Position numbers and translations under genes: made by a program | Source of the DNA: Lysobacterales bacterium | Lineage (GTDB): Bacteria > Pseudomonadota > Gammaproteobacteria > Xanthomonadales > SZUA-5 | DNA length: 48,045 nucleotides | Direction: 5' to 3' | NCBI GenBank assembly: GCA_022844165.1 | Contig: JALHMH010000036.1 | Span: 1 to 48,045, forward strand | Notes under the pieces: generated by a model | Database searches by the model: none | Told to the model about the DNA's origin: nothing | The model's input: the letters and a program-made list of their open reading frames with translations, nothing else | Shown here: positions 1 to 48,045 of the stretch, one piece after another | Numbering within the stretch: the first letter of the stretch is position 1 | How the letters are laid out: the number at the start of each line of letters is the position of its first letter

Positions 1-105
1 CCTTCATCTGGCGCAAGAGCGCCGATGCGATCATCGAAGCGGTAGCTCGTGCGGCAGGGAAATTGATTACTATTTAATGGTAGTTATTTTTGGGACACCA
101 CACTA
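1..105 (+). mobile_element. 3' end of an IS630-family insertion sequence (transposase C-terminus plus right end), truncated by the window edge
   Basis: Frame from nt 3 reads FIWRKSADAIIEAVARAAGKLITI* (TAA 75-77), resembling the '(KP)FxWxxSADxI' C-terminus of IS630 transposases. It is followed by ...TTTTGGGACACCACAC-TA (TA at 104-105), a typical IS630 end with a TA target. Confidence 0.75.
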
Positions 106-336
106 GTGTGGTGTTCCGTCATTAAGTTGAACAATATTTCCGATGGATTTCGGCGTCAGGCAAGGCGCGACGAGGGTGAAAGTCGGTGGCTTTCGCGGCA
201 TGCCGCGAGCCGACTTGAACGACCGGCGGCTGCGCCGCCGGGCCGGACGACATAGCTCATCTATGGCGACGAGAAGCAACGCTGCATGGGGTCGAAAGAC
301 GCGGAGATAGTTCAAGGTGATTACGGAACACCACAC
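106..336. mobile_element. Non-autonomous IS630-type MITE (~231 bp)
   Basis: Terminal inverted repeats are GTGTGGTGTTCCGTCATTAAGTTGAAC (106-132) and GTTCAAGGTGATTACGGAACACCACAC (310-336), with 4 mismatches. Flanks are TA (left) and TG (right). Internal hairpins are present and the ends resemble the adjacent IS630 end. Confidence 0.8.
174..247 (-). repeat. ~74-bp structured mini-module, copy 1 (nested in the IS630 MITE)
   Basis: Reverse complement is TCCGGCCCGGCGGC-GCA-GCCGCCGGTCGTTC-[stem/hairpin]-TCACCC, the same architecture as 41137-41211 and 47820-47893. Confidence 0.8.
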
Positions 337-452
337 TGGCGTCCTTGACAGAGCGGGATCTGGACAAATGAGTCTGTTTCTTCGAAGCGGCTTTGGCTGT
401 TGAAGCCCCCTTAAGTTAAGGGGCACGCACATTTTTCCAGATCCCGCGCTAG
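336..452 (+). repeat. Dispersed repeat family B, variant/truncated copy
   Basis: GTCCTTGACAGAGCGGGATCTGGACAAATGAGTCTGTTTCTTCGAAGCGGCTTTGGCTGTTGAAGCCCCC matches the reverse complement of the ~40980-41050 region. It has an internal inverted repeat 353-370/430-447 (17/18) and ends at CTAG 449-452, which contains the purH stop. Confidence 0.8.
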
Positions 453-2026
453 TGCCGAAAGTGTCGAACCCCGGTGAATACCATGGCGATGCCATGTTCG
501 TCAGCAGCGTCAATGACTTCTTTGTCGCGCATCGATCCGCCCGGTTGTATGACGGCACGAATGCCGGCTTTCGCTGCCGCATCAATGCCATCACGAAACG
601 GAAAAAACGCATCCGAAGCGAGCACTGCACCGGCCACGGGAAGGTTGGCAGCTTTGGCTTTCCACGCTGCGATTTCAGCGCTGACCACGCGGCTCATCTG
701 GCCAGCGCCAATGCCGATCGTGCGGCCACCGTGCGCATACACAATGGCGTTCGACTTGACATACATGGCGACTCGCCAGGCGAACAGCAGATCGCTCATT
801 TCCTGTGCGAGCGGCGCACGCTGTGAGACGACCTTAAGCGCCGCCGGCGTGAGCCGATCAAGATCGCTGTCCTGGACCAGAACGCCGCCCGCGATCCGTT
901 TGATATCCAGGCTTGCGCCGACCGCAGCGAGTGGCCCGATATCGAGGACGCGAATATTCGATTTGCTGGCGAGCGCCGCCAGCGCGCGTTCGTGGAATGC
1001 CGGTGCGATGACGACTTCGACAAACTGGCGCTCGACAAACAATCGAGCCGTATCGCCATCGAGCGGGCGATTGAAGGCAATGATGCCGCCGTAGGCTGAG
1101 ACTGGATCGCACGCGTAAGCGCGTTCGTAAGCCTCGCTCAAGTTCGCTGCAACCGCGACACCACAGGGATTGGCATGTTTCACGATGACGCACGCGGGTT
1201 CATCGAAGACACGCACACAGGCCAATGCGGCGTCGGCATCGGCGATGTTGTTGTAAGACAGCGCTTTGCCTTGATGCACATGCGCCGCGCCGATGCTGCC
1301 TGGATGTACCGGGTGTTCCAGATAAAGCGCAGCGCCCTGATGAGGATTTTCGCCGTAGCGCAAGACATCTGCGCGTCGGTAGCTTAAGTGCAACGTCGGC
1401 GGGAAGACCTCGGGTGTTCCTGGATTCTCTGCACGGGCGCCAAGGTATTCGGCGACCCGCCCGTCGTACTGGGCGCAATGCGCAAACGTTGTCGCTGCCC
1501 AGGCCCGTCGTTGCGCGAGTGTTGGTCCACCGCACGCGATCGCCGCCAGCAGTTCGGCATAGTTGGTGGGATTCACGATGGTACTGACACGCGCATGATT
1601 TTTGGCCGCTGCGCGCAACATCGCTGGTCCACCGATGTCGATGTTTTCGACTGCTTCGGCGAAACTGGCATCGGCGCGCGCGATGGTTGCAGCAAAGGGG
1701 TACAGATTTACGACGAGCAGGTCGATCGGCGAAATACCGTGTTCGCGCATCACTTCGCCATCGATATCGGCGCGGCCCAACAATCCGCCATGGATCTTCG
1801 GGTGCAGCGTCTTGACCCGCCCGTCCATGATCTCTGGAAATTCCGTGACTGCGCTGACATCAATCGCATTGATGCCGCTCTTGCGCAGCAGAGCAGCACT
1901 GCCGCCGGTGGACCAGATTTCGACACCGCGATCGTTCAATGCCCGCGCCAGCTCGACTACGCCAGTTTTATCCGATACGCTGATCAGCGCGCGCTGAATG
2001 GCAATACGATCACTGGCCGATGCCAT
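449..2026 (-). CDS. purH: Bifunctional AICAR transformylase/IMP cyclohydrolase
   Basis: Motifs [47 protein letters not shown] and C-terminal RHFRH. Start taken at ATG 2026 (MASASDR). Confidence 0.98.
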
Positions 2027-2291
2027 AGTCGTCCATTTTCTTGCGCAGCGTCGCACGCGTGATGCCGAGGATGTGTGCGGTACGTGTCAGGTTGCCCGCG
2101 CAAAAACGAAGCGCTTCTTCCAGCACAGGCTTTTCGACCTGACGCATCATCAAGGCGTGCAGATCGTTGCATTCGGTGCCGTTGAGATCGACAAGGTAGC
2201 GTCGAACAACGCGAGTAGCGGCATCGCGCAGCGTGGACTCCGCGCGGGTTGGTTCAAGGAGATTGCGATCTTGAGACAGCAATGCGGTCAT
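2010..2291 (-). CDS. fis: Fis DNA-binding protein
   Basis: ~93 aa with VEKP...[24 protein letters not shown], directly upstream of purH. Confidence 0.92.
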
Positions 2292-2372
2292 GCAGAATTC
2301 CGGCGAACAAAGACAAATCATCCCTGCGCCGCACGTGGCAGCGTTGATCGGAGGGGTTTGGGATGAGATGAG

Positions 2373-2403
2373 AGTCTAACTCTGCGCCGGGCGATCGCGT
2401 CAA
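2373..2403 (-). promoter_or_regulatory. Possible sigma70 promoter for fis-purH
   Basis: Minus strand TTGACG-N19-TAGACT with an upstream A-tract. The spacer is longer than optimal. Confidence 0.3.
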
Positions 2404-2529
2404 TCATTTTTTGCGAGAATTGGGTGAGAATTTGCTTGTGCCTGGAAACGGTCTCTGTGATACAAGCGAGCACGATGAGAGCCTACATGCAGGTTGCAAA
2501 CCGACGAACGCAGCACAGTTCCTCTGGTA

Positions 2530-3426
2530 CTAACTTCGTGCACGCAGACAGGCGAGTGCCCGTCGGCGCATCAAGGCACCAAAACCCAGTTTCTGGAATA
2601 GCGCATCGATGCCCTCGGGGTCGCCGCGACTGGGCGTCAGCAGCGGAATGTCCGGTGTTGGCGCATCCATCGCAACGGCACTCAGGCGTTGGCTCAAGTA
2701 AGCGTTGTCGCGCTGTTCGCGCAGCCTGGCCTTCAGCGTTCCCGCACCGCGTATCTTCAAGAACTCGATCTCATTGATCCGCTGATAGATCGCATCGAGC
2801 GAGCCGAAATGTCTGAGCAGGCGCGCGGCCGTTTGTGGGCCGATACCACTGACACCAGGGATGTTGTCGATGGGGTCGCCGGCGAGCGCCAGCCAGTCGA
2901 CGATTTGCGTCGGTTTGACGCCAAATTTTTCTTCGACTTCCTTAGGGCCGTAACGGCGATCCTTGCCGAAGTCCCATTGCTCATCTCCATCGCGTATCAA
3001 CTGCGTCAGGTCCTTGTCGGCCGACAGCACCAGGATGGGCTTGCCGTGCGCACGAGCACGATGCGCCAACGTGCCGATCAAGTCGTCTGCCTCATAGCGT
3101 TTATCGCAGAGGCTGACAATGCCCAAAGCACGAACGACGTCCTGGCAATGCGTGAACTGCCGCGTTAATGCGGTGTCGGGCGGCTCGCGATTGGCCTTGT
3201 ACGCCGGATAAAAATCGTTGCGAAAACTGGTGCTCAGCGAGTTGTCGAAACACACCGCGAGATGCGTGGGCTTGAGTTGCTCCAGCACTTGCAGCAACAC
3301 ATGCGTAAATCCGTGCACGGCATGCGTCGACCAGCCCTCTTCGTCTTGCCAGTCGGGTGCCAGGGCGTGCCACGCCCGAAACACGTACAAACTGGCGTCC
3401 ATCAGGACAACAGGCGCAGCGCTCAT
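2530..3426 (-). CDS. Standalone 5'-3' exonuclease/flap endonuclease (ExoIX/Xni-like)
   Basis: Motifs DASLYVFRA, FRNDFYPAYKANR, EADD, SADKD and the GDPIDNIPGVSGIG H3TH motif; no polymerase domain. ATGA overlap with the upstream stop. Confidence 0.92.
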   Translation of the reverse strand: MSAAPVVLMDASLYVFRAWHALAPDWQDEEGWSTHAVHGFTHVLLQVLEQLKPTHLAVCFDNSLSTSFRNDFYPAYKANREPPDTALTRQFTHCQDVVRALGIVSLCDKRYEADDLIGTLAHRARAHGKPILVLSADKDLTQLIRDGDEQWDFGKDRRYGPKEVEEKFGVKPTQIVDWLALAGDPIDNIPGVSGIGPQTAARLLRHFGSLDAIYQRINEIEFLKIRGAGTLKARLREQRDNAYLSQRLSAVAMDAPTPDIPLLTPSRGDPEGIDALFQKLGFGALMRRRALACLRARS

Positions 3427-3995
3427 GGTGCGCGCCATTCGCTGAGCAACTGCGCAGCCTTCGGGCGCTCACGATCGGGCGGCAATTCGGTGGGCTTTGT
3501 TCCGAGGTAGACGAAAGCCACCACTTGTTCGTTATGTGCCAGTCCAAACAGTGCTGCAGCGTCCCGATCGTACGCTGGCCAACCGGTCAGCCACTGCGCA
3601 CCGAAACCTAGACACTCCGCGCCAATGAGCAGATTCTGGGCGAGCGCGGCGGCGCTCATCAGTTGCTCCTGTATTGGTACTTTGTGCCCAGCCGTCAGTC
3701 GCGCGACGACGATCAGCACCATTGGCGCGCGGTCGAAGCGGTGTAGGTCCTTCTCGATCGCGGCGGCGTCGAGTACCTCGCCACGCGCACTGCGTAGTGT
3801 GACCAGTGCTTTGCCCAACGCGGAACGCGCATCGCCTGAAATACAGACCAAACGCCACGGTTGCAGTCGACCGTGATCCGGTACCCGCGCTGCAGCGTCG
3901 ATCAACTGCTCCAGTTCGGTCGCTGAGGGTGCTGGCTCGACCAATAATCGCGAGGGTGTAGAGCGGCGTTGCAGCAGAGGAGACAATGGCGTCAT
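3423..3995 (-). CDS. Nitroreductase family protein (YdjA-like)
   Basis: Motifs RRSTPSR, PDHGRLQPWR, RAPMV and GFGAQWLTGW. Confidence 0.92.
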   Translation of the reverse strand: MTPLSPLLQRRSTPSRLLVEPAPSATELEQLIDAAARVPDHGRLQPWRLVCISGDARSALGKALVTLRSARGEVLDAAAIEKDLHRFDRAPMVLIVVARLTAGHKVPIQEQLMSAAALAQNLLIGAECLGFGAQWLTGWPAYDRDAAALFGLAHNEQVVAFVYLGTKPTELPPDRERPKAAQLLSEWRAP

Positions 3996-4230
3996 ATGGC
4001 GAGTCCGGTATTGAATCGCGGTAACGATAGCAGCGTCGCTCACGGAAGCCTTCGCGCGCCTGGGCGTCCGGCGCTGTGGTTACCAGGTGGACCGGTTCAC
4101 GGACAACCGTGGCGGGGCATTCTGATTGTCGCTGGGCTGTTGCGGAGCTGGCGAAGGTGCGGAGAATTGGCGGGAACAGCGGAAAGCGTTGCGCGACATC
4201 GCGATCCGGCAATGCTGACTCGCGTTGGAC

Positions 4231-4869
4231 TCACAATTTGATCAATCCCTGCTGCACGGCATTGAACACAGCTTCGGAGCGGGAGGTGGCAGCGAGTTTG
4301 GGGTAGAGGTTCTTGACGTGATGGGCGAGGGTGTTGGTTTGCATGCCCAGGATCTCCGCGGCCTGACGGTAGGTGTGGCCCCGCGCCAGTGTCTCCAGCA
4401 CTTCGCGTTCGCGCGGTGTCAGCTCGTTCATTGGATTGGTCTTCGCGTGGCGTTCCTGTTGGCGCAACTTGCGCAGCATGAAACCGGCGACGGCAGAGGA
4501 AATAGGCGATTCGCCGGCGGCGGCGGCGCGCAGCGCATCGAGTAGCTCGGTGCTGTCGGCGCCTTTCAGGACATATCCATCGACGCCGGCTTCGATGGCC
4601 TCAAGTACGCTGGTTTCATCGCCGAATAGCGTGAACACCACCACCACTGGCCGGCGTTTGCCGAGTGATTTCAGCAGTTCCGTGCCGCGACCATCGGGCA
4701 AGCCTAGATCGAGCAAGAGAATGTCGGCGGGTTGGGCGAGCGCAGCGCGCGCCTGATCCAGATCGTGCGCGATCCAGACGAGCGTAAATTCGTCGGTGCT
4801 GGAAAGGCTTCGTTGCACGGATTCGCAGACCGCGAGGTTATCTTCGACGAGGGCGACGGTTTTGGTCAT
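4231..4869 (-). CDS. NarL/LuxR-family response regulator
   Basis: REC domain (LVED, LLDLGLPD, GYVLK) plus LuxR HTH (LTPREREVL). Confidence 0.95.
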   Translation of the reverse strand: MTKTVALVEDNLAVCESVQRSLSSTDEFTLVWIAHDLDQARAALAQPADILLLDLGLPDGRGTELLKSLGKRRPVVVVFTLFGDETSVLEAIEAGVDGYVLKGADSTELLDALRAAAAGESPISSAVAGFMLRKLRQQERHAKTNPMNELTPREREVLETLARGHTYRQAAEILGMQTNTLAHHVKNLYPKLAATSRSEAVFNAVQQGLIKL

Positions 4870-4920
4870 GTGCGGATCCGGAATGTGCGGCGACTATGGT
4901 GACGATAGCGATCGGCAACA

Positions 4921-4959
4921 TCCCATGTGCATGGGAGGCGGTATCCCATATTGTTGGGA
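4921..4959. promoter_or_regulatory. Two tandem 16-bp palindromes TCCCA-N6-TGGGA; candidate operator for the response regulator
   Basis: TCCCATGTGCATGGGA (4921-4936, 7-2-7 inverted repeat) and TCCCATATTGTTGGGA (4944-4959) lie 23 bp apart, between the divergent regulator and kinase genes. Confidence 0.55.
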
Positions 4960-4979
4960 CAAGATCGCCGCTGGCAAGC

Positions 4980-5175
4980 TGCTCGGCGGCCTGAGGCGAA
5001 GCCTCGCTAGAGTCCTTGATGAAGCTGGATCTTGTCATTTGAGTCAAATTTTCTTAGGAGCGGCTTTGGCTTTTGCAGCCCCTTAAGTTAAGGGGCGCGC
5101 GAAGCGCGGGTTGTGGCAAGTTCGGTGTCTGGCGAAGCCAGCAATGCTCGGCGGCCTGAGGCGAAGCCTCGCTAG
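4980..5175 (+). repeat. Dispersed repeat family B, short form (CTAG 5007 to CTAG 5175), preceded by a duplicate of its last 31 bp
   Basis: CTAGAGTCCTTGATGAAGCTGGATCT...GGCCTGAGGCGAAGCCTCGCTAG. Positions 4980-5010 are identical to 5145-5175. Homologous to 40882-41298 and 47739-47984 in the opposite orientation. Confidence 0.85.
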
Positions 5176-5195
5176 TGTTGTTACGGGGGAAGGTG

Positions 5196-7070
5196 ATGCG
5201 CGCGTTGATGTGGTGCTTGTTTTGGTTGGTGCTGTTTCTGCCGGCGGTACATGTCGCCGAACGATTGGCGCTTCCTGAGGGCATGGACGCGCGCGACTCG
5301 ATTGCCTATCGCTTGTACGACGCCAACGGAAACGAATTTGCCAACGGACCTTGGGCCGCGCCGCGTATTGGCTTGGAGGGTTATGTCGTCGATGTCGTCG
5401 AAAATGCCGAGCGCATCGTTTTCGAAGTGCCCTTCGAACGCGCCGCAGATGATGATCAGCCGCTGGGTCTGTACTTCAGTTTGCAAGAGCAGACGCTTGA
5501 AGTTCGCGTCAACGGCACGGTCATTCGTTCTACCAAAAGCATTCCAAAGTTCGAGGGCATGTTGACCAGCGAACCGGCGTTCTACGCGATGCCGGTCGAC
5601 AGTTTGATCGTTGGCCAGAATTGGCTCGAAATCCACAAGACGGCAATGGGCGTCGACATGGCTCTCAGTCCATTCGCCGTAGGTCCGGCGGACGAGTTGA
5701 TCGAGGCCTATCGCTGGCGAAGCTTCTTTGTGATCGATCTTGGACTGATCAGTATCGGCGTGCAGTTGTTCGTGCTGCTGCTGATGGCATTGATCAATTG
5801 GCCGGAGACCGAAAGACCGCGCATTCGCGCGCTGATGTTGATCATTGCGCTGAATGCTGCAGCGATCTACTTCCTGAGTTTCAGGCCACCCTTCGAGATG
5901 ACGTTGGCGCAGTTCGTTTATCTATGGAGTGGCCTGAATCTGGCGTTGGGGCTCGCGGTATTGGCTTTCGCTGCATTCGATAGTGCCGTGAGGTTGCCAA
6001 TTCGCATGCGTTGGGTCTGGGTGGGCATCTTTGCGGCGCATGCTGCGGCGTTCGCAGTGTTGCCGCTCGATGTCGACAGGTCACTCACCAAGCTGGTGAA
6101 TGTGCCTTATGGGTTCCTTAGTGTTACGACGTTGGCCTCGATCCTGCTGTTGGCGCTGGCGGTGATCCGATCCAATCCTGCGCGGCGCTTCGAGCGCAGC
6201 GTGCTGGCGCTGTCGTTCGGCGCCATGGCGCTCGACCGTATCGGCTCGTTGATCGATCTGCATTCGCCCTTCGACGCCAGTTTGCCGATGACGCTGACCT
6301 GGGGGCCGATTCTCGGCACTTTTCTCGGTCTCTCGATGCTCCTGGCGCTGGCGCGCGAAGCGGCGCGTGCGCGGGAAGTGGTGGATCAGGCCAACCAGCG
6401 CCTCGCACAGGCTCTGGCAGCCCGCGAGGCTGAGCTGGCCGAAAGCTATCGGCAGCGCGAGGCGATCCAGCGGCAGGCGGCGGTGCTGGAGGAACGCCAG
6501 CGACTGGTGCGCGATATGCACGATGGCATCGGTGGTCAATTGATGAGTTTGAAGCTCAAAGCCGAATCGGGATCGCTCGATCAAGCCACACTGAAAAGTG
6601 GTGTCACTAACAGCCTCAACGATCTGCGGCTGATCGTCGATTCGCTCGACAGTGCCGAGGACGGCGTATCGCTCACGCTGGTGGCCTTCGAGCGCCGCTT
6701 ACGACAACAGCTGGCGGGCACCGGCGTGACGTTGAAAGTGATCGACGAAACCGGCAATGCGCATGCCGCGCTGGCGCCGCGTCAGATCTTGAACGTACTG
6801 CGAGTACTGCAGGAGGCCGTGACCAATGCGCTGGCGCACGGCAAGGCGACTTTGTTGGAGCTGCGGGCGCGTTTCGCAGATGACGAGCGCAACTTCGAAT
6901 TCCTGCTGATCGACAACGGATCAGGTATCGATGCGACACAACCGGCGGGCCATGGACTGCGCAATATGCAACAACGCGCTGCGGCGATTGGCGGTGTGTG
7001 CGCCGTCGACAGCGATGCGAGCGGGACGCGGGTGCGAATTTGTGTCCCAGCTGCTGCTGCGGTGAGTTAG
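5196..7070 (+). CDS. Membrane sensor histidine kinase (HisKA_3/NarX-type), periplasmic domain plus ~7 TM
   Basis: H-box ERQRLVRDMHDG, N-box QEAVTNALAHG, DNGSG and GHGLRNM. GGGGAAGG RBS before ATG 5196. Confidence 0.93.
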   Translation: MRALMWCLFWLVLFLPAVHVAERLALPEGMDARDSIAYRLYDANGNEFANGPWAAPRIGLEGYVVDVVENAERIVFEVPFERAADDDQPLGLYFSLQEQTLEVRVNGTVIRSTKSIPKFEGMLTSEPAFYAMPVDSLIVGQNWLEIHKTAMGVDMALSPFAVGPADELIEAYRWRSFFVIDLGLISIGVQLFVLLLMALINWPETERPRIRALMLIIALNAAAIYFLSFRPPFEMTLAQFVYLWSGLNLALGLAVLAFAAFDSAVRLPIRMRWVWVGIFAAHAAAFAVLPLDVDRSLTKLVNVPYGFLSVTTLASILLLALAVIRSNPARRFERSVLALSFGAMALDRIGSLIDLHSPFDASLPMTLTWGPILGTFLGLSMLLALAREAARAREVVDQANQRLAQALAAREAELAESYRQREAIQRQAAVLEERQRLVRDMHDGIGGQLMSLKLKAESGSLDQATLKSGVTNSLNDLRLIVDSLDSAEDGVSLTLVAFERRLRQQLAGTGVTLKVIDETGNAHAALAPRQILNVLRVLQEAVTNALAHGKATLLELRARFADDERNFEFLLIDNGSGIDATQPAGHGLRNMQQRAAAIGGVCAVDSDASGTRVRICVPAAAAVS

Positions 7071-7114
7071 CGATCCGGCACAGGGCCGACGCACGGCTTC
7101 GATCATAGTTGCCA

Positions 7115-8797
7115 CTACAAATTTGCCGAAGGGAGCACGTGCTCGGACTGATGGAACCCATGGCACGCAATACAGGTACTCGGGAGTAACTCCTGGTGAT
7201 GCTCACCTGCGTGGCACTGACGGCAGTTAGTGATTTCGGGAATCAGCAAATCGGCGCTCGCCTGCGATTGACTCGCGATGTGGCAGGCTTCGCAGTCCAT
7301 CGTGACGTGGGCGTTGTGCGTGAAGCGCGATTTTTCGTACCACTGGCCTGCCACCCGCACGGGAGCAACCTGCCAGCCGCCCCGGACTGCGGCGGGGTCT
7401 TTGCTGACGCTATGACACACGCCGCAGGCCCGCCCAGAAAACAGCGTATCGGTGGTCTGGGTGGACTTTTGTTGCGCCCAGGCAAGCGCCTCGCGACGCT
7501 CTTCTTGCGACGGCGGCGGCTGTCCAGGACGCCGCCGTTGGCGCACGATCACGGGCGCGGTGACATCGTCGTAACCACCTTCCAGGGCGACTTTTGCGTA
7601 GAACTCATCGAGCATGTATTGCACAGCCGCAACGTCGGCGTGCGGCACCTGACGGTCTGGGATTCGCAGATCGAAATCCAGGCGATGGCAGTCCTGGCAG
7701 TGCTGCTCAAAATCGATTGGTGCGATCAGCGCACCACCGGGCTCGGCGGTATGGCAATCGGCGCAAACCAGGTTCACCGTTCCGCTTGGGCTGGTCACAC
7801 CACGCTCGCGCAAATGCGTGGCGTGCGGGAACTTGAGCCCGGAGCTTTCGATCAGCGGGATCTGGTCCATGCTCGTGCGCACAGGCGCAAAACTCCCGTC
7901 TTCGGCCCAGGCAGGCAGCAGCACACTGAACTGCGGATGCGAGCGTCCGAAGTCTTCCACATTGGTCAATAGCGTTTGATTCGGAATGCGTTCAGTCAAA
8001 TTGCGATGACAATCGGAGCACAGGATCTGGTCGTTGCGCACCAGGCCTTCATTGCCGTTGTGGTCGCGATGGCAATGCGCGCAACGGGCCTCGGCAATGT
8101 CTGGTAGCGGGAACTGTGCCGGATCGGCGTGCGCCGGCGTGGCGGTGTGGCAGGCCACACACTTTTCATCTTGCACAACTTCGAACGGCTCGCCGTGGCA
8201 GGCCTGACAATCGCCTGCCATCGTGTGGTGCGCGTCGTGCAGACGTCCGGTGTCCCAGGCGTTTATCGCGACCATCGGCATGTGCTCCGTCGCGATGCGC
8301 AGCGTCGGTACATAGTGCGCCGCCAAGGGAATACCCAAACCGATGATCAGCATCGAGACCAGTCCGATCCACGCCGCGCGGCGTTTGCCGGCGCCCGCTT
8401 CGGCCAGTGTCATTGGTAGCGCTTCGGCGTCTTCGCGGGCGGCAACTTCGGTTTTGTCGACCAACGACACTTCCACCGCGGCTTCGAAGTCCTTCGGTGG
8501 ATCGACCAGCGTGATGCGCGTATTGCCGACCTCGATCTGGCTGCCAGAGGTGGCGGTCGCGTTTTGTTCGAGTCTGCCGTCCAGACGAATGCCGGAGGCG
8601 ACCAATGCCTCAATACGGTAGCGGCCGTTGCCCAGCACAGTGACGGTGGCATGCTCCAGAGCAGCCCGTAGATCGTTGACGAAAATCGCTTGATCGGCGG
8701 CGCGGCCGATGCTCAGCGTATCGCCAAAGTGGATTTCCTCCTCGTACGAGACGCTGCCTTTGCCTTTTTTGACGACGCGGCGAATGTGCCATTTCAT
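7115..8797 (-). CDS. FHA-like domain + TM anchor + decaheme cytochrome c
   Basis: Ten CxxCH motifs (CQACH, CVACH, CAHCH, CSDCH, CADCH, CQDCH, CGVCH, CEACH, CRQCH, CIACH). N-terminal SIGR...EHA FHA-like segment and one hydrophobic helix (WIGLVSMLIIGLGIPL). Confidence 0.9.
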   Translation of the reverse strand: MKWHIRRVVKKGKGSVSYEEEIHFGDTLSIGRAADQAIFVNDLRAALEHATVTVLGNGRYRIEALVASGIRLDGRLEQNATATSGSQIEVGNTRITLVDPPKDFEAAVEVSLVDKTEVAAREDAEALPMTLAEAGAGKRRAAWIGLVSMLIIGLGIPLAAHYVPTLRIATEHMPMVAINAWDTGRLHDAHHTMAGDCQACHGEPFEVVQDEKCVACHTATPAHADPAQFPLPDIAEARCAHCHRDHNGNEGLVRNDQILCSDCHRNLTERIPNQTLLTNVEDFGRSHPQFSVLLPAWAEDGSFAPVRTSMDQIPLIESSGLKFPHATHLRERGVTSPSGTVNLVCADCHTAEPGGALIAPIDFEQHCQDCHRLDFDLRIPDRQVPHADVAAVQYMLDEFYAKVALEGGYDDVTAPVIVRQRRRPGQPPPSQEERREALAWAQQKSTQTTDTLFSGRACGVCHSVSKDPAAVRGGWQVAPVRVAGQWYEKSRFTHNAHVTMDCEACHIASQSQASADLLIPEITNCRQCHAGEHHQELLPSTCIACHGFHQSEHVLPSANL

Positions 8798-8807
8798 CGC
8801 TGCGCCC

Positions 8808-9701
8808 TCACCAGTAGAAAAACACAGACAGGATGTGTGCGGTCAAGGCGCCAAGCAGCGCGAGCGACAGCGGCACGTGAATGTACAGCCAGATTTCCAT
8901 CAGTGCCTGCAACTGGATGTCTCGCGCGACGCGGCTGGCAAGCGCACGTTTGCGCGACACCAGATCGATCAGGCGGCGCAGCGTGTCGCTTTGCACGTCG
9001 TTGGCTTGATTGGCTAGAAAGTCGACCATCACAACCATGGTTTGCCCCGAGCGGTGTTGTTTGTCGGCGGTCGCAGCCTGCGTGACGGCTTCTTTGAGTC
9101 GCGTCAAGGCCTGGCCCGAGTCGTCTTTTGCCGTGAGCTGTGCCCAGAGCCCGCCGCCGAGCCTGGTGTTCTGGATCGATCGCAGAATCGCATCGTGCAC
9201 CGATTTGTCGACCTTGTCCGCCAGTTGCAGCGCTTGTGCGTCGAGTTCGCGAATCTCTGCCACCATCGCTTCGCGGGTCGCACTGGCGCGATTGCGCGTC
9301 ATCAGCGCCGGGTACCGCAGGTATGCGTAGACACCGAAAAATCCGCTGAAGATCACCAGCAACATCAGCACCAGGGCCAGCGTATGGATGTTCCAGCCGA
9401 CCTGGAATCCCGAGTGCAGCAAACTGATCAGTATCAGCGAGGTGCCCAGATACACGTGCGCACTCAACCAGCCACGCGCCGTGCCGATCGCTCGTCCATA
9501 GCGGCGTTTGCGGATGCCGAACCACAGCAACCACACGATTAATACCGCGCCGATCGTGCCTAAGGTATAGCCCAACCACGAGCCGCCATTTGGCACGCCG
9601 ATCGGATCGTGCCACAGGTACGCCGTCAGTGAGCCTGCGCACAGCAAGATCGATACCCAAAGGTAGCGATAGCTGCGGAAATTAAGGATCGAGTCATGCA
9701 T
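8808..9701 (-). CDS. Integral membrane protein, probable di-heme b (ferric-reductase-like transmembrane domain)
   Basis: Several TM segments and two H-x13-H pairs (HVYLGTSLILISLLH; HVPLSLALLGALTAH). Start taken at ATG 9701 (MHDSIL), downstream of the tandem repeat. Confidence 0.75.
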   Translation of the reverse strand: MHDSILNFRSYRYLWVSILLCAGSLTAYLWHDPIGVPNGGSWLGYTLGTIGAVLIVWLLWFGIRKRRYGRAIGTARGWLSAHVYLGTSLILISLLHSGFQVGWNIHTLALVLMLLVIFSGFFGVYAYLRYPALMTRNRASATREAMVAEIRELDAQALQLADKVDKSVHDAILRSIQNTRLGGGLWAQLTAKDDSGQALTRLKEAVTQAATADKQHRSGQTMVVMVDFLANQANDVQSDTLRRLIDLVSRKRALASRVARDIQLQALMEIWLYIHVPLSLALLGALTAHILSVFFYW

Positions 9702-9721
9702 GGTGGGGCGCGAGACCGAGA

Positions 9722-9978
9722 GGGCGTGCGGGGCACGGGGCACGGTACAGCAATTGCGGGGCACGGGGCGTGGGGCACGTGGCACGGTACAGCAATTGCG
9801 GGGCACGGGGCGTGGGGCACGGGGCACGGTACAGCAATTGCGGGTCACGGGGCGTGGGGCACGTGGCACGGTACAGCAATAGCGGGTCACGGGGCGTGGG
9901 GCACGTGGCACGGTACAGCAATTGCGGGGCACGGGGCGTGGGGCACGGGCCACGGTACAGCAATTGCGGGGCACGGTA
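9722..9978. repeat. Tandem array of six 42-bp units built from GGGGCAC-like heptamers
   Basis: CACGGTACAGCAAT recurs at 9741, 9783, 9825, 9867, 9909 and 9951 (exact period 42). Confidence 0.95.
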
Positions 9979-10043
9979 GAGCGAGGAAGGGGGCGTAGGG
10001 CGCAGGCTAAGGGACAAGCGTCGACCGCACCACAACACGTGCA

Positions 10044-10085
10044 CCCGTGCCCCGTGCCCCACGTCCCGTGCCCCGCTCTTGCTGT
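10044..10085 (-). repeat. Single inverted, diverged copy of the 42-bp unit
   Basis: Reverse complement ACAGCAAGAGCGGGGCACGGGACGTGGGGCACGGGGCACGGG versus unit ACAGCAATTGCGGGGCACGGGGCGTGGGGCACGGGGCACGGT. Confidence 0.85.
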
Positions 10086-10102
10086 TCCGCCCCATCACAA
10101 CA

Positions 10103-12493
10103 TCAAGGCGCCCGCGCATACGCGTACTCCGGCAACTGCTCCGGGCTGATGCGGATCGCCGCGCCCGTGGGACAGGCGCGCACGCAGGCTGCGCCGCCTT
10201 TAATGTCTTTGCACATATCGCACTTGACTGCTTTCTTCTCGTGGCTATCGGGATCGTATGGCGATTCGCCGGGGCCAGGGCCGGCGCCGAACAGCAGCCA
10301 CTGTAACAGGCCCGGTTTTTTCTTCGGTTTGGCGGCCATATGGATCACGCCATACGGGCAATTGCGTTCACAGTTGCCGCAGCCAATGCAGTTGTCGGCG
10401 ATGAAAACTTCGCCATTGGGCGCCCGGTGGATCGCATCTGGCGGGCAGTCCTTCATGCAGTGCGGATGCTCGCAATGGCGACAACTGGTTGGCACGTGAA
10501 CGTTGGCGAAGGTCGGACCGGCTTCGCGATCCAATCGTGAGGTGCCTCCGTGAGTCTCCGCGCAGGCTTTTTCGCAATTGTCGCAGCGCACGCATAACGA
10601 CTCGTCGATCAGCAACACGTCCGTTGCCTCGCCGACGCCCTGGCCGATCAAGAACGAAATGACGTCGCCGCTGGAGGCGCCGGCTTGCGTGGTAATGTTC
10701 TCGGCGGTTCGCTGTTTGACTTCGTTCGCCAGCTTCATTCGCAGCATCGGATTTTGTGCCAGCAGCTTGCGAAATGCGTCGCGTTCGACGCGGATCGTCT
10801 CGGTCGCAATCGCTGCTTTGGCGGTAGCCGAACGCTTGCCGCCGCCGAGCAGCGCCATTTCGCCCACATAGTTGCCGGCCGGCACATAGCTCAGCACGAT
10901 TTCGCGACCGGCGATCTGCCGCGAAATCGTCAGCGAGCCAACGCGAACGAGGTGCAGACAGTCGCCATCTTCGCCCTCGCGGAACAACACGTCGCCGGCT
11001 TTGAAACGCTGCAAGGTTGCGCCTTTGACGACATCGCGAATCTGCACTGCGGTTGCTTCTTCGCCGAATCGCGCGCGAATCGCGCGTTCGACGAAGACCT
11101 GGTCGATCATCTTTTTCACCGCATCGACCGAGTTAATGAGTCTTTTCATCGAACGGCGTGGTGTTTCGATCAGCACGCAGCTCTTGCCGGCGACCACGGT
11201 AGCGGTTCTGCGGCGACCCGAAATCAGGCTCATTTCGCCGAAAAACTCGCCCGGATTCAGTACGACACGTTTGTCGCCGCTGTCGTCCATCAGCACTTCC
11301 ACGTGGCCATCAACCAGGCAGTAGAAGCTGTTCGTGTAGTCGTTGCGCTTGAAGATCGCCTCTCCCGATTTTGGCGCAAGCAGCGTCGAGTCGATCATGA
11401 ACTCGCGCAATTGCAGGGGCGTAATCGTGGCCAGGAGCGGCACCGCATTCTGGATCTTCTGCAGCGTTGCGTTGACGCTCTTAAAGCCTGGCATCGATTC
11501 GAACTTCGCTCGCAGCAGCGGCTCGTCGGCGGGTTCCACGCTGCGACCCAAAATGTACTCGACGACCTCGTAACCCTGGTTCATCGCCTGCTTGATCAGC
11601 GGATAACCGCCCAATGCGCCGACGATGTACAACCCTGGCACATTGCTCTCGTACTTCTCGCTGATGGCGGGCACTGCCGCGGGATCGTCGTTCGGGAACT
11701 TAACGCCGCAAGCTTCGACAAACGTCCGCGGTGGATTCGCTCCAAGGCGGGCGATGATCCGATCGCACAGCACCTGCGCACGCCCCTTGGGCGTATTCAA
11801 GATCATGCGCCCCGGTTTCTTGCCGACCGTCAACTTATCGATGCGCTCTGGCGCCGAGCCAAAAAAGCACTCGATGACGCCGTCTTCGATCGCCTTCTGG
11901 ATGGCGCGCAGATTGCCTTCTTTGGCGCGCGCGAACTCTTCCCTGCGATTGACGACGACGACCTGATTCTGTTTGGCCAGAGCCACGGCATTTTCGATGG
12001 CCGCATCGCCAGCACCGACAACGATGATCGTCTCACCCTCATACTCGTCCGGATCGTCGAGCGTGTACTGAACAAAAGGCGCGTCTTCGCCCGCGACGCC
12101 GAGCTTTCGGATGTTGCCTTGCAGGCCAATACCGAGAATGACGTTCCTGGCCTGGATCTTGTCGTTGCGGCCAATCGACAGCTCAAAACCGGCGTCGGTT
12201 TTTTTGATCGCCGTCACTTCGGCGCCGTGCCTGACGTTGACGCCCAGTTTGGCAACGTCCTGATCCCAGCTTTCGAGAATGGACTCGCGCGAGCCGGCCT
12301 GAAACTTGAGTGGCGAGCGCAGCGGCAGAGCCTCCGGCTCGGCCATGACGTGTTTGCCTTTCTGATAGCGATAAATGGTGTTCGACAGGTGCAGCGCGCC
12401 CTCCAGCAGGATATGCGGGACCTTGAGTTCTGCGGCACGCGCGGCGGCGCTGATTCCGCCCGGTCCGGAGCCGACAATCGCGATCTCGAACAT
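10103..12493 (-). CDS. FAD/NAD(P)H oxidoreductase (TrxR/YpdA-like) fused to two cNMP-binding domains and a 4x[4Fe-4S] ferredoxin domain
   Basis: GSGPGG and GAGDAA Rossmann motifs. cNMP cassettes FFGEMSL...RTATV and YVGEMAL...RSATA. Fe-S motifs CVRCDNCEKAC, CRHCEHPHCMKDCP, CIGCGNCERNCP and KCDMC...CVRACP. Confidence 0.92.
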   Translation of the reverse strand: MFEIAIVGSGPGGISAAARAAELKVPHILLEGALHLSNTIYRYQKGKHVMAEPEALPLRSPLKFQAGSRESILESWDQDVAKLGVNVRHGAEVTAIKKTDAGFELSIGRNDKIQARNVILGIGLQGNIRKLGVAGEDAPFVQYTLDDPDEYEGETIIVVGAGDAAIENAVALAKQNQVVVVNRREEFARAKEGNLRAIQKAIEDGVIECFFGSAPERIDKLTVGKKPGRMILNTPKGRAQVLCDRIIARLGANPPRTFVEACGVKFPNDDPAAVPAISEKYESNVPGLYIVGALGGYPLIKQAMNQGYEVVEYILGRSVEPADEPLLRAKFESMPGFKSVNATLQKIQNAVPLLATITPLQLREFMIDSTLLAPKSGEAIFKRNDYTNSFYCLVDGHVEVLMDDSGDKRVVLNPGEFFGEMSLISGRRRTATVVAGKSCVLIETPRRSMKRLINSVDAVKKMIDQVFVERAIRARFGEEATAVQIRDVVKGATLQRFKAGDVLFREGEDGDCLHLVRVGSLTISRQIAGREIVLSYVPAGNYVGEMALLGGGKRSATAKAAIATETIRVERDAFRKLLAQNPMLRMKLANEVKQRTAENITTQAGASSGDVISFLIGQGVGEATDVLLIDESLCVRCDNCEKACAETHGGTSRLDREAGPTFANVHVPTSCRHCEHPHCMKDCPPDAIHRAPNGEVFIADNCIGCGNCERNCPYGVIHMAAKPKKKPGLLQWLLFGAGPGPGESPYDPDSHEKKAVKCDMCKDIKGGAACVRACPTGAAIRISPEQLPEYAYARAP

Positions 12494-12679
12494 GCGCTTC
12501 CTCGCGCGTCATGGATCGGTGAAGTATGCCTAATGCACCGCGATGCGTGCGATCAGCAACAAAGCCCAAAGCGGTTCAAACAATCCACCGCTGGAGCTGG
12601 CGGTTGCGCAGGATGCTCCGTTCGACTTGATACGCCCGCGTCGTTCCGCGCGTTCTCAATTTCGGCCCAGCGGCGTTTT

Positions 12680-13780
12680 TCAGTACACGCCACCAAGCAC
12701 GCGAGGGCCGCTTGCGCCGGTCACTTCGGCGCAGTTCCCAGCCTCGCGGCAGAGTGCGCGCCGGGCCAGCCACGCAAACGCAGCAGCTTCAACAAAATCT
12801 GGATCTAAACCGTGCTCACTGCTGTTGCTGAAGCGAATCGATCTGCCAAAATGTCGGTCGACAGCCGTTTTTGTATGTGCCAGAAGAGCGCGATTGTGCA
12901 CCCCGCCACCGCAAACAACCACTTCGGTCGTGTCGGGTTGCTCACGCGAGAGCGCGAGCGCAATGCTGCTTGCTGTCAGGGCAAGCAGCGTCGCTTGAAC
13001 ATCCGCAGGCCGGTCGGTGCCTCTTAACTTCGGTAGCAACCAACGCAGATTGAACATTTCCCGTCCGGTGCTCTTGGGTGCCGGTTGCGCAAAGTAAGAA
13101 TCGGCCAGCAGACGATCGAGCAAGGGTTCAATGATTGTTCCGGATGCGGCAAACGCGCCGCCCTCGTCGTGTACCACGCCCAGATGTTCTTGCGCCCAGG
13201 CGTCCAGCAGACAGTTGGCCGGGCCGGTGTCGAATCCACGTACAGGTTGGTCTTTGGCCAATAGCGTGAGATTGGCGATACCGCCAAGATTGAGAATCGC
13301 GCGAGGGCTTTCGCAGGCAAACAAAGCCGCATGCAGGCCGCACACCAGTGGTGCGCCCTGGCCGCCAGCGGCCATGTCGCGTCGGCGAAAGTCGGCGACG
13401 GTACAAATGCCGGTTGCTTCTGCAATTCGATTGGGATCGCCAATTTGCAGCGTGAACGGAAACCGATGTTGCGGCCGATGGCGGATGGTCTGCCCGTGCG
13501 AGCCGATCGCCCGGATCGTCGATGGATGCAGATTGGCGATGGCCAGGAGCGCATTGGCCGCATCGCCGAAAGCCATGCCCACTTCAACATCGATCGCGCC
13601 AAATTCGTCGACATTGATGCGATCGGCTTGCATCAGCGCCAGTAGCCGATGCCGCAGATCCGGGTCGTAGGGGAAAGTCTGCGCGGCGATCAATTTGAAG
13701 CCTGGTTCGAAGCACACCACGGCGGCATCGATTCCGTCCGCGCTGGTGCCAGAGATCAGACCTAGAAAGTGTTCTGCCAC
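12680..13780 (-). CDS. anmK: Anhydro-N-acetylmuramic acid kinase
   Basis: Motifs GLISGTSADGID, GSHGQT, DFRRRD..GGQGAPL, NLGGIAN, FDTGP and PKSTGRE. Confidence 0.97.
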   Translation of the reverse strand: MAEHFLGLISGTSADGIDAAVVCFEPGFKLIAAQTFPYDPDLRHRLLALMQADRINVDEFGAIDVEVGMAFGDAANALLAIANLHPSTIRAIGSHGQTIRHRPQHRFPFTLQIGDPNRIAEATGICTVADFRRRDMAAGGQGAPLVCGLHAALFACESPRAILNLGGIANLTLLAKDQPVRGFDTGPANCLLDAWAQEHLGVVHDEGGAFAASGTIIEPLLDRLLADSYFAQPAPKSTGREMFNLRWLLPKLRGTDRPADVQATLLALTASSIALALSREQPDTTEVVVCGGGVHNRALLAHTKTAVDRHFGRSIRFSNSSEHGLDPDFVEAAAFAWLARRALCREAGNCAEVTGASGPRVLGGVY

Positions 13781-13794
13781 GGTAAAGCCGGGTT

Positions 13795-15303
13795 TCAGCG
13801 GACCGCCAGCGATTGGTCTTCGACCACGGCCAACGCTGTAGCGTACTGCTTCCGCGCATGATGGAATGCAGCGAGTTCGCTGCCACTGAGTGGCTCGGAC
13901 ACCGGGAGATCCACGCTCAATGGGTCGCGGTGCACACCGCCGACGCGGAATTCGTAGTGCAGATGCGGGCCGGTGGCCAGCCCGCTCATGCCCACATAGC
14001 CGATCACTTCGCCCTGTTGCACCTTGGCGCCTTTGGACAAGCCCTTGGCGAACCGCGACAGATGTGCATACAGCGTGGTGACTTGATTGCCGTGTTGCAG
14101 CTCGATCGTGCGACCGTAGCCGCTCTGGTTGCCCATGCTGCGCACCGTACCACTGCCGGCGGCGCGCACCGGCGTGCCGGTGGGGGCAGCATAATCGACG
14201 CCTTTGTGTGCCCGCATGCGGCCAAGAATGGGATGTTTGCGCGCCGACGAGAAGCGACTGGAAATGCGGGTGAACTCTACGGGGGTGCGAATAAATGCCT
14301 TGCGCAAGCTGCGGCCATCGGCGCGATAAAAGTCGCTGCGGCCACTGCTGTCAGTAAACCGGAAGGCTTCGTAGCGCTTGCCCTGGTTGACGAATATGGC
14401 GGCAATGACATCGCCGTCGCGCAGCCGTACGCCATCTCGATAGATCGATTCATAGACAACCGCGAACCGATCGCCATTGCGCAAGTCCTGGGCAAAATCG
14501 ATGTCGTAGTTGAACACCTCGGCGAGGCGCATGACCTGAGTATCTGATAGTCCGGCCGCTTCGCCAGCACCAAACAGGGACGAGGAGATCACCGCGCTAC
14601 CGTATTGCGTACGGCGCTCAAGCGCCCGCTGGATGGTGCGTTCATTGACGTTTGCGCCATCAATCTCGACCAGAACACGCTCGGTTTCGCTTCGATCGAA
14701 CTGCAGTGCTGTCAATTGGCCGGCCTTGGGGATCCGAAATGCAATCTGGTCGCCAGGATGTATCTGGATCAGAGCGCGAACGCTCTCGCTGGCATCCAGC
14801 AACCGGTGCATTGAGGTTGCCGACAAGCCAAGCCGCGAAAAGATGTTGCCCAGGGTCTCATTCCGACGAACGGTGACCACTTGCCAGCCGTCCTCAGTAT
14901 CGCTGCCCAAATACAAATCGGACTCCAGGGCCGAAACAGGGGCAGTAGCGACGGACAGCGTTTCGCTGGCGGGCGGCAGTTCCAGCGGCAGCTGCAGTTG
15001 TCTTGCGATCGGATCCGGGCGTATCACACCGGCAAAAACTGGCAGAACGACGAGACCGACAAGCACGACCGACAACGCTGCACCGCCGAGCAATGTGGTT
15101 TGCCGATTTCGTACGCCAAAGTGAAGTGCTCTGACGACGGCATTCAGACAGGCGTTGCGAAAACGCGACAGCGGCTTGATATGGACTGGACGTTGCTGAA
15201 AATGGCGGCGGACCGCTTGGCGCGATTGGGAAGAGCGGCGATGGCGCCAATCGGATTGATAGATCACGCGTGGTTTCCGCCCGAGAGTGACGGCGCGAAC
15301 CAT
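13795..15303 (-). CDS. M23-family peptidoglycan DD-endopeptidase (MepM/OapA-like)
   Basis: HKGVD (HxxxD), YAHL and TGPHLHYE zinc motifs; N-terminal TM; adjacent to anmK. Start position uncertain. Confidence 0.92.
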   Translation of the reverse strand: MVRAVTLGRKPRVIYQSDWRHRRSSQSRQAVRRHFQQRPVHIKPLSRFRNACLNAVVRALHFGVRNRQTTLLGGAALSVVLVGLVVLPVFAGVIRPDPIARQLQLPLELPPASETLSVATAPVSALESDLYLGSDTEDGWQVVTVRRNETLGNIFSRLGLSATSMHRLLDASESVRALIQIHPGDQIAFRIPKAGQLTALQFDRSETERVLVEIDGANVNERTIQRALERRTQYGSAVISSSLFGAGEAAGLSDTQVMRLAEVFNYDIDFAQDLRNGDRFAVVYESIYRDGVRLRDGDVIAAIFVNQGKRYEAFRFTDSSGRSDFYRADGRSLRKAFIRTPVEFTRISSRFSSARKHPILGRMRAHKGVDYAAPTGTPVRAAGSGTVRSMGNQSGYGRTIELQHGNQVTTLYAHLSRFAKGLSKGAKVQQGEVIGYVGMSGLATGPHLHYEFRVGGVHRDPLSVDLPVSEPLSGSELAAFHHARKQYATALAVVEDQSLAVR

Positions 15304-15473
15304 ATCGACTCGCGAAGACTACGTCAAAACTTAAATTGGTGTTAAAGCAACAGTGTTGTGATTGCGCAACAATCCGCCGTGGACCTGGGTCCCAAGACCA
15401 TACCGACGCGTACCGTAGACCTTGAAACATTCCTTCCAGATACTTGGGCGTTTACTGCTCTGGAGAACAGACC

Positions 15474-16667
15474 ATGGATTGGTTGTCGTTTGCCGCGAAC
15501 GGATTGACCGGCGCACCGTTCTGGCTGGTCGTGCTGTACTTTATTTTGGTCACTCAATTAACCATATTCTCGGTGACCTTGTATCTGCATCGCAGTCAGT
15601 CGCACCGGGGCGTAGATTTCCATCCGGCGGTTGCACATCTGTTTCGGTTCTGGGCGTGGCTGACAACGGCCATGGTAACCAGGGAGTGGGTGGCGATCCA
15701 TCGCAAGCACCACGCGAAGTGCGAAACAAAAGACGATCCGCATAGCCCGCAAATCCATGGCATCAAGAAGGTGCTGTTCCATGGCGTTGTTTTGTACCAG
15801 CAAGCGTGCAAGGATCGCGAGTCGATCGAGCAATATGGTGCTGGCACGCCAGATGACTGGGTCGAACGTCACGTGTATGCGGCGCTGCCCGCGCTGGGTC
15901 CCACGTTGATGGCCATTGCCAACATGACGCTGTTTGGCGTCGTTGGGCTTGCGCTCTGGGCAATTCAGATGTTGTGGATTCCAGTGTTGGCCGCTGGCGT
16001 GGTCAATGGTCTTGGGCACTGGTGGGGCTATCGCAACTTCGAAACACGTGATACATCGACCAATTTGACGCCGTGGGCGTTTTTCATTGGCGGCGAGGAG
16101 TTGCACAACAACCATCACGCCTATCCCAGCTCATCGAAATTCTCGTTGCGGCGCCATGAGTTCGATATCGGCTGGCTGGTGATCCGCGTCCTGGCAGCTT
16201 GCGGGTTAGCCAAAGTGATTCGGACTGCGCCGGCCTTGGCCGAGCGCCCGAATATGCCGGTGCCCGACATGGACACCGTGCGAGCATTGTTGACGCATCG
16301 GTTCAAAGTGATGAGCGACTATTTTCACGGTGTCATCGTGCCGACGGTACGCATCGAAGCCGGTCGCGCCGAAGGCAGGATGGAACTGCTGCGGGGCAAA
16401 CTGAAGCGTGCGCTGGCAAACGATGGTCGCTGGCTGGACGAGCGCTCGCGCGAACGCATGCGACTTTGGGTGAGCGAGCGCCCTGCGCTGGCCCGGGTCA
16501 TGGACTATCAGCGCAGCCTGTCGGCAACGCTGGAGCGATCTGGACGCAATGGTGAGGCGCTTGCCGAGTCCATTCGTGCCTGGTGCGACGAGGCTGAAAA
16601 GTCCGGTATTGCCGCTCTGGAGACGTTTGCAAGGCGCATCCGCGGCTATCAGTTGCTCGGAGCCTGA
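15474..16667 (+). CDS. Acyl-CoA/acyl-lipid delta-9 fatty acid desaturase (DesA-like) with C-terminal extension
   Basis: His boxes HRSQSH, HRKHH and HNNHH. GGAG RBS before ATG 15474. Confidence 0.93.
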   Translation: MDWLSFAANGLTGAPFWLVVLYFILVTQLTIFSVTLYLHRSQSHRGVDFHPAVAHLFRFWAWLTTAMVTREWVAIHRKHHAKCETKDDPHSPQIHGIKKVLFHGVVLYQQACKDRESIEQYGAGTPDDWVERHVYAALPALGPTLMAIANMTLFGVVGLALWAIQMLWIPVLAAGVVNGLGHWWGYRNFETRDTSTNLTPWAFFIGGEELHNNHHAYPSSSKFSLRRHEFDIGWLVIRVLAACGLAKVIRTAPALAERPNMPVPDMDTVRALLTHRFKVMSDYFHGVIVPTVRIEAGRAEGRMELLRGKLKRALANDGRWLDERSRERMRLWVSERPALARVMDYQRSLSATLERSGRNGEALAESIRAWCDEAEKSGIAALETFARRIRGYQLLGA

Positions 16668-16804
16668 ACGCGCCGGTGACCTCAAGGGCTGGATCGAGAC
16701 GGTTCCGATCCAGCCCGGCCCGAACCAACTTCTGGCCTTTGACTTCTGAGCGTGGACGCTGGATCGTCGACCGGCTCGACCGTTGACGATCGCGCCAGTT
16801 CTCC

Positions 16805-17995
16805 ATGTCTCAACACACGCGCAGTTTGATCGTACTGCTGGCCGGCCTGTCGATGATCGGTCCGTTTGCGATCGACACGTTCTTCCCTGCATTTCCGTTG
16901 ATGGCCCAGGAGCTGTCGGCCTCCTCGTTTCAAATGCAGCAGACCCTGAGCGTGTATCTGGCGGCCTACGGATTGATGGCCCTGCTGCATGGCGCTTTGT
17001 CCGATGCGATCGGACGGCGCCCGGTGATCATCGGTTCGTTGATGGTCTTCAGTCTGGCATCGATCGGATGCACTTTTGCCGGTTCGCTGGACGAGTTGTT
17101 GGCATGGCGAGCGCTGCAAGGGTTGAGCGCCGGTGCTGGTGTGATCGTGGGACGCGCCATCGTTCGCGATTGTTTCGATGGCGCAAAGGCGCAACGGGTC
17201 ATGAGTGGCATCAGTATGTTGTTCGGTATTGCGCCAGCGATTGCGCCCATCGTGGGAGGCTATCTCCTGGTCTTTGGCTGGCGCGCCTCGTTTGCGTTCC
17301 TGACGGTTTTGACTGGCGTCCTGTTGCTCGCCAGCCTGCGTTATCTGCCGGAATCGCACCCGCCGAGTGCGCGTGTGCCACTGAGATTCAACACCTTGGT
17401 TCAGGGTTACGCGCAAATCTTGCGCAGTCCGCGATTTGTGTTACTCGCGTTCGCTACGGGCTTCAACTTCGCGGCGATTTTCTTGTATATCGCGTCGGCG
17501 CCCGTGTTCGTCCTCGAACACCTGGGGTTTAACGAAAGGCAGTTTGGCGCGTTTTTCGTTCCAACCATCGGCGGTATGGTCTTCGGCTCCTACTTAAGCG
17601 GTCGCCTGGCCGGACGAGCCGACGCGAAGCCAGTGATCGCGTTTGCTTATGTTGCGATGTTTTTCGCCGGCGTTGCGAACGTCATTTACACGCAACTGTT
17701 TGCTTTGTCCTGGCCGGCCGCCGTGTTGCCGATCGCCTTGGTGGCCTGTGCTGTCGCTCTGACGTTTCCGCAGATGTCGATCATGCTGCTCGACCAGTTT
17801 CCGGAACGCCGTGGTAGCGCCAGCAGCCTGCAGATGTTCTTGAGCCTGATCGTCAACGCTGCGGTGGCTGGTTTGATGGCGCCATGGTTGCAAGCCAACG
17901 TGGCGCACCTGGCGGCAGGTGCGCTGGCACTGTCGGTGTCTGGCGGAGTGCTTTGTGTCTTAGCCTTTCGGATGCCACTCAGCTCGACGCGCTGA
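16805..17995 (+). CDS. Bcr/CflA-family MFS efflux transporter
   Basis: Motifs IDTFFPAFP, LSDAIGRRPV, RAIVRD and LPES; ~12 TM. Confidence 0.93.
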   Translation: MSQHTRSLIVLLAGLSMIGPFAIDTFFPAFPLMAQELSASSFQMQQTLSVYLAAYGLMALLHGALSDAIGRRPVIIGSLMVFSLASIGCTFAGSLDELLAWRALQGLSAGAGVIVGRAIVRDCFDGAKAQRVMSGISMLFGIAPAIAPIVGGYLLVFGWRASFAFLTVLTGVLLLASLRYLPESHPPSARVPLRFNTLVQGYAQILRSPRFVLLAFATGFNFAAIFLYIASAPVFVLEHLGFNERQFGAFFVPTIGGMVFGSYLSGRLAGRADAKPVIAFAYVAMFFAGVANVIYTQLFALSWPAAVLPIALVACAVALTFPQMSIMLLDQFPERRGSASSLQMFLSLIVNAAVAGLMAPWLQANVAHLAAGALALSVSGGVLCVLAFRMPLSSTR

Positions 17996-20900
17996 CCGGA
18001 CTGCCTGGCCAGGCACCGCCACGACTCATTGCCTGCCAGGCCAGTTTGATCCAACGCACCAACGAGGCCGCCAGCCAAAGCGCGAATGCCAACATCAGCG
18101 CTTTGTACCACCAGATCGAAATGCTGAGAGCGTTCGCCTGCGGCAGAGCACCGGTACTGCGATCGGCGAGCCAGGACAATCCGTAGACATCGCCCTCAAT
18201 CAGCATATCGGGCGATCCCAGCAAGCCAAATGGGATTGCGGAAACAATAGCGAGCAACGCCAATCCCGCCAACCCTGCAAGTGCCAGCTGCGCCAGCCGA
18301 AATTGCCAGGCGCGCAAATGGCCGGGCAAATAGCGGGCGCGCGCATCGAGCGCAAGGAAAGCCACAATCACCAGCACCAGCAATTCCATGCTGACGGCCG
18401 AAAAACCCAGCACCAACAACAGCCAGTCGCGAACACCTAACAAAGCTCGCTGACTCCGGCCCAGGCCAAAGCCGATGGCCAACAAGACGAACAATGTCGA
18501 CCAATAAAGCACTGCCGGGCCGACGTGTGGACCCCAAAGTCCCAGAACCCAGCGATCTGCGGGCAGCGCCAGTGTGAGACTGACATTGGCTGCCTCCATG
18601 CCCAGATCCAGCGGCGGCGTTTGCGAATGCAGCGAGATGGCTGCGTCCTCGCGCCACACCAATGCGATGTTCTGTGTGCCGGGTTTGATCGGCAGGCCCA
18701 GGGCGCCCTGGTCCGGGCGCAGATTCATCGCCTGCCCATCGATGCTCAGCGACAGCAGCTCGGCGGTGGCGGGCAATTGCACGGTGTGGCTGCCGCCTCG
18801 GGTGGCACGAATCCTCAGGTCCAGCGAATGTGTTTGTGTGCGTTTGCCGATTGCGCTCGAAAGGGAAACGGCATCGGCGACCATCGTTGCGCCGGGAACG
18901 GCTGCGGGCCGCGTCAATTTGAGCGTGAGCGTTTCGCCTGGCAGCGGATGAAACTGGCTGACCCACATTTCGCTCTCGACGATGCCGCCTTCTGGTTCGG
19001 ATGCCGGAACGCCCTCGTGCGCGAGTGAGAAACTTGGCCCCACGACCACCCGCCAAACTTCACTACGGGCGCTTTGTTCGGGTGCCGACAGCGCCAGCGA
19101 ATCGAGCCGCTCCAGGCGCGAGGCGAACAGATACTGCGTTTCGCCCGGTGGCAGTGGCACCTCGACGTTTCCATCCTCGACCTTAAGGGCGGTGTCCAGC
19201 AGCTGTTCGCCTTCGATCAACGGCACCCGGACCGATAAACCGCCGTCGATCGGCGCCACGCGCTCAACGCGCGTCTCCACGGTCCAATCGAGCTCGAAAC
19301 GCAACTCACGCACGACGCGCACAAAGGGCTTGATTGGCGCACGTACGCTGCGGCCACTGCTGCCCTCCGGTGTCGCTTCGCGCACCAGCTCCAGGCGGTC
19401 AGCCAGCAATTTGCCATCGCGCACACCGCCGATCGTCCAACCGGGTGCGTCCACGGCAATCGCGCCCGGCGGCATCGGGAACTCCAGCGCGACACGGTCG
19501 CCGCGAATCTCGCCTGTGAGCACCGCGCGATGCACTCCGCGCACAAAAGGTGCGACGCCCAACCCGGCAAGTGGAGCGGCGGTGCCGTCGATGTTGAGCG
19601 CCGTATTTGCCAACGCCGTGTCGTCCAACGGCAAACTCACCAGCACGTGCGCGGCCGCGTGAATATCCATGGTCAGTTCAAAGCGCTCATCCGCTATTCG
19701 CGCCGTTGCCGTTGGCATGCTGGCGCAAGCGCCCGCACAAACGGGCGCGGCGATCAGGCGTTCGCGCAGTTCCGCCAGCAGTTCAGGCGAGGGTATGTCG
19801 TTGGCCGATGCCGGTGCGACGAACAGCACAAGACTGGCCAGCATCGCCTTGCGCGGCAGTCGCGTGCGCCACAGATGCAATCCGATCCAGGCCAACCCCA
19901 GCACCAAGAGCCAACGCCAAAGCGATGTCATCCAGGGCGGCGACAGCCAAAGCCGCAACGATTGGTCTTTGGCGATAGGGCCATCGAAACGCAGCGATGC
20001 AGACGCCCAACTCCATGTGGGTCGCGCGTTGCCCGCTTGAATCACCGCATCCTTGGCATAACGCTCCATTTTCCGCCGCTCGGGCGCACGCGAAGCCAAT
20101 ACGTTGACGGCGCTTTCGACAACGTTGCGTTGATACTCGTCGGATGCAACTTGCGGCGCGGGCGATGGCTCCGCGAACGTGACCGGAACTCGCGGATCGA
20201 AGTTCGAGCCCGCCAGTTGAGGATGCAATGCGTACCGCGCCTGCGTCATCGCAAAGTTCAGCGCCACAACCACAAAGGCCACTGAAAACACCGCAACCAG
20301 ACCCTTGAGCAGCGAATGCAGGCGTCCCTGCGGCAGGGCACGTAATGCCAACAACGACAGCAGCAAGGCGATCAGGCTGTAGCGTGGAACGTCAGGCTCG
20401 TGCGCGCCCAGCACCACGAGCGCTGCGACGCCGATGCTCAATGGCCAGCCGCCGACGCGCCAGGCGAGAACGGCAGCAAAGGCGGCAATGAAGACCGTGT
20501 AGATGCTCCACTGCGTGATCCATGCACTGCCGGTTGTGTCCGGGCCGGAGGCGTACAACAGGCGATAACCGGGCGGCAGATTGAGGTTGATTGTCAGCGC
20601 ATCGAGTCGCTCGCTCCAGCCATGTGCAGGCATGCGGCTGATGCCAGCCAGGCGCGCCGTGGTGCTCACCTCCAGCGCCGGATAGCGCACTTCGATCCCG
20701 CGATTGTCTGTCGAACCCGTCACCAGCAGCGGCTCGCCACGCTCAGCTGCACTGGTCAGCACAAATGGAGCGGATAAGTCGAGCCGAAATCGCTCGCGTA
20801 TCGAGCCGCTCAGGCGATCGACAACGGTGTATCCATCGCCGTCGAAGTCGAGCCACATATCGCGGTTGAGCGATAGCCGATTGCTGCCCCTGCCGAAGCC

Positions 20901-21878
20901 GCGGCTGCGTTCGGCTAACGCAATGGACTCGCCGTTCTGGACGCTAAAGGCGGGGTAACTGCGCCAGGCCTCCGGTACGCTGGCTTGGGCCGGATCAATG
21001 GGTGCGGCGCCGGTGACATCCACGACGCGCAATCGTGGGTCGGCCGCAAAGCTCCAGATCTCCGTTTGTGGCCAATCCTGCGCGGGGAATTCGAAGCTCA
21101 ACGCGTTGCCCGGCGCGAGTGAGCGCGCACGCAACATCAGTGTGAAACTGCCTGCGGTCGCTTGCACACGCAGCCGCCGATCTGCTTCGACGATCGCCGG
21201 AAGCGTTCCGTCCATGGAGGTCAGTTCGAAACCACTCGGCCACGCCGGACCCAATCGAATTTCGCGGGCCTTGCCGGCAACGTGCAAAGTCAGTTGGGTT
21301 GTCAACTGTTGTGGCAGGGTATCGCTCCACAGGCGGTGGACTTCTAACTCCAGCGCATCGCGTTCGGTGGCGATCTGAGCGCGCGACAGCCACAGGGTGG
21401 TGTTCTCGCGATTCAGCGGAAACACCGGGCGACCATCAACTGCGAGCCGAATCAAGCGATAAATGTCTGGCACAGCCAGCGATTCGAAGCCACCCTCCGG
21501 TGCCGCCAGCCGATAGGCGAGCGTATGGCGGCCGGTCGGGAGCCAGGTCTTATCGCCTTCCAGGATGGCAGCCTGTCCGTTGACCGTTAGATCCAGTGGG
21601 CCGCCGTTGGCGGTCATCAGCGGTACGTAAGCGTCGGCGAACAGCCAGACGGCGCTCTCGACGCGAGCGTCGCCATGGATATCGATGCGGGTCGCGCCCG
21701 GCAACACGCAGGCGAAATTGTCGATTCCCTGTGGCGCCTGATGGGCGAAGAAAGGGCAGTTTCGCCACGTCTCGCCATGCAGTACCCAGGGTTGCCAGCC
21801 CGCCAGAGGCGCCGGCACCTGCGGTTCTGCCGATGCAACACCGAATCCCAGAAGCAACATCCAGATTAGTTGGCGCAT
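17979..21878 (-). CDS. Large (~1300 aa) exported/multi-pass membrane protein of unknown function
   Basis: Long ORF with signal peptide MRQLIWMLLLGFGVASA and two clusters of TM helices. No catalytic motif recognised. Confidence 0.85.
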   Translation of the reverse strand: MRQLIWMLLLGFGVASAEPQVPAPLAGWQPWVLHGETWRNCPFFAHQAPQGIDNFACVLPGATRIDIHGDARVESAVWLFADAYVPLMTANGGPLDLTVNGQAAILEGDKTWLPTGRHTLAYRLAAPEGGFESLAVPDIYRLIRLAVDGRPVFPLNRENTTLWLSRAQIATERDALELEVHRLWSDTLPQQLTTQLTLHVAGKAREIRLGPAWPSGFELTSMDGTLPAIVEADRRLRVQATAGSFTLMLRARSLAPGNALSFEFPAQDWPQTEIWSFAADPRLRVVDVTGAAPIDPAQASVPEAWRSYPAFSVQNGESIALAERSRGFGRGSNRLSLNRDMWLDFDGDGYTVVDRLSGSIRERFRLDLSAPFVLTSAAERGEPLLVTGSTDNRGIEVRYPALEVSTTARLAGISRMPAHGWSERLDALTINLNLPPGYRLLYASGPDTTGSAWITQWSIYTVFIAAFAAVLAWRVGGWPLSIGVAALVVLGAHEPDVPRYSLIALLLSLLALRALPQGRLHSLLKGLVAVFSVAFVVVALNFAMTQARYALHPQLAGSNFDPRVPVTFAEPSPAPQVASDEYQRNVVESAVNVLASRAPERRKMERYAKDAVIQAGNARPTWSWASASLRFDGPIAKDQSLRLWLSPPWMTSLWRWLLVLGLAWIGLHLWRTRLPRKAMLASLVLFVAPASANDIPSPELLAELRERLIAAPVCAGACASMPTATARIADERFELTMDIHAAAHVLVSLPLDDTALANTALNIDGTAAPLAGLGVAPFVRGVHRAVLTGEIRGDRVALEFPMPPGAIAVDAPGWTIGGVRDGKLLADRLELVREATPEGSSGRSVRAPIKPFVRVVRELRFELDWTVETRVERVAPIDGGLSVRVPLIEGEQLLDTALKVEDGNVEVPLPPGETQYLFASRLERLDSLALSAPEQSARSEVWRVVVGPSFSLAHEGVPASEPEGGIVESEMWVSQFHPLPGETLTLKLTRPAAVPGATMVADAVSLSSAIGKRTQTHSLDLRIRATRGGSHTVQLPATAELLSLSIDGQAMNLRPDQGALGLPIKPGTQNIALVWREDAAISLHSQTPPLDLGMEAANVSLTLALPADRWVLGLWGPHVGPAVLYWSTLFVLLAIGFGLGRSQRALLGVRDWLLLVLGFSAVSMELLVLVIVAFLALDARARYLPGHLRAWQFRLAQLALAGLAGLALLAIVSAIPFGLLGSPDMLIEGDVYGLSWLADRSTGALPQANALSISIWWYKALMLAFALWLAASLVRWIKLAWQAMSRGGAWPGSPVSASS

Positions 21879-21935
21879 GGCGAACTCCGGTCGATGCATC
21901 GCTGGCATGCTACGCCCAAGACCTAAGGCGCATCG

Positions 21936-22874
21936 ATGACAGATTCAGAATCATCCAACAAGAGGACTACCCCGTCGGTAGCGCTGGTATTGGGCGCGGG
22001 CGGCGCGCGCGGTCTGGCGCATATCGGTGCGATCCAGATTCTGCTCGAGCGAGGCTATCGCATTGCCGGCATTGCAGGTTCGTCGATGGGTGCGCTGGTC
22101 GGTGGCATCCACGCCGCCGGTAAGCTGGACGACTACGCGGTTTGGGCCAAGGCCCTGGAACGCGGCGACGTTCTTCGCTTGCTCGACTTCACGTTCGGCT
22201 CGCCCGGGCTCATCCGCGGCGAGCGCGTGATTGGCGCATTGCGCGATCTGGTCGGCGAACATGCCATCGAATCGCTGCCAACCCGTTTCGTTGCGGTTGC
22301 CACCGATCTGCGCAGCCAGCGCGAAATCTGGCTCACGCAAGGTTCTTTGTTTGATGCGATTCGTGCCTCGATTGCGATTCCCGCGGTGTTCACGCCGCAT
22401 ACGATCGGCGGGCGCGAAGTGGTCGACGGCGGGCTGCTGGCGCCAGTGCCGATCACGGCGACGAGGCTATTTCAGGCTGACATTGTCATCGCTGTCGATG
22501 TCAACAGCGCGCCGCTCCCACCCGCGTTGCGCGGGTTGCGCCCGTCAGTCGCCTCGCCATTGCTGCCGCAAACGGAGGCCAGCGCCGAACAAGCCGGACT
22601 GCATGCGCGCATCGAGCAGTTCCTGGCCCGGCTCGTCGAACGCAAACCGGTGGTCGAGCAGCCCGGGCTGATGGAGCTGGTGTCCCGCTCGTTGGATGCC
22701 GTGCATGCGCGGATCAGCCAGATGCAGTTGGCTCTGGATCCGCCGGATGTTCTGGTCCAGGTGCCGCGCGATTCGTGTTTCTTCTACGAATTCTGGCGCG
22801 CCGAGGAAATGATTGCGATTGGCCGCAGTGCAGCCATGAAGGCGCTCGATCACTATGAGGCACTTGCCAAATAG
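21936..22874 (+). CDS. Patatin-like phospholipase (RssA/NTE family)
   Basis: Motifs GAGGARG, GSSMG (GxSxG) and DGG. Confidence 0.94.
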   Translation: MTDSESSNKRTTPSVALVLGAGGARGLAHIGAIQILLERGYRIAGIAGSSMGALVGGIHAAGKLDDYAVWAKALERGDVLRLLDFTFGSPGLIRGERVIGALRDLVGEHAIESLPTRFVAVATDLRSQREIWLTQGSLFDAIRASIAIPAVFTPHTIGGREVVDGGLLAPVPITATRLFQADIVIAVDVNSAPLPPALRGLRPSVASPLLPQTEASAEQAGLHARIEQFLARLVERKPVVEQPGLMELVSRSLDAVHARISQMQLALDPPDVLVQVPRDSCFFYEFWRAEEMIAIGRSAAMKALDHYEALAK

Positions 22875-22973
22875 CGCGCTGCGGCCTTTGCGGACCGTCC
22901 TCATGGACATTCCCGGGCGTTGGTCAAGGCCACCAATCTGGCTCGAATGGCCGTTGCGGTGTAGTGTGCGCGC

Positions 22974-25172
22974 ATGCCCAAAAAAACTCCTGTTGCACCC
23001 AACCCCACCCAGGTTCTGGCATTCCTTCAGGCCAAAGGCCAGTTGATGAAGGCCGAAGCCATCGCCGACGAGCTCGGTTACAAGTCCGCACCAGGGATCG
23101 AGGCGATGCGTGCCCTGCTCGACGAACTTGTCGTGCAGGGCCGGCTGCTGATGAACCGACGCGGCGGCTTCGGCATTGCCGCGCGCATGGATCTGATTGC
23201 CGGCAGCGTCATCGCAAACGCCGAAGGCTTTGGGTTCCTCAAGCCCGATGAAGGGCAGGGCGACATTTACCTTCCGCCCAATCAAATGCGTCAGGTGTTG
23301 CATGGCGATCGGGCGCTGGTCAGCGTGGTCGGTCGCGATCGCCGCGACCGTCCAGAAGGCGCCATCGTCTCGATTCTGTCGCGGCGCTCTCCGCGGATCG
23401 TCGGGCGTTATCTGGAAGAGGCTGGCTTTGGCGTTGTTGCCCCCGATGATCGCCGCATACATCAAGACCTGTTGATCCCTTCGGGCGCAGCCGGCGGCGC
23501 CGCGCCGGGCGATATCGTAGTGGCAGAAATCACCGAGCCGCCAACGGCGCATCGCCAGCCGGTGGCGAAGATCGTGCGCGTTCTGGGCGAAGACATCGGT
23601 ACCTCGTTGGCGGTCGATATGGCGATCGAAAGCCACGGTCTGCCGCACGAATGGCCAGAGGTTGTGCTCCATCAGGCGGCAAAGATCTCCGATACGGTGA
23701 AACCGGCACAGCGCAAGAATCGTGAGGATCTTCGTGAGCTGCCGCTGGTGACCATTGATGGCGAAGATGCGCGCGACTTCGACGACGCCGTTTGGTGCGA
23801 ACCACTGCGCAGTGGCGGGTTCAAGTTGATCGTCGCGATAGCCGATGTCGCCAGTTATGTCGTCGCAGGGACCCCGCTGGATGATGAGGCGCAGGCCCGC
23901 GGCACCAGTGTCTACTTTCCACAGCGCGTCGTGCCGATGTTGCCCGAAAAACTGAGCAACGGCATTTGCTCCCTGAAGCCCAACGTGGATCGCTTGTGTC
24001 TTTGCTGCGAAATGCGCATCGACAAGAATGGCGAAGTGACGCGCTCGCGATTTTTCAGTGGCGTGATGCGTTCGGCAGCGCGGCTGACGTATCGCCAGGT
24101 ATGGCAGGCCATCGGCGAGAAGCGAGCGGAAGTGCGCGAGCAGGTCAAACATGTCTTGCCGCAAATCGAGAATCTGTACGCGCTTTACCAGAGGTTCGCC
24201 GCACGGCGTGCGGCGCGCGGGGCGCTCGATTTCGAGGGCCAGGAAGTGCGCTTCGAGTTCGATGTCGATGGCAACATCGACGCCGTCAAACCTTACGAGC
24301 GCAATCCGGCGCACAAACTCATCGAAGAGTGCATGATCGCGGCCAATGTTGCCGCAGCGAAGTTCCTGAAGCGATCCAAGATCCCGGCTTTGTATCGCGT
24401 CCATCCGCGGCCACCGGTGCACAAGTACGAAGAACTGATCGCGTTTTTGTCGTCGGTTGCAATCAACATTCCAGCCTACGAAGACCTGACGCCAGCGGAT
24501 CTGATGGTGGTGCTGGAGAAGGCGCGCAAACGCCCGGATGGTGCGCTGATCCACGCCGTGGTGTTGCGTTCGCAGAGCATCGCAAGTTACGCACCCGCGT
24601 GCGACGGGCACTTTGGGCTCGCGCTTGGCGCCTACGGACACTTCACCTCGCCGATTCGGCGCTATCCGGACTTACTCGTCCATCGTGCGATTTATCACGC
24701 TCTCGCAGGCGGCAAAGCGGATGACTACACCTACAGTGACGCGCGAATGGGAGACCTTGGCCGGCACTGCTCTGCAACCGAACGGCGTGCCGATGAGGCC
24801 AGTCGGGATGTGGTCGATCGCCTGAAGTGTGCCTATATGGAGCGACACCTCGGCGATGAATTTGAGGGCGTGGTCACCGGCGTTGCGACGTTCGGTATGT
24901 TTGTCGAAATTCCCGAAACCAAAATCACCGGCATGATTCACGTCACGCAGTTACCCAATGACTATTACCACTACGATCAACGGCGCCATTGTCTGGTCGG
25001 CGAACGCCGTGGCTTGAAGTTCCAGCTCGCCGATCGGGTGAAGATCAAAGTGCTGCGCGTCGACGCCGTCGAGCGCAAAATCGACTTCAAACTGGCCGGA
25101 GACGAGCCGACACGCGCGGACTCAGGCAATCGGCAGCAGTTCGGCGATCGCCAGAAGCGCCGCCGACGCTAG
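22974..25172 (+). CDS. rnr: Ribonuclease R
   Basis: N-terminal HTH and cold-shock domains, TIDGEDARDFDDA, HFTSPIRRYPDL, S1 domain and basic tail. Confidence 0.97.
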   Translation: MPKKTPVAPNPTQVLAFLQAKGQLMKAEAIADELGYKSAPGIEAMRALLDELVVQGRLLMNRRGGFGIAARMDLIAGSVIANAEGFGFLKPDEGQGDIYLPPNQMRQVLHGDRALVSVVGRDRRDRPEGAIVSILSRRSPRIVGRYLEEAGFGVVAPDDRRIHQDLLIPSGAAGGAAPGDIVVAEITEPPTAHRQPVAKIVRVLGEDIGTSLAVDMAIESHGLPHEWPEVVLHQAAKISDTVKPAQRKNREDLRELPLVTIDGEDARDFDDAVWCEPLRSGGFKLIVAIADVASYVVAGTPLDDEAQARGTSVYFPQRVVPMLPEKLSNGICSLKPNVDRLCLCCEMRIDKNGEVTRSRFFSGVMRSAARLTYRQVWQAIGEKRAEVREQVKHVLPQIENLYALYQRFAARRAARGALDFEGQEVRFEFDVDGNIDAVKPYERNPAHKLIEECMIAANVAAAKFLKRSKIPALYRVHPRPPVHKYEELIAFLSSVAINIPAYEDLTPADLMVVLEKARKRPDGALIHAVVLRSQSIASYAPACDGHFGLALGAYGHFTSPIRRYPDLLVHRAIYHALAGGKADDYTYSDARMGDLGRHCSATERRADEASRDVVDRLKCAYMERHLGDEFEGVVTGVATFGMFVEIPETKITGMIHVTQLPNDYYHYDQRRHCLVGERRGLKFQLADRVKIKVLRVDAVERKIDFKLAGDEPTRADSGNRQQFGDRQKRRRR

Positions 25173-25230
25173 CCGGCGTAACAAGCAGGCTGATGCGGCA
25201 GCAACGCTGTCCGGCGAAAGGTGAGCCCAG

Positions 25231-26490
25231 ATGTTTGAGACGTTATCCGAGGAAGTGTTGTCGTTGGCGGTCGCTCTGGGCTGCGGGCTGCTGATTGGAA
25301 TCGAACGGGAGCAGCATAAAGCTGACCACGAGGGCCGCCAGGCGGCAGGTGTGCGCACCTTGGCGCTGGTGGCGCTGTCTGGCGCGGTAGCCAGTCTGCT
25401 TGGGCCGATGGCGATTGCCGTGACGGGTGGTTTTATTGCGCTCGTGGCTGTCGTCGGGTACTGGCGAACCCGCGATCACGAACCCGGGTTGACCACCGAA
25501 GTTGCGATCGTTTTGACCTTCCTGATCGGCATGGTGGCCGTACAGTCCCGCGCCCTGGCTGCAGGTGTCGCAGTCGTCGTGACCATCATCTTGCAGAGCA
25601 AGGGCGTTCTGCATCGCTTTTCGCACAAAGTCCTGACCGAGCAGGAGTTGAATGATGGCCTGCTGTTGCTCGCGTCGGCCCTGGTCATTCTGCCAATCCT
25701 GCCCGATGCGCCGATTGGCCCATTCGAAGGCTTGAACCTGAAACGCCTTTGGACGTTGGTGGTGTTGGTCATGGCGATCAACGCGCTGGGTTACGTGGCA
25801 ATGCGCATGGCCGGGCCACGCCTCGGTTTGCCGTTGACCGGGCTGGTGGGTGGATTCGTGTCCAGTTCGGCCACTATCGCCAGCATGGGGCACCGCGCAC
25901 AAGCGGATCCGGCGCTCTTGCGCGCGGCTGCCGCGGGCGGTATGGCATCCAATCTGGCCACGTTGACCATGCTGGTGGCCATCACCATTGTGATTGATCG
26001 AGCCGTTCTGCTCAGTTTGCTGCTGCCACTGGCGCTGTCTTTTGTGGTCGTCGCCGTTGCGTCGGGTTGGCTCGGCTGGCGCGCATGGCGCGCAACGTCG
26101 ATCGCAGCGCAGAGCAACGGTCAATCGCGTCCATTTCACTTCGGCCACGCGCTGAGTTTCGCCGGACTGATTGCCCTGGTGCTGGTGGTTTCGGATCTTT
26201 TGGCCAGCGTCCTGGGCGATATGGGCGCGACCATCGGTGCTGGTGCCGTCGGTTTTGCCGATGCGCACGCGCCTGCCGTGTCGCTCACGGAACTTGCCGC
26301 CCAAGGCCGTATTGATGTCGCGAGCGCGCAATTGGGCATTCTGCTGGCCCTCTCCAGTAATACGCTGACCAAAATCGTGATCGTGCGCAGCATTGGCGGG
26401 CCGCGTTATGCGCGCTACATGCTGCCGGGCCTGCTGCTGATGTTGCTCGCCCTGTGGTTGGGATACGCAGTTTCGCGCTGGCCGTTGTAA
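25231..26490 (+). CDS. MgtC/SapB-family membrane protein with DUF4010-like domain
   Basis: Motifs GLLIGIERE, AGVRT, GLTTE and GGFVSSSAT; many TM segments. Confidence 0.9.
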   Translation: MFETLSEEVLSLAVALGCGLLIGIEREQHKADHEGRQAAGVRTLALVALSGAVASLLGPMAIAVTGGFIALVAVVGYWRTRDHEPGLTTEVAIVLTFLIGMVAVQSRALAAGVAVVVTIILQSKGVLHRFSHKVLTEQELNDGLLLLASALVILPILPDAPIGPFEGLNLKRLWTLVVLVMAINALGYVAMRMAGPRLGLPLTGLVGGFVSSSATIASMGHRAQADPALLRAAAAGGMASNLATLTMLVAITIVIDRAVLLSLLLPLALSFVVVAVASGWLGWRAWRATSIAAQSNGQSRPFHFGHALSFAGLIALVLVVSDLLASVLGDMGATIGAGAVGFADAHAPAVSLTELAAQGRIDVASAQLGILLALSSNTLTKIVIVRSIGGPRYARYMLPGLLLMLLALWLGYAVSRWPL

Positions 26491-27020
26491 TGCAAACAGT
26501 GACTGACATCGAACTGCGATTGTCTTCTATCGAGCAACTCTTCGACCGGCTCGATCCCGCCCCGTTCCACGCCAAAGCCCTCGACCGCAATGCCGATGCC
26601 TACATTCAGGAATGCGCCGCCGAATACAGCGGCCATCATCCACTGCGAATCGTCATTTCTGGCCCACACGAACTCGGACAACACCTCGACGACATTCGAC
26701 TCGCCATCCACGAACATTTTGCGCTGGCACACCGCCAGGCGGAAAGGCGCCATCGTCGTCGTCGGCGCATCGGGCGCGTTGCACTGCTCGCGGGGCTCGC
26801 AACGCTGACCATTTCGCTGTTGATACGGCGTCTGGTCACGGATGTCGGCGGCCCGTGGTCGGATATCCTGGCCGAAGGGCTGTTGATATTGGGTTGGGTG
26901 GCGCTCTGGCGTCCGATCGAGACCATCGCCTTCGACTCCTGGGAGAGCCGCGATCAGCGCCGCCTGCTCGCCACGCTGGCGTCGATTCCGGTGGACTTTT
27001 CGGCTGCGATGGGTGCCTGA
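26490..27020 (+). CDS. Hypothetical two-TM membrane protein
   Basis: TAATG coupling to the upstream stop; QLFDRLDPAPF...GWVALWRPIE with two hydrophobic helices. Confidence 0.8.
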   Translation: MQTVTDIELRLSSIEQLFDRLDPAPFHAKALDRNADAYIQECAAEYSGHHPLRIVISGPHELGQHLDDIRLAIHEHFALAHRQAERRHRRRRRIGRVALLAGLATLTISLLIRRLVTDVGGPWSDILAEGLLILGWVALWRPIETIAFDSWESRDQRRLLATLASIPVDFSAAMGA

Positions 27021-27212
27021 GGCGCGCGATCCCACTATGGTTCGATTCAGGCGGCTACTCAGCTGCCGGCTATACCCGATCTCAAAACCCAATTCGTTGA
27101 CATTGAGCCGGAAATTGACCACCGAAAGTGAAGTTTCTTAGCAATTTGGCTTGCTTTCGGCTGGATGTTTTGGCAGCGTGAAGCTCCACACGGCGCGGCA
27201 GGGGAATTGTGC

Positions 27213-27797
27213 GTGGCGGGCGAAAAGGGCGGGCTGGCCGAGTTGTTGTGTGGCCTCGTTGGCCGGATCTCCCGTGGCGAGGCGAGCGCCGAGCAGGAGT
27301 TTATGGCGCGCTATCGAGTCACCGCCTGCGCCATTGCCGCGCGGCACTGCCGGCCGAACGAGCCGCAGCTCGATGACATTGTGCAAGACGTGTTGACGGC
27401 CGTGCTCGCCAAACTGCGCGCGGGCGCCATCCACGATCCCATCGCCCTGCCGCACTACTTGCAGCAAAGCCTCAAACATGCGTGCCTGGCGCACTACCAG
27501 AGTGTTGAGAAGGCGCGCGAACGGCACAGCGACACGCCCGTCGAATCCGTGCCGCAAACGCATAACGATCCGGTCGATCTGATGGAACACCGCCAACGCA
27601 AAGCCATCGCGCGGGCCTTGGTGGAGGCACTGCCGCAGCCGCGAGATCGCGAAGTCCTGAGGCGCTTCTACATTCTCGAAGAGTCGCGCGAGACCATTTG
27701 TCGAACCCTTCAAATCGACGAGCCACACTTTCGCAAAATCATGTCTCGCGCCCGCACACGGTTGCGTGAACTCGCAGACGAAAGGGGAATGTTGTGA
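27213..27797 (+). CDS. ECF-type RNA polymerase sigma factor
   Basis: Region-2-like DDIVQDV and region-4-like LPQPRDREVLRRFY...IC..L...IMSRARTRLRE. Start uncertain (ATG 27165 or GTG 27213 after GGGGA). Confidence 0.9.
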   Translation: MAGEKGGLAELLCGLVGRISRGEASAEQEFMARYRVTACAIAARHCRPNEPQLDDIVQDVLTAVLAKLRAGAIHDPIALPHYLQQSLKHACLAHYQSVEKARERHSDTPVESVPQTHNDPVDLMEHRQRKAIARALVEALPQPRDREVLRRFYILEESRETICRTLQIDEPHFRKIMSRARTRLRELADERGML

Positions 27798-27873
27798 GTC
27801 GCCTCGTTCGCAATCCTTGCGCGCTGCCACCCACCAGCGAACGGACCGGTCACGTCACCTGCCAGGCGCTCCT

Positions 27874-27899
27874 GGAACAAAATCCGTTCAAATTGTCAC
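27874..27899 (+). promoter_or_regulatory. Possible ECF-type promoter upstream of the anti-sigma gene
   Basis: GGAAC-N16-GTCAC in the ~180-bp gap between sigma and anti-sigma. Confidence 0.3.
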
Positions 27900-27978
27900 A
27901 ATCAGCGCTGCGACAACCCAACCGTTGTCCTCTCCTTTATCCGCATAGGGGAAACAACATCACGACCGGACCAATCCC

Positions 27979-28560
27979 GTGAGCGAGTTCCGCCCCACCA
28001 CCGAAGACATGGCACCTTGGCTGGAGCAAGCCTGGATGGAACGCTACCTCAATCGCGAACTGGACGAAGCCGAAAGCGATTGGTTTGAGGCGTATTTGTT
28101 GGATCGGCCGGGGTTGGTTGATCAAGTCAAATCTGAGACCAAGATTTCTGCCGCTACAAATGAGCGCGTCGTTCATGACAGACGAAATACTTGGCTGCCA
28201 TTAGCGATGTCTGCAGTTGCGGTCTTGGCATTATCGGGCGCGTACTTTAAGTTCACCGCGCAGGAGCCGAGTTGGGACGTACCGGAGGTATTGCGCATTG
28301 AAGGCGTAAGGGGTCTTGATGTCCACAGGTTGCCTTTACTCCCGAATTCCACGAGAGGCGATAGTCCGGTACTGTTTGAAATTATCGGTCCACAGAATGC
28401 ACGGACTATGTATTTGAGCCTCGTGCATACGGACAAAACGACCACGCGACTAGGGCCGGTGGCATCGAATGACGGCGTTTTTTTTGTCCTTGTGAGTCGT
28501 GAGAGTCTGAGTGGCGTATTGAGGATCAACTCGGAGTTTTCCAGGGGGGGCAATGATTGA
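27979..28560 (+). CDS. Putative transmembrane anti-sigma factor
   Basis: N-terminal anti-sigma-domain-like ERYLNRELDEAESDWFEAYLLD (no HxxxCxxC), one TM (WLPLAMSAVAVLALSGAYF) and a C-terminal extracytoplasmic domain; immediately follows the sigma gene. Confidence 0.7.
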   Translation: MSEFRPTTEDMAPWLEQAWMERYLNRELDEAESDWFEAYLLDRPGLVDQVKSETKISAATNERVVHDRRNTWLPLAMSAVAVLALSGAYFKFTAQEPSWDVPEVLRIEGVRGLDVHRLPLLPNSTRGDSPVLFEIIGPQNARTMYLSLVHTDKTTTRLGPVASNDGVFFVLVSRESLSGVLRINSEFSRGGND

Positions 28561-29095
28561 GGTCGTCTGTAAAGTTATCAAATGCGATTTCTGCGTAGGG
28601 AGTGGTGTTCTGATTTCTCCCAAGCATGTACTGACGTGTGCGCACGTCGTTTCGAATGACTTAACAATTCAATTGAGTGATGGGACTAGCCATCAAGGCA
28701 AGCTTAAGGCGCAGCTGGGTACGCCGCCGATAGTCATTAATGAGAACCTTTGTTCAGAGGTACTCGCAATCATAGAGATCGAAAAAGGCGTTGGTCGCCA
28801 AGCATTTCCCAAAATTTCTAGTGAAATGCCAAATACTGGCGCGGTCGCAGAGCTGCGTGCGTTCAGAAGCGACGGCCGAAGTTTCAGTTCGCAATACGAA
28901 GCTATCGCAATGGGCGAAAGATGCATTCTTTGGGCGGGGCCTCAGACCATGGATGGCCTAAGTGGTGGTGGATACTTTCTCGACGATGAACTTCTGGCGA
29001 TCCATGTCGGATGGGGATATGACCAAGGGCAAGGGCGAACTGCATCTCTTGCCGTTTCTTCTGCGGTTGATTGGATCCGAAATAAAATCAGATAG
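28553..29095 (+). CDS. Small trypsin-like (S1) serine protease
   Basis: GSGVLISPKHVLTCAHVV (His) and GLSGGG (Ser); overlaps the anti-sigma stop. Confidence 0.85.
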   Translation: MIEVVCKVIKCDFCVGSGVLISPKHVLTCAHVVSNDLTIQLSDGTSHQGKLKAQLGTPPIVINENLCSEVLAIIEIEKGVGRQAFPKISSEMPNTGAVAELRAFRSDGRSFSSQYEAIAMGERCILWAGPQTMDGLSGGGYFLDDELLAIHVGWGYDQGQGRTASLAVSSAVDWIRNKIR

Positions 29096-29105
29096 GAGGT
29101 TGGTT

Positions 29106-29648
29106 GTGGGCGATTTCTTCCGCGGGAGTTTGAAATGTCTTTTTTTGAAGAGCGCGTGTGATTTGTTGCCACCTAATAACCGTGGCTGGGAGCTTGTGGC
29201 AGTTAAGGGCGGTAGCGTTCTGAAAGCTGGGGATGATGTCTGTTTCGCACCGAGTTCAAACGCAACGGCCTATGTTTCGATTATGAGGCCACAGGTGCCG
29301 CCGCAGCCACCGCAGCAGATTCTCATCTCTATGAACGTAGCGCTAGGCATGCCGGCTGGTCAGCAAGAATTTCATTGGCTTGAAGGAACGGATGGCAAAT
29401 ATCGGATATTTCTATATCGCTTGGTGTCGGATGAAGCCAGTAAACGTGCGCAATTGCATATCGAGATATTCGACGTTAAAGGCAGTCACGTAAACGACTA
29501 CCCGACGTCTGGCGGGATTACGTATCCACCCAAGTCGGACGCGCAGGCGTTTTTTGCAGCGCGCCTGAAGTCGCCGCCTGGGGAACCCGTCTTGGCTGGC
29601 CAGCCAAACCAGGATGACGAAGGCACTGGCCAGGAGCCCTTTCCCTGA
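29106..29648 (+). CDS. Hypothetical protein (~180 aa) with Pro-rich/acidic C-terminal tail
   Basis: AGGAGG RBS overlapping the protease stop, then GTG 29106; in frame with ORF 28962..29648. Confidence 0.7.
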   Translation: MGDFFRGSLKCLFLKSACDLLPPNNRGWELVAVKGGSVLKAGDDVCFAPSSNATAYVSIMRPQVPPQPPQQILISMNVALGMPAGQQEFHWLEGTDGKYRIFLYRLVSDEASKRAQLHIEIFDVKGSHVNDYPTSGGITYPPKSDAQAFFAARLKSPPGEPVLAGQPNQDDEGTGQEPFP

Positions 29649-29686
29649 TATTTCTCTCGTTTTGGGCGCACTTCGCTGGCGCTGCA

Positions 29687-32494
29687 TTGGCCAGCGAAGT
29701 GCGGTTGAACTGTGGCGATCAAGTTTTGATCGCCGTTTCGCAGCGCGCGATTGTTCAAGCCGATGGTTGGCTTCGGATTCGCGAAACAGGCGTTGATGTG
29801 GGTTGGGGTCATCCGGTCCGGGAGATCAGCGGGCGCCCGCCGAGACTCTCTGAGGTATCGCGCGCGGTCAGCGCTGGTGATGAAACGCCAATCGTCGGTA
29901 AGTCGGGCTTGGCGATTGTGGAGTTGCATTGCGGCACGCATTCGCCATACCTGCAATGCTGGAACCAGGTTCGCACCGCCGCGGATGCAGCCAATGGTCG
30001 AGAACTCGAACGGCTCACCGCTGAGCACGGCACTTGCGGTGCCCTGGCGGAACACGAGCTGGCATTTCTGGTGGCGCGATCGGGTGAGCACGTCCGCGCG
30101 CATGCCATTTATGCTCGACTGGTGACGCGGTGGCAGCAGTTGGGCGAGTTGGATCGTGCTGCCGCCGCAGCGCTCGGACAAACGGAGCAATCGGCGAACG
30201 CTGGGAATTTTTTGCAGGCGCGAGACGAGTCGTTCGTTGCCGAACGAATGAATCTGGCGGTTGGTTTGGATGCATTTGCGCGTCGGGCAAGGGTCACACG
30301 TGCCACGGCATTGGCAAACTCCGGCCAACGAGCGGCCGCGAAGCGGGTTACACTGGCGTTGATCTCCGAATACGAACAGATCGGCGAGTGCAACGAAGCG
30401 GTCAATCTTGGGATCAATGCAGCTCAGATTGCAAACCTTGAGGGCGATATTGTTGGTCTGGATAGCTGGATCGATCGCCTTGCCAGTGCCGATCACTGCC
30501 AGTTGACGCCTGTGGTTCAGAACCGACTGGCTTTAGTACGTGCGCGCGCCGCGACGATACGCGGGGAGTTTGCGCAAGCGATACGAATCTACTCGGATAC
30601 CGTTGCACTCGAGGCCAACGCTGTTCAGCGTTCGCAAATCTACCGCGCCCTCGCGGAACTCTATCGGCAGTTGGGTATGCACACCGAAGCGTACTCTTAC
30701 ATCGCCAGGTCGCTGCGCGAGATCCCGTCCTCAGAGGCTCCTCATCGTGTCGCATGGTCGCTGATGGTGTTGGCATCGATTGACCATGACACTGGGCGTG
30801 GCGAGTCTTCCGCGCAATGGCTCCGGTCTGCCAATCAGATATTCACTTCACTCGGTCTCGATGACGAATCGGCGCTGTCCCGCATGTGGTTGGCGCAAGT
30901 CGAGTTGCTGAGTGGGGGAACAGAATCGGCGCGTGCTCTACTCGACCATCAATCGGGAACACGCAACCGCGTACGAGCCTGTCTACTTGAAGCCGAAATT
31001 CTTCGGGTCGAAGGCAATCTCGCGGCGGCTCGAACCACGCTTGCCTCGCACAAATGCGTACCTTTGGCGCTGGACGATATCTTGATGCATGCGGCGACGT
31101 TATCGCAGTCAGTGTCCATCGAGGCAGAGGCCAATGCGGCAACGCTCGCCGCAGCACGTCGTATCGAATCGCTGGTGGCAGGCGCGCATCCTGCGCTTCA
31201 GTTTGCGGCTCTGAGGCGTGCTGCGACGCTGCGCGATGCGGCCACGGCGCGGCCTCTTGGTCGCGCCGAAAACCTTGCCAATCTCATTCTGGCCACCCAT
31301 CCGTATCGTCAATCTCATGGACCGCGTTCGGCGGAGGCGGTTTCCCCAGCATTCGGCTTATGGCTGCTCAACGATGTTGTCAGTCCGGCCGCTAAGGAAA
31401 ACAGTGACCGTGCGGTATTGAAGGCGCTGGGCCAGGAGAATCAAGGCGATTCGACGCCAATTGAAATTTCCGATGTTCGGCGATCTCTTGGTGAGCGAGA
31501 GTGGATGCTGATGATTTCTTTGGGTGATCGACAAAGTGCAGCCATCTGGATGTCGAGAAACGAGCTGCTGCTTTCACCTCTGCCAGGTCGCAGCGTACTC
31601 GTCGGCCAGGTAGAGAACCTCCACTCGGCGTTGTTACGGCGGCAGGGTGCCGAACTCGACGTCGCCATTGAGCGTCTGTCTTCGACTCTGATGAGCACCG
31701 CACCAGCTCTTCGCGAACGGCTGCTCATCCTGGCAGATGATCGGCTGGGTTTGATCCCGTGGTCCGTGCTGGAGGCTGACGGTAAGCCACTCATCGAAAA
31801 AACATCTATCAGTTGGATATCTAGTCTGACGGTTCAGACATCACCTCACCCCCTGATTGACGCCGCTACAGCCATTGTTGCCTCCAATGTTGGGCCGGGC
31901 GCCAGCAACAGGCTTGCACCGCTCTATAGCGCGGTTCACGAAACCGATCTCTTGTCGTTGTCGTTGCCCAGGCTCAAGTTGGAGGCCCTCACTGCGTCTA
32001 AGGCGACGCCAGAAGCGCTGCAACGAGCGTTGATGAGCTCGGGTCGATTGGTACACGTTGCAGCCCACGGGTACTCAAGTCCTCAGGAAATGGGCTACGC
32101 AGGCCTGTGGCTTGCGCCGGACGCGATCGGTGGAGAACCACAATTTATGTCATGGATGGATGTTGCAACATCGCCGCTCAACGCGAGTTTGGCTGTGCTC
32201 AACGCATGTCAGCTTGCGGCAGGATCGACGACGGTCAGCACGCCGAGTTTCGCGCTCGCGGTATCGACAGCTGGCGTGCAAAATGTCATCGCTGCCGCCT
32301 GGCCAGTGAGCGATGCAGCGACCAACGTCTGGGTGCCTGCGTTCTACCATGCGCTTGATCTGAACGATCCGTCCAGCAGTGCTGAAGCGCTGCGCCATGC
32401 GCAGCTTGCCTTGCGAAACTCCCGGTACTTTCGTCATCCCTACTATTGGGCATCGCTGGCGCACTATCGACAGTTGGGAATCAAACCGCCTTAG
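29687..32494 (+). CDS. TPR-like + CHAT (caspase HetF-associated) protease
   Basis: Helical Ala-rich repeats followed by CHAT motifs LIPWSVL, VHVAAHG (His), VLNAC (Cys), WPVSD, AEALRHAQL and HPYYWA. The true start may lie upstream (see findings). Confidence 0.92.
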   Translation: MASEVRLNCGDQVLIAVSQRAIVQADGWLRIRETGVDVGWGHPVREISGRPPRLSEVSRAVSAGDETPIVGKSGLAIVELHCGTHSPYLQCWNQVRTAADAANGRELERLTAEHGTCGALAEHELAFLVARSGEHVRAHAIYARLVTRWQQLGELDRAAAAALGQTEQSANAGNFLQARDESFVAERMNLAVGLDAFARRARVTRATALANSGQRAAAKRVTLALISEYEQIGECNEAVNLGINAAQIANLEGDIVGLDSWIDRLASADHCQLTPVVQNRLALVRARAATIRGEFAQAIRIYSDTVALEANAVQRSQIYRALAELYRQLGMHTEAYSYIARSLREIPSSEAPHRVAWSLMVLASIDHDTGRGESSAQWLRSANQIFTSLGLDDESALSRMWLAQVELLSGGTESARALLDHQSGTRNRVRACLLEAEILRVEGNLAAARTTLASHKCVPLALDDILMHAATLSQSVSIEAEANAATLAAARRIESLVAGAHPALQFAALRRAATLRDAATARPLGRAENLANLILATHPYRQSHGPRSAEAVSPAFGLWLLNDVVSPAAKENSDRAVLKALGQENQGDSTPIEISDVRRSLGEREWMLMISLGDRQSAAIWMSRNELLLSPLPGRSVLVGQVENLHSALLRRQGAELDVAIERLSSTLMSTAPALRERLLILADDRLGLIPWSVLEADGKPLIEKTSISWISSLTVQTSPHPLIDAATAIVASNVGPGASNRLAPLYSAVHETDLLSLSLPRLKLEALTASKATPEALQRALMSSGRLVHVAAHGYSSPQEMGYAGLWLAPDAIGGEPQFMSWMDVATSPLNASLAVLNACQLAAGSTTVSTPSFALAVSTAGVQNVIAAAWPVSDAATNVWVPAFYHALDLNDPSSSAEALRHAQLALRNSRYFRHPYYWASLAHYRQLGIKPP

Positions 32495-32510
32495 CCACTT
32501 TGCAGAAGTT

Positions 32511-32542
32511 CCCTCCCGCAGCGCAAGCTCGCCGCGGGAGGG
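32511..32542. terminator. GC-rich hairpin between convergent genes (terminator or REP-like)
   Basis: CCCTCCCGC...GCGGGAGGG 9-bp stem; no strong U-tract. Confidence 0.4.
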
Positions 32543-32553
32543 TTGCTCTGGCC

Positions 32554-33945
32554 TCAATCCCCGCCCGGCAGCGTCGCCAGGTCTTCGGCCTGGAGCTGAA
32601 GATTGTTGGCGAGATTGAGCAGGTCGGTCATGGTGAAACGGCCTTTTTGCGCGCTGGGGAGGGTGGGGGTCCAGCCGGGTTTTTGCGCGAGGAAGGAGGC
32701 GCGATCGGCGAGCATCAGGGCGACAAAAACGCCGGCGACGATTTCGGCACCCACGCCTGCGAGTCGATGGCCAGCGGCGCGGACTTCGGCTTCGCGCAAA
32801 CAGTAGAACCACAGTGGGCCTTCGCCGCTGCCGCCCTTGACGTCTTTCCACAGCTCTTTGGCCTTGAGCTTGGGAATGTCGAGGAAATCGGCCACGTCGT
32901 CGCCGGACGGCAAGTTTGCGTCCAGTCCGCGCTGCAGGTTACGGATGGCCAACGAGCGCTGATGCGCGGGCACGCCAGGTGGAATGACCGAGTTGGGCAG
33001 GTTCAGCAGGGTGGATGACAGCCGGATATCGATCAACTTACTGGGCTGGGCGTTCGTGCCAAAAAAGGCGGCCCAGTTGACTTGCCGGTCCGGGGGAATG
33101 ATCCGGCCACCGCCCAGGTGGGGGATGTTGTCCGGGTCTGCTGGGAACAAGATCGCGCCGCCAGTACCAATGCCGCCATAACCGGGGCGGACTTGACTGT
33201 GGCCGAACCGATAGGCGGCCACGCTGAATTCGACGGGCATGAAGGGCTCGCGCGGAAAGCGGAAGCGCGGCTTTTGCAGCATGCGCTTGACCGTCTTGCT
33301 GCCGACCAGCCGCGGCAGGAATTCGTGCAACACCATCCATTGGTAATGCCAGCGCACTAATTTCTGCGCGGCTTCGAAGCGCGACGGACCGGATTGACTC
33401 GCATCAGTGTGCTTTTCGAACACCGCGTTGTGGAACTTGAGAAAACTCGTGTGCAATTGCGAAATGATGCCGTTTTCATCGTTGCGCGGATCGCCGATCA
33501 GCGCCACCTCTTGAAAGTTGCGCGGCACATCGTTGCCGTTTTCGCCGATCAGGAAGCGAAACGGCTTGGTTTTGTCGTAAAGCCAGGGTTGCGCGCCAGG
33601 CCCCAGTCCATAAAGTGAATCCAACTCAAAGGCTGGCGTGCGAAAGTTGCGCGTGGCTTGCAGGTCGATCTGCTGCTCGAGAATCGAGGTCGGATCGAAA
33701 GTGAGATCATGATCGACGAACTGGCCGAGAAAGGTATAGCCAGCTTTGATGCGCGGATTGTCCTGGCTGGTGTCTGTGGGAGGTGGGCTGCCACCGTCCA
33801 TGGGCCCACCGGCGGCGCCGAGTACCGCTGGCTCCGGCGACATTTTTTTCTGTGTTCTTAGCTCCGGAAAAAGACGCCCGAACCGCCCGGTGTCCGCAAA
33901 CCGCCCCCGTGGTACGTTCGATCCACGGTCTTGATAACCATGCAT
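32554..33945 (-). CDS. Heme peroxidase, peroxidase-cyclooxygenase ('animal heme peroxidase') superfamily
   Basis: GQFVDHD (distal His), GDPRNDEN (distal Arg) and YRFGHS (proximal His). GAGG RBS; no signal peptide evident. Confidence 0.92.
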   Translation of the reverse strand: MHGYQDRGSNVPRGRFADTGRFGRLFPELRTQKKMSPEPAVLGAAGGPMDGGSPPPTDTSQDNPRIKAGYTFLGQFVDHDLTFDPTSILEQQIDLQATRNFRTPAFELDSLYGLGPGAQPWLYDKTKPFRFLIGENGNDVPRNFQEVALIGDPRNDENGIISQLHTSFLKFHNAVFEKHTDASQSGPSRFEAAQKLVRWHYQWMVLHEFLPRLVGSKTVKRMLQKPRFRFPREPFMPVEFSVAAYRFGHSQVRPGYGGIGTGGAILFPADPDNIPHLGGGRIIPPDRQVNWAAFFGTNAQPSKLIDIRLSSTLLNLPNSVIPPGVPAHQRSLAIRNLQRGLDANLPSGDDVADFLDIPKLKAKELWKDVKGGSGEGPLWFYCLREAEVRAAGHRLAGVGAEIVAGVFVALMLADRASFLAQKPGWTPTLPSAQKGRFTMTDLLNLANNLQLQAEDLATLPGGD

Positions 33946-34041
33946 AACTCACCTCGTCTGTCAGTTGATGCCCGCCCGTTAGCGGCGCACCACTCAAGGA
34001 GCGATCGAGGCGCAAAATGTCTCAGTGACGCCGATGGTCTC

Positions 34042-34650
34042 TCACCCCACCATCGCGCCCCAGCGGTTGACGATAGTGCAGAACAATTCTGCGGTTTGTT
34101 CGGCGTCGTACACTGCCGAGTGCGCCTGCCCGGCGTCCCATTCGATGCCTGCGGCTTTCAGCGCTTTGGCGAGCACGGTTTGGCCGTAGGCCAAGGCAGC
34201 GAGGCTGACGGTGTCGAAAGTGCTGAACGGATGGAACGGCGAGCGCTTGTGGCCGGTGCGGGCAATGGCGGCATTCAAGAAATTCAGATCGAACGCAGCG
34301 TTGTGGCCAACCAGAATGGTGCGCTGACAGCCGTACGACTTCTGCGCCTTGCGAACGGGATCGAAGATGGCATCCAGTGCTTCGCGTTCGGGCAGTGCGC
34401 CGCGCAACGGGTGAAATGGATCGGGGATGCCGATGACTTCGAGCGCCTTGGGATCGAACCTGGCGCCGTCGAACGGCAACACGTGCGCGGCAACTGTGGC
34501 GCCACGGACCAGTCGCCCCTCCCGCCAATCCAACATGACCGCGGCGATTTCCAGGAGCGCGTGCTGGGTATGGTCAAAACCGCCGCATTCGACATCCACG
34601 ACGACAGGATAAAAACCACGAAAACGTTCGGCGAGCGTGAGGTCGTTCAA
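34042..34650 (-). CDS. rnt: Ribonuclease T
   Basis: Motifs [26 protein letters not shown] and AHSAVYDAE. Confidence 0.96.
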
Positions 34651-36887
34651 CCGACGATCTCCAGGCGATCGACGCGCTGCAAACCGCGCGGCAGTAAGCC
34701 GCCGCGTTGTGCGCGAGTCCCGCGATACGCATCGAGATCGCTGCCTTTCAGGCGCGTGATGCGCCCGCCAGCCACAACCACCAGCTCCTGGTTGGGTTGG
34801 AATGCGGCGATCGCCAGCATCGAGCCGCCGGCTTCCCGTTTGCTTGCCGGCAGGTTGATGATCTTGTTGCCTTTGCCTTTGTCCAATTCTGGTAGCTCGC
34901 TCAATGGAAACACCAACAAGTGTCCGTCGCTGGTGACGGCGGCCACCAGGGCGCTGCTCACAGCGCCCGGCACCACGATCGGCTCGACAACATCGCTGCC
35001 CTCGGGCACGGTCAATACCTGTTTGCCAGCTCGATTGCGCGACACCAGTGCTTCGAGTTTGGTCACGAATCCATAACCGGCGCTCGTGGCAAGCACCAGC
35101 GCGTTGTTTTCGTCACCGGCGATCGCTGACAAAAAACGCGCCCCGCTCGGCGGATCGAAGCGGCCGGTCAACGGCTCGCCCTGGCCGCGCGCACTGGGCA
35201 GTGTTTGTGCGATACACGAATACGCGCGGCCGGTACTGTCCAGGAAAATTGCATGTTGATTGCTGCGACCGCGCGCACTGGCGAGATACCGATCGCCCTC
35301 GCGGTAGCTCAACTGAGCGGGATCGATGTCGAACCCCTTGGCGGCCCGGGCCCAACCTTTTTCGCTCAGGATCACTGTCACCGGTTCGGAAGGTGTCAAA
35401 TCCGACTCGCTGAGCGCTTTGGCTTGTTCGCGTTCGACCAGCGGCGAGCGGCGATCGTCGCCAAAGGCTTTTGCGTCGGCTTCGAGCTCTTTTTTGATCA
35501 AGTTCTTGAGCTTGGTCTTCGACGCCAAAATGGCGTTGAGATCGGCTTGTTCCCTGGCGAGTTCTTGTTGTTCGCCCCGAATCTTCATTTCTTCCAGCCG
35601 CGCCAGTTGCCGCAGTCTGGTCTCGAGAATGTACTCGGCTTGAGCATCCGTCAGCGCGAATCGCGCCATCAAAACGGGCTTGGGCTCATCTTCGGAGCGG
35701 ACGATGCGGATCACTTCGTCGAGGTTCAAGAATGCGATCAGCAAACCTTCCAACAGGTGCAGCCGCTTCTCGATTTTTTCGACGCGATGGGTGATCCGTC
35801 GTTTGACGGTATCGGTGCGGAACACCAGCCATTCGCTCAGCATGGCCTTGAGCGCCTTGACCTGCGGGCGTCCGTCGAGGCCGATCACGTTAAGGTTGGC
35901 GCGATAGCTCTTTTCCAGATCGGTCGTTGCGAAAAGATGCTGCATCAGCTCATCAACATCGACGCGATTACTGCGCGGCATGATGACAATGCGCACCGGT
36001 TGGCGGTGATCGCCTTCATCGCGCAAATCCTCCACCATCGGCAGTTTTTTCGCTTTGATCTGTTCAGCGATCTGCTCCATGATTTTGGTTGGCGACACCT
36101 GAAACGGCAGCGCGGTGATCACAATGTTGCCGTTTTCGCGTACGTAGACGGCGCGCGCGCGCAGCGAGCCATTGCCGGTTTCGTAGAGCTTCAGCAGTTC
36201 GGATCGCGGTGTGATGATCTCCGCCGCCGTGGGGTAATCCGGCCCGCGCACATGTTCGCAAAGATCAGCCGTCGTTGCCTCGGGATCATCCAACAGGCGA
36301 ATGCAGGCGCTGACGATCTCGCGAAGATTGTGCGGCGGAATGTCGGTGGCCATGCCGACGGCGATGCCCGTAGTGCCATTGAGCAGCACGTTCGGCAAGC
36401 GCGACGGCAACCACGATGGTTCCTCTCGGCTGCCGTCGTAGTTCGGTTCCCATTCGACCGTGCCTTGTCCCAACTCATCGAGCAGGACTTTGGCGTACTG
36501 CGTGAGTTTCGATTCGGTATAGCGCATCGCCGCGAAGCTCTTCGGATCGTCCTGCGAACCGAAGTTGCCCTGACCGTCGATCAACGGATAGCGATAGCTG
36601 AAGGGCTGGGCCATCAGTACCAGCGCGTCGTAACAAGCAGAGTCGCCGTGCGGGTGATAGTTGCCGATCACATCGCCAACGGTTTTTGCGCACTTGCGGT
36701 GTTTGGCCTGGAAGCTCAAACCCAGATCGCTCATCGCGTACAGTATGCGTCGTTGTACCGGTTTCAAGCCGTCGCCGATGAAGGGCAGGGCGCGGTCGAG
36801 CACCACATACATCGAGTAGTCGAGGTAGGCCTTCTCGGCATAATCCTTGAGCGGAATCTGCTCATACGGGACAATTTCCGTGACCAT
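34647..36887 (-). CDS. parC: DNA topoisomerase IV subunit A
   Basis: Motifs [25 protein letters not shown] and [10 protein letters not shown]; ~746 aa, no GyrA box. Confidence 0.96.
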
Positions 36888-36949
36888 GCGTGGTTTCGCA
36901 TCCAACTGAACGAAGCCCGCCAATCTAGCGCATCTTCGTGTGTCTACGG

Positions 36950-36979
36950 TTGACGGAGAAAGAACCGCACGGCTATCGT
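36950..36979 (+). promoter_or_regulatory. Possible sigma70 promoter of tRNA-Val
   Basis: TTGACG-N18-TATCGT ending ~33 bp upstream of the tRNA. Confidence 0.45.
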
Positions 36980-37012
36980 TCACGGCTCTCGTTGGTTCGT
37001 CCGAACCACTAC

Positions 37013-37087
37013 GGGCGGTTAGCTCAGCGGTAGAGCACTGCTTTCACACGGCAGGGGTCACTGGTTCGATCCCAGTACCGCCCACCA
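37013..37087 (+). tRNA. tRNA-Val (anticodon CAC)
   Basis: GGGCGGT/ACCGCCC acceptor stem, D arm GCTC/GAGC, anticodon loop TT-CAC-AC, TTCGAT T-loop and encoded CCA; 75 nt. Confidence 0.97.
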
Positions 37088-37150
37088 GATTCGTTTCGAT
37101 TCGCGATCACGCCCGATTTGCAGATCAGCGCTTCGCAACCGGCTCTTTGG

Positions 37151-38053
37151 CTACTTCTCGCGTTTCGCGCGAGGGTGCGCTTTGTCGTATACCTCGGCCA
37201 GATGTTGGAAATTCAGATGCGTGTACACCTGAGTCGTGGCGATGTTCTGGTGTCCCAGCATTTCCTGCACACCGCGTAAATCGCCGCTCGACTCGAGTAC
37301 GTGGCTGGCGAACGAATGCCGCAGCAGATGCGGATGCACGCGTTGCCAAAGGCCTTGTTGTTTTGCCCAGTGTGCGACGCGTTTCTGAATTCCGCGCGGC
37401 GATAACGCGCCGCCCCGGCCGTTGCCGAAAACGGGCGCCTCGGGTGCGCTATGCAACGCCGCAAGTTCGCGCAAGGCGACGACGGCAGGCCGGCCCACAG
37501 GCACGATGCGCGTTTTGTTGCCCTTGCCCAGAACCCGGACCGATCCTTCGCTCAGATCGAGATCCTGCCAGCGCAACGCAGCAACTTCGCCCAGGCGCAA
37601 TCCGGCCGAGTAGAACAACTCGAGCATCGCGCGATCGCGCACCGACAACGGCTCGCTGGCCTCAATTTCGACCAACTGCGTGGTCGCATCGGCGTCGAGT
37701 ATGGCGGGCAGGCGTTTGTTGGGTTTGGGCGTGCGCAGACCCGTTGTCGGATTGTCGTCGATCAGCGCATTGCGTTTTGCCCAGCCCATCAGCGAACGCA
37801 AGCTGGCCGCCGCCAGAGCGATCGACCGCGGCGATTGGCCGGCACGATGCAGACCCGTCAGGTATGCCTGCAGATGATGCCGCTCTGCGTCGCCTAACGT
37901 CGTGGCGACCAGTGCCAGTGTATCGATGGCCTTCTCCAGCTGAAATCGATACGTGCGCAGCGTTTGCGGCGAGTAGCGCTTTTCGACGCGCAGGTGGTCG
38001 AGGAAGGCTGTGAGTGCCTGTGGCCAGTCCAGGGCGATCTGCGTGGCGATCAA
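37151..38053 (-). CDS. xerC: Tyrosine recombinase XerC
   Basis: Motifs GLRLGE, GKGNK, HPHLLRHSFASH, LGH and TTQVY; dapF-DUF484-xerC context. TTG start overlaps the DUF484 stop. Confidence 0.95.
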   Translation of the reverse strand: MIATQIALDWPQALTAFLDHLRVEKRYSPQTLRTYRFQLEKAIDTLALVATTLGDAERHHLQAYLTGLHRAGQSPRSIALAAASLRSLMGWAKRNALIDDNPTTGLRTPKPNKRLPAILDADATTQLVEIEASEPLSVRDRAMLELFYSAGLRLGEVAALRWQDLDLSEGSVRVLGKGNKTRIVPVGRPAVVALRELAALHSAPEAPVFGNGRGGALSPRGIQKRVAHWAKQQGLWQRVHPHLLRHSFASHVLESSGDLRGVQEMLGHQNIATTQVYTHLNFQHLAEVYDKAHPRAKREK

Positions 38054-38724
38054 GCGGCACTCGCCAGGGCGGTGTCGATCAGCTCGGCGATCTGCCGCAA
38101 AAACACCGTTCCCATTCCAGGATGGAAGCGGTTCGGATCGGCGCTGCCGATTCCCAGAAACCCGAACTGGCCAACCGGCAGCAGGACAGCGGAAGAGACT
38201 TCGCCGGCTAAATCGCCGAACAGAAAATCCAGTTTCTCCTGCCGCAAACGCCCGCAAAGCGGCTCGCCTTTGCCTCTGAAGTCTGCGAATTGGCCGAGCG
38301 GTTGGGCATCAGCGCCGATCTGCAACAGCCACGGTTCGTGAATGTCAAGCACCGGCGCACCGATTAAACACACCCGCACCAGATCGGTGTGAAAGTCCTC
38401 GCGCAGGCTCGCGGCAACCGCCAGAACGGTATCGGCAAAACGCCGTGCCCGCAGCAGACGAAGGGACAACTGATGGACGCGCCCGATCAAAGCTTCGTTG
38501 TCTTGCGCCACCTCAGACAATTCGCGCAACCGCTGGGCCAATGCGCCGTTTTTCTCGCGCAATACATCCAGCTGATAACTGGTCAGTGAGGTGGCCGCGC
38601 CAGCGTGGCGTGGGATGACCATGGCCAAAGCCAGATCGGGAAAGTCGGAGAGGAACGAGGGGTTGCGACGCAAATAGCTCGCGACGCGTTCGGCGCTTAA
38701 TTCGATATCGGTCACAGCAACCAT
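38050..38724 (-). CDS. DUF484 (YigA-like) protein
   Basis: Motifs VASYLRRNPSF, SLTSYQ and RFHPGMGTVFL; lies between dapF and xerC. Confidence 0.92.
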   Translation of the reverse strand: MVAVTDIELSAERVASYLRRNPSFLSDFPDLALAMVIPRHAGAATSLTSYQLDVLREKNGALAQRLRELSEVAQDNEALIGRVHQLSLRLLRARRFADTVLAVAASLREDFHTDLVRVCLIGAPVLDIHEPWLLQIGADAQPLGQFADFRGKGEPLCGRLRQEKLDFLFGDLAGEVSSAVLLPVGQFGFLGIGSADPNRFHPGMGTVFLRQIAELIDTALASAA

Positions 38725-39512
38725 TCTCCTTCGAAAACGAACTCTGCAGGACCGGCCAGATGCACCTCTCCGCCGTCCCATGAAACATCCAGTGTGCCGC
38801 CCGGCAAGTGTACCGATACCGCGTGATCGAGTTGACCGAGGCGGATCAACGCAATTGCAGCAGCGCAGGCGCCACTGCCGCAGGCCAGCGTTTCGCCTAC
38901 ACCGCGCTCATAGACGCGTAGCGCAATCGCGCTGCGCGACAGCACCTGAGCAAAACCGACGTTAGCCCGATCCGGGAATCGCCGGTGGTGCGAAAGCGCA
39001 GCACCCAGGGTGTCGACATCGGCAGTTTGTGCTGAACCCACTGGCAGCACCGCATGCGGATTGCCCATCGACAGCGCACAAATTTCCAGGGTGCGATCGC
39101 ACACATCGATCGGGTAGGTGAGCGATTCGACCGCTGCCAGAAAGGGAATCTGGTCCGGCGCAAAGACGGGTGTCGGCAGCGCGATCGCGTAGCGTCCTGG
39201 CGCAAGGCACGTTGGCGTGATCGGCCCGGATGGGCTGTCGATTGGGGTGTCGATGACGCCATATCGCTCGTGCAGATAGCGCGCGACACACCGCGCACCA
39301 TTGCCGCATTGCGCGGCCGACGTGCCGTCCGCATTAAAGATGCGGTACGCGAAGCGTGCACGCCGCTCGATGAGCATGATTTGGTCGCAGCCGACGCCAC
39401 GGTGCCGATCGGCGACGCGTTCAGCCAGCGCCGGCGTCAAGTCGATCGGCGCCGACACGGCATCGATAAGCACAAAATCGTTACCAGCGCCGTGCATTTT
39501 TGTGAAGCGCAT
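38712..39512 (-). CDS. dapF: Diaminopimelate epimerase
   Basis: Motifs FTKMHGAGNDF, CGNGARC, MGNPH and ERGVGETLACGSG. Confidence 0.97.
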   Translation of the reverse strand: MRFTKMHGAGNDFVLIDAVSAPIDLTPALAERVADRHRGVGCDQIMLIERRARFAYRIFNADGTSAAQCGNGARCVARYLHERYGVIDTPIDSPSGPITPTCLAPGRYAIALPTPVFAPDQIPFLAAVESLTYPIDVCDRTLEICALSMGNPHAVLPVGSAQTADVDTLGAALSHHRRFPDRANVGFAQVLSRSAIALRVYERGVGETLACGSGACAAAIALIRLGQLDHAVSVHLPGGTLDVSWDGGEVHLAGPAEFVFEGEWLL

Positions 39513-39616
39513 CAGGCCCCCGCTGGCGCCGGCGGTTCGCTGGGAAGCTCAAGCGGACCCTTGCTGCCGCAACCGGCAGCGAGCGATAGCAAAACAATCA
39601 GCAAGAGGCGGCGCAT
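39512..39616 (-). CDS. lptM: Small lipoprotein LptM (YifL), 34 aa; absent from the ORF track
   Basis: Translates MRRLLLIVLLSLAAGCGSKGPLELPSEPPAPAGA*, with lipobox plus CGxKGPL motif. TGATG overlap with the dapF start. Confidence 0.88.
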   Translation of the reverse strand: MRRLLLIVLLSLAAGCGSKGPLELPSEPPAPAGA

Positions 39617-39745
39617 GAAGTGATCTTATCGAGGGCGATAGATGGGATGATGACGCAAGCGGCGATTTCGTGCCGCGAAGCTTCGGAAACTGCGCTGCAC
39701 TGATCGCGCTCTACAACGTTGCACCGGATCGAAGAATTTCGGCAC

Positions 39746-40885
39746 ATGAAACTACAAGGCCTCAGAGTACTCGATTTGTCGTTGTTCTTGCCCGGCCCCC
39801 ATCTGAGCATGATGATGGCGGACCATGGCGCCAGCGTCATCAAAGTCGAGCCGCCGTCCGGCGAACCGGTGCGCCAGGTTGGGTTACGCCAGGGCGAACA
39901 TTCGGTGTGGTTCCGCAACACGCATCGGGGCAAGCGCAGTGTGGTGCTGAACCTGAAGAGCGCCGCGGATCGCGAAGTGCTGCTGGCGCTTTGCGATGAG
40001 GCCGACGTTTTCATCGAGGCATTTCGGCCGGGTGTGATGGATCGTCTTGGACTGGGCACAGAGTTGCTTCGGTTGCGCAATCCGCGTTTGGTTGTGTGTT
40101 CGATCGCCGCCTTTGGGCAATCTGGGCCGTTGCGCGACAAACCTGCACACGATCTCGCGATCCAGGCGATGAGCGGTGCTGTCAGTGTCAATCTGGGTCA
40201 GGACGGCCAGCCGTGCAATCCGAATATGCCGTCGGCTGATATGGCGGCATCGCTGATGGCGCTCTCAGGCATTCTGATGGCGCTGTTTCGGCGTCAGACC
40301 ACGGGCCTGGGGGACAGTATCGACCTGTCGATGCAAGACGCGCTGATGGCCTGGATGCCGAACGTCACAGGTCCCGTGTTCGCTCAGAACCGCGCGCCGG
40401 TGCCGCAGCACGAGCGAAGTTGGGGCGGCAACGCCATGTACCGGATTTACCGTTGCGCGGACGGTCGGCATGTAGCGCTGGGCGGCAGCGAGCACAAGTT
40501 TGTGGAAGCGCTGGCGCGCGCGATTGGCGCTCCGGAACTCGCGGCGCTTGCAGAGCGTGGTCCTGGTGCGCACCAACAACCGCTGGTCGATGCCTTTGCA
40601 GCCGCATTCGCATCACGCACATTGGCGCAAGTGAGCGAGTGGCTGGAACCGCTCGATATCTGCTGGGCACCCGTCTGGAATTTGCAGGAGGCCTGGGCCT
40701 CGCCCCAGGTCATTGCGCGGGGCATGCGCGTCACCGATCGCGAAGGCCACGATCATATCGGTGTGCCGATCCGATTCGCCGACGAACCGGCGACGCCCGA
40801 TTGGCGCGTGCCGGATTTAGACGCTGATGGTCAGCGCGTACGCGCGGCGCTGAGGGCGGGCCGCAGCGCATGGGAAAAGAACTAA
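39746..40885 (+). CDS. Family III CoA-transferase (CaiB/BaiF)
   Basis: Motifs LQGLRVLDLS..LPGP, VIKVEPP, RGKRS, FRPGVMDRLGLG, FGQSGP and AHD. Confidence 0.94.
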   Translation: MKLQGLRVLDLSLFLPGPHLSMMMADHGASVIKVEPPSGEPVRQVGLRQGEHSVWFRNTHRGKRSVVLNLKSAADREVLLALCDEADVFIEAFRPGVMDRLGLGTELLRLRNPRLVVCSIAAFGQSGPLRDKPAHDLAIQAMSGAVSVNLGQDGQPCNPNMPSADMAASLMALSGILMALFRRQTTGLGDSIDLSMQDALMAWMPNVTGPVFAQNRAPVPQHERSWGGNAMYRIYRCADGRHVALGGSEHKFVEALARAIGAPELAALAERGPGAHQQPLVDAFAAAFASRTLAQVSEWLEPLDICWAPVWNLQEAWASPQVIARGMRVTDREGHDHIGVPIRFADEPATPDWRVPDLDADGQRVRAALRAGRSAWEKN

Positions 40886-41298
40886 CGATGCTCCGCCTCA
40901 GATCGCCGAGCGTTGTTGGCTTCGTTCGGCAGCGTACTTGCCACAACCCCGCGCGCTTCGCGCGCGCCCCCTTTACTCAAGGGGGCTTCAACAGCCAAAG
41001 CCGCTTTGAAGAAACAGACTTATTTGTCCAGATCCGGCTCTGTCAAGGACTCTAACGATGCTCCGCCTCAGATCGCCGAGAATTGTTGGCTTCGTTCGGC
41101 AGCGTACTTGCCACAACCCCGCGCGCTTCGCGCATTTCCGGCCCGGCGGCAAAGCCGCCGGTCGTTCGGATTGGGACACGCCTATCGGCGTGTAAGCGCC
41201 AGTCCTCACCCTCCCCTGACTCAAGGGGGCTTCAACCGCCAGGCCGCATCTGAGAAACAGACGCAAATGAAAAGATCCGCCTCCGTCAAGGACTCTGG
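40882..41298 (-). repeat. Two head-to-tail family-B repeats: short (170 bp) and long (243 bp, containing the 75-bp module at 41137-41211)
   Basis: CTAACGATGCTCCGCCTCAGATCGCCGAG starts at both 40882 and 41052, and both units end GTCAAGGACT. The first CTAA contains the CoA-transferase stop. Confidence 0.9.
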
Positions 41299-41500
41299 GA
41301 CGTTGTTGAGAAACGCACTTCCTGTGCGATTCTCAAGTCGCGAATCCGGCACTTGTCCGGACTCGCTTTTCATGGATCAAGCACTTTCGTGCTCGACCCA
41401 TGTGCGAACCATTCATGGTTCGCGCCCGCAGGCTGTTTCTCAACAGCCTGCTGGAGATGATTTTGGAAGCGTTTTGGTTGAGAACTTAACCGGCGGTTTT

Positions 41501-42499
41501 TTGCGCCTGCTCTGGGTCGCACTGAGTGCGATCATCCTGAGTGCCTGCGCCACCGCGCCGCCGCCCACCGCAACCCTTCAAACACCGCAGGACACGGCGC
41601 GTGTCGACATCGATGTGGGCCTGGCGCGCATCAGCGAATGGTTCGCAGGCAACTTCGACAACTACGCTCAAACGATGGCCGATCGCGACTCGCAGGCGCC
41701 GGCTCACGAACGCATCCATTTAAGCTTTGTGCCCGTGGAAGTACCAGCGATCGGCGGTTCGGTGTTCTTTGCCCGGCAATCGTTGGACGACGATCCTCGT
41801 GTGATACGTCTTCGCCTGTATCGTTTCGCAATGGATGGCAAACGCATTCGTCTCGATCAATACCGCTTCAACGACGAAGCGCCGTGGCGTGGTGATCTGG
41901 ATGTGGCGCGGCTGCGCGCCGTGCCTGCCGCGGCGCTCAGCGTTGCGCCCGGTTGCGCCGTTTTCTTCGACTACGACAGCGCCCGCGAACGTTTTGTGGG
42001 GGCGACCGAACCGGGTCAATGTCGTGTCGCCTCGGAACGTTTCGAAAATGGTGTGATCGTCGAAGATCGTATCGAGATCGCGCGCGACGAAGTGTTGGTC
42101 GCCAGTGGCGCGCGTGACGCGGCGGGCAAGCTCATTTACGGCCACCCGCAGGGTGTGCCGCATCGGCATCGCAAGGCGCAGTGGTTCAGTGGTCTGGTCG
42201 TCGTCAACAGTGCCGGGCGCAACGCACGGCCCGATCAGCGCGAGTGGCACACATTGCGCAACGCCCGGCTGCACAACGAAGGCGGCTGGCTGCCGCTCAC
42301 CAGTACGGACGGCCGTCGTCTGGGTGTTTCGTTGCGCCTGGCGCGCGTTCGCTTCGGCGACGATCCAGAACCAGCTCTGGTGCTCTATGTGCTGGACGAC
42401 GCGGCGGCGCAACCGATCTCGTATGCCCTGGCGGACGCCACGAGTGACCGGATCGGGATCAATCTCCAGTGGGTGCAGGTGCAGTTGCAGCGGCAATAG
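41501..42499 (+). CDS. CpcT/CpeT-like (bilin lyase fold) predicted lipoprotein with C-terminal extension
   Basis: WFAGNFDNYAQ, HERIH and RLRLYRF resemble CpcT/CpeT. Lipobox ILSA-C follows a hydrophobic signal. TTG start inferred. Confidence 0.7.
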   Translation: MRLLWVALSAIILSACATAPPPTATLQTPQDTARVDIDVGLARISEWFAGNFDNYAQTMADRDSQAPAHERIHLSFVPVEVPAIGGSVFFARQSLDDDPRVIRLRLYRFAMDGKRIRLDQYRFNDEAPWRGDLDVARLRAVPAAALSVAPGCAVFFDYDSARERFVGATEPGQCRVASERFENGVIVEDRIEIARDEVLVASGARDAAGKLIYGHPQGVPHRHRKAQWFSGLVVVNSAGRNARPDQREWHTLRNARLHNEGGWLPLTSTDGRRLGVSLRLARVRFGDDPEPALVLYVLDDAAAQPISYALADATSDRIGINLQWVQVQLQRQ

Positions 42500-42518
42500 T
42501 CGATGCCGACCACGATCG

Positions 42519-44036
42519 TTAGTTCGCAGCCGCGCTGCATGGGATGCCGCTGGGGATGGTCAACCGCGTCAGCGCCATGGTCCCTTGAGCGTAACCTTGC
42601 GGCAGATCGAAGGCCACTTGCCCTGAGCGGCACGAAGTAAACGTGAAAGTGAGTGTGCCGAAGGGCTCGTTCTGCACCGCAGCGGGATTGAAGTTGGGAA
42701 TGAAACGTCCGCCCGTCGTTCGCATGGCGTTGACGACGGCGCGATTGCCGGTGATTTGGCCAACGCCCCCGAACCAACTCTGTTGACCGTCGGGGCTGAA
42801 GGTGAACCACCATGCAAGGAAGCCGCCGCCCGGCAGCACCTCAACCAGGAATCCGTGGCCGTTTTGCGCCGGGTCGAACCAGGCGCCAGTGAAGCTGGCA
42901 TCGATCAACGGGCCGGTCAGGGGTTCGCCATCGGAGAGCAAATACACCTGTCCGTTGAAGGCGAGTGCATACAGATTGCCGGCCCGATCTTCGCCGAAGC
43001 TGGAGATCGGCAACCCGGTGGCCAGATGCTCGGTACGGGTGTATGTGGCGCTGGCGCCAGCGCCGCTGCGCTCGATGGACCAAATCCGGCCGCTGCAGAA
43101 GTCTGAGAAAAAGTACCGGCCGCGCAAACGCGGATAAAGATCGCCGCGATATACATAGCCGCCGGTCACGGAGCAGCCCAGCGTTCGGTCATATTCGTCG
43201 ACCGGCATCGTGAAGCCTGCGGTGCTGCCACAGTTGTTGTTGGTGGTGCCACACAAAGTGCCTTCGAAGCGCCGCCAGCCGTAGTTCTGACCGCCGCTGC
43301 CTGCCGGCTGAAAGTTAATCTCCTCGCGGCGGGTCTGACCCACATCGGCGATCCACAGATCGCCAGTCTGGCGATCAAAACTCGCGCGCCAGGGATTGCG
43401 CAGTCCGTATGCCCAGATCTCCGCACGCGCGCCACCGGTGCTGGCGAAGGGATTGTTCGGCGCGCCCTGCGCGCTGGCGCCAGACACGTTCAGGCGCAGG
43501 ATTTTCCCGAGCAGGGTACTCAACTGCTGGCCGTTGTCTTGCGGATCGTTGCCACTGCCCCCATCGCCGCTGGCGACATACAGGAAACCATCGGGGCCGA
43601 AGGCAATCCAGCCACCGTTGTGGTTGCTGAAAGGCTGGGCAAATTGCAGCAGAATTTCGCGCGAGCCAGCGTCGGCAATATCGGCGTTGCTGCCGACGCG
43701 ATAGCGCGCTAACACGCTGTCACCATTGGTCGCGGTGTAGTACACGTAGAAGCGACCGCTGTTCGCGTAATCCGGTGCGAATGCGAGCCCGAGCAAACCC
43801 TGCTCGCTGCCGGTCGACAGCAGTGGCGTGATGTCCAGAAACGGCGTCGCCAGCAGGGCGCCATTGCGCAGGATACGAATCCGCCCGCGCTGCTCGACGA
43901 TGAACAGCCGATCATCGCCCGCATGGGTTAGATAGAGCGGATTGGCGAGCCCCGAGACCAGACTGTTCAACCGGAGATCGATGGCATCGCTGCGGCTTGC
44001 ACAAAGAAGCAAAAGGACGAGCAGCAGTGAACGCAT
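42519..44036 (-). CDS. Secreted PQQ-dependent glucose/sorbosone dehydrogenase-like beta-propeller with extra C-terminal domain
   Basis: Signal peptide; motifs EQGLLGLAF, NHNGG, FGPDG, LGKILR, YGLRNPWR and ADVGQ. Confidence 0.92.
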   Translation of the reverse strand: MRSLLLVLLLLCASRSDAIDLRLNSLVSGLANPLYLTHAGDDRLFIVEQRGRIRILRNGALLATPFLDITPLLSTGSEQGLLGLAFAPDYANSGRFYVYYTATNGDSVLARYRVGSNADIADAGSREILLQFAQPFSNHNGGWIAFGPDGFLYVASGDGGSGNDPQDNGQQLSTLLGKILRLNVSGASAQGAPNNPFASTGGARAEIWAYGLRNPWRASFDRQTGDLWIADVGQTRREEINFQPAGSGGQNYGWRRFEGTLCGTTNNNCGSTAGFTMPVDEYDRTLGCSVTGGYVYRGDLYPRLRGRYFFSDFCSGRIWSIERSGAGASATYTRTEHLATGLPISSFGEDRAGNLYALAFNGQVYLLSDGEPLTGPLIDASFTGAWFDPAQNGHGFLVEVLPGGGFLAWWFTFSPDGQQSWFGGVGQITGNRAVVNAMRTTGGRFIPNFNPAAVQNEPFGTLTFTFTSCRSGQVAFDLPQGYAQGTMALTRLTIPSGIPCSAAAN

Positions 44037-44117
44037 GGCGAAGGCTCCACAATCGGTTCAGGGGTAGCTTAGCTCAGCCGACGGCCGGGTGTCCCTTCGC
44101 CACAATTCTCGGTGCGT

Positions 44118-46460
44118 TCAAGAAACATCCGGGCTCGCCCGCAGCACCGTCATTGGCGCCACCAGGCGAATCGGGCGCGCAGCGACCAGTGTCGCGGTGC
44201 TGCCCAGCGCAACGATAGCGACGATGGCGGCAAGCACAAGCGAGATGGATGGCACTGCCAACGCGAGTTGAGATTGCAACCACGGAAATGCGAATGCGAG
44301 CAGGCCGATTCCGAGCACCGCACCGTGCAGGGATCGAAGCACGCCGCCGCGAATTTCCTCGCGCAACAGACGCGGCCTGGTAGCGCCCACCGCCATGCGC
44401 AGCGCCAGCTCGCCGCGCCGTTGCGCCAGCGAGTTGGTGACCACACTGAAAATGCCAACGCAAGCGAGCAGCACACTGATTGCGCCGAACAACTGCATCA
44501 CCAACAACTGCTGGCGTTGTGGAGCCAGATGCTGCTCAACGCGTGCTTCAAGCGTGGCGATGTCGAACAGCGCCATGTCTGGCCGCGCCCGTTGGCTGGC
44601 GGCCAACAGTGCGGCCCGCAGCGGCGCTGCATCGCCCTGCGCGCGAACCACCAGCGTCATCGTTGGCCACAGATACCAGGTCGTCGGCAGATAGACCGTT
44701 GGTGTTGGTTGGTCGATCTCGTTGTTGCGTACATCAGCGACCACGCCAACGATCGTCCGCGAGGACCCGTTCTCGAACGTCACTTCGCGGCCCAGTGGCG
44801 ATCGATCCGGCCATAGCGCTTTGGCCAGACTGGCACTCAGAATGGCGGAGTCCGACGTCTCGTCCGAGCCAAAGTCGCGCCCGGATAACAGCGCTGTGCC
44901 GGCTGTCTTGAAGTAGCCCTCAGAAATGATGCGCCACGACACTTGCAACCCTTGATCATCGACAGGCGCCACCGAGCCGGCCGCCAGCATCATCGAAGTG
45001 TCGAACGCCCCCAGCGGCGCCTCGTTGGCCACCGCCGCGGCAACAACACCGGGTACGCCGCGAGCCGCATCGATCAGATCCGCACTGGTGCGCAGGCCGC
45101 GCGCGTGGCTTGGCCCGTCGACAACTTCGTCGATCGCATACCGAGCGGCAATCACGGCGCTGGTGTCGAATCCCAGATCCAGATCGAGCAGACGCCGCCA
45201 CTCGGTGGCGAGGATCAAGGCGATCGATAACAGACAGGTCGCCAGCGCCAACTGCGTCAGCACCAGCGCTGAGCGCCAGCGCGCTCGTGGCGCGCGCTGG
45301 CGAGCTGCCTGACGTCGTGCAGCGTTGAGCGCAATCGTCGCGGCCAGGGCACCGCCGATGACGACGGGCACCACACCCACGAGCAACGACAGCATTGCCA
45401 TCGGCCAATGGAAGTGCAAATCCTGCCAGCGTGGCGATGCTGGCAACACGGACTGCAACGCGCCGAACAGAGCAGCTGCGATGATCACACCCAGCAGCGC
45501 ACCGATGAGGGCGAGCAATGTGGCCTCGCTCGTCGATTCGCTCAGCAGGCGCGCGCCAGAAGCACCGAGCGCGCGCCGAGTCGCCAGATCGCGCACACGA
45601 TCGAGTCCGCGCGCAATCAGCAGGTTGGCCAGATTCACGGTTGCCAGCAACACCAGCAATGCCGCCGCCAGCAGCAACATCATGACCCGACGTTGAAGAC
45701 TCTCCCCAACTACCGCGGCGAGCGCAGGCGTCGCCTTCGCGTGCCAACCGGCGTTTGCTGCCGGATGCGCTTGCGCCAGTTGCTGATGCGCTGCGGCCAG
45801 CGCGGCGGCGAACGTTTGCGCCGTCGTGTCTGGCGCAATGCGCGCCCAGACGTCCAGCCGGCGATCATCGCGATCCGCGTTGTCGAAGGGGTGCAGCAGC
45901 CACGCATCGACCGGCCCGGCGATGCCGATGGCATCCGGCGCAATGCCGATGACCGCACGCCGCACACCGTTGATCGACAACGTCTGGTCGCCCAACGGCG
46001 CATCGCCGAAACGCTGCCGGAACAGCCCCTCGCGCAATACCACGCCGCGATCGTCCGGACCCTGCCAGGATTGCCCCTGCAATCGTAAGCCCAGTACCGA
46101 AAACACGTTTGCGCTTGCCTGCATGCCGGCGATCCGCTGCGCTGCACTGCCTGCGCTCGCGTTCAATGTCAGATCGATGCCCTGGATCGCCGCGATTTGT
46201 GCTTGCGGCAGGGCGCTTTGCCAATCGAGAAAATTCGGTGTCGACACCGAAAAGGCGCTGATGCCGCGCTGCGGGTGGTACTCCTCCAGTTCCAGCAGCT
46301 GCTGCGACTGCGCATTTGGCAGCGGTGCCCAGAGTGCCGGATACGCCAATTGCGCAATCACCACAAACGCCGCGATCACCACTGCCAATGTTGCCACCGT
46401 GCCTGCGGCGAATGCCCGCGAGTCGCCGCGCAACAAGCGGCGCAAGGTGATCGTGAACAT
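44118..46460 (-). CDS. Duplicated MacB/FtsX-type ABC permease (ADOP-like)
   Basis: Two periplasmic + FtsX modules with NLANLLIAR..R..R.ALGA and QRRGELALRMAVGA motifs. Confidence 0.88.
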   Translation of the reverse strand: MFTITLRRLLRGDSRAFAAGTVATLAVVIAAFVVIAQLAYPALWAPLPNAQSQQLLELEEYHPQRGISAFSVSTPNFLDWQSALPQAQIAAIQGIDLTLNASAGSAAQRIAGMQASANVFSVLGLRLQGQSWQGPDDRGVVLREGLFRQRFGDAPLGDQTLSINGVRRAVIGIAPDAIGIAGPVDAWLLHPFDNADRDDRRLDVWARIAPDTTAQTFAAALAAAHQQLAQAHPAANAGWHAKATPALAAVVGESLQRRVMMLLLAAALLVLLATVNLANLLIARGLDRVRDLATRRALGASGARLLSESTSEATLLALIGALLGVIIAAALFGALQSVLPASPRWQDLHFHWPMAMLSLLVGVVPVVIGGALAATIALNAARRQAARQRAPRARWRSALVLTQLALATCLLSIALILATEWRRLLDLDLGFDTSAVIAARYAIDEVVDGPSHARGLRTSADLIDAARGVPGVVAAAVANEAPLGAFDTSMMLAAGSVAPVDDQGLQVSWRIISEGYFKTAGTALLSGRDFGSDETSDSAILSASLAKALWPDRSPLGREVTFENGSSRTIVGVVADVRNNEIDQPTPTVYLPTTWYLWPTMTLVVRAQGDAAPLRAALLAASQRARPDMALFDIATLEARVEQHLAPQRQQLLVMQLFGAISVLLACVGIFSVVTNSLAQRRGELALRMAVGATRPRLLREEIRGGVLRSLHGAVLGIGLLAFAFPWLQSQLALAVPSISLVLAAIVAIVALGSTATLVAARPIRLVAPMTVLRASPDVS

Positions 46461-46605
46461 GGGCAGGTCCATCAAGGTCGACGATATCGACACCAGCAAG
46501 CCTCGTGCCACTACGTCCAGCCTCAGGGAGAACAGCCGCTGCCACCCGCCAGGCGTTCGGCACCGATCACTCTCGTTCGATTCCGGACTGCCAATAGCTC
46601 AGCGC

Positions 46606-47577
46606 TCAGCCCTCGAACCCGTCACGCAGCAAATTGTCGTCGTGAAGAACGGTTTGCACGGTCCATTGCAACATCCGCTCGGACAGTGTGACCCCTGGGC
46701 TGGCTTCCAGAACGAAGATGTTGATTGCGCCAAATCCGTGGCCGCCGCCTACGATTGGATAGATTTCATGCGCCACCTGCTGATTCACTGCGCGCGCCAC
46801 CAGCAACTCGGATCCGGTAAAGGGTACGGTCGCATCTTCGGTGCCATGAATGATGAACAGCGGTGGTTCGCCTGACGCGAGGTGATTGGCCGCAGCAACC
46901 GGGTCGTCGGCCGGAATCAGGCTGGCGCCCCATAGATCGACCACAAAGTTGAAGGGGCTTGCGGCAACACCATAGTTGTCCAGAACGTAGGCCAGATGAA
47001 TGGCGGTAATGGCGCCGGCGGAGCCGCCGAGCAGGCCGATTTGTGTGGGATCGATACTCAACTGGCTGGCGTTGGCCTGCAGCCAGTCGACTGCGGTCAG
47101 GGCATCGTCAACGGCCGCCACCGCGGCCACGCGTTGCAGCAGGGTGCTGCCACTGGTGCCCGCGGTGGCCGGTGCCAAAAGGCTGCTGACCCGCGCACTC
47201 GGCGCCGGTTGATCCGGGGCCAGTCGGTAGTCGATGGATATGGCCACGAAGCCGCGCGCAGCCATCGCCCGCGCAATGGTCACCAGCTGACTCTGAGTGC
47301 GTGTGCCACCTTGAAAGCCGCCACCATGAATGATGATGATCACCGGGCTGAGCGCCGTCGCATTGGCGCCAACAGGTCGGTAGAGATCCAGCAGCAGATT
47401 TTTTTGACCAGGCGCTGGCGCATTCACCGCGCCCTGGCCATAGATCACCGCAGATTCAACAACCACCGGAAAAACCGGCTCAAACACCGGCAGCACCGAC
47501 TGCGCCTTCGCACCGATGCTAATGGCGGCCAGACACAGACCAACGAATGCGCAGCGAAGAGTGGGCATGTGTTTCAT
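46606..47577 (-). CDS. Secreted alpha/beta-hydrolase (esterase/lipase)
   Basis: Signal peptide, HGGGF, GGSAG (GxSxG), HGTED and GHG; ends DNLLRDGFEG. Confidence 0.92.
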   Translation of the reverse strand: MKHMPTLRCAFVGLCLAAISIGAKAQSVLPVFEPVFPVVVESAVIYGQGAVNAPAPGQKNLLLDLYRPVGANATALSPVIIIIHGGGFQGGTRTQSQLVTIARAMAARGFVAISIDYRLAPDQPAPSARVSSLLAPATAGTSGSTLLQRVAAVAAVDDALTAVDWLQANASQLSIDPTQIGLLGGSAGAITAIHLAYVLDNYGVAASPFNFVVDLWGASLIPADDPVAAANHLASGEPPLFIIHGTEDATVPFTGSELLVARAVNQQVAHEIYPIVGGGHGFGAINIFVLEASPGVTLSERMLQWTVQTVLHDDNLLRDGFEG

Positions 47578-47738
47578 CCTGGTCGGTGGTGGGCAAGCCC
47601 AAGGGCTGGTGCCTGCTGTTGGTCTTGTTACGCCAACGCAGCCGCGCGCTCGCGGTTGACGCGAGCGGAGCGGAGGATGCGGGTGTCAGCGACGGTTCGG
47701 GCCAGCTGAACCGGGGGGAGAACATCAGCGCACATCGG

Positions 47739-47984
47739 CTAGCCCGGCTTCGCCTCAGACCGCCGAGCATTGCTGGCTTCGCCAGACACCGTGCTTGCCA
47801 CAACCCCGCGCTCCGTATTTCCGGCCCAGCGGCGCAGCCGCCGGGCGTTCGACTCGGCACACACCTGCGGCGTGTCAGCGCCGAGTCTCACCCCCCCCAA
47901 TGACTCAAGGGGCTGCAAAAGCCAAAGCCGCTCCGCAGAAAAATTGACTTAAATGTACAGATCCGGCTCCGTCAAGGACTCTAG
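47739..47984 (-). repeat. Family-B repeat, long form (contains the 74-bp module at 47820-47893), bounded by CTAG at both ends
   Basis: CTAGCCCGGCTTCGCCTCAGACCGCCGAGCATTGCTGG...GATCCGGCTCCGTCAAGGACTCTAG; the reverse complement aligns with 5007-5175. Confidence 0.9.
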
Positions 47985-48045
47985 GCGCAGCGCCCCGACC
48001 AACTCGCCGCACGCATCAATCCCATCGCAGCGTCAAGCCGTCGGC

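Follow-up and report, generated by a model that had tools for sequence, protein, structure and literature searches.

A conserved flavin/Fe-S, membrane and decahaem gene trio as a candidate inner-membrane entry to an envelope redox system in a Lysobacterales bacterium

Introduction

In the Tmc- and Hmc-type complexes of sulfate reducers, an Fe-S protein in the cytoplasm, a cytochrome b in the membrane and a multihaem cytochrome c in the periplasm together make up a transmembrane electron conduit. Their subunits include an HdrD-like Fe-S protein and a NarI-like cytochrome b, with neither an NAD(P)H flavin domain nor cNMP domains. In NOX, FRE and MsrQ (PF01794), electrons run from NADPH through flavin to two stacked b-haems, held by histidine pairs on helices 3 and 5, and are exported. 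Here we describe three genes (A, B and C) of a Lysobacterales bacterium that share the layout of the first group and on paper resemble the second. They lie in the window, the 48,045-nucleotide stretch of DNA that was analysed (GenBank assembly GCA_022844165.1, contig JALHMH010000036.1, positions 1 to 48,045).

Clusters of this kind are widespread and already in print as uncharacterised candidates: in He et al. (2017, PMC5566968) and its Supplementary Table 6, as ptdEFG (bioRxiv 10.1101/2023.11.21.568154) and as the NHC cluster of Ferrigenium straubiae (bioRxiv 10.64898/2026.01.22.701106). An earlier note on this DNA had known of no characterised example. That statement holds, although the cluster type itself had been described in these three sources; no experiments on any member were found in He et al. 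or in the accessible parts of the two preprints.

The cluster type in Supplementary Table 6 of He et al. combines a multihaem cytochrome, an IMP with two HX13H motifs and another redox protein. The IMP of PCC3 and PCC4 in that study has the same features as B, namely five helices that carry W-x3-H-x13-H on the third and fifth and SGxxG on the fourth. The tabulated Gallionella trios, which can be likened to ours by sizes and features alone, encode proteins of 544–556 aa (nine haems), 308–310 aa (five TM) and 796–805 aa, compared with 560, 297 and 796 aa for C, B and A. He et al. do not analyse the domains of the large redox protein, and neither 'cyclic nucleotide' nor 'FHA' appears as a term in their main text or the supplements searched. 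Their trios are listed without a porin; most genomes surveyed here, by contrast, have a linked outer-membrane module.

The Ferrigenium NHC cluster, as far as the accessible text of the preprint goes, likewise groups three neighbouring genes, for a multihaem cytochrome with a membrane anchor and an FHA domain in the cytosol, a membrane protein of five helices and a [4Fe-4S] protein, but its cytochrome has nine haems rather than ten. Its authors state that the function is unknown, recognised no redox motif in the membrane protein and prefer an inward route to quinone; that text does not mention cNMP domains. From the accessible description of the ptdABCDEFG cluster, the consecutive genes ptdEFG encode an Fe-S protein that binds cNMP, a membrane protein resembling ferric reductases and a decahaem protein of the periplasm, with a function stated to be completely unknown. 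There, however, the FAD/NAD(P) oxidoreductase is a separate gene product (PtdC) and PtdE is described as having two clusters, whereas A unites a flavin domain, two cNMP domains and four predicted clusters. The outer parts of the ptd cluster, penta- and tetrahaem proteins with a porin, also differ from those described below.

Results

Arrangement and conservation of the trio

All three genes were confirmed as co-oriented open reading frames on the minus strand, with boundaries unchanged from the earlier note (Table 1). For B, the longest frame spans 8808–9974, and the conserved start at 9701 gives a protein identical to the called protein P0001. The neighbourhood survey that the note had proposed covered 79 loci and found co-occurrence and gene order kept elsewhere: C came after B in every one of 72 loci, and of the 66 loci with flanks of 2500 nt or more, 61 had A before B. 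Given these linkages, the arrangement is not a product of chance. In the five loci where A had no place upstream of B, it was present elsewhere in the same genome in four; in three of these loci, judged by contig number, length and coordinates, A lay after genes F and G (see below) on the same contig. The order-keeping trio occurs in Gamma-, Beta- and Alphaproteobacteria and in one Vicinamibacteria record. One clean natural A–B fusion was found (P0228, 1110 aa), and a search for longer proteins as A–B fusions yielded one further protein only, which looks frameshifted. One more case of A-type and B-type genes annotated as a single gene is given by He et al. (2017, PMC5566968).

The A–B spacer measures 401 nt in the source genome, compared with a median of 29 nt across 67 further loci. 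A tandem repeat, which the first reading had missed, fills it.

Table 1. Positions of the genes, predicted domains and repeat in the window.
Feature	Coordinates	Strand	Evidence
Gene A, 796 aa, predicted cytoplasmic flavoprotein with two cNMP-binding domains and a four-cluster ferredoxin domain	10103..12493	-	ORF, Pfam, NCBIfam, orthologues
A residues 3-307, TrxR/YpdA-like flavin domain, two dinucleotide-binding parts, no CxxC	11573..12487	-	Pyr_redox_2, Pyr_redox_3; glycine motifs
A, first cNMP-binding domain	11132..11371	-	PF00027 above cut-off
A, second cNMP-binding domain	10751..11011	-	PF00027 above cut-off
A residues 628-789, HydN/DmsB-like ferredoxin domain, four Cys motifs (16 Cys)	10127..10612	-	Fer4_11, Fer4_7 and others; HydN, AegA rows
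Gene B, 297 aa, five-helix inner-membrane protein, predicted di-haem b	8808..9701	-	ORF, histidine conservation, AF2 model, loop charges
Gene C, 560 aa, FHA-like head, one membrane helix, periplasmic decahaem domain	7115..8797	-	ORF, Pfam, NCBIfam, sequence scan
C residues 25-105, FHA-fold head without canonical Ser and Asn	8483..8725	-	PF00498, Yop-YscD_cpl, GarA alignment
C residues 141-159, single transmembrane helix, GKRR just before	8321..8377	-	Hydropathy scan and sequence
C residues 197-546, ten CxxCH haem-c sites	7160..8209	-	Cytochrome_C7, Cytochrom_CIII, Paired_CXXCH_1
42-bp tandem repeat, 5.9 copies, within the A–B spacer	9730..9976	no strand	TRF score 445, 95% matches

Gene A

The 61 full-length orthologues of A share 46–96% identity. 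A sequence scan revealed no signal peptide, in agreement with the earlier note, and no hydrophobic segment. Pfam matches comprised Pyr_redox_3 (E 4.4e-30, residues 6-292), Pyr_redox_2, cNMP_binding twice (134 bits) and, at residues 665-778, 4Fe-4S dicluster families. The best NCBIfam row was YpdA, at 121 bits far below its cut-off of 339.9. These matches bear out a TrxR/YpdA-like flavin domain, and the absence of CxxC, claimed in the note for this domain, follows from the cysteine positions in residues 1-610 (209, 243, 262, 392, 439 and 512 only). Across 62 rows, the FAD and NAD(P)H glycine motifs, GSGPGG and GAGDAAIENA..NR[KR], show little or no variation.

The two cNMP cassettes had been described as intact-looking, and their key residues are indeed kept in 54 to 62 of the 62 rows (first cassette: G419 62, E420 61, R429 62, S/T430 54, A431 59; second: G544 62, E545 59, R554 61, S/T555 59, A556 58). 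Judged by these columns, both phosphate-binding cassettes are under clear constraint. All 16 cysteines of the four Fe-S motifs are invariant in 30 sequences, in which mean column identity is 78%. NCBIfam rows for the ferredoxin domain include HydN, DmsB, NrfC and HybA. No HdrD-like or NarI-like row was returned for A or B in the Pfam and NCBIfam searches, and their families differ from those of the Tmc and Hmc subunits.

Gene C

The CxxCH motifs of C start at residues 197, 213, 239, 260, 345, 367, 458, 502, 525 and 542, and ten such motifs were present in 69 of 71 complete orthologous frames; together with the single helix, this matches the membrane-anchored ten-haem cytochrome c first proposed. 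An FHA-like head, predicted to be cytoplasmic, had gone unremarked. It scored 19.5 bits against PF00498 (cut-off 20.7) and also matched Yop-YscD_cpl. In 72 rows, GR is kept in 72 and the His in 71, but the Ser position is Ala in 62 and the Asn position Ala in 55. By alignment, the head lacks the two phosphothreonine-binding residues.

Gene B

The AF2 model of B (pLDDT 88.8) and its sequence put a W-x3-H-x13-H motif in each of helices 3 and 5 and SGxxG in helix 4, with a helical insert of ~135 aa on the predicted cytoplasmic side. The spacing in both histidine pairs, H82/H96 and H275/H289, is exactly the H-x13-H of the earlier note. All four histidines are invariant in 62 diverse relatives, and both pairs occur in 77 of 80 B relatives among the matches listed. 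Lysine plus arginine counts in successive loops (1, 0, 6, 0, 21, 0) follow the positive-inside pattern. The predicted topology places A, the B insert and the C head in the cytoplasm and the c haems outside. Every residue that the proposed cofactors would require is conserved across the trio: the glycine motifs, the 16 cysteines, the four histidines and the ten CxxCH motifs.

The note had called the system NOX-like, and the histidine geometry of B fits this. The sequence family does not: B gave no Ferric_reduct (PF01794) match at E up to 10 in a profile search, and among the 62 family members weak matches to PF01292 (prokaryotic cytochrome b561) number 55 (best E 3.8e-08), to DUF4405 19 and to PF01794, also weak, 6. 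Membership of the NOX family by sequence was rejected on these grounds. A NOX-type domain also has six helices as opposed to five in B, and the flavin domain of A belongs to another fold family than the FNR-like NOX dehydrogenase; four Fe-S clusters would be interposed, and the acceptor would be a cytochrome c rather than O2.

The nearest sequence family to B is that of cytochrome b561 and the hydrogenase and formate-dehydrogenase cytochromes b (PF01292; E. coli CybB, PDB 5oc0), relative to which B has an extra helix and the cytoplasmic insert. B of the source genome itself reached 14.2 bits where the cut-off is 30.1 bits, with the match confined to helix 5. Fold searches returned generic helical bundles only, and values like the Z of 7.4 over 130 residues for CybB are also given by helical bundles that are unrelated. 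Since this nearest Pfam family includes quinone-reactive cytochromes b, B could act with the quinone pool instead of A, which would then be an accessory or regulatory redox protein and not the main donor. A quinone-reactive B was proposed by He et al. (2017, PMC5566968), and quinone reduction is also considered in the accessible text of the Ferrigenium preprint (bioRxiv 10.64898/2026.01.22.701106). However, no quinone site was identified, A is retained with B or elsewhere in the genome in nearly every locus, the two are fused in P0228, and the four-cluster wire of A is of the kind that leads to a membrane subunit in known enzymes (the HydN, DmsB, NrfC and HybA rows). We regard a quinone-linked B as improbable, though the most credible of the alternatives.

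Outer-envelope partners and cyclases

A, B and C are one end of a seven-gene system (A to G), in which D is an HbpS-like lipoprotein, E an outer-membrane alginate-export-like barrel, F a decahaem-propeller protein and G a five-haem protein. D comes next after C in 56 of 63 loci, and the steps from D to E (51 of 51) and from E to F (42 of 42) hold without exception. The earlier note had seen no acceptor. The partners do lie outside the window, but the acceptor side is present in the source genome on other contigs (D, E and F on contig C4, G on C35). With these genes on other contigs and a repeat-filled A–B spacer, co-expression of the system in this genome is not assured.

The source genome encodes a class III cyclase. 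In 3 of 79 loci, of which two are near-identical, cyclase genes stand upstream of A in the same orientation, and this adjacency is weak support for cNMP signalling. As cNMP-like domains of other proteins bind other ligands, a cyclic nucleotide is the putative ligand of A; gating of A by cyclic nucleotides is plausible from the conserved cassettes.

Discussion

Electrons might instead move inward: an outside or periplasmic donor, Fe(II) for example, would feed them into F, G and C, and B and A would use them to reduce NAD(P)+. Most such donors are, however, far more positive than the NAD(P)+/NAD(P)H couple, inward electron movement opposes the membrane potential, and the cluster has no energy-coupling subunit. 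B is carried by 66 of 199 genomes of the host's order and 13 of 13 of its family, and related records are named Dokdonella, Rudaea, Ahniella and Pseudomarimonas, none of which is a known iron oxidiser. We consider inward uptake unlikely, even though relatives in iron oxidisers have been proposed as uptake routes (He et al., 2017, PMC5566968; bioRxiv 10.64898/2026.01.22.701106, in its accessible text).

Less likely still is a transmembrane redox sensor in which the haems report the periplasmic redox state via B to A, and A and the C head signal onward with no metabolic flux: two kinds of signalling-type domain (cNMP, FHA-like) are present and a histidine kinase and response regulator adjoin C in the window, but only the closest relative has that pair too (1 of 79 loci), Pfam and NCBIfam show no recognisable output domain in A, the C head lacks its phosphothreonine-binding residues, and 25 c-haems plus an outer-membrane module go far beyond a sensor's need.

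The best reading, to which we give roughly an even chance, is a wire from NAD(P)H through FAD, Fe-S clusters and haem b to haem c. Cytoplasmic A, docked on B, would pass hydride from NAD(P)H to FAD and then feed single electrons through four [4Fe-4S] clusters. Two b-haems, held between helices 3 and 5 of B, would carry them across the membrane, the one near the inner face bound by H82 and H275 and the one near the outer face by H96 and H289. C, anchored beside B, would take the electrons into its ten-haem periplasmic wire, from which they may pass outward to G, F, and E with D, towards a final acceptor. The cNMP domains, which lie between the flavin and Fe-S parts of A, may control how fast electrons enter, responding to cAMP or cGMP. 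On balance, with the scales about level, we suggest that A, B and C would form the inner-membrane entry of a multihaem envelope redox system.

Conservation of the A-B-C trio

The window is contig C36; its genome has 4.68 Mb in 59 contigs, with completeness rated 99.97%, and the nearest records are metagenome bins of Lysobacterales/Rhodanobacteraceae. The earlier note had described three co-oriented genes, encoding a flavoprotein with cyclic nucleotide (cNMP) and Fe-S domains (A), a membrane protein (B) and a decahaem cytochrome (C). All three are present, co-oriented and placed as it had reported, and its description was correct but left out an FHA-like head on C and a tandem repeat. The closest relative (L002) has an A-B spacer of ~290 nt that carries degenerate sequence related to this repeat. 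A promoter/terminator scan of 6900-12900 returned nothing above shuffles that fits the genes. The kinase/regulator pair beside C, which is convergent with it, was rejected as a part of the system, being common to only one of the 79 related loci (L002); from gene order, the pair is judged to be lineage-specific.

Features of the trio, its surroundings and its partner genes in the same genome (C4 and C35 are other contigs; L-numbers are extracted loci)
Feature	Contig	Position	Strand	Remarks
Trio A-B-C	window	7115-12493	-	three genes fill this stretch
Gene A	window	10103-12493	-	796 aa
Gene B	window	start 9701, not the longest-ORF start 9974	-	297-aa product, the called protein P0001
Gene C	window	7115-8797	-	560 aa
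42-bp tandem repeat x 5.9	window	9730-9976		95% matches; within the 401-nt A-B spacer, upstream of B
NarL-type response regulator	window	4231-4869	-	beside C
HisKA_3 histidine kinase	window	5175-7070	+	beside C; long N-terminal membrane region
Partner genes D, E, F	C4	about 100354-108074 (L083 8355-16075)		together on one contig
Partner gene G	C35	36429-37646 (L101 1489-2844)	-	451 aa, secreted; 4 CxxCH and 1 Cx4CH

Scanning one genome per species yielded 79 loci with a relative of B (38-97% identity), which span Gamma-, Beta- and Alphaproteobacteria together with one Vicinamibacteria record; only loci with enough flank entered the gene-order counts. The neighbourhood survey that the earlier note had proposed showed that co-occurrence of the trio is kept elsewhere. 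C follows B in 72/72 loci, with a median gap of 44 nt, and A lies directly upstream of B in 61/66, with a median gap of 29 nt. For the five loci lacking an upstream A, a full-length A (58-72% identity) was found elsewhere in four of the genomes; no A was found in the genome of the fifth, a 2.9-Mb bin. In three of those four, judged by contig numbers, lengths and coordinates, A occurs on the same contig after two more genes, giving the order B-C-D-E-F-G-A. Within the window's order, 66 of the 199 sampled genomes carry B; they belong to 27 of 72 genera and include all 13 genomes of the window's own family, while some families had none (e.g. 0/28). Across all public proteins, the B family counts 2215 cluster representatives when the threshold is E <= 0.001, and 224 when it is E <= 1e-30.

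One protein joins A and B directly. P0228 (1110 aa) is a single in-frame protein covering A residues 14-785 and B residues 4-297 with a joint of ~20 residues, and it may be a natural fusion or else reflect a lost stop codon. A search for longer forms of B returned only P0391, with stretches that look out of frame. Since such fusions are rare, this evidence for contact between A and B is supportive, not decisive.

Gene A: flavin, cNMP and Fe-S domains

Residues 3-307 of A match the Pfam families Pyr_redox_3 and Pyr_redox_2, and the best NCBIfam match is YpdA (TIGR04018; 121.3 bits vs a cut-off of 339.9), with thioredoxin reductase at 63.7 bits vs 343.45. Only Pyr_redox_2/3 and YpdA/TrxR models appeared for this domain, with no FNR-type row among the Pfam/NCBIfam matches. 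Assignment of A as a YpdA bacillithiol-disulfide reductase or a thioredoxin reductase was rejected, as the scores fall under the curated cut-offs and CxxC is lacking: none of the six Cys in residues 1-610 form this motif. Position 14, where YpdA has an active Cys, is occupied by Leu or Ile in 58 of the 62 rows of an alignment of the window's A with 61 full-length orthologues (46-96% identity). In the same 62 rows, the motifs GSGPGG (FAD) and GAGDAAIENA (second dinucleotide site) vary little or not at all. The latter is followed by N182-R183-[KR]184, which we take to be a 2'-phosphate (NADPH) signature.

Two cNMP_binding (PF00027) domains follow, matched in two stretches at 134 bits vs a cut-off of 27.5 and both over the cut-off in the genome scan. 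We take G-E...R-[ST]-A to be the phosphate-binding cassette motif of this domain. Cassette 1 retains G419 in 62 of 62 rows, E420 in 61, R429 in 62, S/T430 in 54 and A431 in 59; the corresponding counts for cassette 2 are 62 (G544), 59 (E545), 61 (R554), 59 (S/T555) and 58 (A556). The two cassettes are thus as intact as the earlier note had read them, with key residues kept in 54-62 of the 62 rows, and ligand binding is predicted.

Several 4Fe-4S Pfam families cover residues 665-778 (Fer4_11, 38.1 bits vs a cut-off of 26.2), and the NCBIfam rows HydN, AegA, DmsB and NrfC cover the C-terminus. In 30 sequences, none of the 16 Cys that make up the four Fe-S motifs varies, and this domain is the most conserved part of A, with a mean column identity of 78%. 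The four motifs are predicted to be able to hold four [4Fe-4S] clusters, as in ferredoxin subunits of the HydN/DmsB/NrfC type. Family matches, Cys positions and the 16 invariant Cys all agree with the earlier assignment of a TrxR/YpdA-like flavin domain without CxxC and four Fe-S motifs.

Between the third and fourth Fe-S motifs, at residues of about 727-743 (window about 10265-10315), lies a conserved hydrophobic loop, PGLLxWLLFGxGPGPGE. In the numbering of alignment A2, its L119, G126 and G128 are invariant and W122 is at least 90% conserved. The loop is a candidate membrane- or B-docking element.

Gene B: a five-helix membrane protein with two His pairs

The AlphaFold model of B (pLDDT 88.8, pTM 0.83) has five long membrane helices at residues 12-31, 42-67, 75-97, 105-138 and 235-295, with a helical insert at about residues 138-235. 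A hydropathy scan at a threshold of 1.6 found three of the five (45-63, 108-126, 270-294), and loop K+R counts of 1, 0, 6, 0, 21 and 0 agree with the five-helix layout. These counts indicate that the N-terminus and the insert are inside, in which case H82/H275 would be predicted to hold a cytoplasm-side haem and H96/H289 a periplasm-side haem.

An alignment of 62 sequences, 32-57% identical to the window's B, bears out the earlier claim of two H-x13-H pairs: both are exact and all four residues (H82, H96, H275, H289) are invariant. W78 and W271 are at least 90% conserved, and both pairs occur in 77 of the 80 relatives listed. On helix 4, FSGFFG at 118-123 provides an SGxxG motif with an invariant G120 and a G123 conserved to at least 90%.

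At E 0.01, B belongs to no Pfam or NCBIfam family. Its match to PF01292 (prokaryotic cytochrome b561) reaches 14.2 bits vs a cut-off of 30.1 and covers residues 264-296 only. Among the 62 aligned members, PF01292 matched 55, weakly (best E 3.8e-08), and DUF4405 matched 19. The window's B had no row for PF01794 (Ferric_reduct) at E up to 10; six of its 62 relatives had one at E up to 1 (best 0.001). Given PF01292 in 55/62 vs PF01794 in 6/62, B would be a remote relative of two-haem cytochrome b proteins. It is likely distantly related to the PF01292 family, and by these profiles it is placed nearer bacterial cytochrome b561 than NOX.

Structure searches with the B model returned no match in the PDB at E <= 0.001 (Foldseek) and, in a wide VIA-align search, generic helical bundles only, headed by the TorS and PilJ sensor domains (Z 9.8). 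CybB of E. coli (5oc0_A) aligned over 130 residues with Z 7.4 and rmsd 3.6, within the tool's range for unrelated helical bundles, and a designed di-haem bundle reached Z 7.8, within the noise range stated by VIA-align. The best hit of the B profile against PDB sequences had an E of 0.28.

Gene C: a decahaem cytochrome with an FHA-like head

C has one hydrophobic helix (141-159), which comes after GKRR, and ten CxxCH motifs between residues 197 and 546. Ten motifs are found in 69 of 71 complete orthologous frames, the remaining two having 4 and 7, so that the proposed membrane-anchored ten-haem cytochrome is upheld.

The N-terminal head of C is a borderline FHA match: PF00498 scores 19.5 bits vs a cut-off of 20.7 for the window's C and 24.7 bits for the orthologue in L067. 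Other matches were Yop-YscD_cpl, the NCBIfam rows GltG and FhaB, and the GarA FHA domain in the PDB (E 0.0031). We take Arg, Ser, His and Asn to be the phosphothreonine-binding residues of FHA domains. In the alignment to GarA, the window's head keeps G-R and the His, with Ala for Ser and Ser for Asn. All 72 sequences compared have GR, and 71 have the His. Where Ser is expected, 62 carry Ala and one carries Ser; where Asn is expected, 55 carry Ala. Because Ser and Asn are replaced, the FHA-like head is probably not a usual phosphothreonine reader. We infer that it serves as a protein-protein module on the cytoplasmic face.

Partner genes

Four further genes accompany the trio in related genomes. 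D encodes a lipoprotein of ~680 aa with three HbpS-like (PF03928) stretches and follows C in 56/63 loci. E, after D in 51/51 loci, encodes a protein of ~600 aa that ends in an aromatic residue; it has no Pfam family, its language-model neighbours are auto-named as an alginate-export family, and we read it as a putative outer-membrane barrel. F comes after E in 42/42 loci; its product, 1288 aa long and led by a signal peptide, carries ten CxxCH plus an LVIVD beta-propeller at the C-terminus. No other member is as strongly conserved: distant lineages still show 53-68% identity, and over 5581 relatives were found. G, a secreted haem protein of 468-481 aa, lies between F and A in Burkholderiales loci. 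In seven loci D does not follow C, and F was found elsewhere in four of the five such genomes searched.

A comparison of F with PDB sequences gave no match at E <= 0.01, and the model of its C-terminus (pLDDT 79) is a generic beta-propeller whose best rows are 6-phosphogluconolactonase and WD40 proteins. A likeness to the propellers of cd1 nitrite reductase and N2O reductase appeared only among hundreds of equal rows and was set aside as offering no functional lead.

The flanks of D-E-F on C4 are unrelated genes on the other strand, a PfkB kinase and a methyltransferase. The G homologue on C35, 43% identical to the Burkholderiales gene between F and A, stands alone on this third contig. By homology and gene order, the trio is taken to be the end, at the inner membrane, of a system of seven genes that has 25 haem-c motifs in all and is present as three scattered loci in the window's own genome. 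The earlier note was right that the acceptor side is not visible in the window, but partner genes D, E, F and G were found on C4 and C35. The peculiarities of the window are local: the three-way split, the tandem repeat in the A-B spacer and the two-component pair next to C.

Cyclases and the cNMP domains

One class III cyclase was found in the window's genome, at C12:79776-80246 (L092), and is fused to a C-terminal canonical FHA domain with GR, S-x-x-H and NG. The same genome has 17 cNMP-domain matches. In 3 of the 79 loci, a co-oriented cyclase gene is located a few kb upstream of A: a GAF-GAF-PAS-cyclase in L061 (726-3017) and in the same region of L059, and a CHASE2-cyclase in L065 (9-1457). 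The cyclases that the earlier note had suggested looking for near the trio do therefore occur, but L059 and L061 are near-identical, and the support they lend is weak. Conservation of the cassettes is a stronger argument for real cNMP binding by A than cyclase adjacency. The stretch between the cyclase and A in L065 holds genes for two further proteins, one Slam-like (SlipAM/TPR) and one with a FecR domain.

Comparison with known systems

A close published counterpart of B is the inner-membrane protein (IMP) of the PCC3/PCC4 clusters, defined with two proposed b-haems (He et al., 2017; PMC5566968). B shows all three features that define the IMP: it has five helices, of which the third and fifth carry W-x3-H-x13-H and the fourth carries SGxxG. 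The matching sets in B are W78/H82/H96 and W271/H275/H289. Gallionella trios listed in Supplementary Table 6 of the same paper match C, B and A in size, and the terms 'cyclic nucleotide' and 'FHA' are absent from its main text and the supplements covered.

Two preprints describe related arrangements. The ptdEFG genes share the architecture of the trio: side by side they encode a cNMP/Fe-S protein, a membrane protein with five helices and His pairs, and a decahaem cytochrome; their function was called completely unknown and the membrane protein ferric-reductase-like (bioRxiv 10.1101/2023.11.21.568154). Linked in the ptd cluster are the penta-/tetra-haem PtdA and PtdD and a separate flavoprotein, PtdC, whereas the trio system has its flavin domain fused into A and is linked to D, E, F (decahaem plus LVIVD) and G (five haems). 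In Ferrigenium, an FHA-headed nonahaem cytochrome occurs with a five-helix protein and a [4Fe-4S] protein, and the FHA-multihaem combination is said to be previously unreported (bioRxiv 10.64898/2026.01.22.701106). Papers on the Tenderiales uet cluster and PCC3 deal with different systems.

No characterised example was found. The earlier statement that none was known is thus borne out in the literature searched, but the type of cluster is already in print, uncharacterised. The window adds a further instance to a cluster type that is already catalogued.

The trio had also been called NOX-like. The likeness of B to NOX/PF01794 lies in its parallel helices 3 and 5, each with H-x13-H, and this geometry of two parallel helices is shared by NOX and cytochrome b alike. 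The donors differ: that of NOX is an FNR-like FAD/NADPH dehydrogenase, whereas the flavin domain of A is Pyr_redox_2/3, YpdA/TrxR-like. The term therefore fits how the system would work but not its family membership, B having no PF01794 match.

Discussion

A transmembrane electron wire is the best reading of the trio, and the comparative evidence from protein families and gene order behind it is strong. The earlier proposal of such a wire is supported in part: gene set, gene order and conservation of cofactor residues speak for it, and membership of the NOX family does not. In the outward form, to which we give roughly even credence, electrons would pass from NAD(P)H through FAD to the four [4Fe-4S] clusters of A, then via the two haems b of B to the ten haems of C, and onward to G, F and the outer-membrane pair D/E; the cNMP domains of A would act as a valve on electron flow. 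On general bioenergetic grounds, outward flow is favoured by redox span and membrane potential, and it would consume rather than conserve energy. Such consumption would fit a regulated, non-respiratory task.

A quinone-linked B, as proposed by He et al. (2017), fits the leaning of B towards PF01292, and we regard it as unlikely next to the outward wire. Inward uptake to NAD(P)+, of the kind proposed for iron oxidisers, is thermodynamically hard and improbable. We give still less credence to the trio acting as a redox sensor.

Building on the outward wire, we tentatively suggest, as a possibility well short of an expectation, that the seven-gene system is a bacterial counterpart of NADPH oxidase: a wire opened by cAMP/cGMP that would spend cytoplasmic NADPH on reduction at or beyond the outer membrane, as a regulated, non-respiratory export. 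The wire would comprise FAD, four Fe-S clusters, two b-haems and 25 c-haems, and its carriers would be common oxygen-breathing soil and water bacteria. The target might be O2, which would become superoxide outside the cell, or, in the service of nutrient capture, Fe(III), Mn or humic substances. In this picture, C would use its non-canonical FHA head as a phospho-independent clamp, keeping A attached to the membrane pair of B and C.

For the window itself the result is more modest, its local peculiarity being a system split over three contigs. The wire is directly testable, since source records list cultured carriers of the family (Pseudomarimonas arenosa, Tahibacter amnicola and Dokdonella sp.). 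If it works, many aerobic Proteobacteria would own a regulated route for cytoplasmic NADPH to the cell surface that bypasses the quinone pool. It would bear on extracellular substrate reduction, or extracellular reactive oxygen, by bacteria that do not respire metals, and no earlier case is known in which a second messenger directly controls an electron-transfer chain.

Follow-up and report, generated by a model that had tools for sequence, protein, structure and literature searches.

A sigma factor and TPR-CHAT protease cassette of Lysobacterales as a possible split and extended relative of the DdvS/DdvA switch

The window analysed here is a stretch of 48,045 nucleotides from a Lysobacterales bacterium and contains a cassette of five co-oriented genes on the + strand, coding for a stress-type ECF sigma factor, an anti-sigma-like protein with one transmembrane segment, a trypsin-like protease, a small protein designated here as tail protein, and a caspase-like TPR-CHAT protease. 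The same five genes had been proposed in an earlier note on this DNA, and their succession on one strand was confirmed in the sequence. The sigma factor gene ends at position 27797 and starts either with an ATG at 27165 or with the in-frame GTG at 27213 chosen in the earlier note. Its product matches the TIGR02937 model for sigma70-ECF factors with 48.7 bits (cut-off 42.9) and shows a weak match to Sigma70_r4_2. Homologues of 38–67% identity are encoded upstream of the CHAT genes in the related loci L015, L017, L018, L019, L020, L021 and L024. The gap of 181 nt between the sigma factor and anti-sigma-like genes contains a bipartite element, GACA-N16-CTCCT(T/G)T (27912..27938, + strand), which recurs in the same gap of L015, L017, L018, L029 and L030 with a spacer of variable sequence and an invariable length of 16, and which we regard as a candidate promoter of the four genes that follow. 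Because the element is matched three times in the genome and its reversed control also three times, the counts show no wider regulon. The copy in the window also folds as a 6-bp hairpin and lacks the AAC and CGT motifs, which passages of PMC6061681 describe for the promoters of DdvS and many ECF sigma factors.

The second gene (27979..28560, + strand) codes for a protein of 193 amino acids with a single hydrophobic segment (mean Kyte-Doolittle hydropathy of 2.27 at residue 75), in agreement with the one-TM protein noted earlier. The predicted topology consists of about 60–70 cytoplasmic residues at the N-terminus, a transmembrane helix at about residues 75–95 and about 98 residues beyond the membrane. 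The N-terminal 50–60 residues are 47–71% identical across five related loci. The protein matched neither any Pfam family nor an anti-sigma model, and no His/Cys zinc motif is present in its N-terminus; a weak zf-HC2 match (best E-value 0.01) occurred in three of the five aligned family members, the window's own protein not being among them. We call it anti-sigma-like, based on its position, the single transmembrane segment and the conserved N-terminus.

The stop codon of this gene overlaps the start of the third one (ATGATTGA), which codes for a serine protease of 180 amino acids (28553..29095, + strand). PF00089 is matched with 29.6 bits (cut-off 20.6) within residues 17–68 only, and the catalytic positions can be assigned by alignment to the His of LTCAHV, a Glu at the acid position and the Ser of GLSGGG, which takes the place of GDSGG in most aligned proteases; the trypsin-like assignment of the earlier note thus holds. 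The protein is the shortest of its group, shows no N-terminal hydrophobic leader in hydropathy analysis, and can be aligned with its positional counterparts in L017, L018, L030, L016 and L047, as well as with the N-terminal halves of two fusion proteins, P0032 and P0045.

Ten nucleotides further downstream, a GTG at 29106 starts the gene for the tail protein (29106..29648, + strand; 180 amino acids). It had been taken for an orphan, a status which we reject: a profile search against 1.84 billion representative sequences returned 50 matches at E ≤ 1e-3, including 37 short proteins of 79–190 amino acids. None of 31 members analysed gave a meaningful match in Pfam or NCBIfam, and the family is small, previously unnamed and unannotated. 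The AlphaFold2 model (pLDDT 86.4) consists of an up-and-down beta-barrel of about 140 amino acids and a disordered tail, which ends with Q-D-D-E-G-T-G-Q-E-P-F-P in the window and follows the form Q-D-D-E-G-x-G-x-x-P in the family. The alignment of 31 sequences, whose columns average 26% identity, shows no variation at D171, G173 and G175 and at least 90% conservation at M1, F4, C11, P133 and P178. No leader was apparent from hydropathy, and the short members of the family are likewise leaderless beta-barrels. The family also occurs fused to trypsin-like proteases, as in P0045 and P0032 (21.9 bits for PF00089, cut-off 20.6), and L047 contains a protease and tail protein pair on its own, with no sigma factor, anti-sigma or CHAT match within 15 kb.

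The last gene codes for the TPR-CHAT protease and extends to 32494 on the + strand. Its reading frame is open from 29618, and the first canonical start codon is the TTG at 29687, 38 nt beyond the stop codon of the tail protein gene. A start at the CTG at 29645 would instead overlap this stop codon (CTGA, 29645–29648), corresponding to GTGA in L017 and L018, which carry a GTG at the position of the CTG; an AGGAG lies 8 nt upstream. The tail protein stop overlaps the CHAT start codon in five of the ten other loci shown. The overlapping or nearly abutting arrangement previously described for the last four genes was confirmed. The choice of start codon also affects localisation. An N-terminal hydrophobic leader is present in all 13 aligned CHAT proteins, with hydropathy values of 1.8–2.7 in 12 of them and 1.57, the weakest, for the window's protein read from the CTG, the only start with which the leader is encoded. 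If read from the TTG, the protein lacks it and would be cytoplasmic. Two homologues carry lipobox-like leaders (VMAAC in L019, LVAGC in L049). Two cysteines of the N-terminal domain, Cys9 and Cys82, are shared by all 18 sequences compared and would fit a disulfide.

The CHAT domain itself was identified by PF12770 (E-value 3.4e-36), and the intact His-Cys dyad recognised earlier corresponds to His794 and Cys841 (numbered from the TTG), both of which are retained by all 13 aligned homologues. In the structure model (pLDDT 88.3, pTM 0.87), a beta-sandwich at the N-terminus is followed by about 13 TPR-like helix pairs and then by the CHAT domain. In Foldseek comparisons, DdvA of Myxococcus xanthus (8rot_A) gave the best pair listed in terms of TM-score (E-value 1.4e-14, 911 columns, TM 0.50/0.52), next to matches to separase (9hma, 2e-15) and to Csx29 chains (about 1e-13, TM 0.30–0.37/0.40–0.47). 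Sequence similarity between the CHAT protein and DdvA was not detectable by phmmer or profile search. Together, the 13 leaders and the fold match with DdvA suggest that the protease is probably exported.

The cassette is flanked by rnr (RNB, OB_RNB, CSD2 and S1 domains) and rnt (RNase_T), as the domain matches bear out. Its accessory placement, also proposed before, was corroborated in all five relatives tested, in which rnr and rnt lie on separate contigs and the cassette on a third one. The cassette is thus accessory and non-syntenic, and its occurrence is patchy: of 299 genomes from the order, 9 carry it, and of 400 from the class, 1 does. The bearers are a few soil and water bacteria. The complete five-gene order is found in four genomes, namely the window's, L017 (G003; also recorded as L031), L018 (G001, of the same genus as the window; also L028) and L030 (G582; also L048). 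Two loci cut by contig ends agree with it (sigma factor, anti-sigma and protease in L029; the C-terminus of the protease, tail protein and CHAT in L016), and five others (L015, L019, L024, L032, L049) show the same order minus the serine protease. All of these loci come from Lysobacterales. Because of this recurrence in other genomes, the arrangement is far beyond chance. ECF sigma factor matches were present in the fetched stretches around 9 of 14 relatives' CHAT genes, two of the remaining five being contig-cut. Subtilase variants occur within the CHAT clade of the window (L026, L027, L023), and CHAT homologues of L027 and of the contig-cut L025 are accompanied by subtilases and secreted small proteins, with no upstream sigma factor match. 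Pairwise, the sigma factor and anti-sigma genes are linked with CHAT, the tail protein with CHAT, and the serine protease with the tail protein, fusions included; these linkages are compatible with a protease relay. As noted earlier, neither the cassette nor the DNA directly beside it contains a cas gene, and the only Cas1 match of the genome lies on another contig.

The leaders of the CHAT proteins and the best whole-length fold match with DdvA make a split DdvS/DdvA system, rather than the cytoplasmic Csx29/Csx30, the closest model. As passages of PMC11506125 describe it, DdvA is an anti-sigma factor fused to a periplasmic TPR-CHAT module, and the protein is proposed to serve as site-1 protease to itself, ahead of RseP. 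We give about even chances to the cassette being a split and extended relative of this switch, and infer CHAT export, each of the proteolytic cuts, the promoter and the tail's role within the following scheme. The ECF sigma factor would be kept at the membrane by the single-pass anti-sigma, and the separately encoded TPR-CHAT protein, with its DdvA/separase fold and complete dyad, would go to the periplasm. Upon an envelope or infection signal, CHAT may serve as site-1 protease and clip the extracytoplasmic part of the anti-sigma. A subsequent intramembrane cut by the RseP-type M50 protease encoded in the genome would then release the sigma factor, which probably drives at least the unit from anti-sigma to CHAT from the conserved intergenic element. 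The leaderless protease and the leaderless beta-barrel tail protein, whose invariant C-terminal tail is acidic and contains glycine, may form a second, separable module between the anti-sigma and CHAT genes. With its translational coupling to CHAT and its pairing or fusion with serine proteases elsewhere, the tail protein would be the hub of the cassette, most likely acting by way of its tail as a substrate-like protease partner, be it a securin- or staphostatin-like inhibitor or chaperone, or a pro-protein that is cleaved. Several observations weigh against this scheme: no canonical start codon precedes the CHAT leader in the window, this leader is the weakest of the 13, the anti-sigma-like protein has neither an anti-sigma model match nor a DdvA-type CHCC zinc site, the candidate promoter is hairpin-capable and devoid of AAC and CGT, and neither a defence island nor any other evident regulon adjoins the cassette. 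Moreover, the leaderless proteins would occupy a different compartment from an exported CHAT, and with a membrane in between, a simple periplasmic model leaves the tight tail/CHAT gene coupling unexplained.

This coupling, together with the fusions to trypsin-like proteases, speaks for the cytoplasmic Csx29/Csx30-like relay of the earlier note, in which the TPRs bind a ligand, possibly a piece cut from the tail protein by the trypsin-like protease, CHAT cuts the anti-sigma in the cytoplasm and the sigma factor is set free. The missing leaders of protease, tail protein and TTG-started CHAT also agree with such a relay, and the Csx29 chains are clear structural matches. However, the window retains the leader common to all 13 homologues in frame after a good Shine-Dalgarno sequence, Csx29 reaches TM values of at most 0.37/0.47 compared to those of the periplasmic DdvA, the locus is free of cas genes, and just the short N-terminal part of the anti-sigma faces the cytoplasm. 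The analogy is therefore not supported, and we consider a cytoplasmic relay quite improbable. The trypsin-made ligand is likewise not supported, because the differing compartments would demand an export step which nothing supports.

Pairs of ECF sigma and anti-sigma factors often control the genes that follow them, and the conserved element precedes the unit from anti-sigma to CHAT. It is therefore conceivable, if rather unlikely, that the sigma/anti-sigma pair senses its signal alone or via other proteases and that the three downstream genes are merely its regulon, an exported protease and a cytoplasmic pair of protease and partner acting on other proteins, for example in envelope remodelling, nutrition or competition. 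The free-standing pair of L047 and the CHAT homologues with subtilases in L027 and L025 would agree with this reading, but the sigma factor matches at 9 of 14 CHAT loci do not favour it, and the union of anti-sigma and TPR-CHAT in the single DdvA polypeptide, as presented in passages of PMC11506125, argues that such a CHAT protein is part of the sensor. An anti-phage or abortive infection function appears unlikely; here, the tail protein would either restrain the trypsin-like protease as a cytoplasmic effector or be a pro-toxin that loss of its tail activates, following gasdermin logic, and sigma factor, anti-sigma and CHAT would sense infection at the envelope. The PADLOC profile for LmuA matches the N-terminal part of the protease (residues 3–102, E-value 3.2e-7; Avs1b weakly), DdvS/DdvA governs a defence island according to passages of PMC11506125, and both the patchy, accessory occurrence and the separate protease and tail protein pair would suit such a system. 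Conversely, the protease was the sole match among the seven proteins scanned with PADLOC (none for CHAT, tail protein, sigma factor and anti-sigma), the barrel shows no gasdermin or known toxin among the structural matches listed (best Z-score 6.5, to generic up-and-down barrels), and the flanking genes examined included no known defence genes.

Several known systems resemble parts of the split DdvS/DdvA-like switch which we prefer. In the separase-securin and staphopain-staphostatin pairs, a small partner co-expressed with a clan CD or cysteine protease fills the active site in a substrate-like manner, and staphostatins are leaderless beta-barrels guarding the cytoplasm from an exported protease. 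By analogy only, the tail protein would be such a small partner beside a protease, but it occurs with a serine protease as well, and neither securin nor staphostatin appeared among the sequence and fold matches listed for it. ECF54 sigma factors are actinobacterial. Their genomic contexts, in the passages of PMC8999054 that describe them, link an ECF sigma factor with carboxypeptidase, subtilase and CHAT genes and lack an anti-sigma. The cassette shares the linkage to CHAT and a serine protease and differs by its anti-sigma-like protein, its trypsin-like instead of subtilase-type protease and its Lysobacterales host. The type III-E craspase (Csx29, Csx30, CASP-sigma; PMC10028731) likewise combines a TPR-CHAT protease, an ECF-like sigma factor and a restraining protein, but its Csx29 resides in the cytoplasm in complex with Cas7-11, whereas the cassette has no cas gene at the locus, leader-bearing CHAT homologues and a lower TM-score to Csx29 than to DdvA. 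DdvS/DdvA (PMC11506125, PMC6061681; PDB 8rot, 8rw5) shares an ECF sigma factor beside an anti-sigma that crosses the membrane once, and a TPR-CHAT module with a His-Cys dyad outside the cytoplasm, the location being predicted for the cassette; CHAT is proposed as site-1 protease in both, and an RseP-type protease is available here. The cassette differs in encoding anti-sigma and TPR-CHAT by separate genes, in lacking the CHCC zinc motif, the AAC/CGT promoter motifs and an adjoining CBASS or CRISPR island, and in adding the leaderless protease and tail protein. With DdvS/DdvA as the one known protease-gated sigma switch, the cassette resembles a divided, enlarged form of it, equipped with a partner protein carrying an invariant tail.

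The cassette comprises five co-oriented genes on the plus strand with tight junctions, as the earlier note had described. It starts with an ECF sigma factor gene (27165 or 27213 to 27797; TIGR02937 sigma70-ECF, 48.7 bits vs. a cut-off of 42.9), which is located upstream of a gene for an anti-sigma-like protein of 193 aa (27979–28560) and separated from it by a gap of 181 nt. The latter overlaps at the junction ATGATTGA with the gene for a trypsin-like protease (28553–29095), which is followed after 10 nt by the gene for a further protein of 180 aa (29106–29648), called tail protein here. The TGA of the tail-protein gene overlaps a CTG at 29645, located in the frame of the last gene, which ends at 32494 and codes for a TPR-CHAT protein (PF12770, E 3.4e-36, 125.6 bits vs. 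a cut-off of 24). The cassette lies between rnr (22974–25172; RNB, OB_RNB, CSD2 and S1 matches) and rnt (34042–34650, minus strand; RNase_T match), together with genes for an MgtC/DUF4010 membrane protein, an ORF of 188 aa and a convergent haem-peroxidase-like gene. Its assignment to an accessory block is borne out by the relatives, 5/5 of which have three separate contigs for rnr, rnt and the cassette and show no synteny. The 188-aa ORF (26454–27020, +) is placed between the MgtC/DUF4010 and sigma genes, overlaps the end of the former and gave no match in Pfam, NCBIfam or PADLOC. The 463-aa protein encoded convergently to the CHAT gene (32554–33945, −) matches PF03098 (animal haem peroxidases, E 5.8e-16); its gene is missing beside the cassette in those related loci that were examined and thus probably does not belong to it. 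The claimed absence of CRISPR genes nearby also stands, with no cas genes among the cassette genes or flanks and the sole Cas1 match of the genome on contig C4. Two more CHAT-domain genes were found in the same genome (G000:C14:93312-94151, in a frame of 1104 aa, and G000:C40:22978-23829, 650 aa).

The AlphaFold2 model of the CHAT protein (pLDDT 88.3, pTM 0.87; residues numbered from TTG 29687) begins with a beta-sandwich (residues 1–82), continues as a TPR superhelix (87 to about 600) and ends with the CHAT domain. Comparing the model with the PDB by Foldseek yielded human separase (9hma, E 2e-15), the DdvA protein of Myxococcus xanthus (8rot_A, E 1.4e-14), which had the best pair of TM scores listed (0.50/0.52 over 911 columns), and chains of Csx29 (E about 1e-13, TM 0.30–0.37/0.40–0.47). 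Sequence searches of the PDB gave nothing with the CHAT protein alone, and the CHAT profile retrieved only TPR proteins and no CHAT protease; a word-based homologue search with the CHAT protein returned itself and two weak matches. The His-Cys dyad previously reported as intact corresponds to His794 and Cys841, both of which are kept in 13/13 aligned homologues. All 13 also contain a hydrophobic N-terminal leader followed by a conserved Cys, and Cys9 and Cys82 are invariant in 18/18 sequences. Two of the leaders are lipobox-like (VMAAC in locus L019 and LVAGC in L049, from genomes G024 and G468). Judging from these leaders, the CHAT protein is probably exported; by its fold match, it is of the DdvA kind. 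We rejected the idea that the beta-sandwich is tied to the tail proteins, because the domain also occurs in CHAT proteins without a tail-family neighbour (L020, L021, L022, L023, L027).

The first canonical start codon of the window's CHAT gene is TTG 29687; the homologous leader (..IFLSFWAHFAGAALA) is encoded in frame upstream of it, and no ATG, GTG or TTG is present in frame upstream of this leader. The CTG at 29645 stands where the loci L017 and L018 carry a GTG overlapping the upstream TGA, and an AGGAG motif is located 8 nt upstream. We compared four DNA runs of one study with positions 29300–30000, and the sole contig covering the CTG (at low depth) showed no difference; it comes from the likely source sample and is not independent support for the CTG. 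As judged from the sequence of the start region (29645–29689), the CHAT gene of the window either uses a rare CTG start or has a recently damaged start; if the CTG is not used, the protein encoded here would be impaired or lack a leader.

No Pfam, NCBIfam or PDB match was obtained for the anti-sigma-like protein of the window, and searching the PDB with a profile of its family also gave nothing meaningful. Its N-terminus is conserved and contains no visible His/Cys motif; zf-HC2 matched weakly in 3/5 of its relatives (best E 0.01). Of the proposed anti-sigma factor with one transmembrane segment, the single segment stands, as one hydrophobic stretch is present near residue 75, whereas the anti-sigma identity finds no family match for the window's own protein. 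The trypsin-like protease is unusually short with 180 aa; its His and Ser motifs are present, and it matches PF00089 above the cut-off (29.6 bits) over residues 17–68 only. In the alignment, the acid position is occupied by Glu in the window and three other sequences and by Asp in three.

The arrangement of these genes recurs in relatives. We searched for the CHAT protein in 39 genomes, comprising the window's own and those of relatives, and obtained matches in 23 of them (several at 30–40% identity over the full length), from which 14 loci were then fetched. Comparing the window proteins with these 14 loci by tblastn detected CHAT in all, the ECF sigma factor in 9 and the anti-sigma N-terminus in 7, but the tail protein in 1 and the protease in none. 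BLASTP clustering of plus-strand ORFs revealed a small protein encoded directly upstream of CHAT, which had been missed by tblastn. Upstream of that small protein, several loci also encode a GDSGG serine protease, as confirmed by Pfam. Additional loci came from family searches in genomes and from scanning genome contigs with one pattern of the anti-sigma alignment, the latter giving five loci, each from a record labelled as a MAG of Lysobacterales or Proteobacteria.

The gene order, whose absence everywhere else was to speak against the proposal, is kept: all five genes occur in order in the window, in L017 (genome G003; same record as L031), in L018 (G001, same genus as the window; same record as L028), with an anti-sigma-like protein of 196 aa, and in L030 (G582; same record as L048). 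Two contig-cut loci are consistent with this order, with sigma, anti-sigma and protease genes in L029 and the protease C-terminus, small protein and CHAT in L016. Four genes without the serine protease are present in L015, L019, L024, L032 and L049, the small protein and CHAT at a contig end in L014, and sigma, anti-sigma-like N-terminus and CHAT without the tail protein in L020 and L021. Because the sigma factors of L015 and L030 are 93% identical and the protease gene is present in L030 only, we regard the serine protease as facultative. Directly upstream of the sigma gene of L018 (oriented 4290–4764, G001), we observed near-identical short ORFs and repeated DNA, which suggests a tandem repeat at the cassette edge.

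The tail protein had been taken for an orphan, a status that did not survive a profile search. A profile built from seven locus sequences was compared with 1.84 billion representatives, giving 50 matches at the threshold of E ≤ 1e-3, of which 30 reached E ≤ 1e-10 and 4 reached E ≤ 1e-30. Among the 50, 37 are short proteins of 79–190 aa, forming an unannotated family, and 2 have a length of about 460 aa and are matched over their C-terminal 170–185 residues; the remaining 11 are giant repeat proteins matched over short profile stretches, which we took as spurious. The window's tail protein matches the profile with E 2.3e-49, its sequence having been part of the build. We define the family as leaderless proteins of 140–190 aa that begin with MxDF(W)L, have a conserved Cys at about position 11 and carry a Q-D-D-E-G-x-G-x-x-P tail ending a few residues from the C-terminus; none of the members examined has a leader. 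An alignment of 31 sequences (26% mean column identity) shows D171, G173 and G175 to be invariant and M1, F4, C11, P133 and P178 to be conserved to at least 90%. The family is missing from both Pfam and NCBIfam, and the records of eight members gave either no name or only "hypothetical protein". It is rare: of 400 genomes sampled from the class, one contained it, which was that of the window, and a sample of 299 genomes from the order gave nine, belonging to two families. A word-based search with the window's tail protein returned only itself, a protein atlas search gave no usable match, and two metagenome contig scans with tail alignments yielded 292 and 367 pattern stretches, none of which was confirmed by tblastn. 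The small proteins upstream of CHAT in L019 and L049 match the family over the barrel only and are devoid of the Q-D-D-E-G-x-G tail, one match being reported with an internal TGA. The model of the tail protein (pLDDT 86.4) consists of an up-and-down beta-barrel from residue 1 to about 140 and a low-confidence tail. It has no Foldseek match at E ≤ 0.001, and its best VIA-align scores (Z 6.5), obtained with designed or lipocalin-like barrels, are read as generic; no gasdermin was among the Foldseek or VIA-align matches listed.

Several gene arrangements bear on the partners of the tail protein. Trypsin-like proteases are fused to tail proteins in P0032 (PF00089, 21.9 bits vs. a cut-off of 20.6) and P0045 (His and Ser motifs in the alignment), and in a second locus of genome G020 (L047, contig C2, 7052–8333) a tail-protein gene comes directly after a leaderless trypsin-like gene, while 15 kb of sequence gave no match to sigma, anti-sigma or CHAT. 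Together with the five loci containing tail protein and CHAT without a serine protease and with L020 and L021, which have no tail protein, these cases resolve the cassette into the pairs sigma/anti-sigma plus CHAT, tail protein plus CHAT, and serine protease plus tail protein. Through fusions, stand-alone pairs and translational coupling, this unannotated family with its unusually invariant tail ties a serine protease to a caspase-like protease. Predicting a complex of the tail protein with CHAT residues 120–935, a stretch that begins beyond the beta-sandwich, scored 0.00 vs. a mark of 0.32 in both of two runs, which argues neither for nor against a contact.

Small proteins that carry a signal peptide and end in Q-P-G-x-G-G-x-x-E-P-P are encoded directly upstream of CHAT in L023 (7250–7882, −), L025 (4955–5542, −) and L026 (7303–7860, +), and the small protein of L022 has a similar N-terminus. 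An S8 subtilase is encoded nearby in L023 and L026, and a subtilase also in L027. Aligning the profile of the leaderless family with that of the secreted one by hhalign (probability 67.7%, E 4.9e-5 over 78 columns) is suggestive of the secreted proteins possibly being remote homologues of the tail family. A homology between the periplasmic part of the anti-sigma-like protein and these secreted proteins was rejected, because the BLAST link ran via an artefactual ORF in L023. This 796-aa frame (7247–9637, −) is antisense to the real subtilase gene (8024–9187, +) and merges an anti-sigma-like N-terminus with a small secreted protein that is in fact distinct, which is a warning for ORF calling in this high-GC group.

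In the loci examined, small protein and serine protease share a compartment, being both leaderless or, as in L027, both leadered, whereas CHAT is leadered in every locus, whatever the compartment of the other two. The membrane would therefore separate the leaderless pair from an exported CHAT, an arrangement that does not account for the tight coupling of the tail-protein and CHAT genes. The tail protein may act as an inhibitor or chaperone before export, as a substrate, or as an adaptor for cytoplasmic steps. A more elaborate version, for which we see roughly one chance in five, is a protease-coupling adaptor with a pseudo-substrate tail that checks CHAT until the serine protease removes it, the cascade gating the ECF sigma factor. 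The Q-D-D-E-G-x-G tail would then restrain the separase-like CHAT in the manner of securin or staphostatin, and the two proteases of different catalytic classes would act on opposite membrane sides or sequentially during export. If so, the small proteins, secreted or leaderless in line with their subtilase or trypsin-like partners, would represent a general module. With a tail serving as pseudo-substrate or cleavage site, the system would correspond in bacteria to securin/separase control and form a compact signalling cascade of two proteases.

The explanation with the most support, at about even chances, is that the cassette represents a split switch of the DdvS/DdvA type into which a module of serine protease and tail protein has been inserted. 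The earlier note had favoured a stand-alone relay modelled on Csx29/Csx30, which would be cytoplasmic and in which a ligand bound to the TPRs leads CHAT to cut the anti-sigma factor and free the sigma factor. The leader found in 13/13 homologues and the higher TM scores of DdvA compared to the Csx29 chains argue against it; a leaderless CHAT as in Csx29 would apply to the window only if translation started at TTG 29687, and we consider this relay the least probable of the readings. Somewhat less improbable, and still doubtful, is a defence module. The flanks, namely the MgtC/DUF4010, 188-aa ORF, haem peroxidase, rnr, rnt and parC genes, include no adjacent CBASS or type III-B CRISPR island; a defence role can be compatible with the split DdvS/DdvA-type switch.

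The gap between the sigma and anti-sigma genes contains an element G(A/C)GACA-N16-CTCCT(T/G)T (27912–27938), which recurs at the same place in L015, L017, L018, L029 and L030 with a spacer of fixed length and varying sequence; L024 and L032 contain a GATA variant, identified by eye. We regard it with low confidence as a candidate sigma-dependent promoter. This assignment is weakened because the AAC/CGT motifs described for DdvS promoters in PMC6061681 are absent, the element also forms a hairpin in the window, and it is not enriched in the genome, with three matches vs. three for a reversed control, one of the matches being intragenic and another at the start of an ORF without a Pfam match. 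The downstream genes may also be no more than the regulon of the sigma/anti-sigma pair, which we rate as unlikely, on a level with the adaptor. In that case, the cassette would be a common type of accessory ECF operon that includes a single new small family.

The searchable literature contained no stand-alone exported TPR-CHAT protein with a separate anti-sigma factor next to an ECF sigma factor, and no tail family. Related work in it consists of two DdvS/DdvA papers, craspase papers, a review remark on ECF54 and an eLife survey in which ECF sigma factors are connected with other caspase systems (PMC8195603). CHAT, trypsin, caspase and TPR do not occur in the main text of PMC7826278, which reclassifies ECF sigma factors; the group contexts are listed in its supplements, where this sigma group may already be catalogued. 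What is new here is the small tail-protein family and a putative split, stand-alone TPR-CHAT variant of the known DdvS/DdvA switch. Type III-E craspase differs by its Cas7-11 (gRAMP) and CRISPR array, and its TPR-CHAT protein is cytoplasmic and leaderless, unlike the CHAT homologues of the cassette. Shared with DdvS/DdvA are an ECF sigma gene adjoining the anti-sigma gene and a TPR-CHAT fold of the separase/craspase type with a His-Cys dyad. The DdvS/DdvA pair controls an adjacent CBASS and type III-B CRISPR island, neighbours which the cassette does not have, and the cytoplasmic N-terminal anti-sigma domain of DdvA is a zinc-bound CHCC three-helix bundle; a His/Cys motif is not visible in the window's N-terminus, and zf-HC2 matches some relatives weakly. 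DdvA carries its TPR-CHAT region within the anti-sigma polypeptide, whereas both are encoded separately in all related loci, in the window with two genes in between. According to PMC11506125, DdvA is an anti-sigma factor with a periplasmic TPR-CHAT region, which has been suggested to cleave the linker of DdvA itself before RseP acts, and an RseP-type M50 protease is also encoded in the window's genome. Because everything is contained in one polypeptide, the trigger and the proposed self-cleavage of DdvA have escaped testing (PMC11506125). A natural split version provides separate genes for protease and substrate, so that the two can be combined at will, altered by mutation and assayed in trans.
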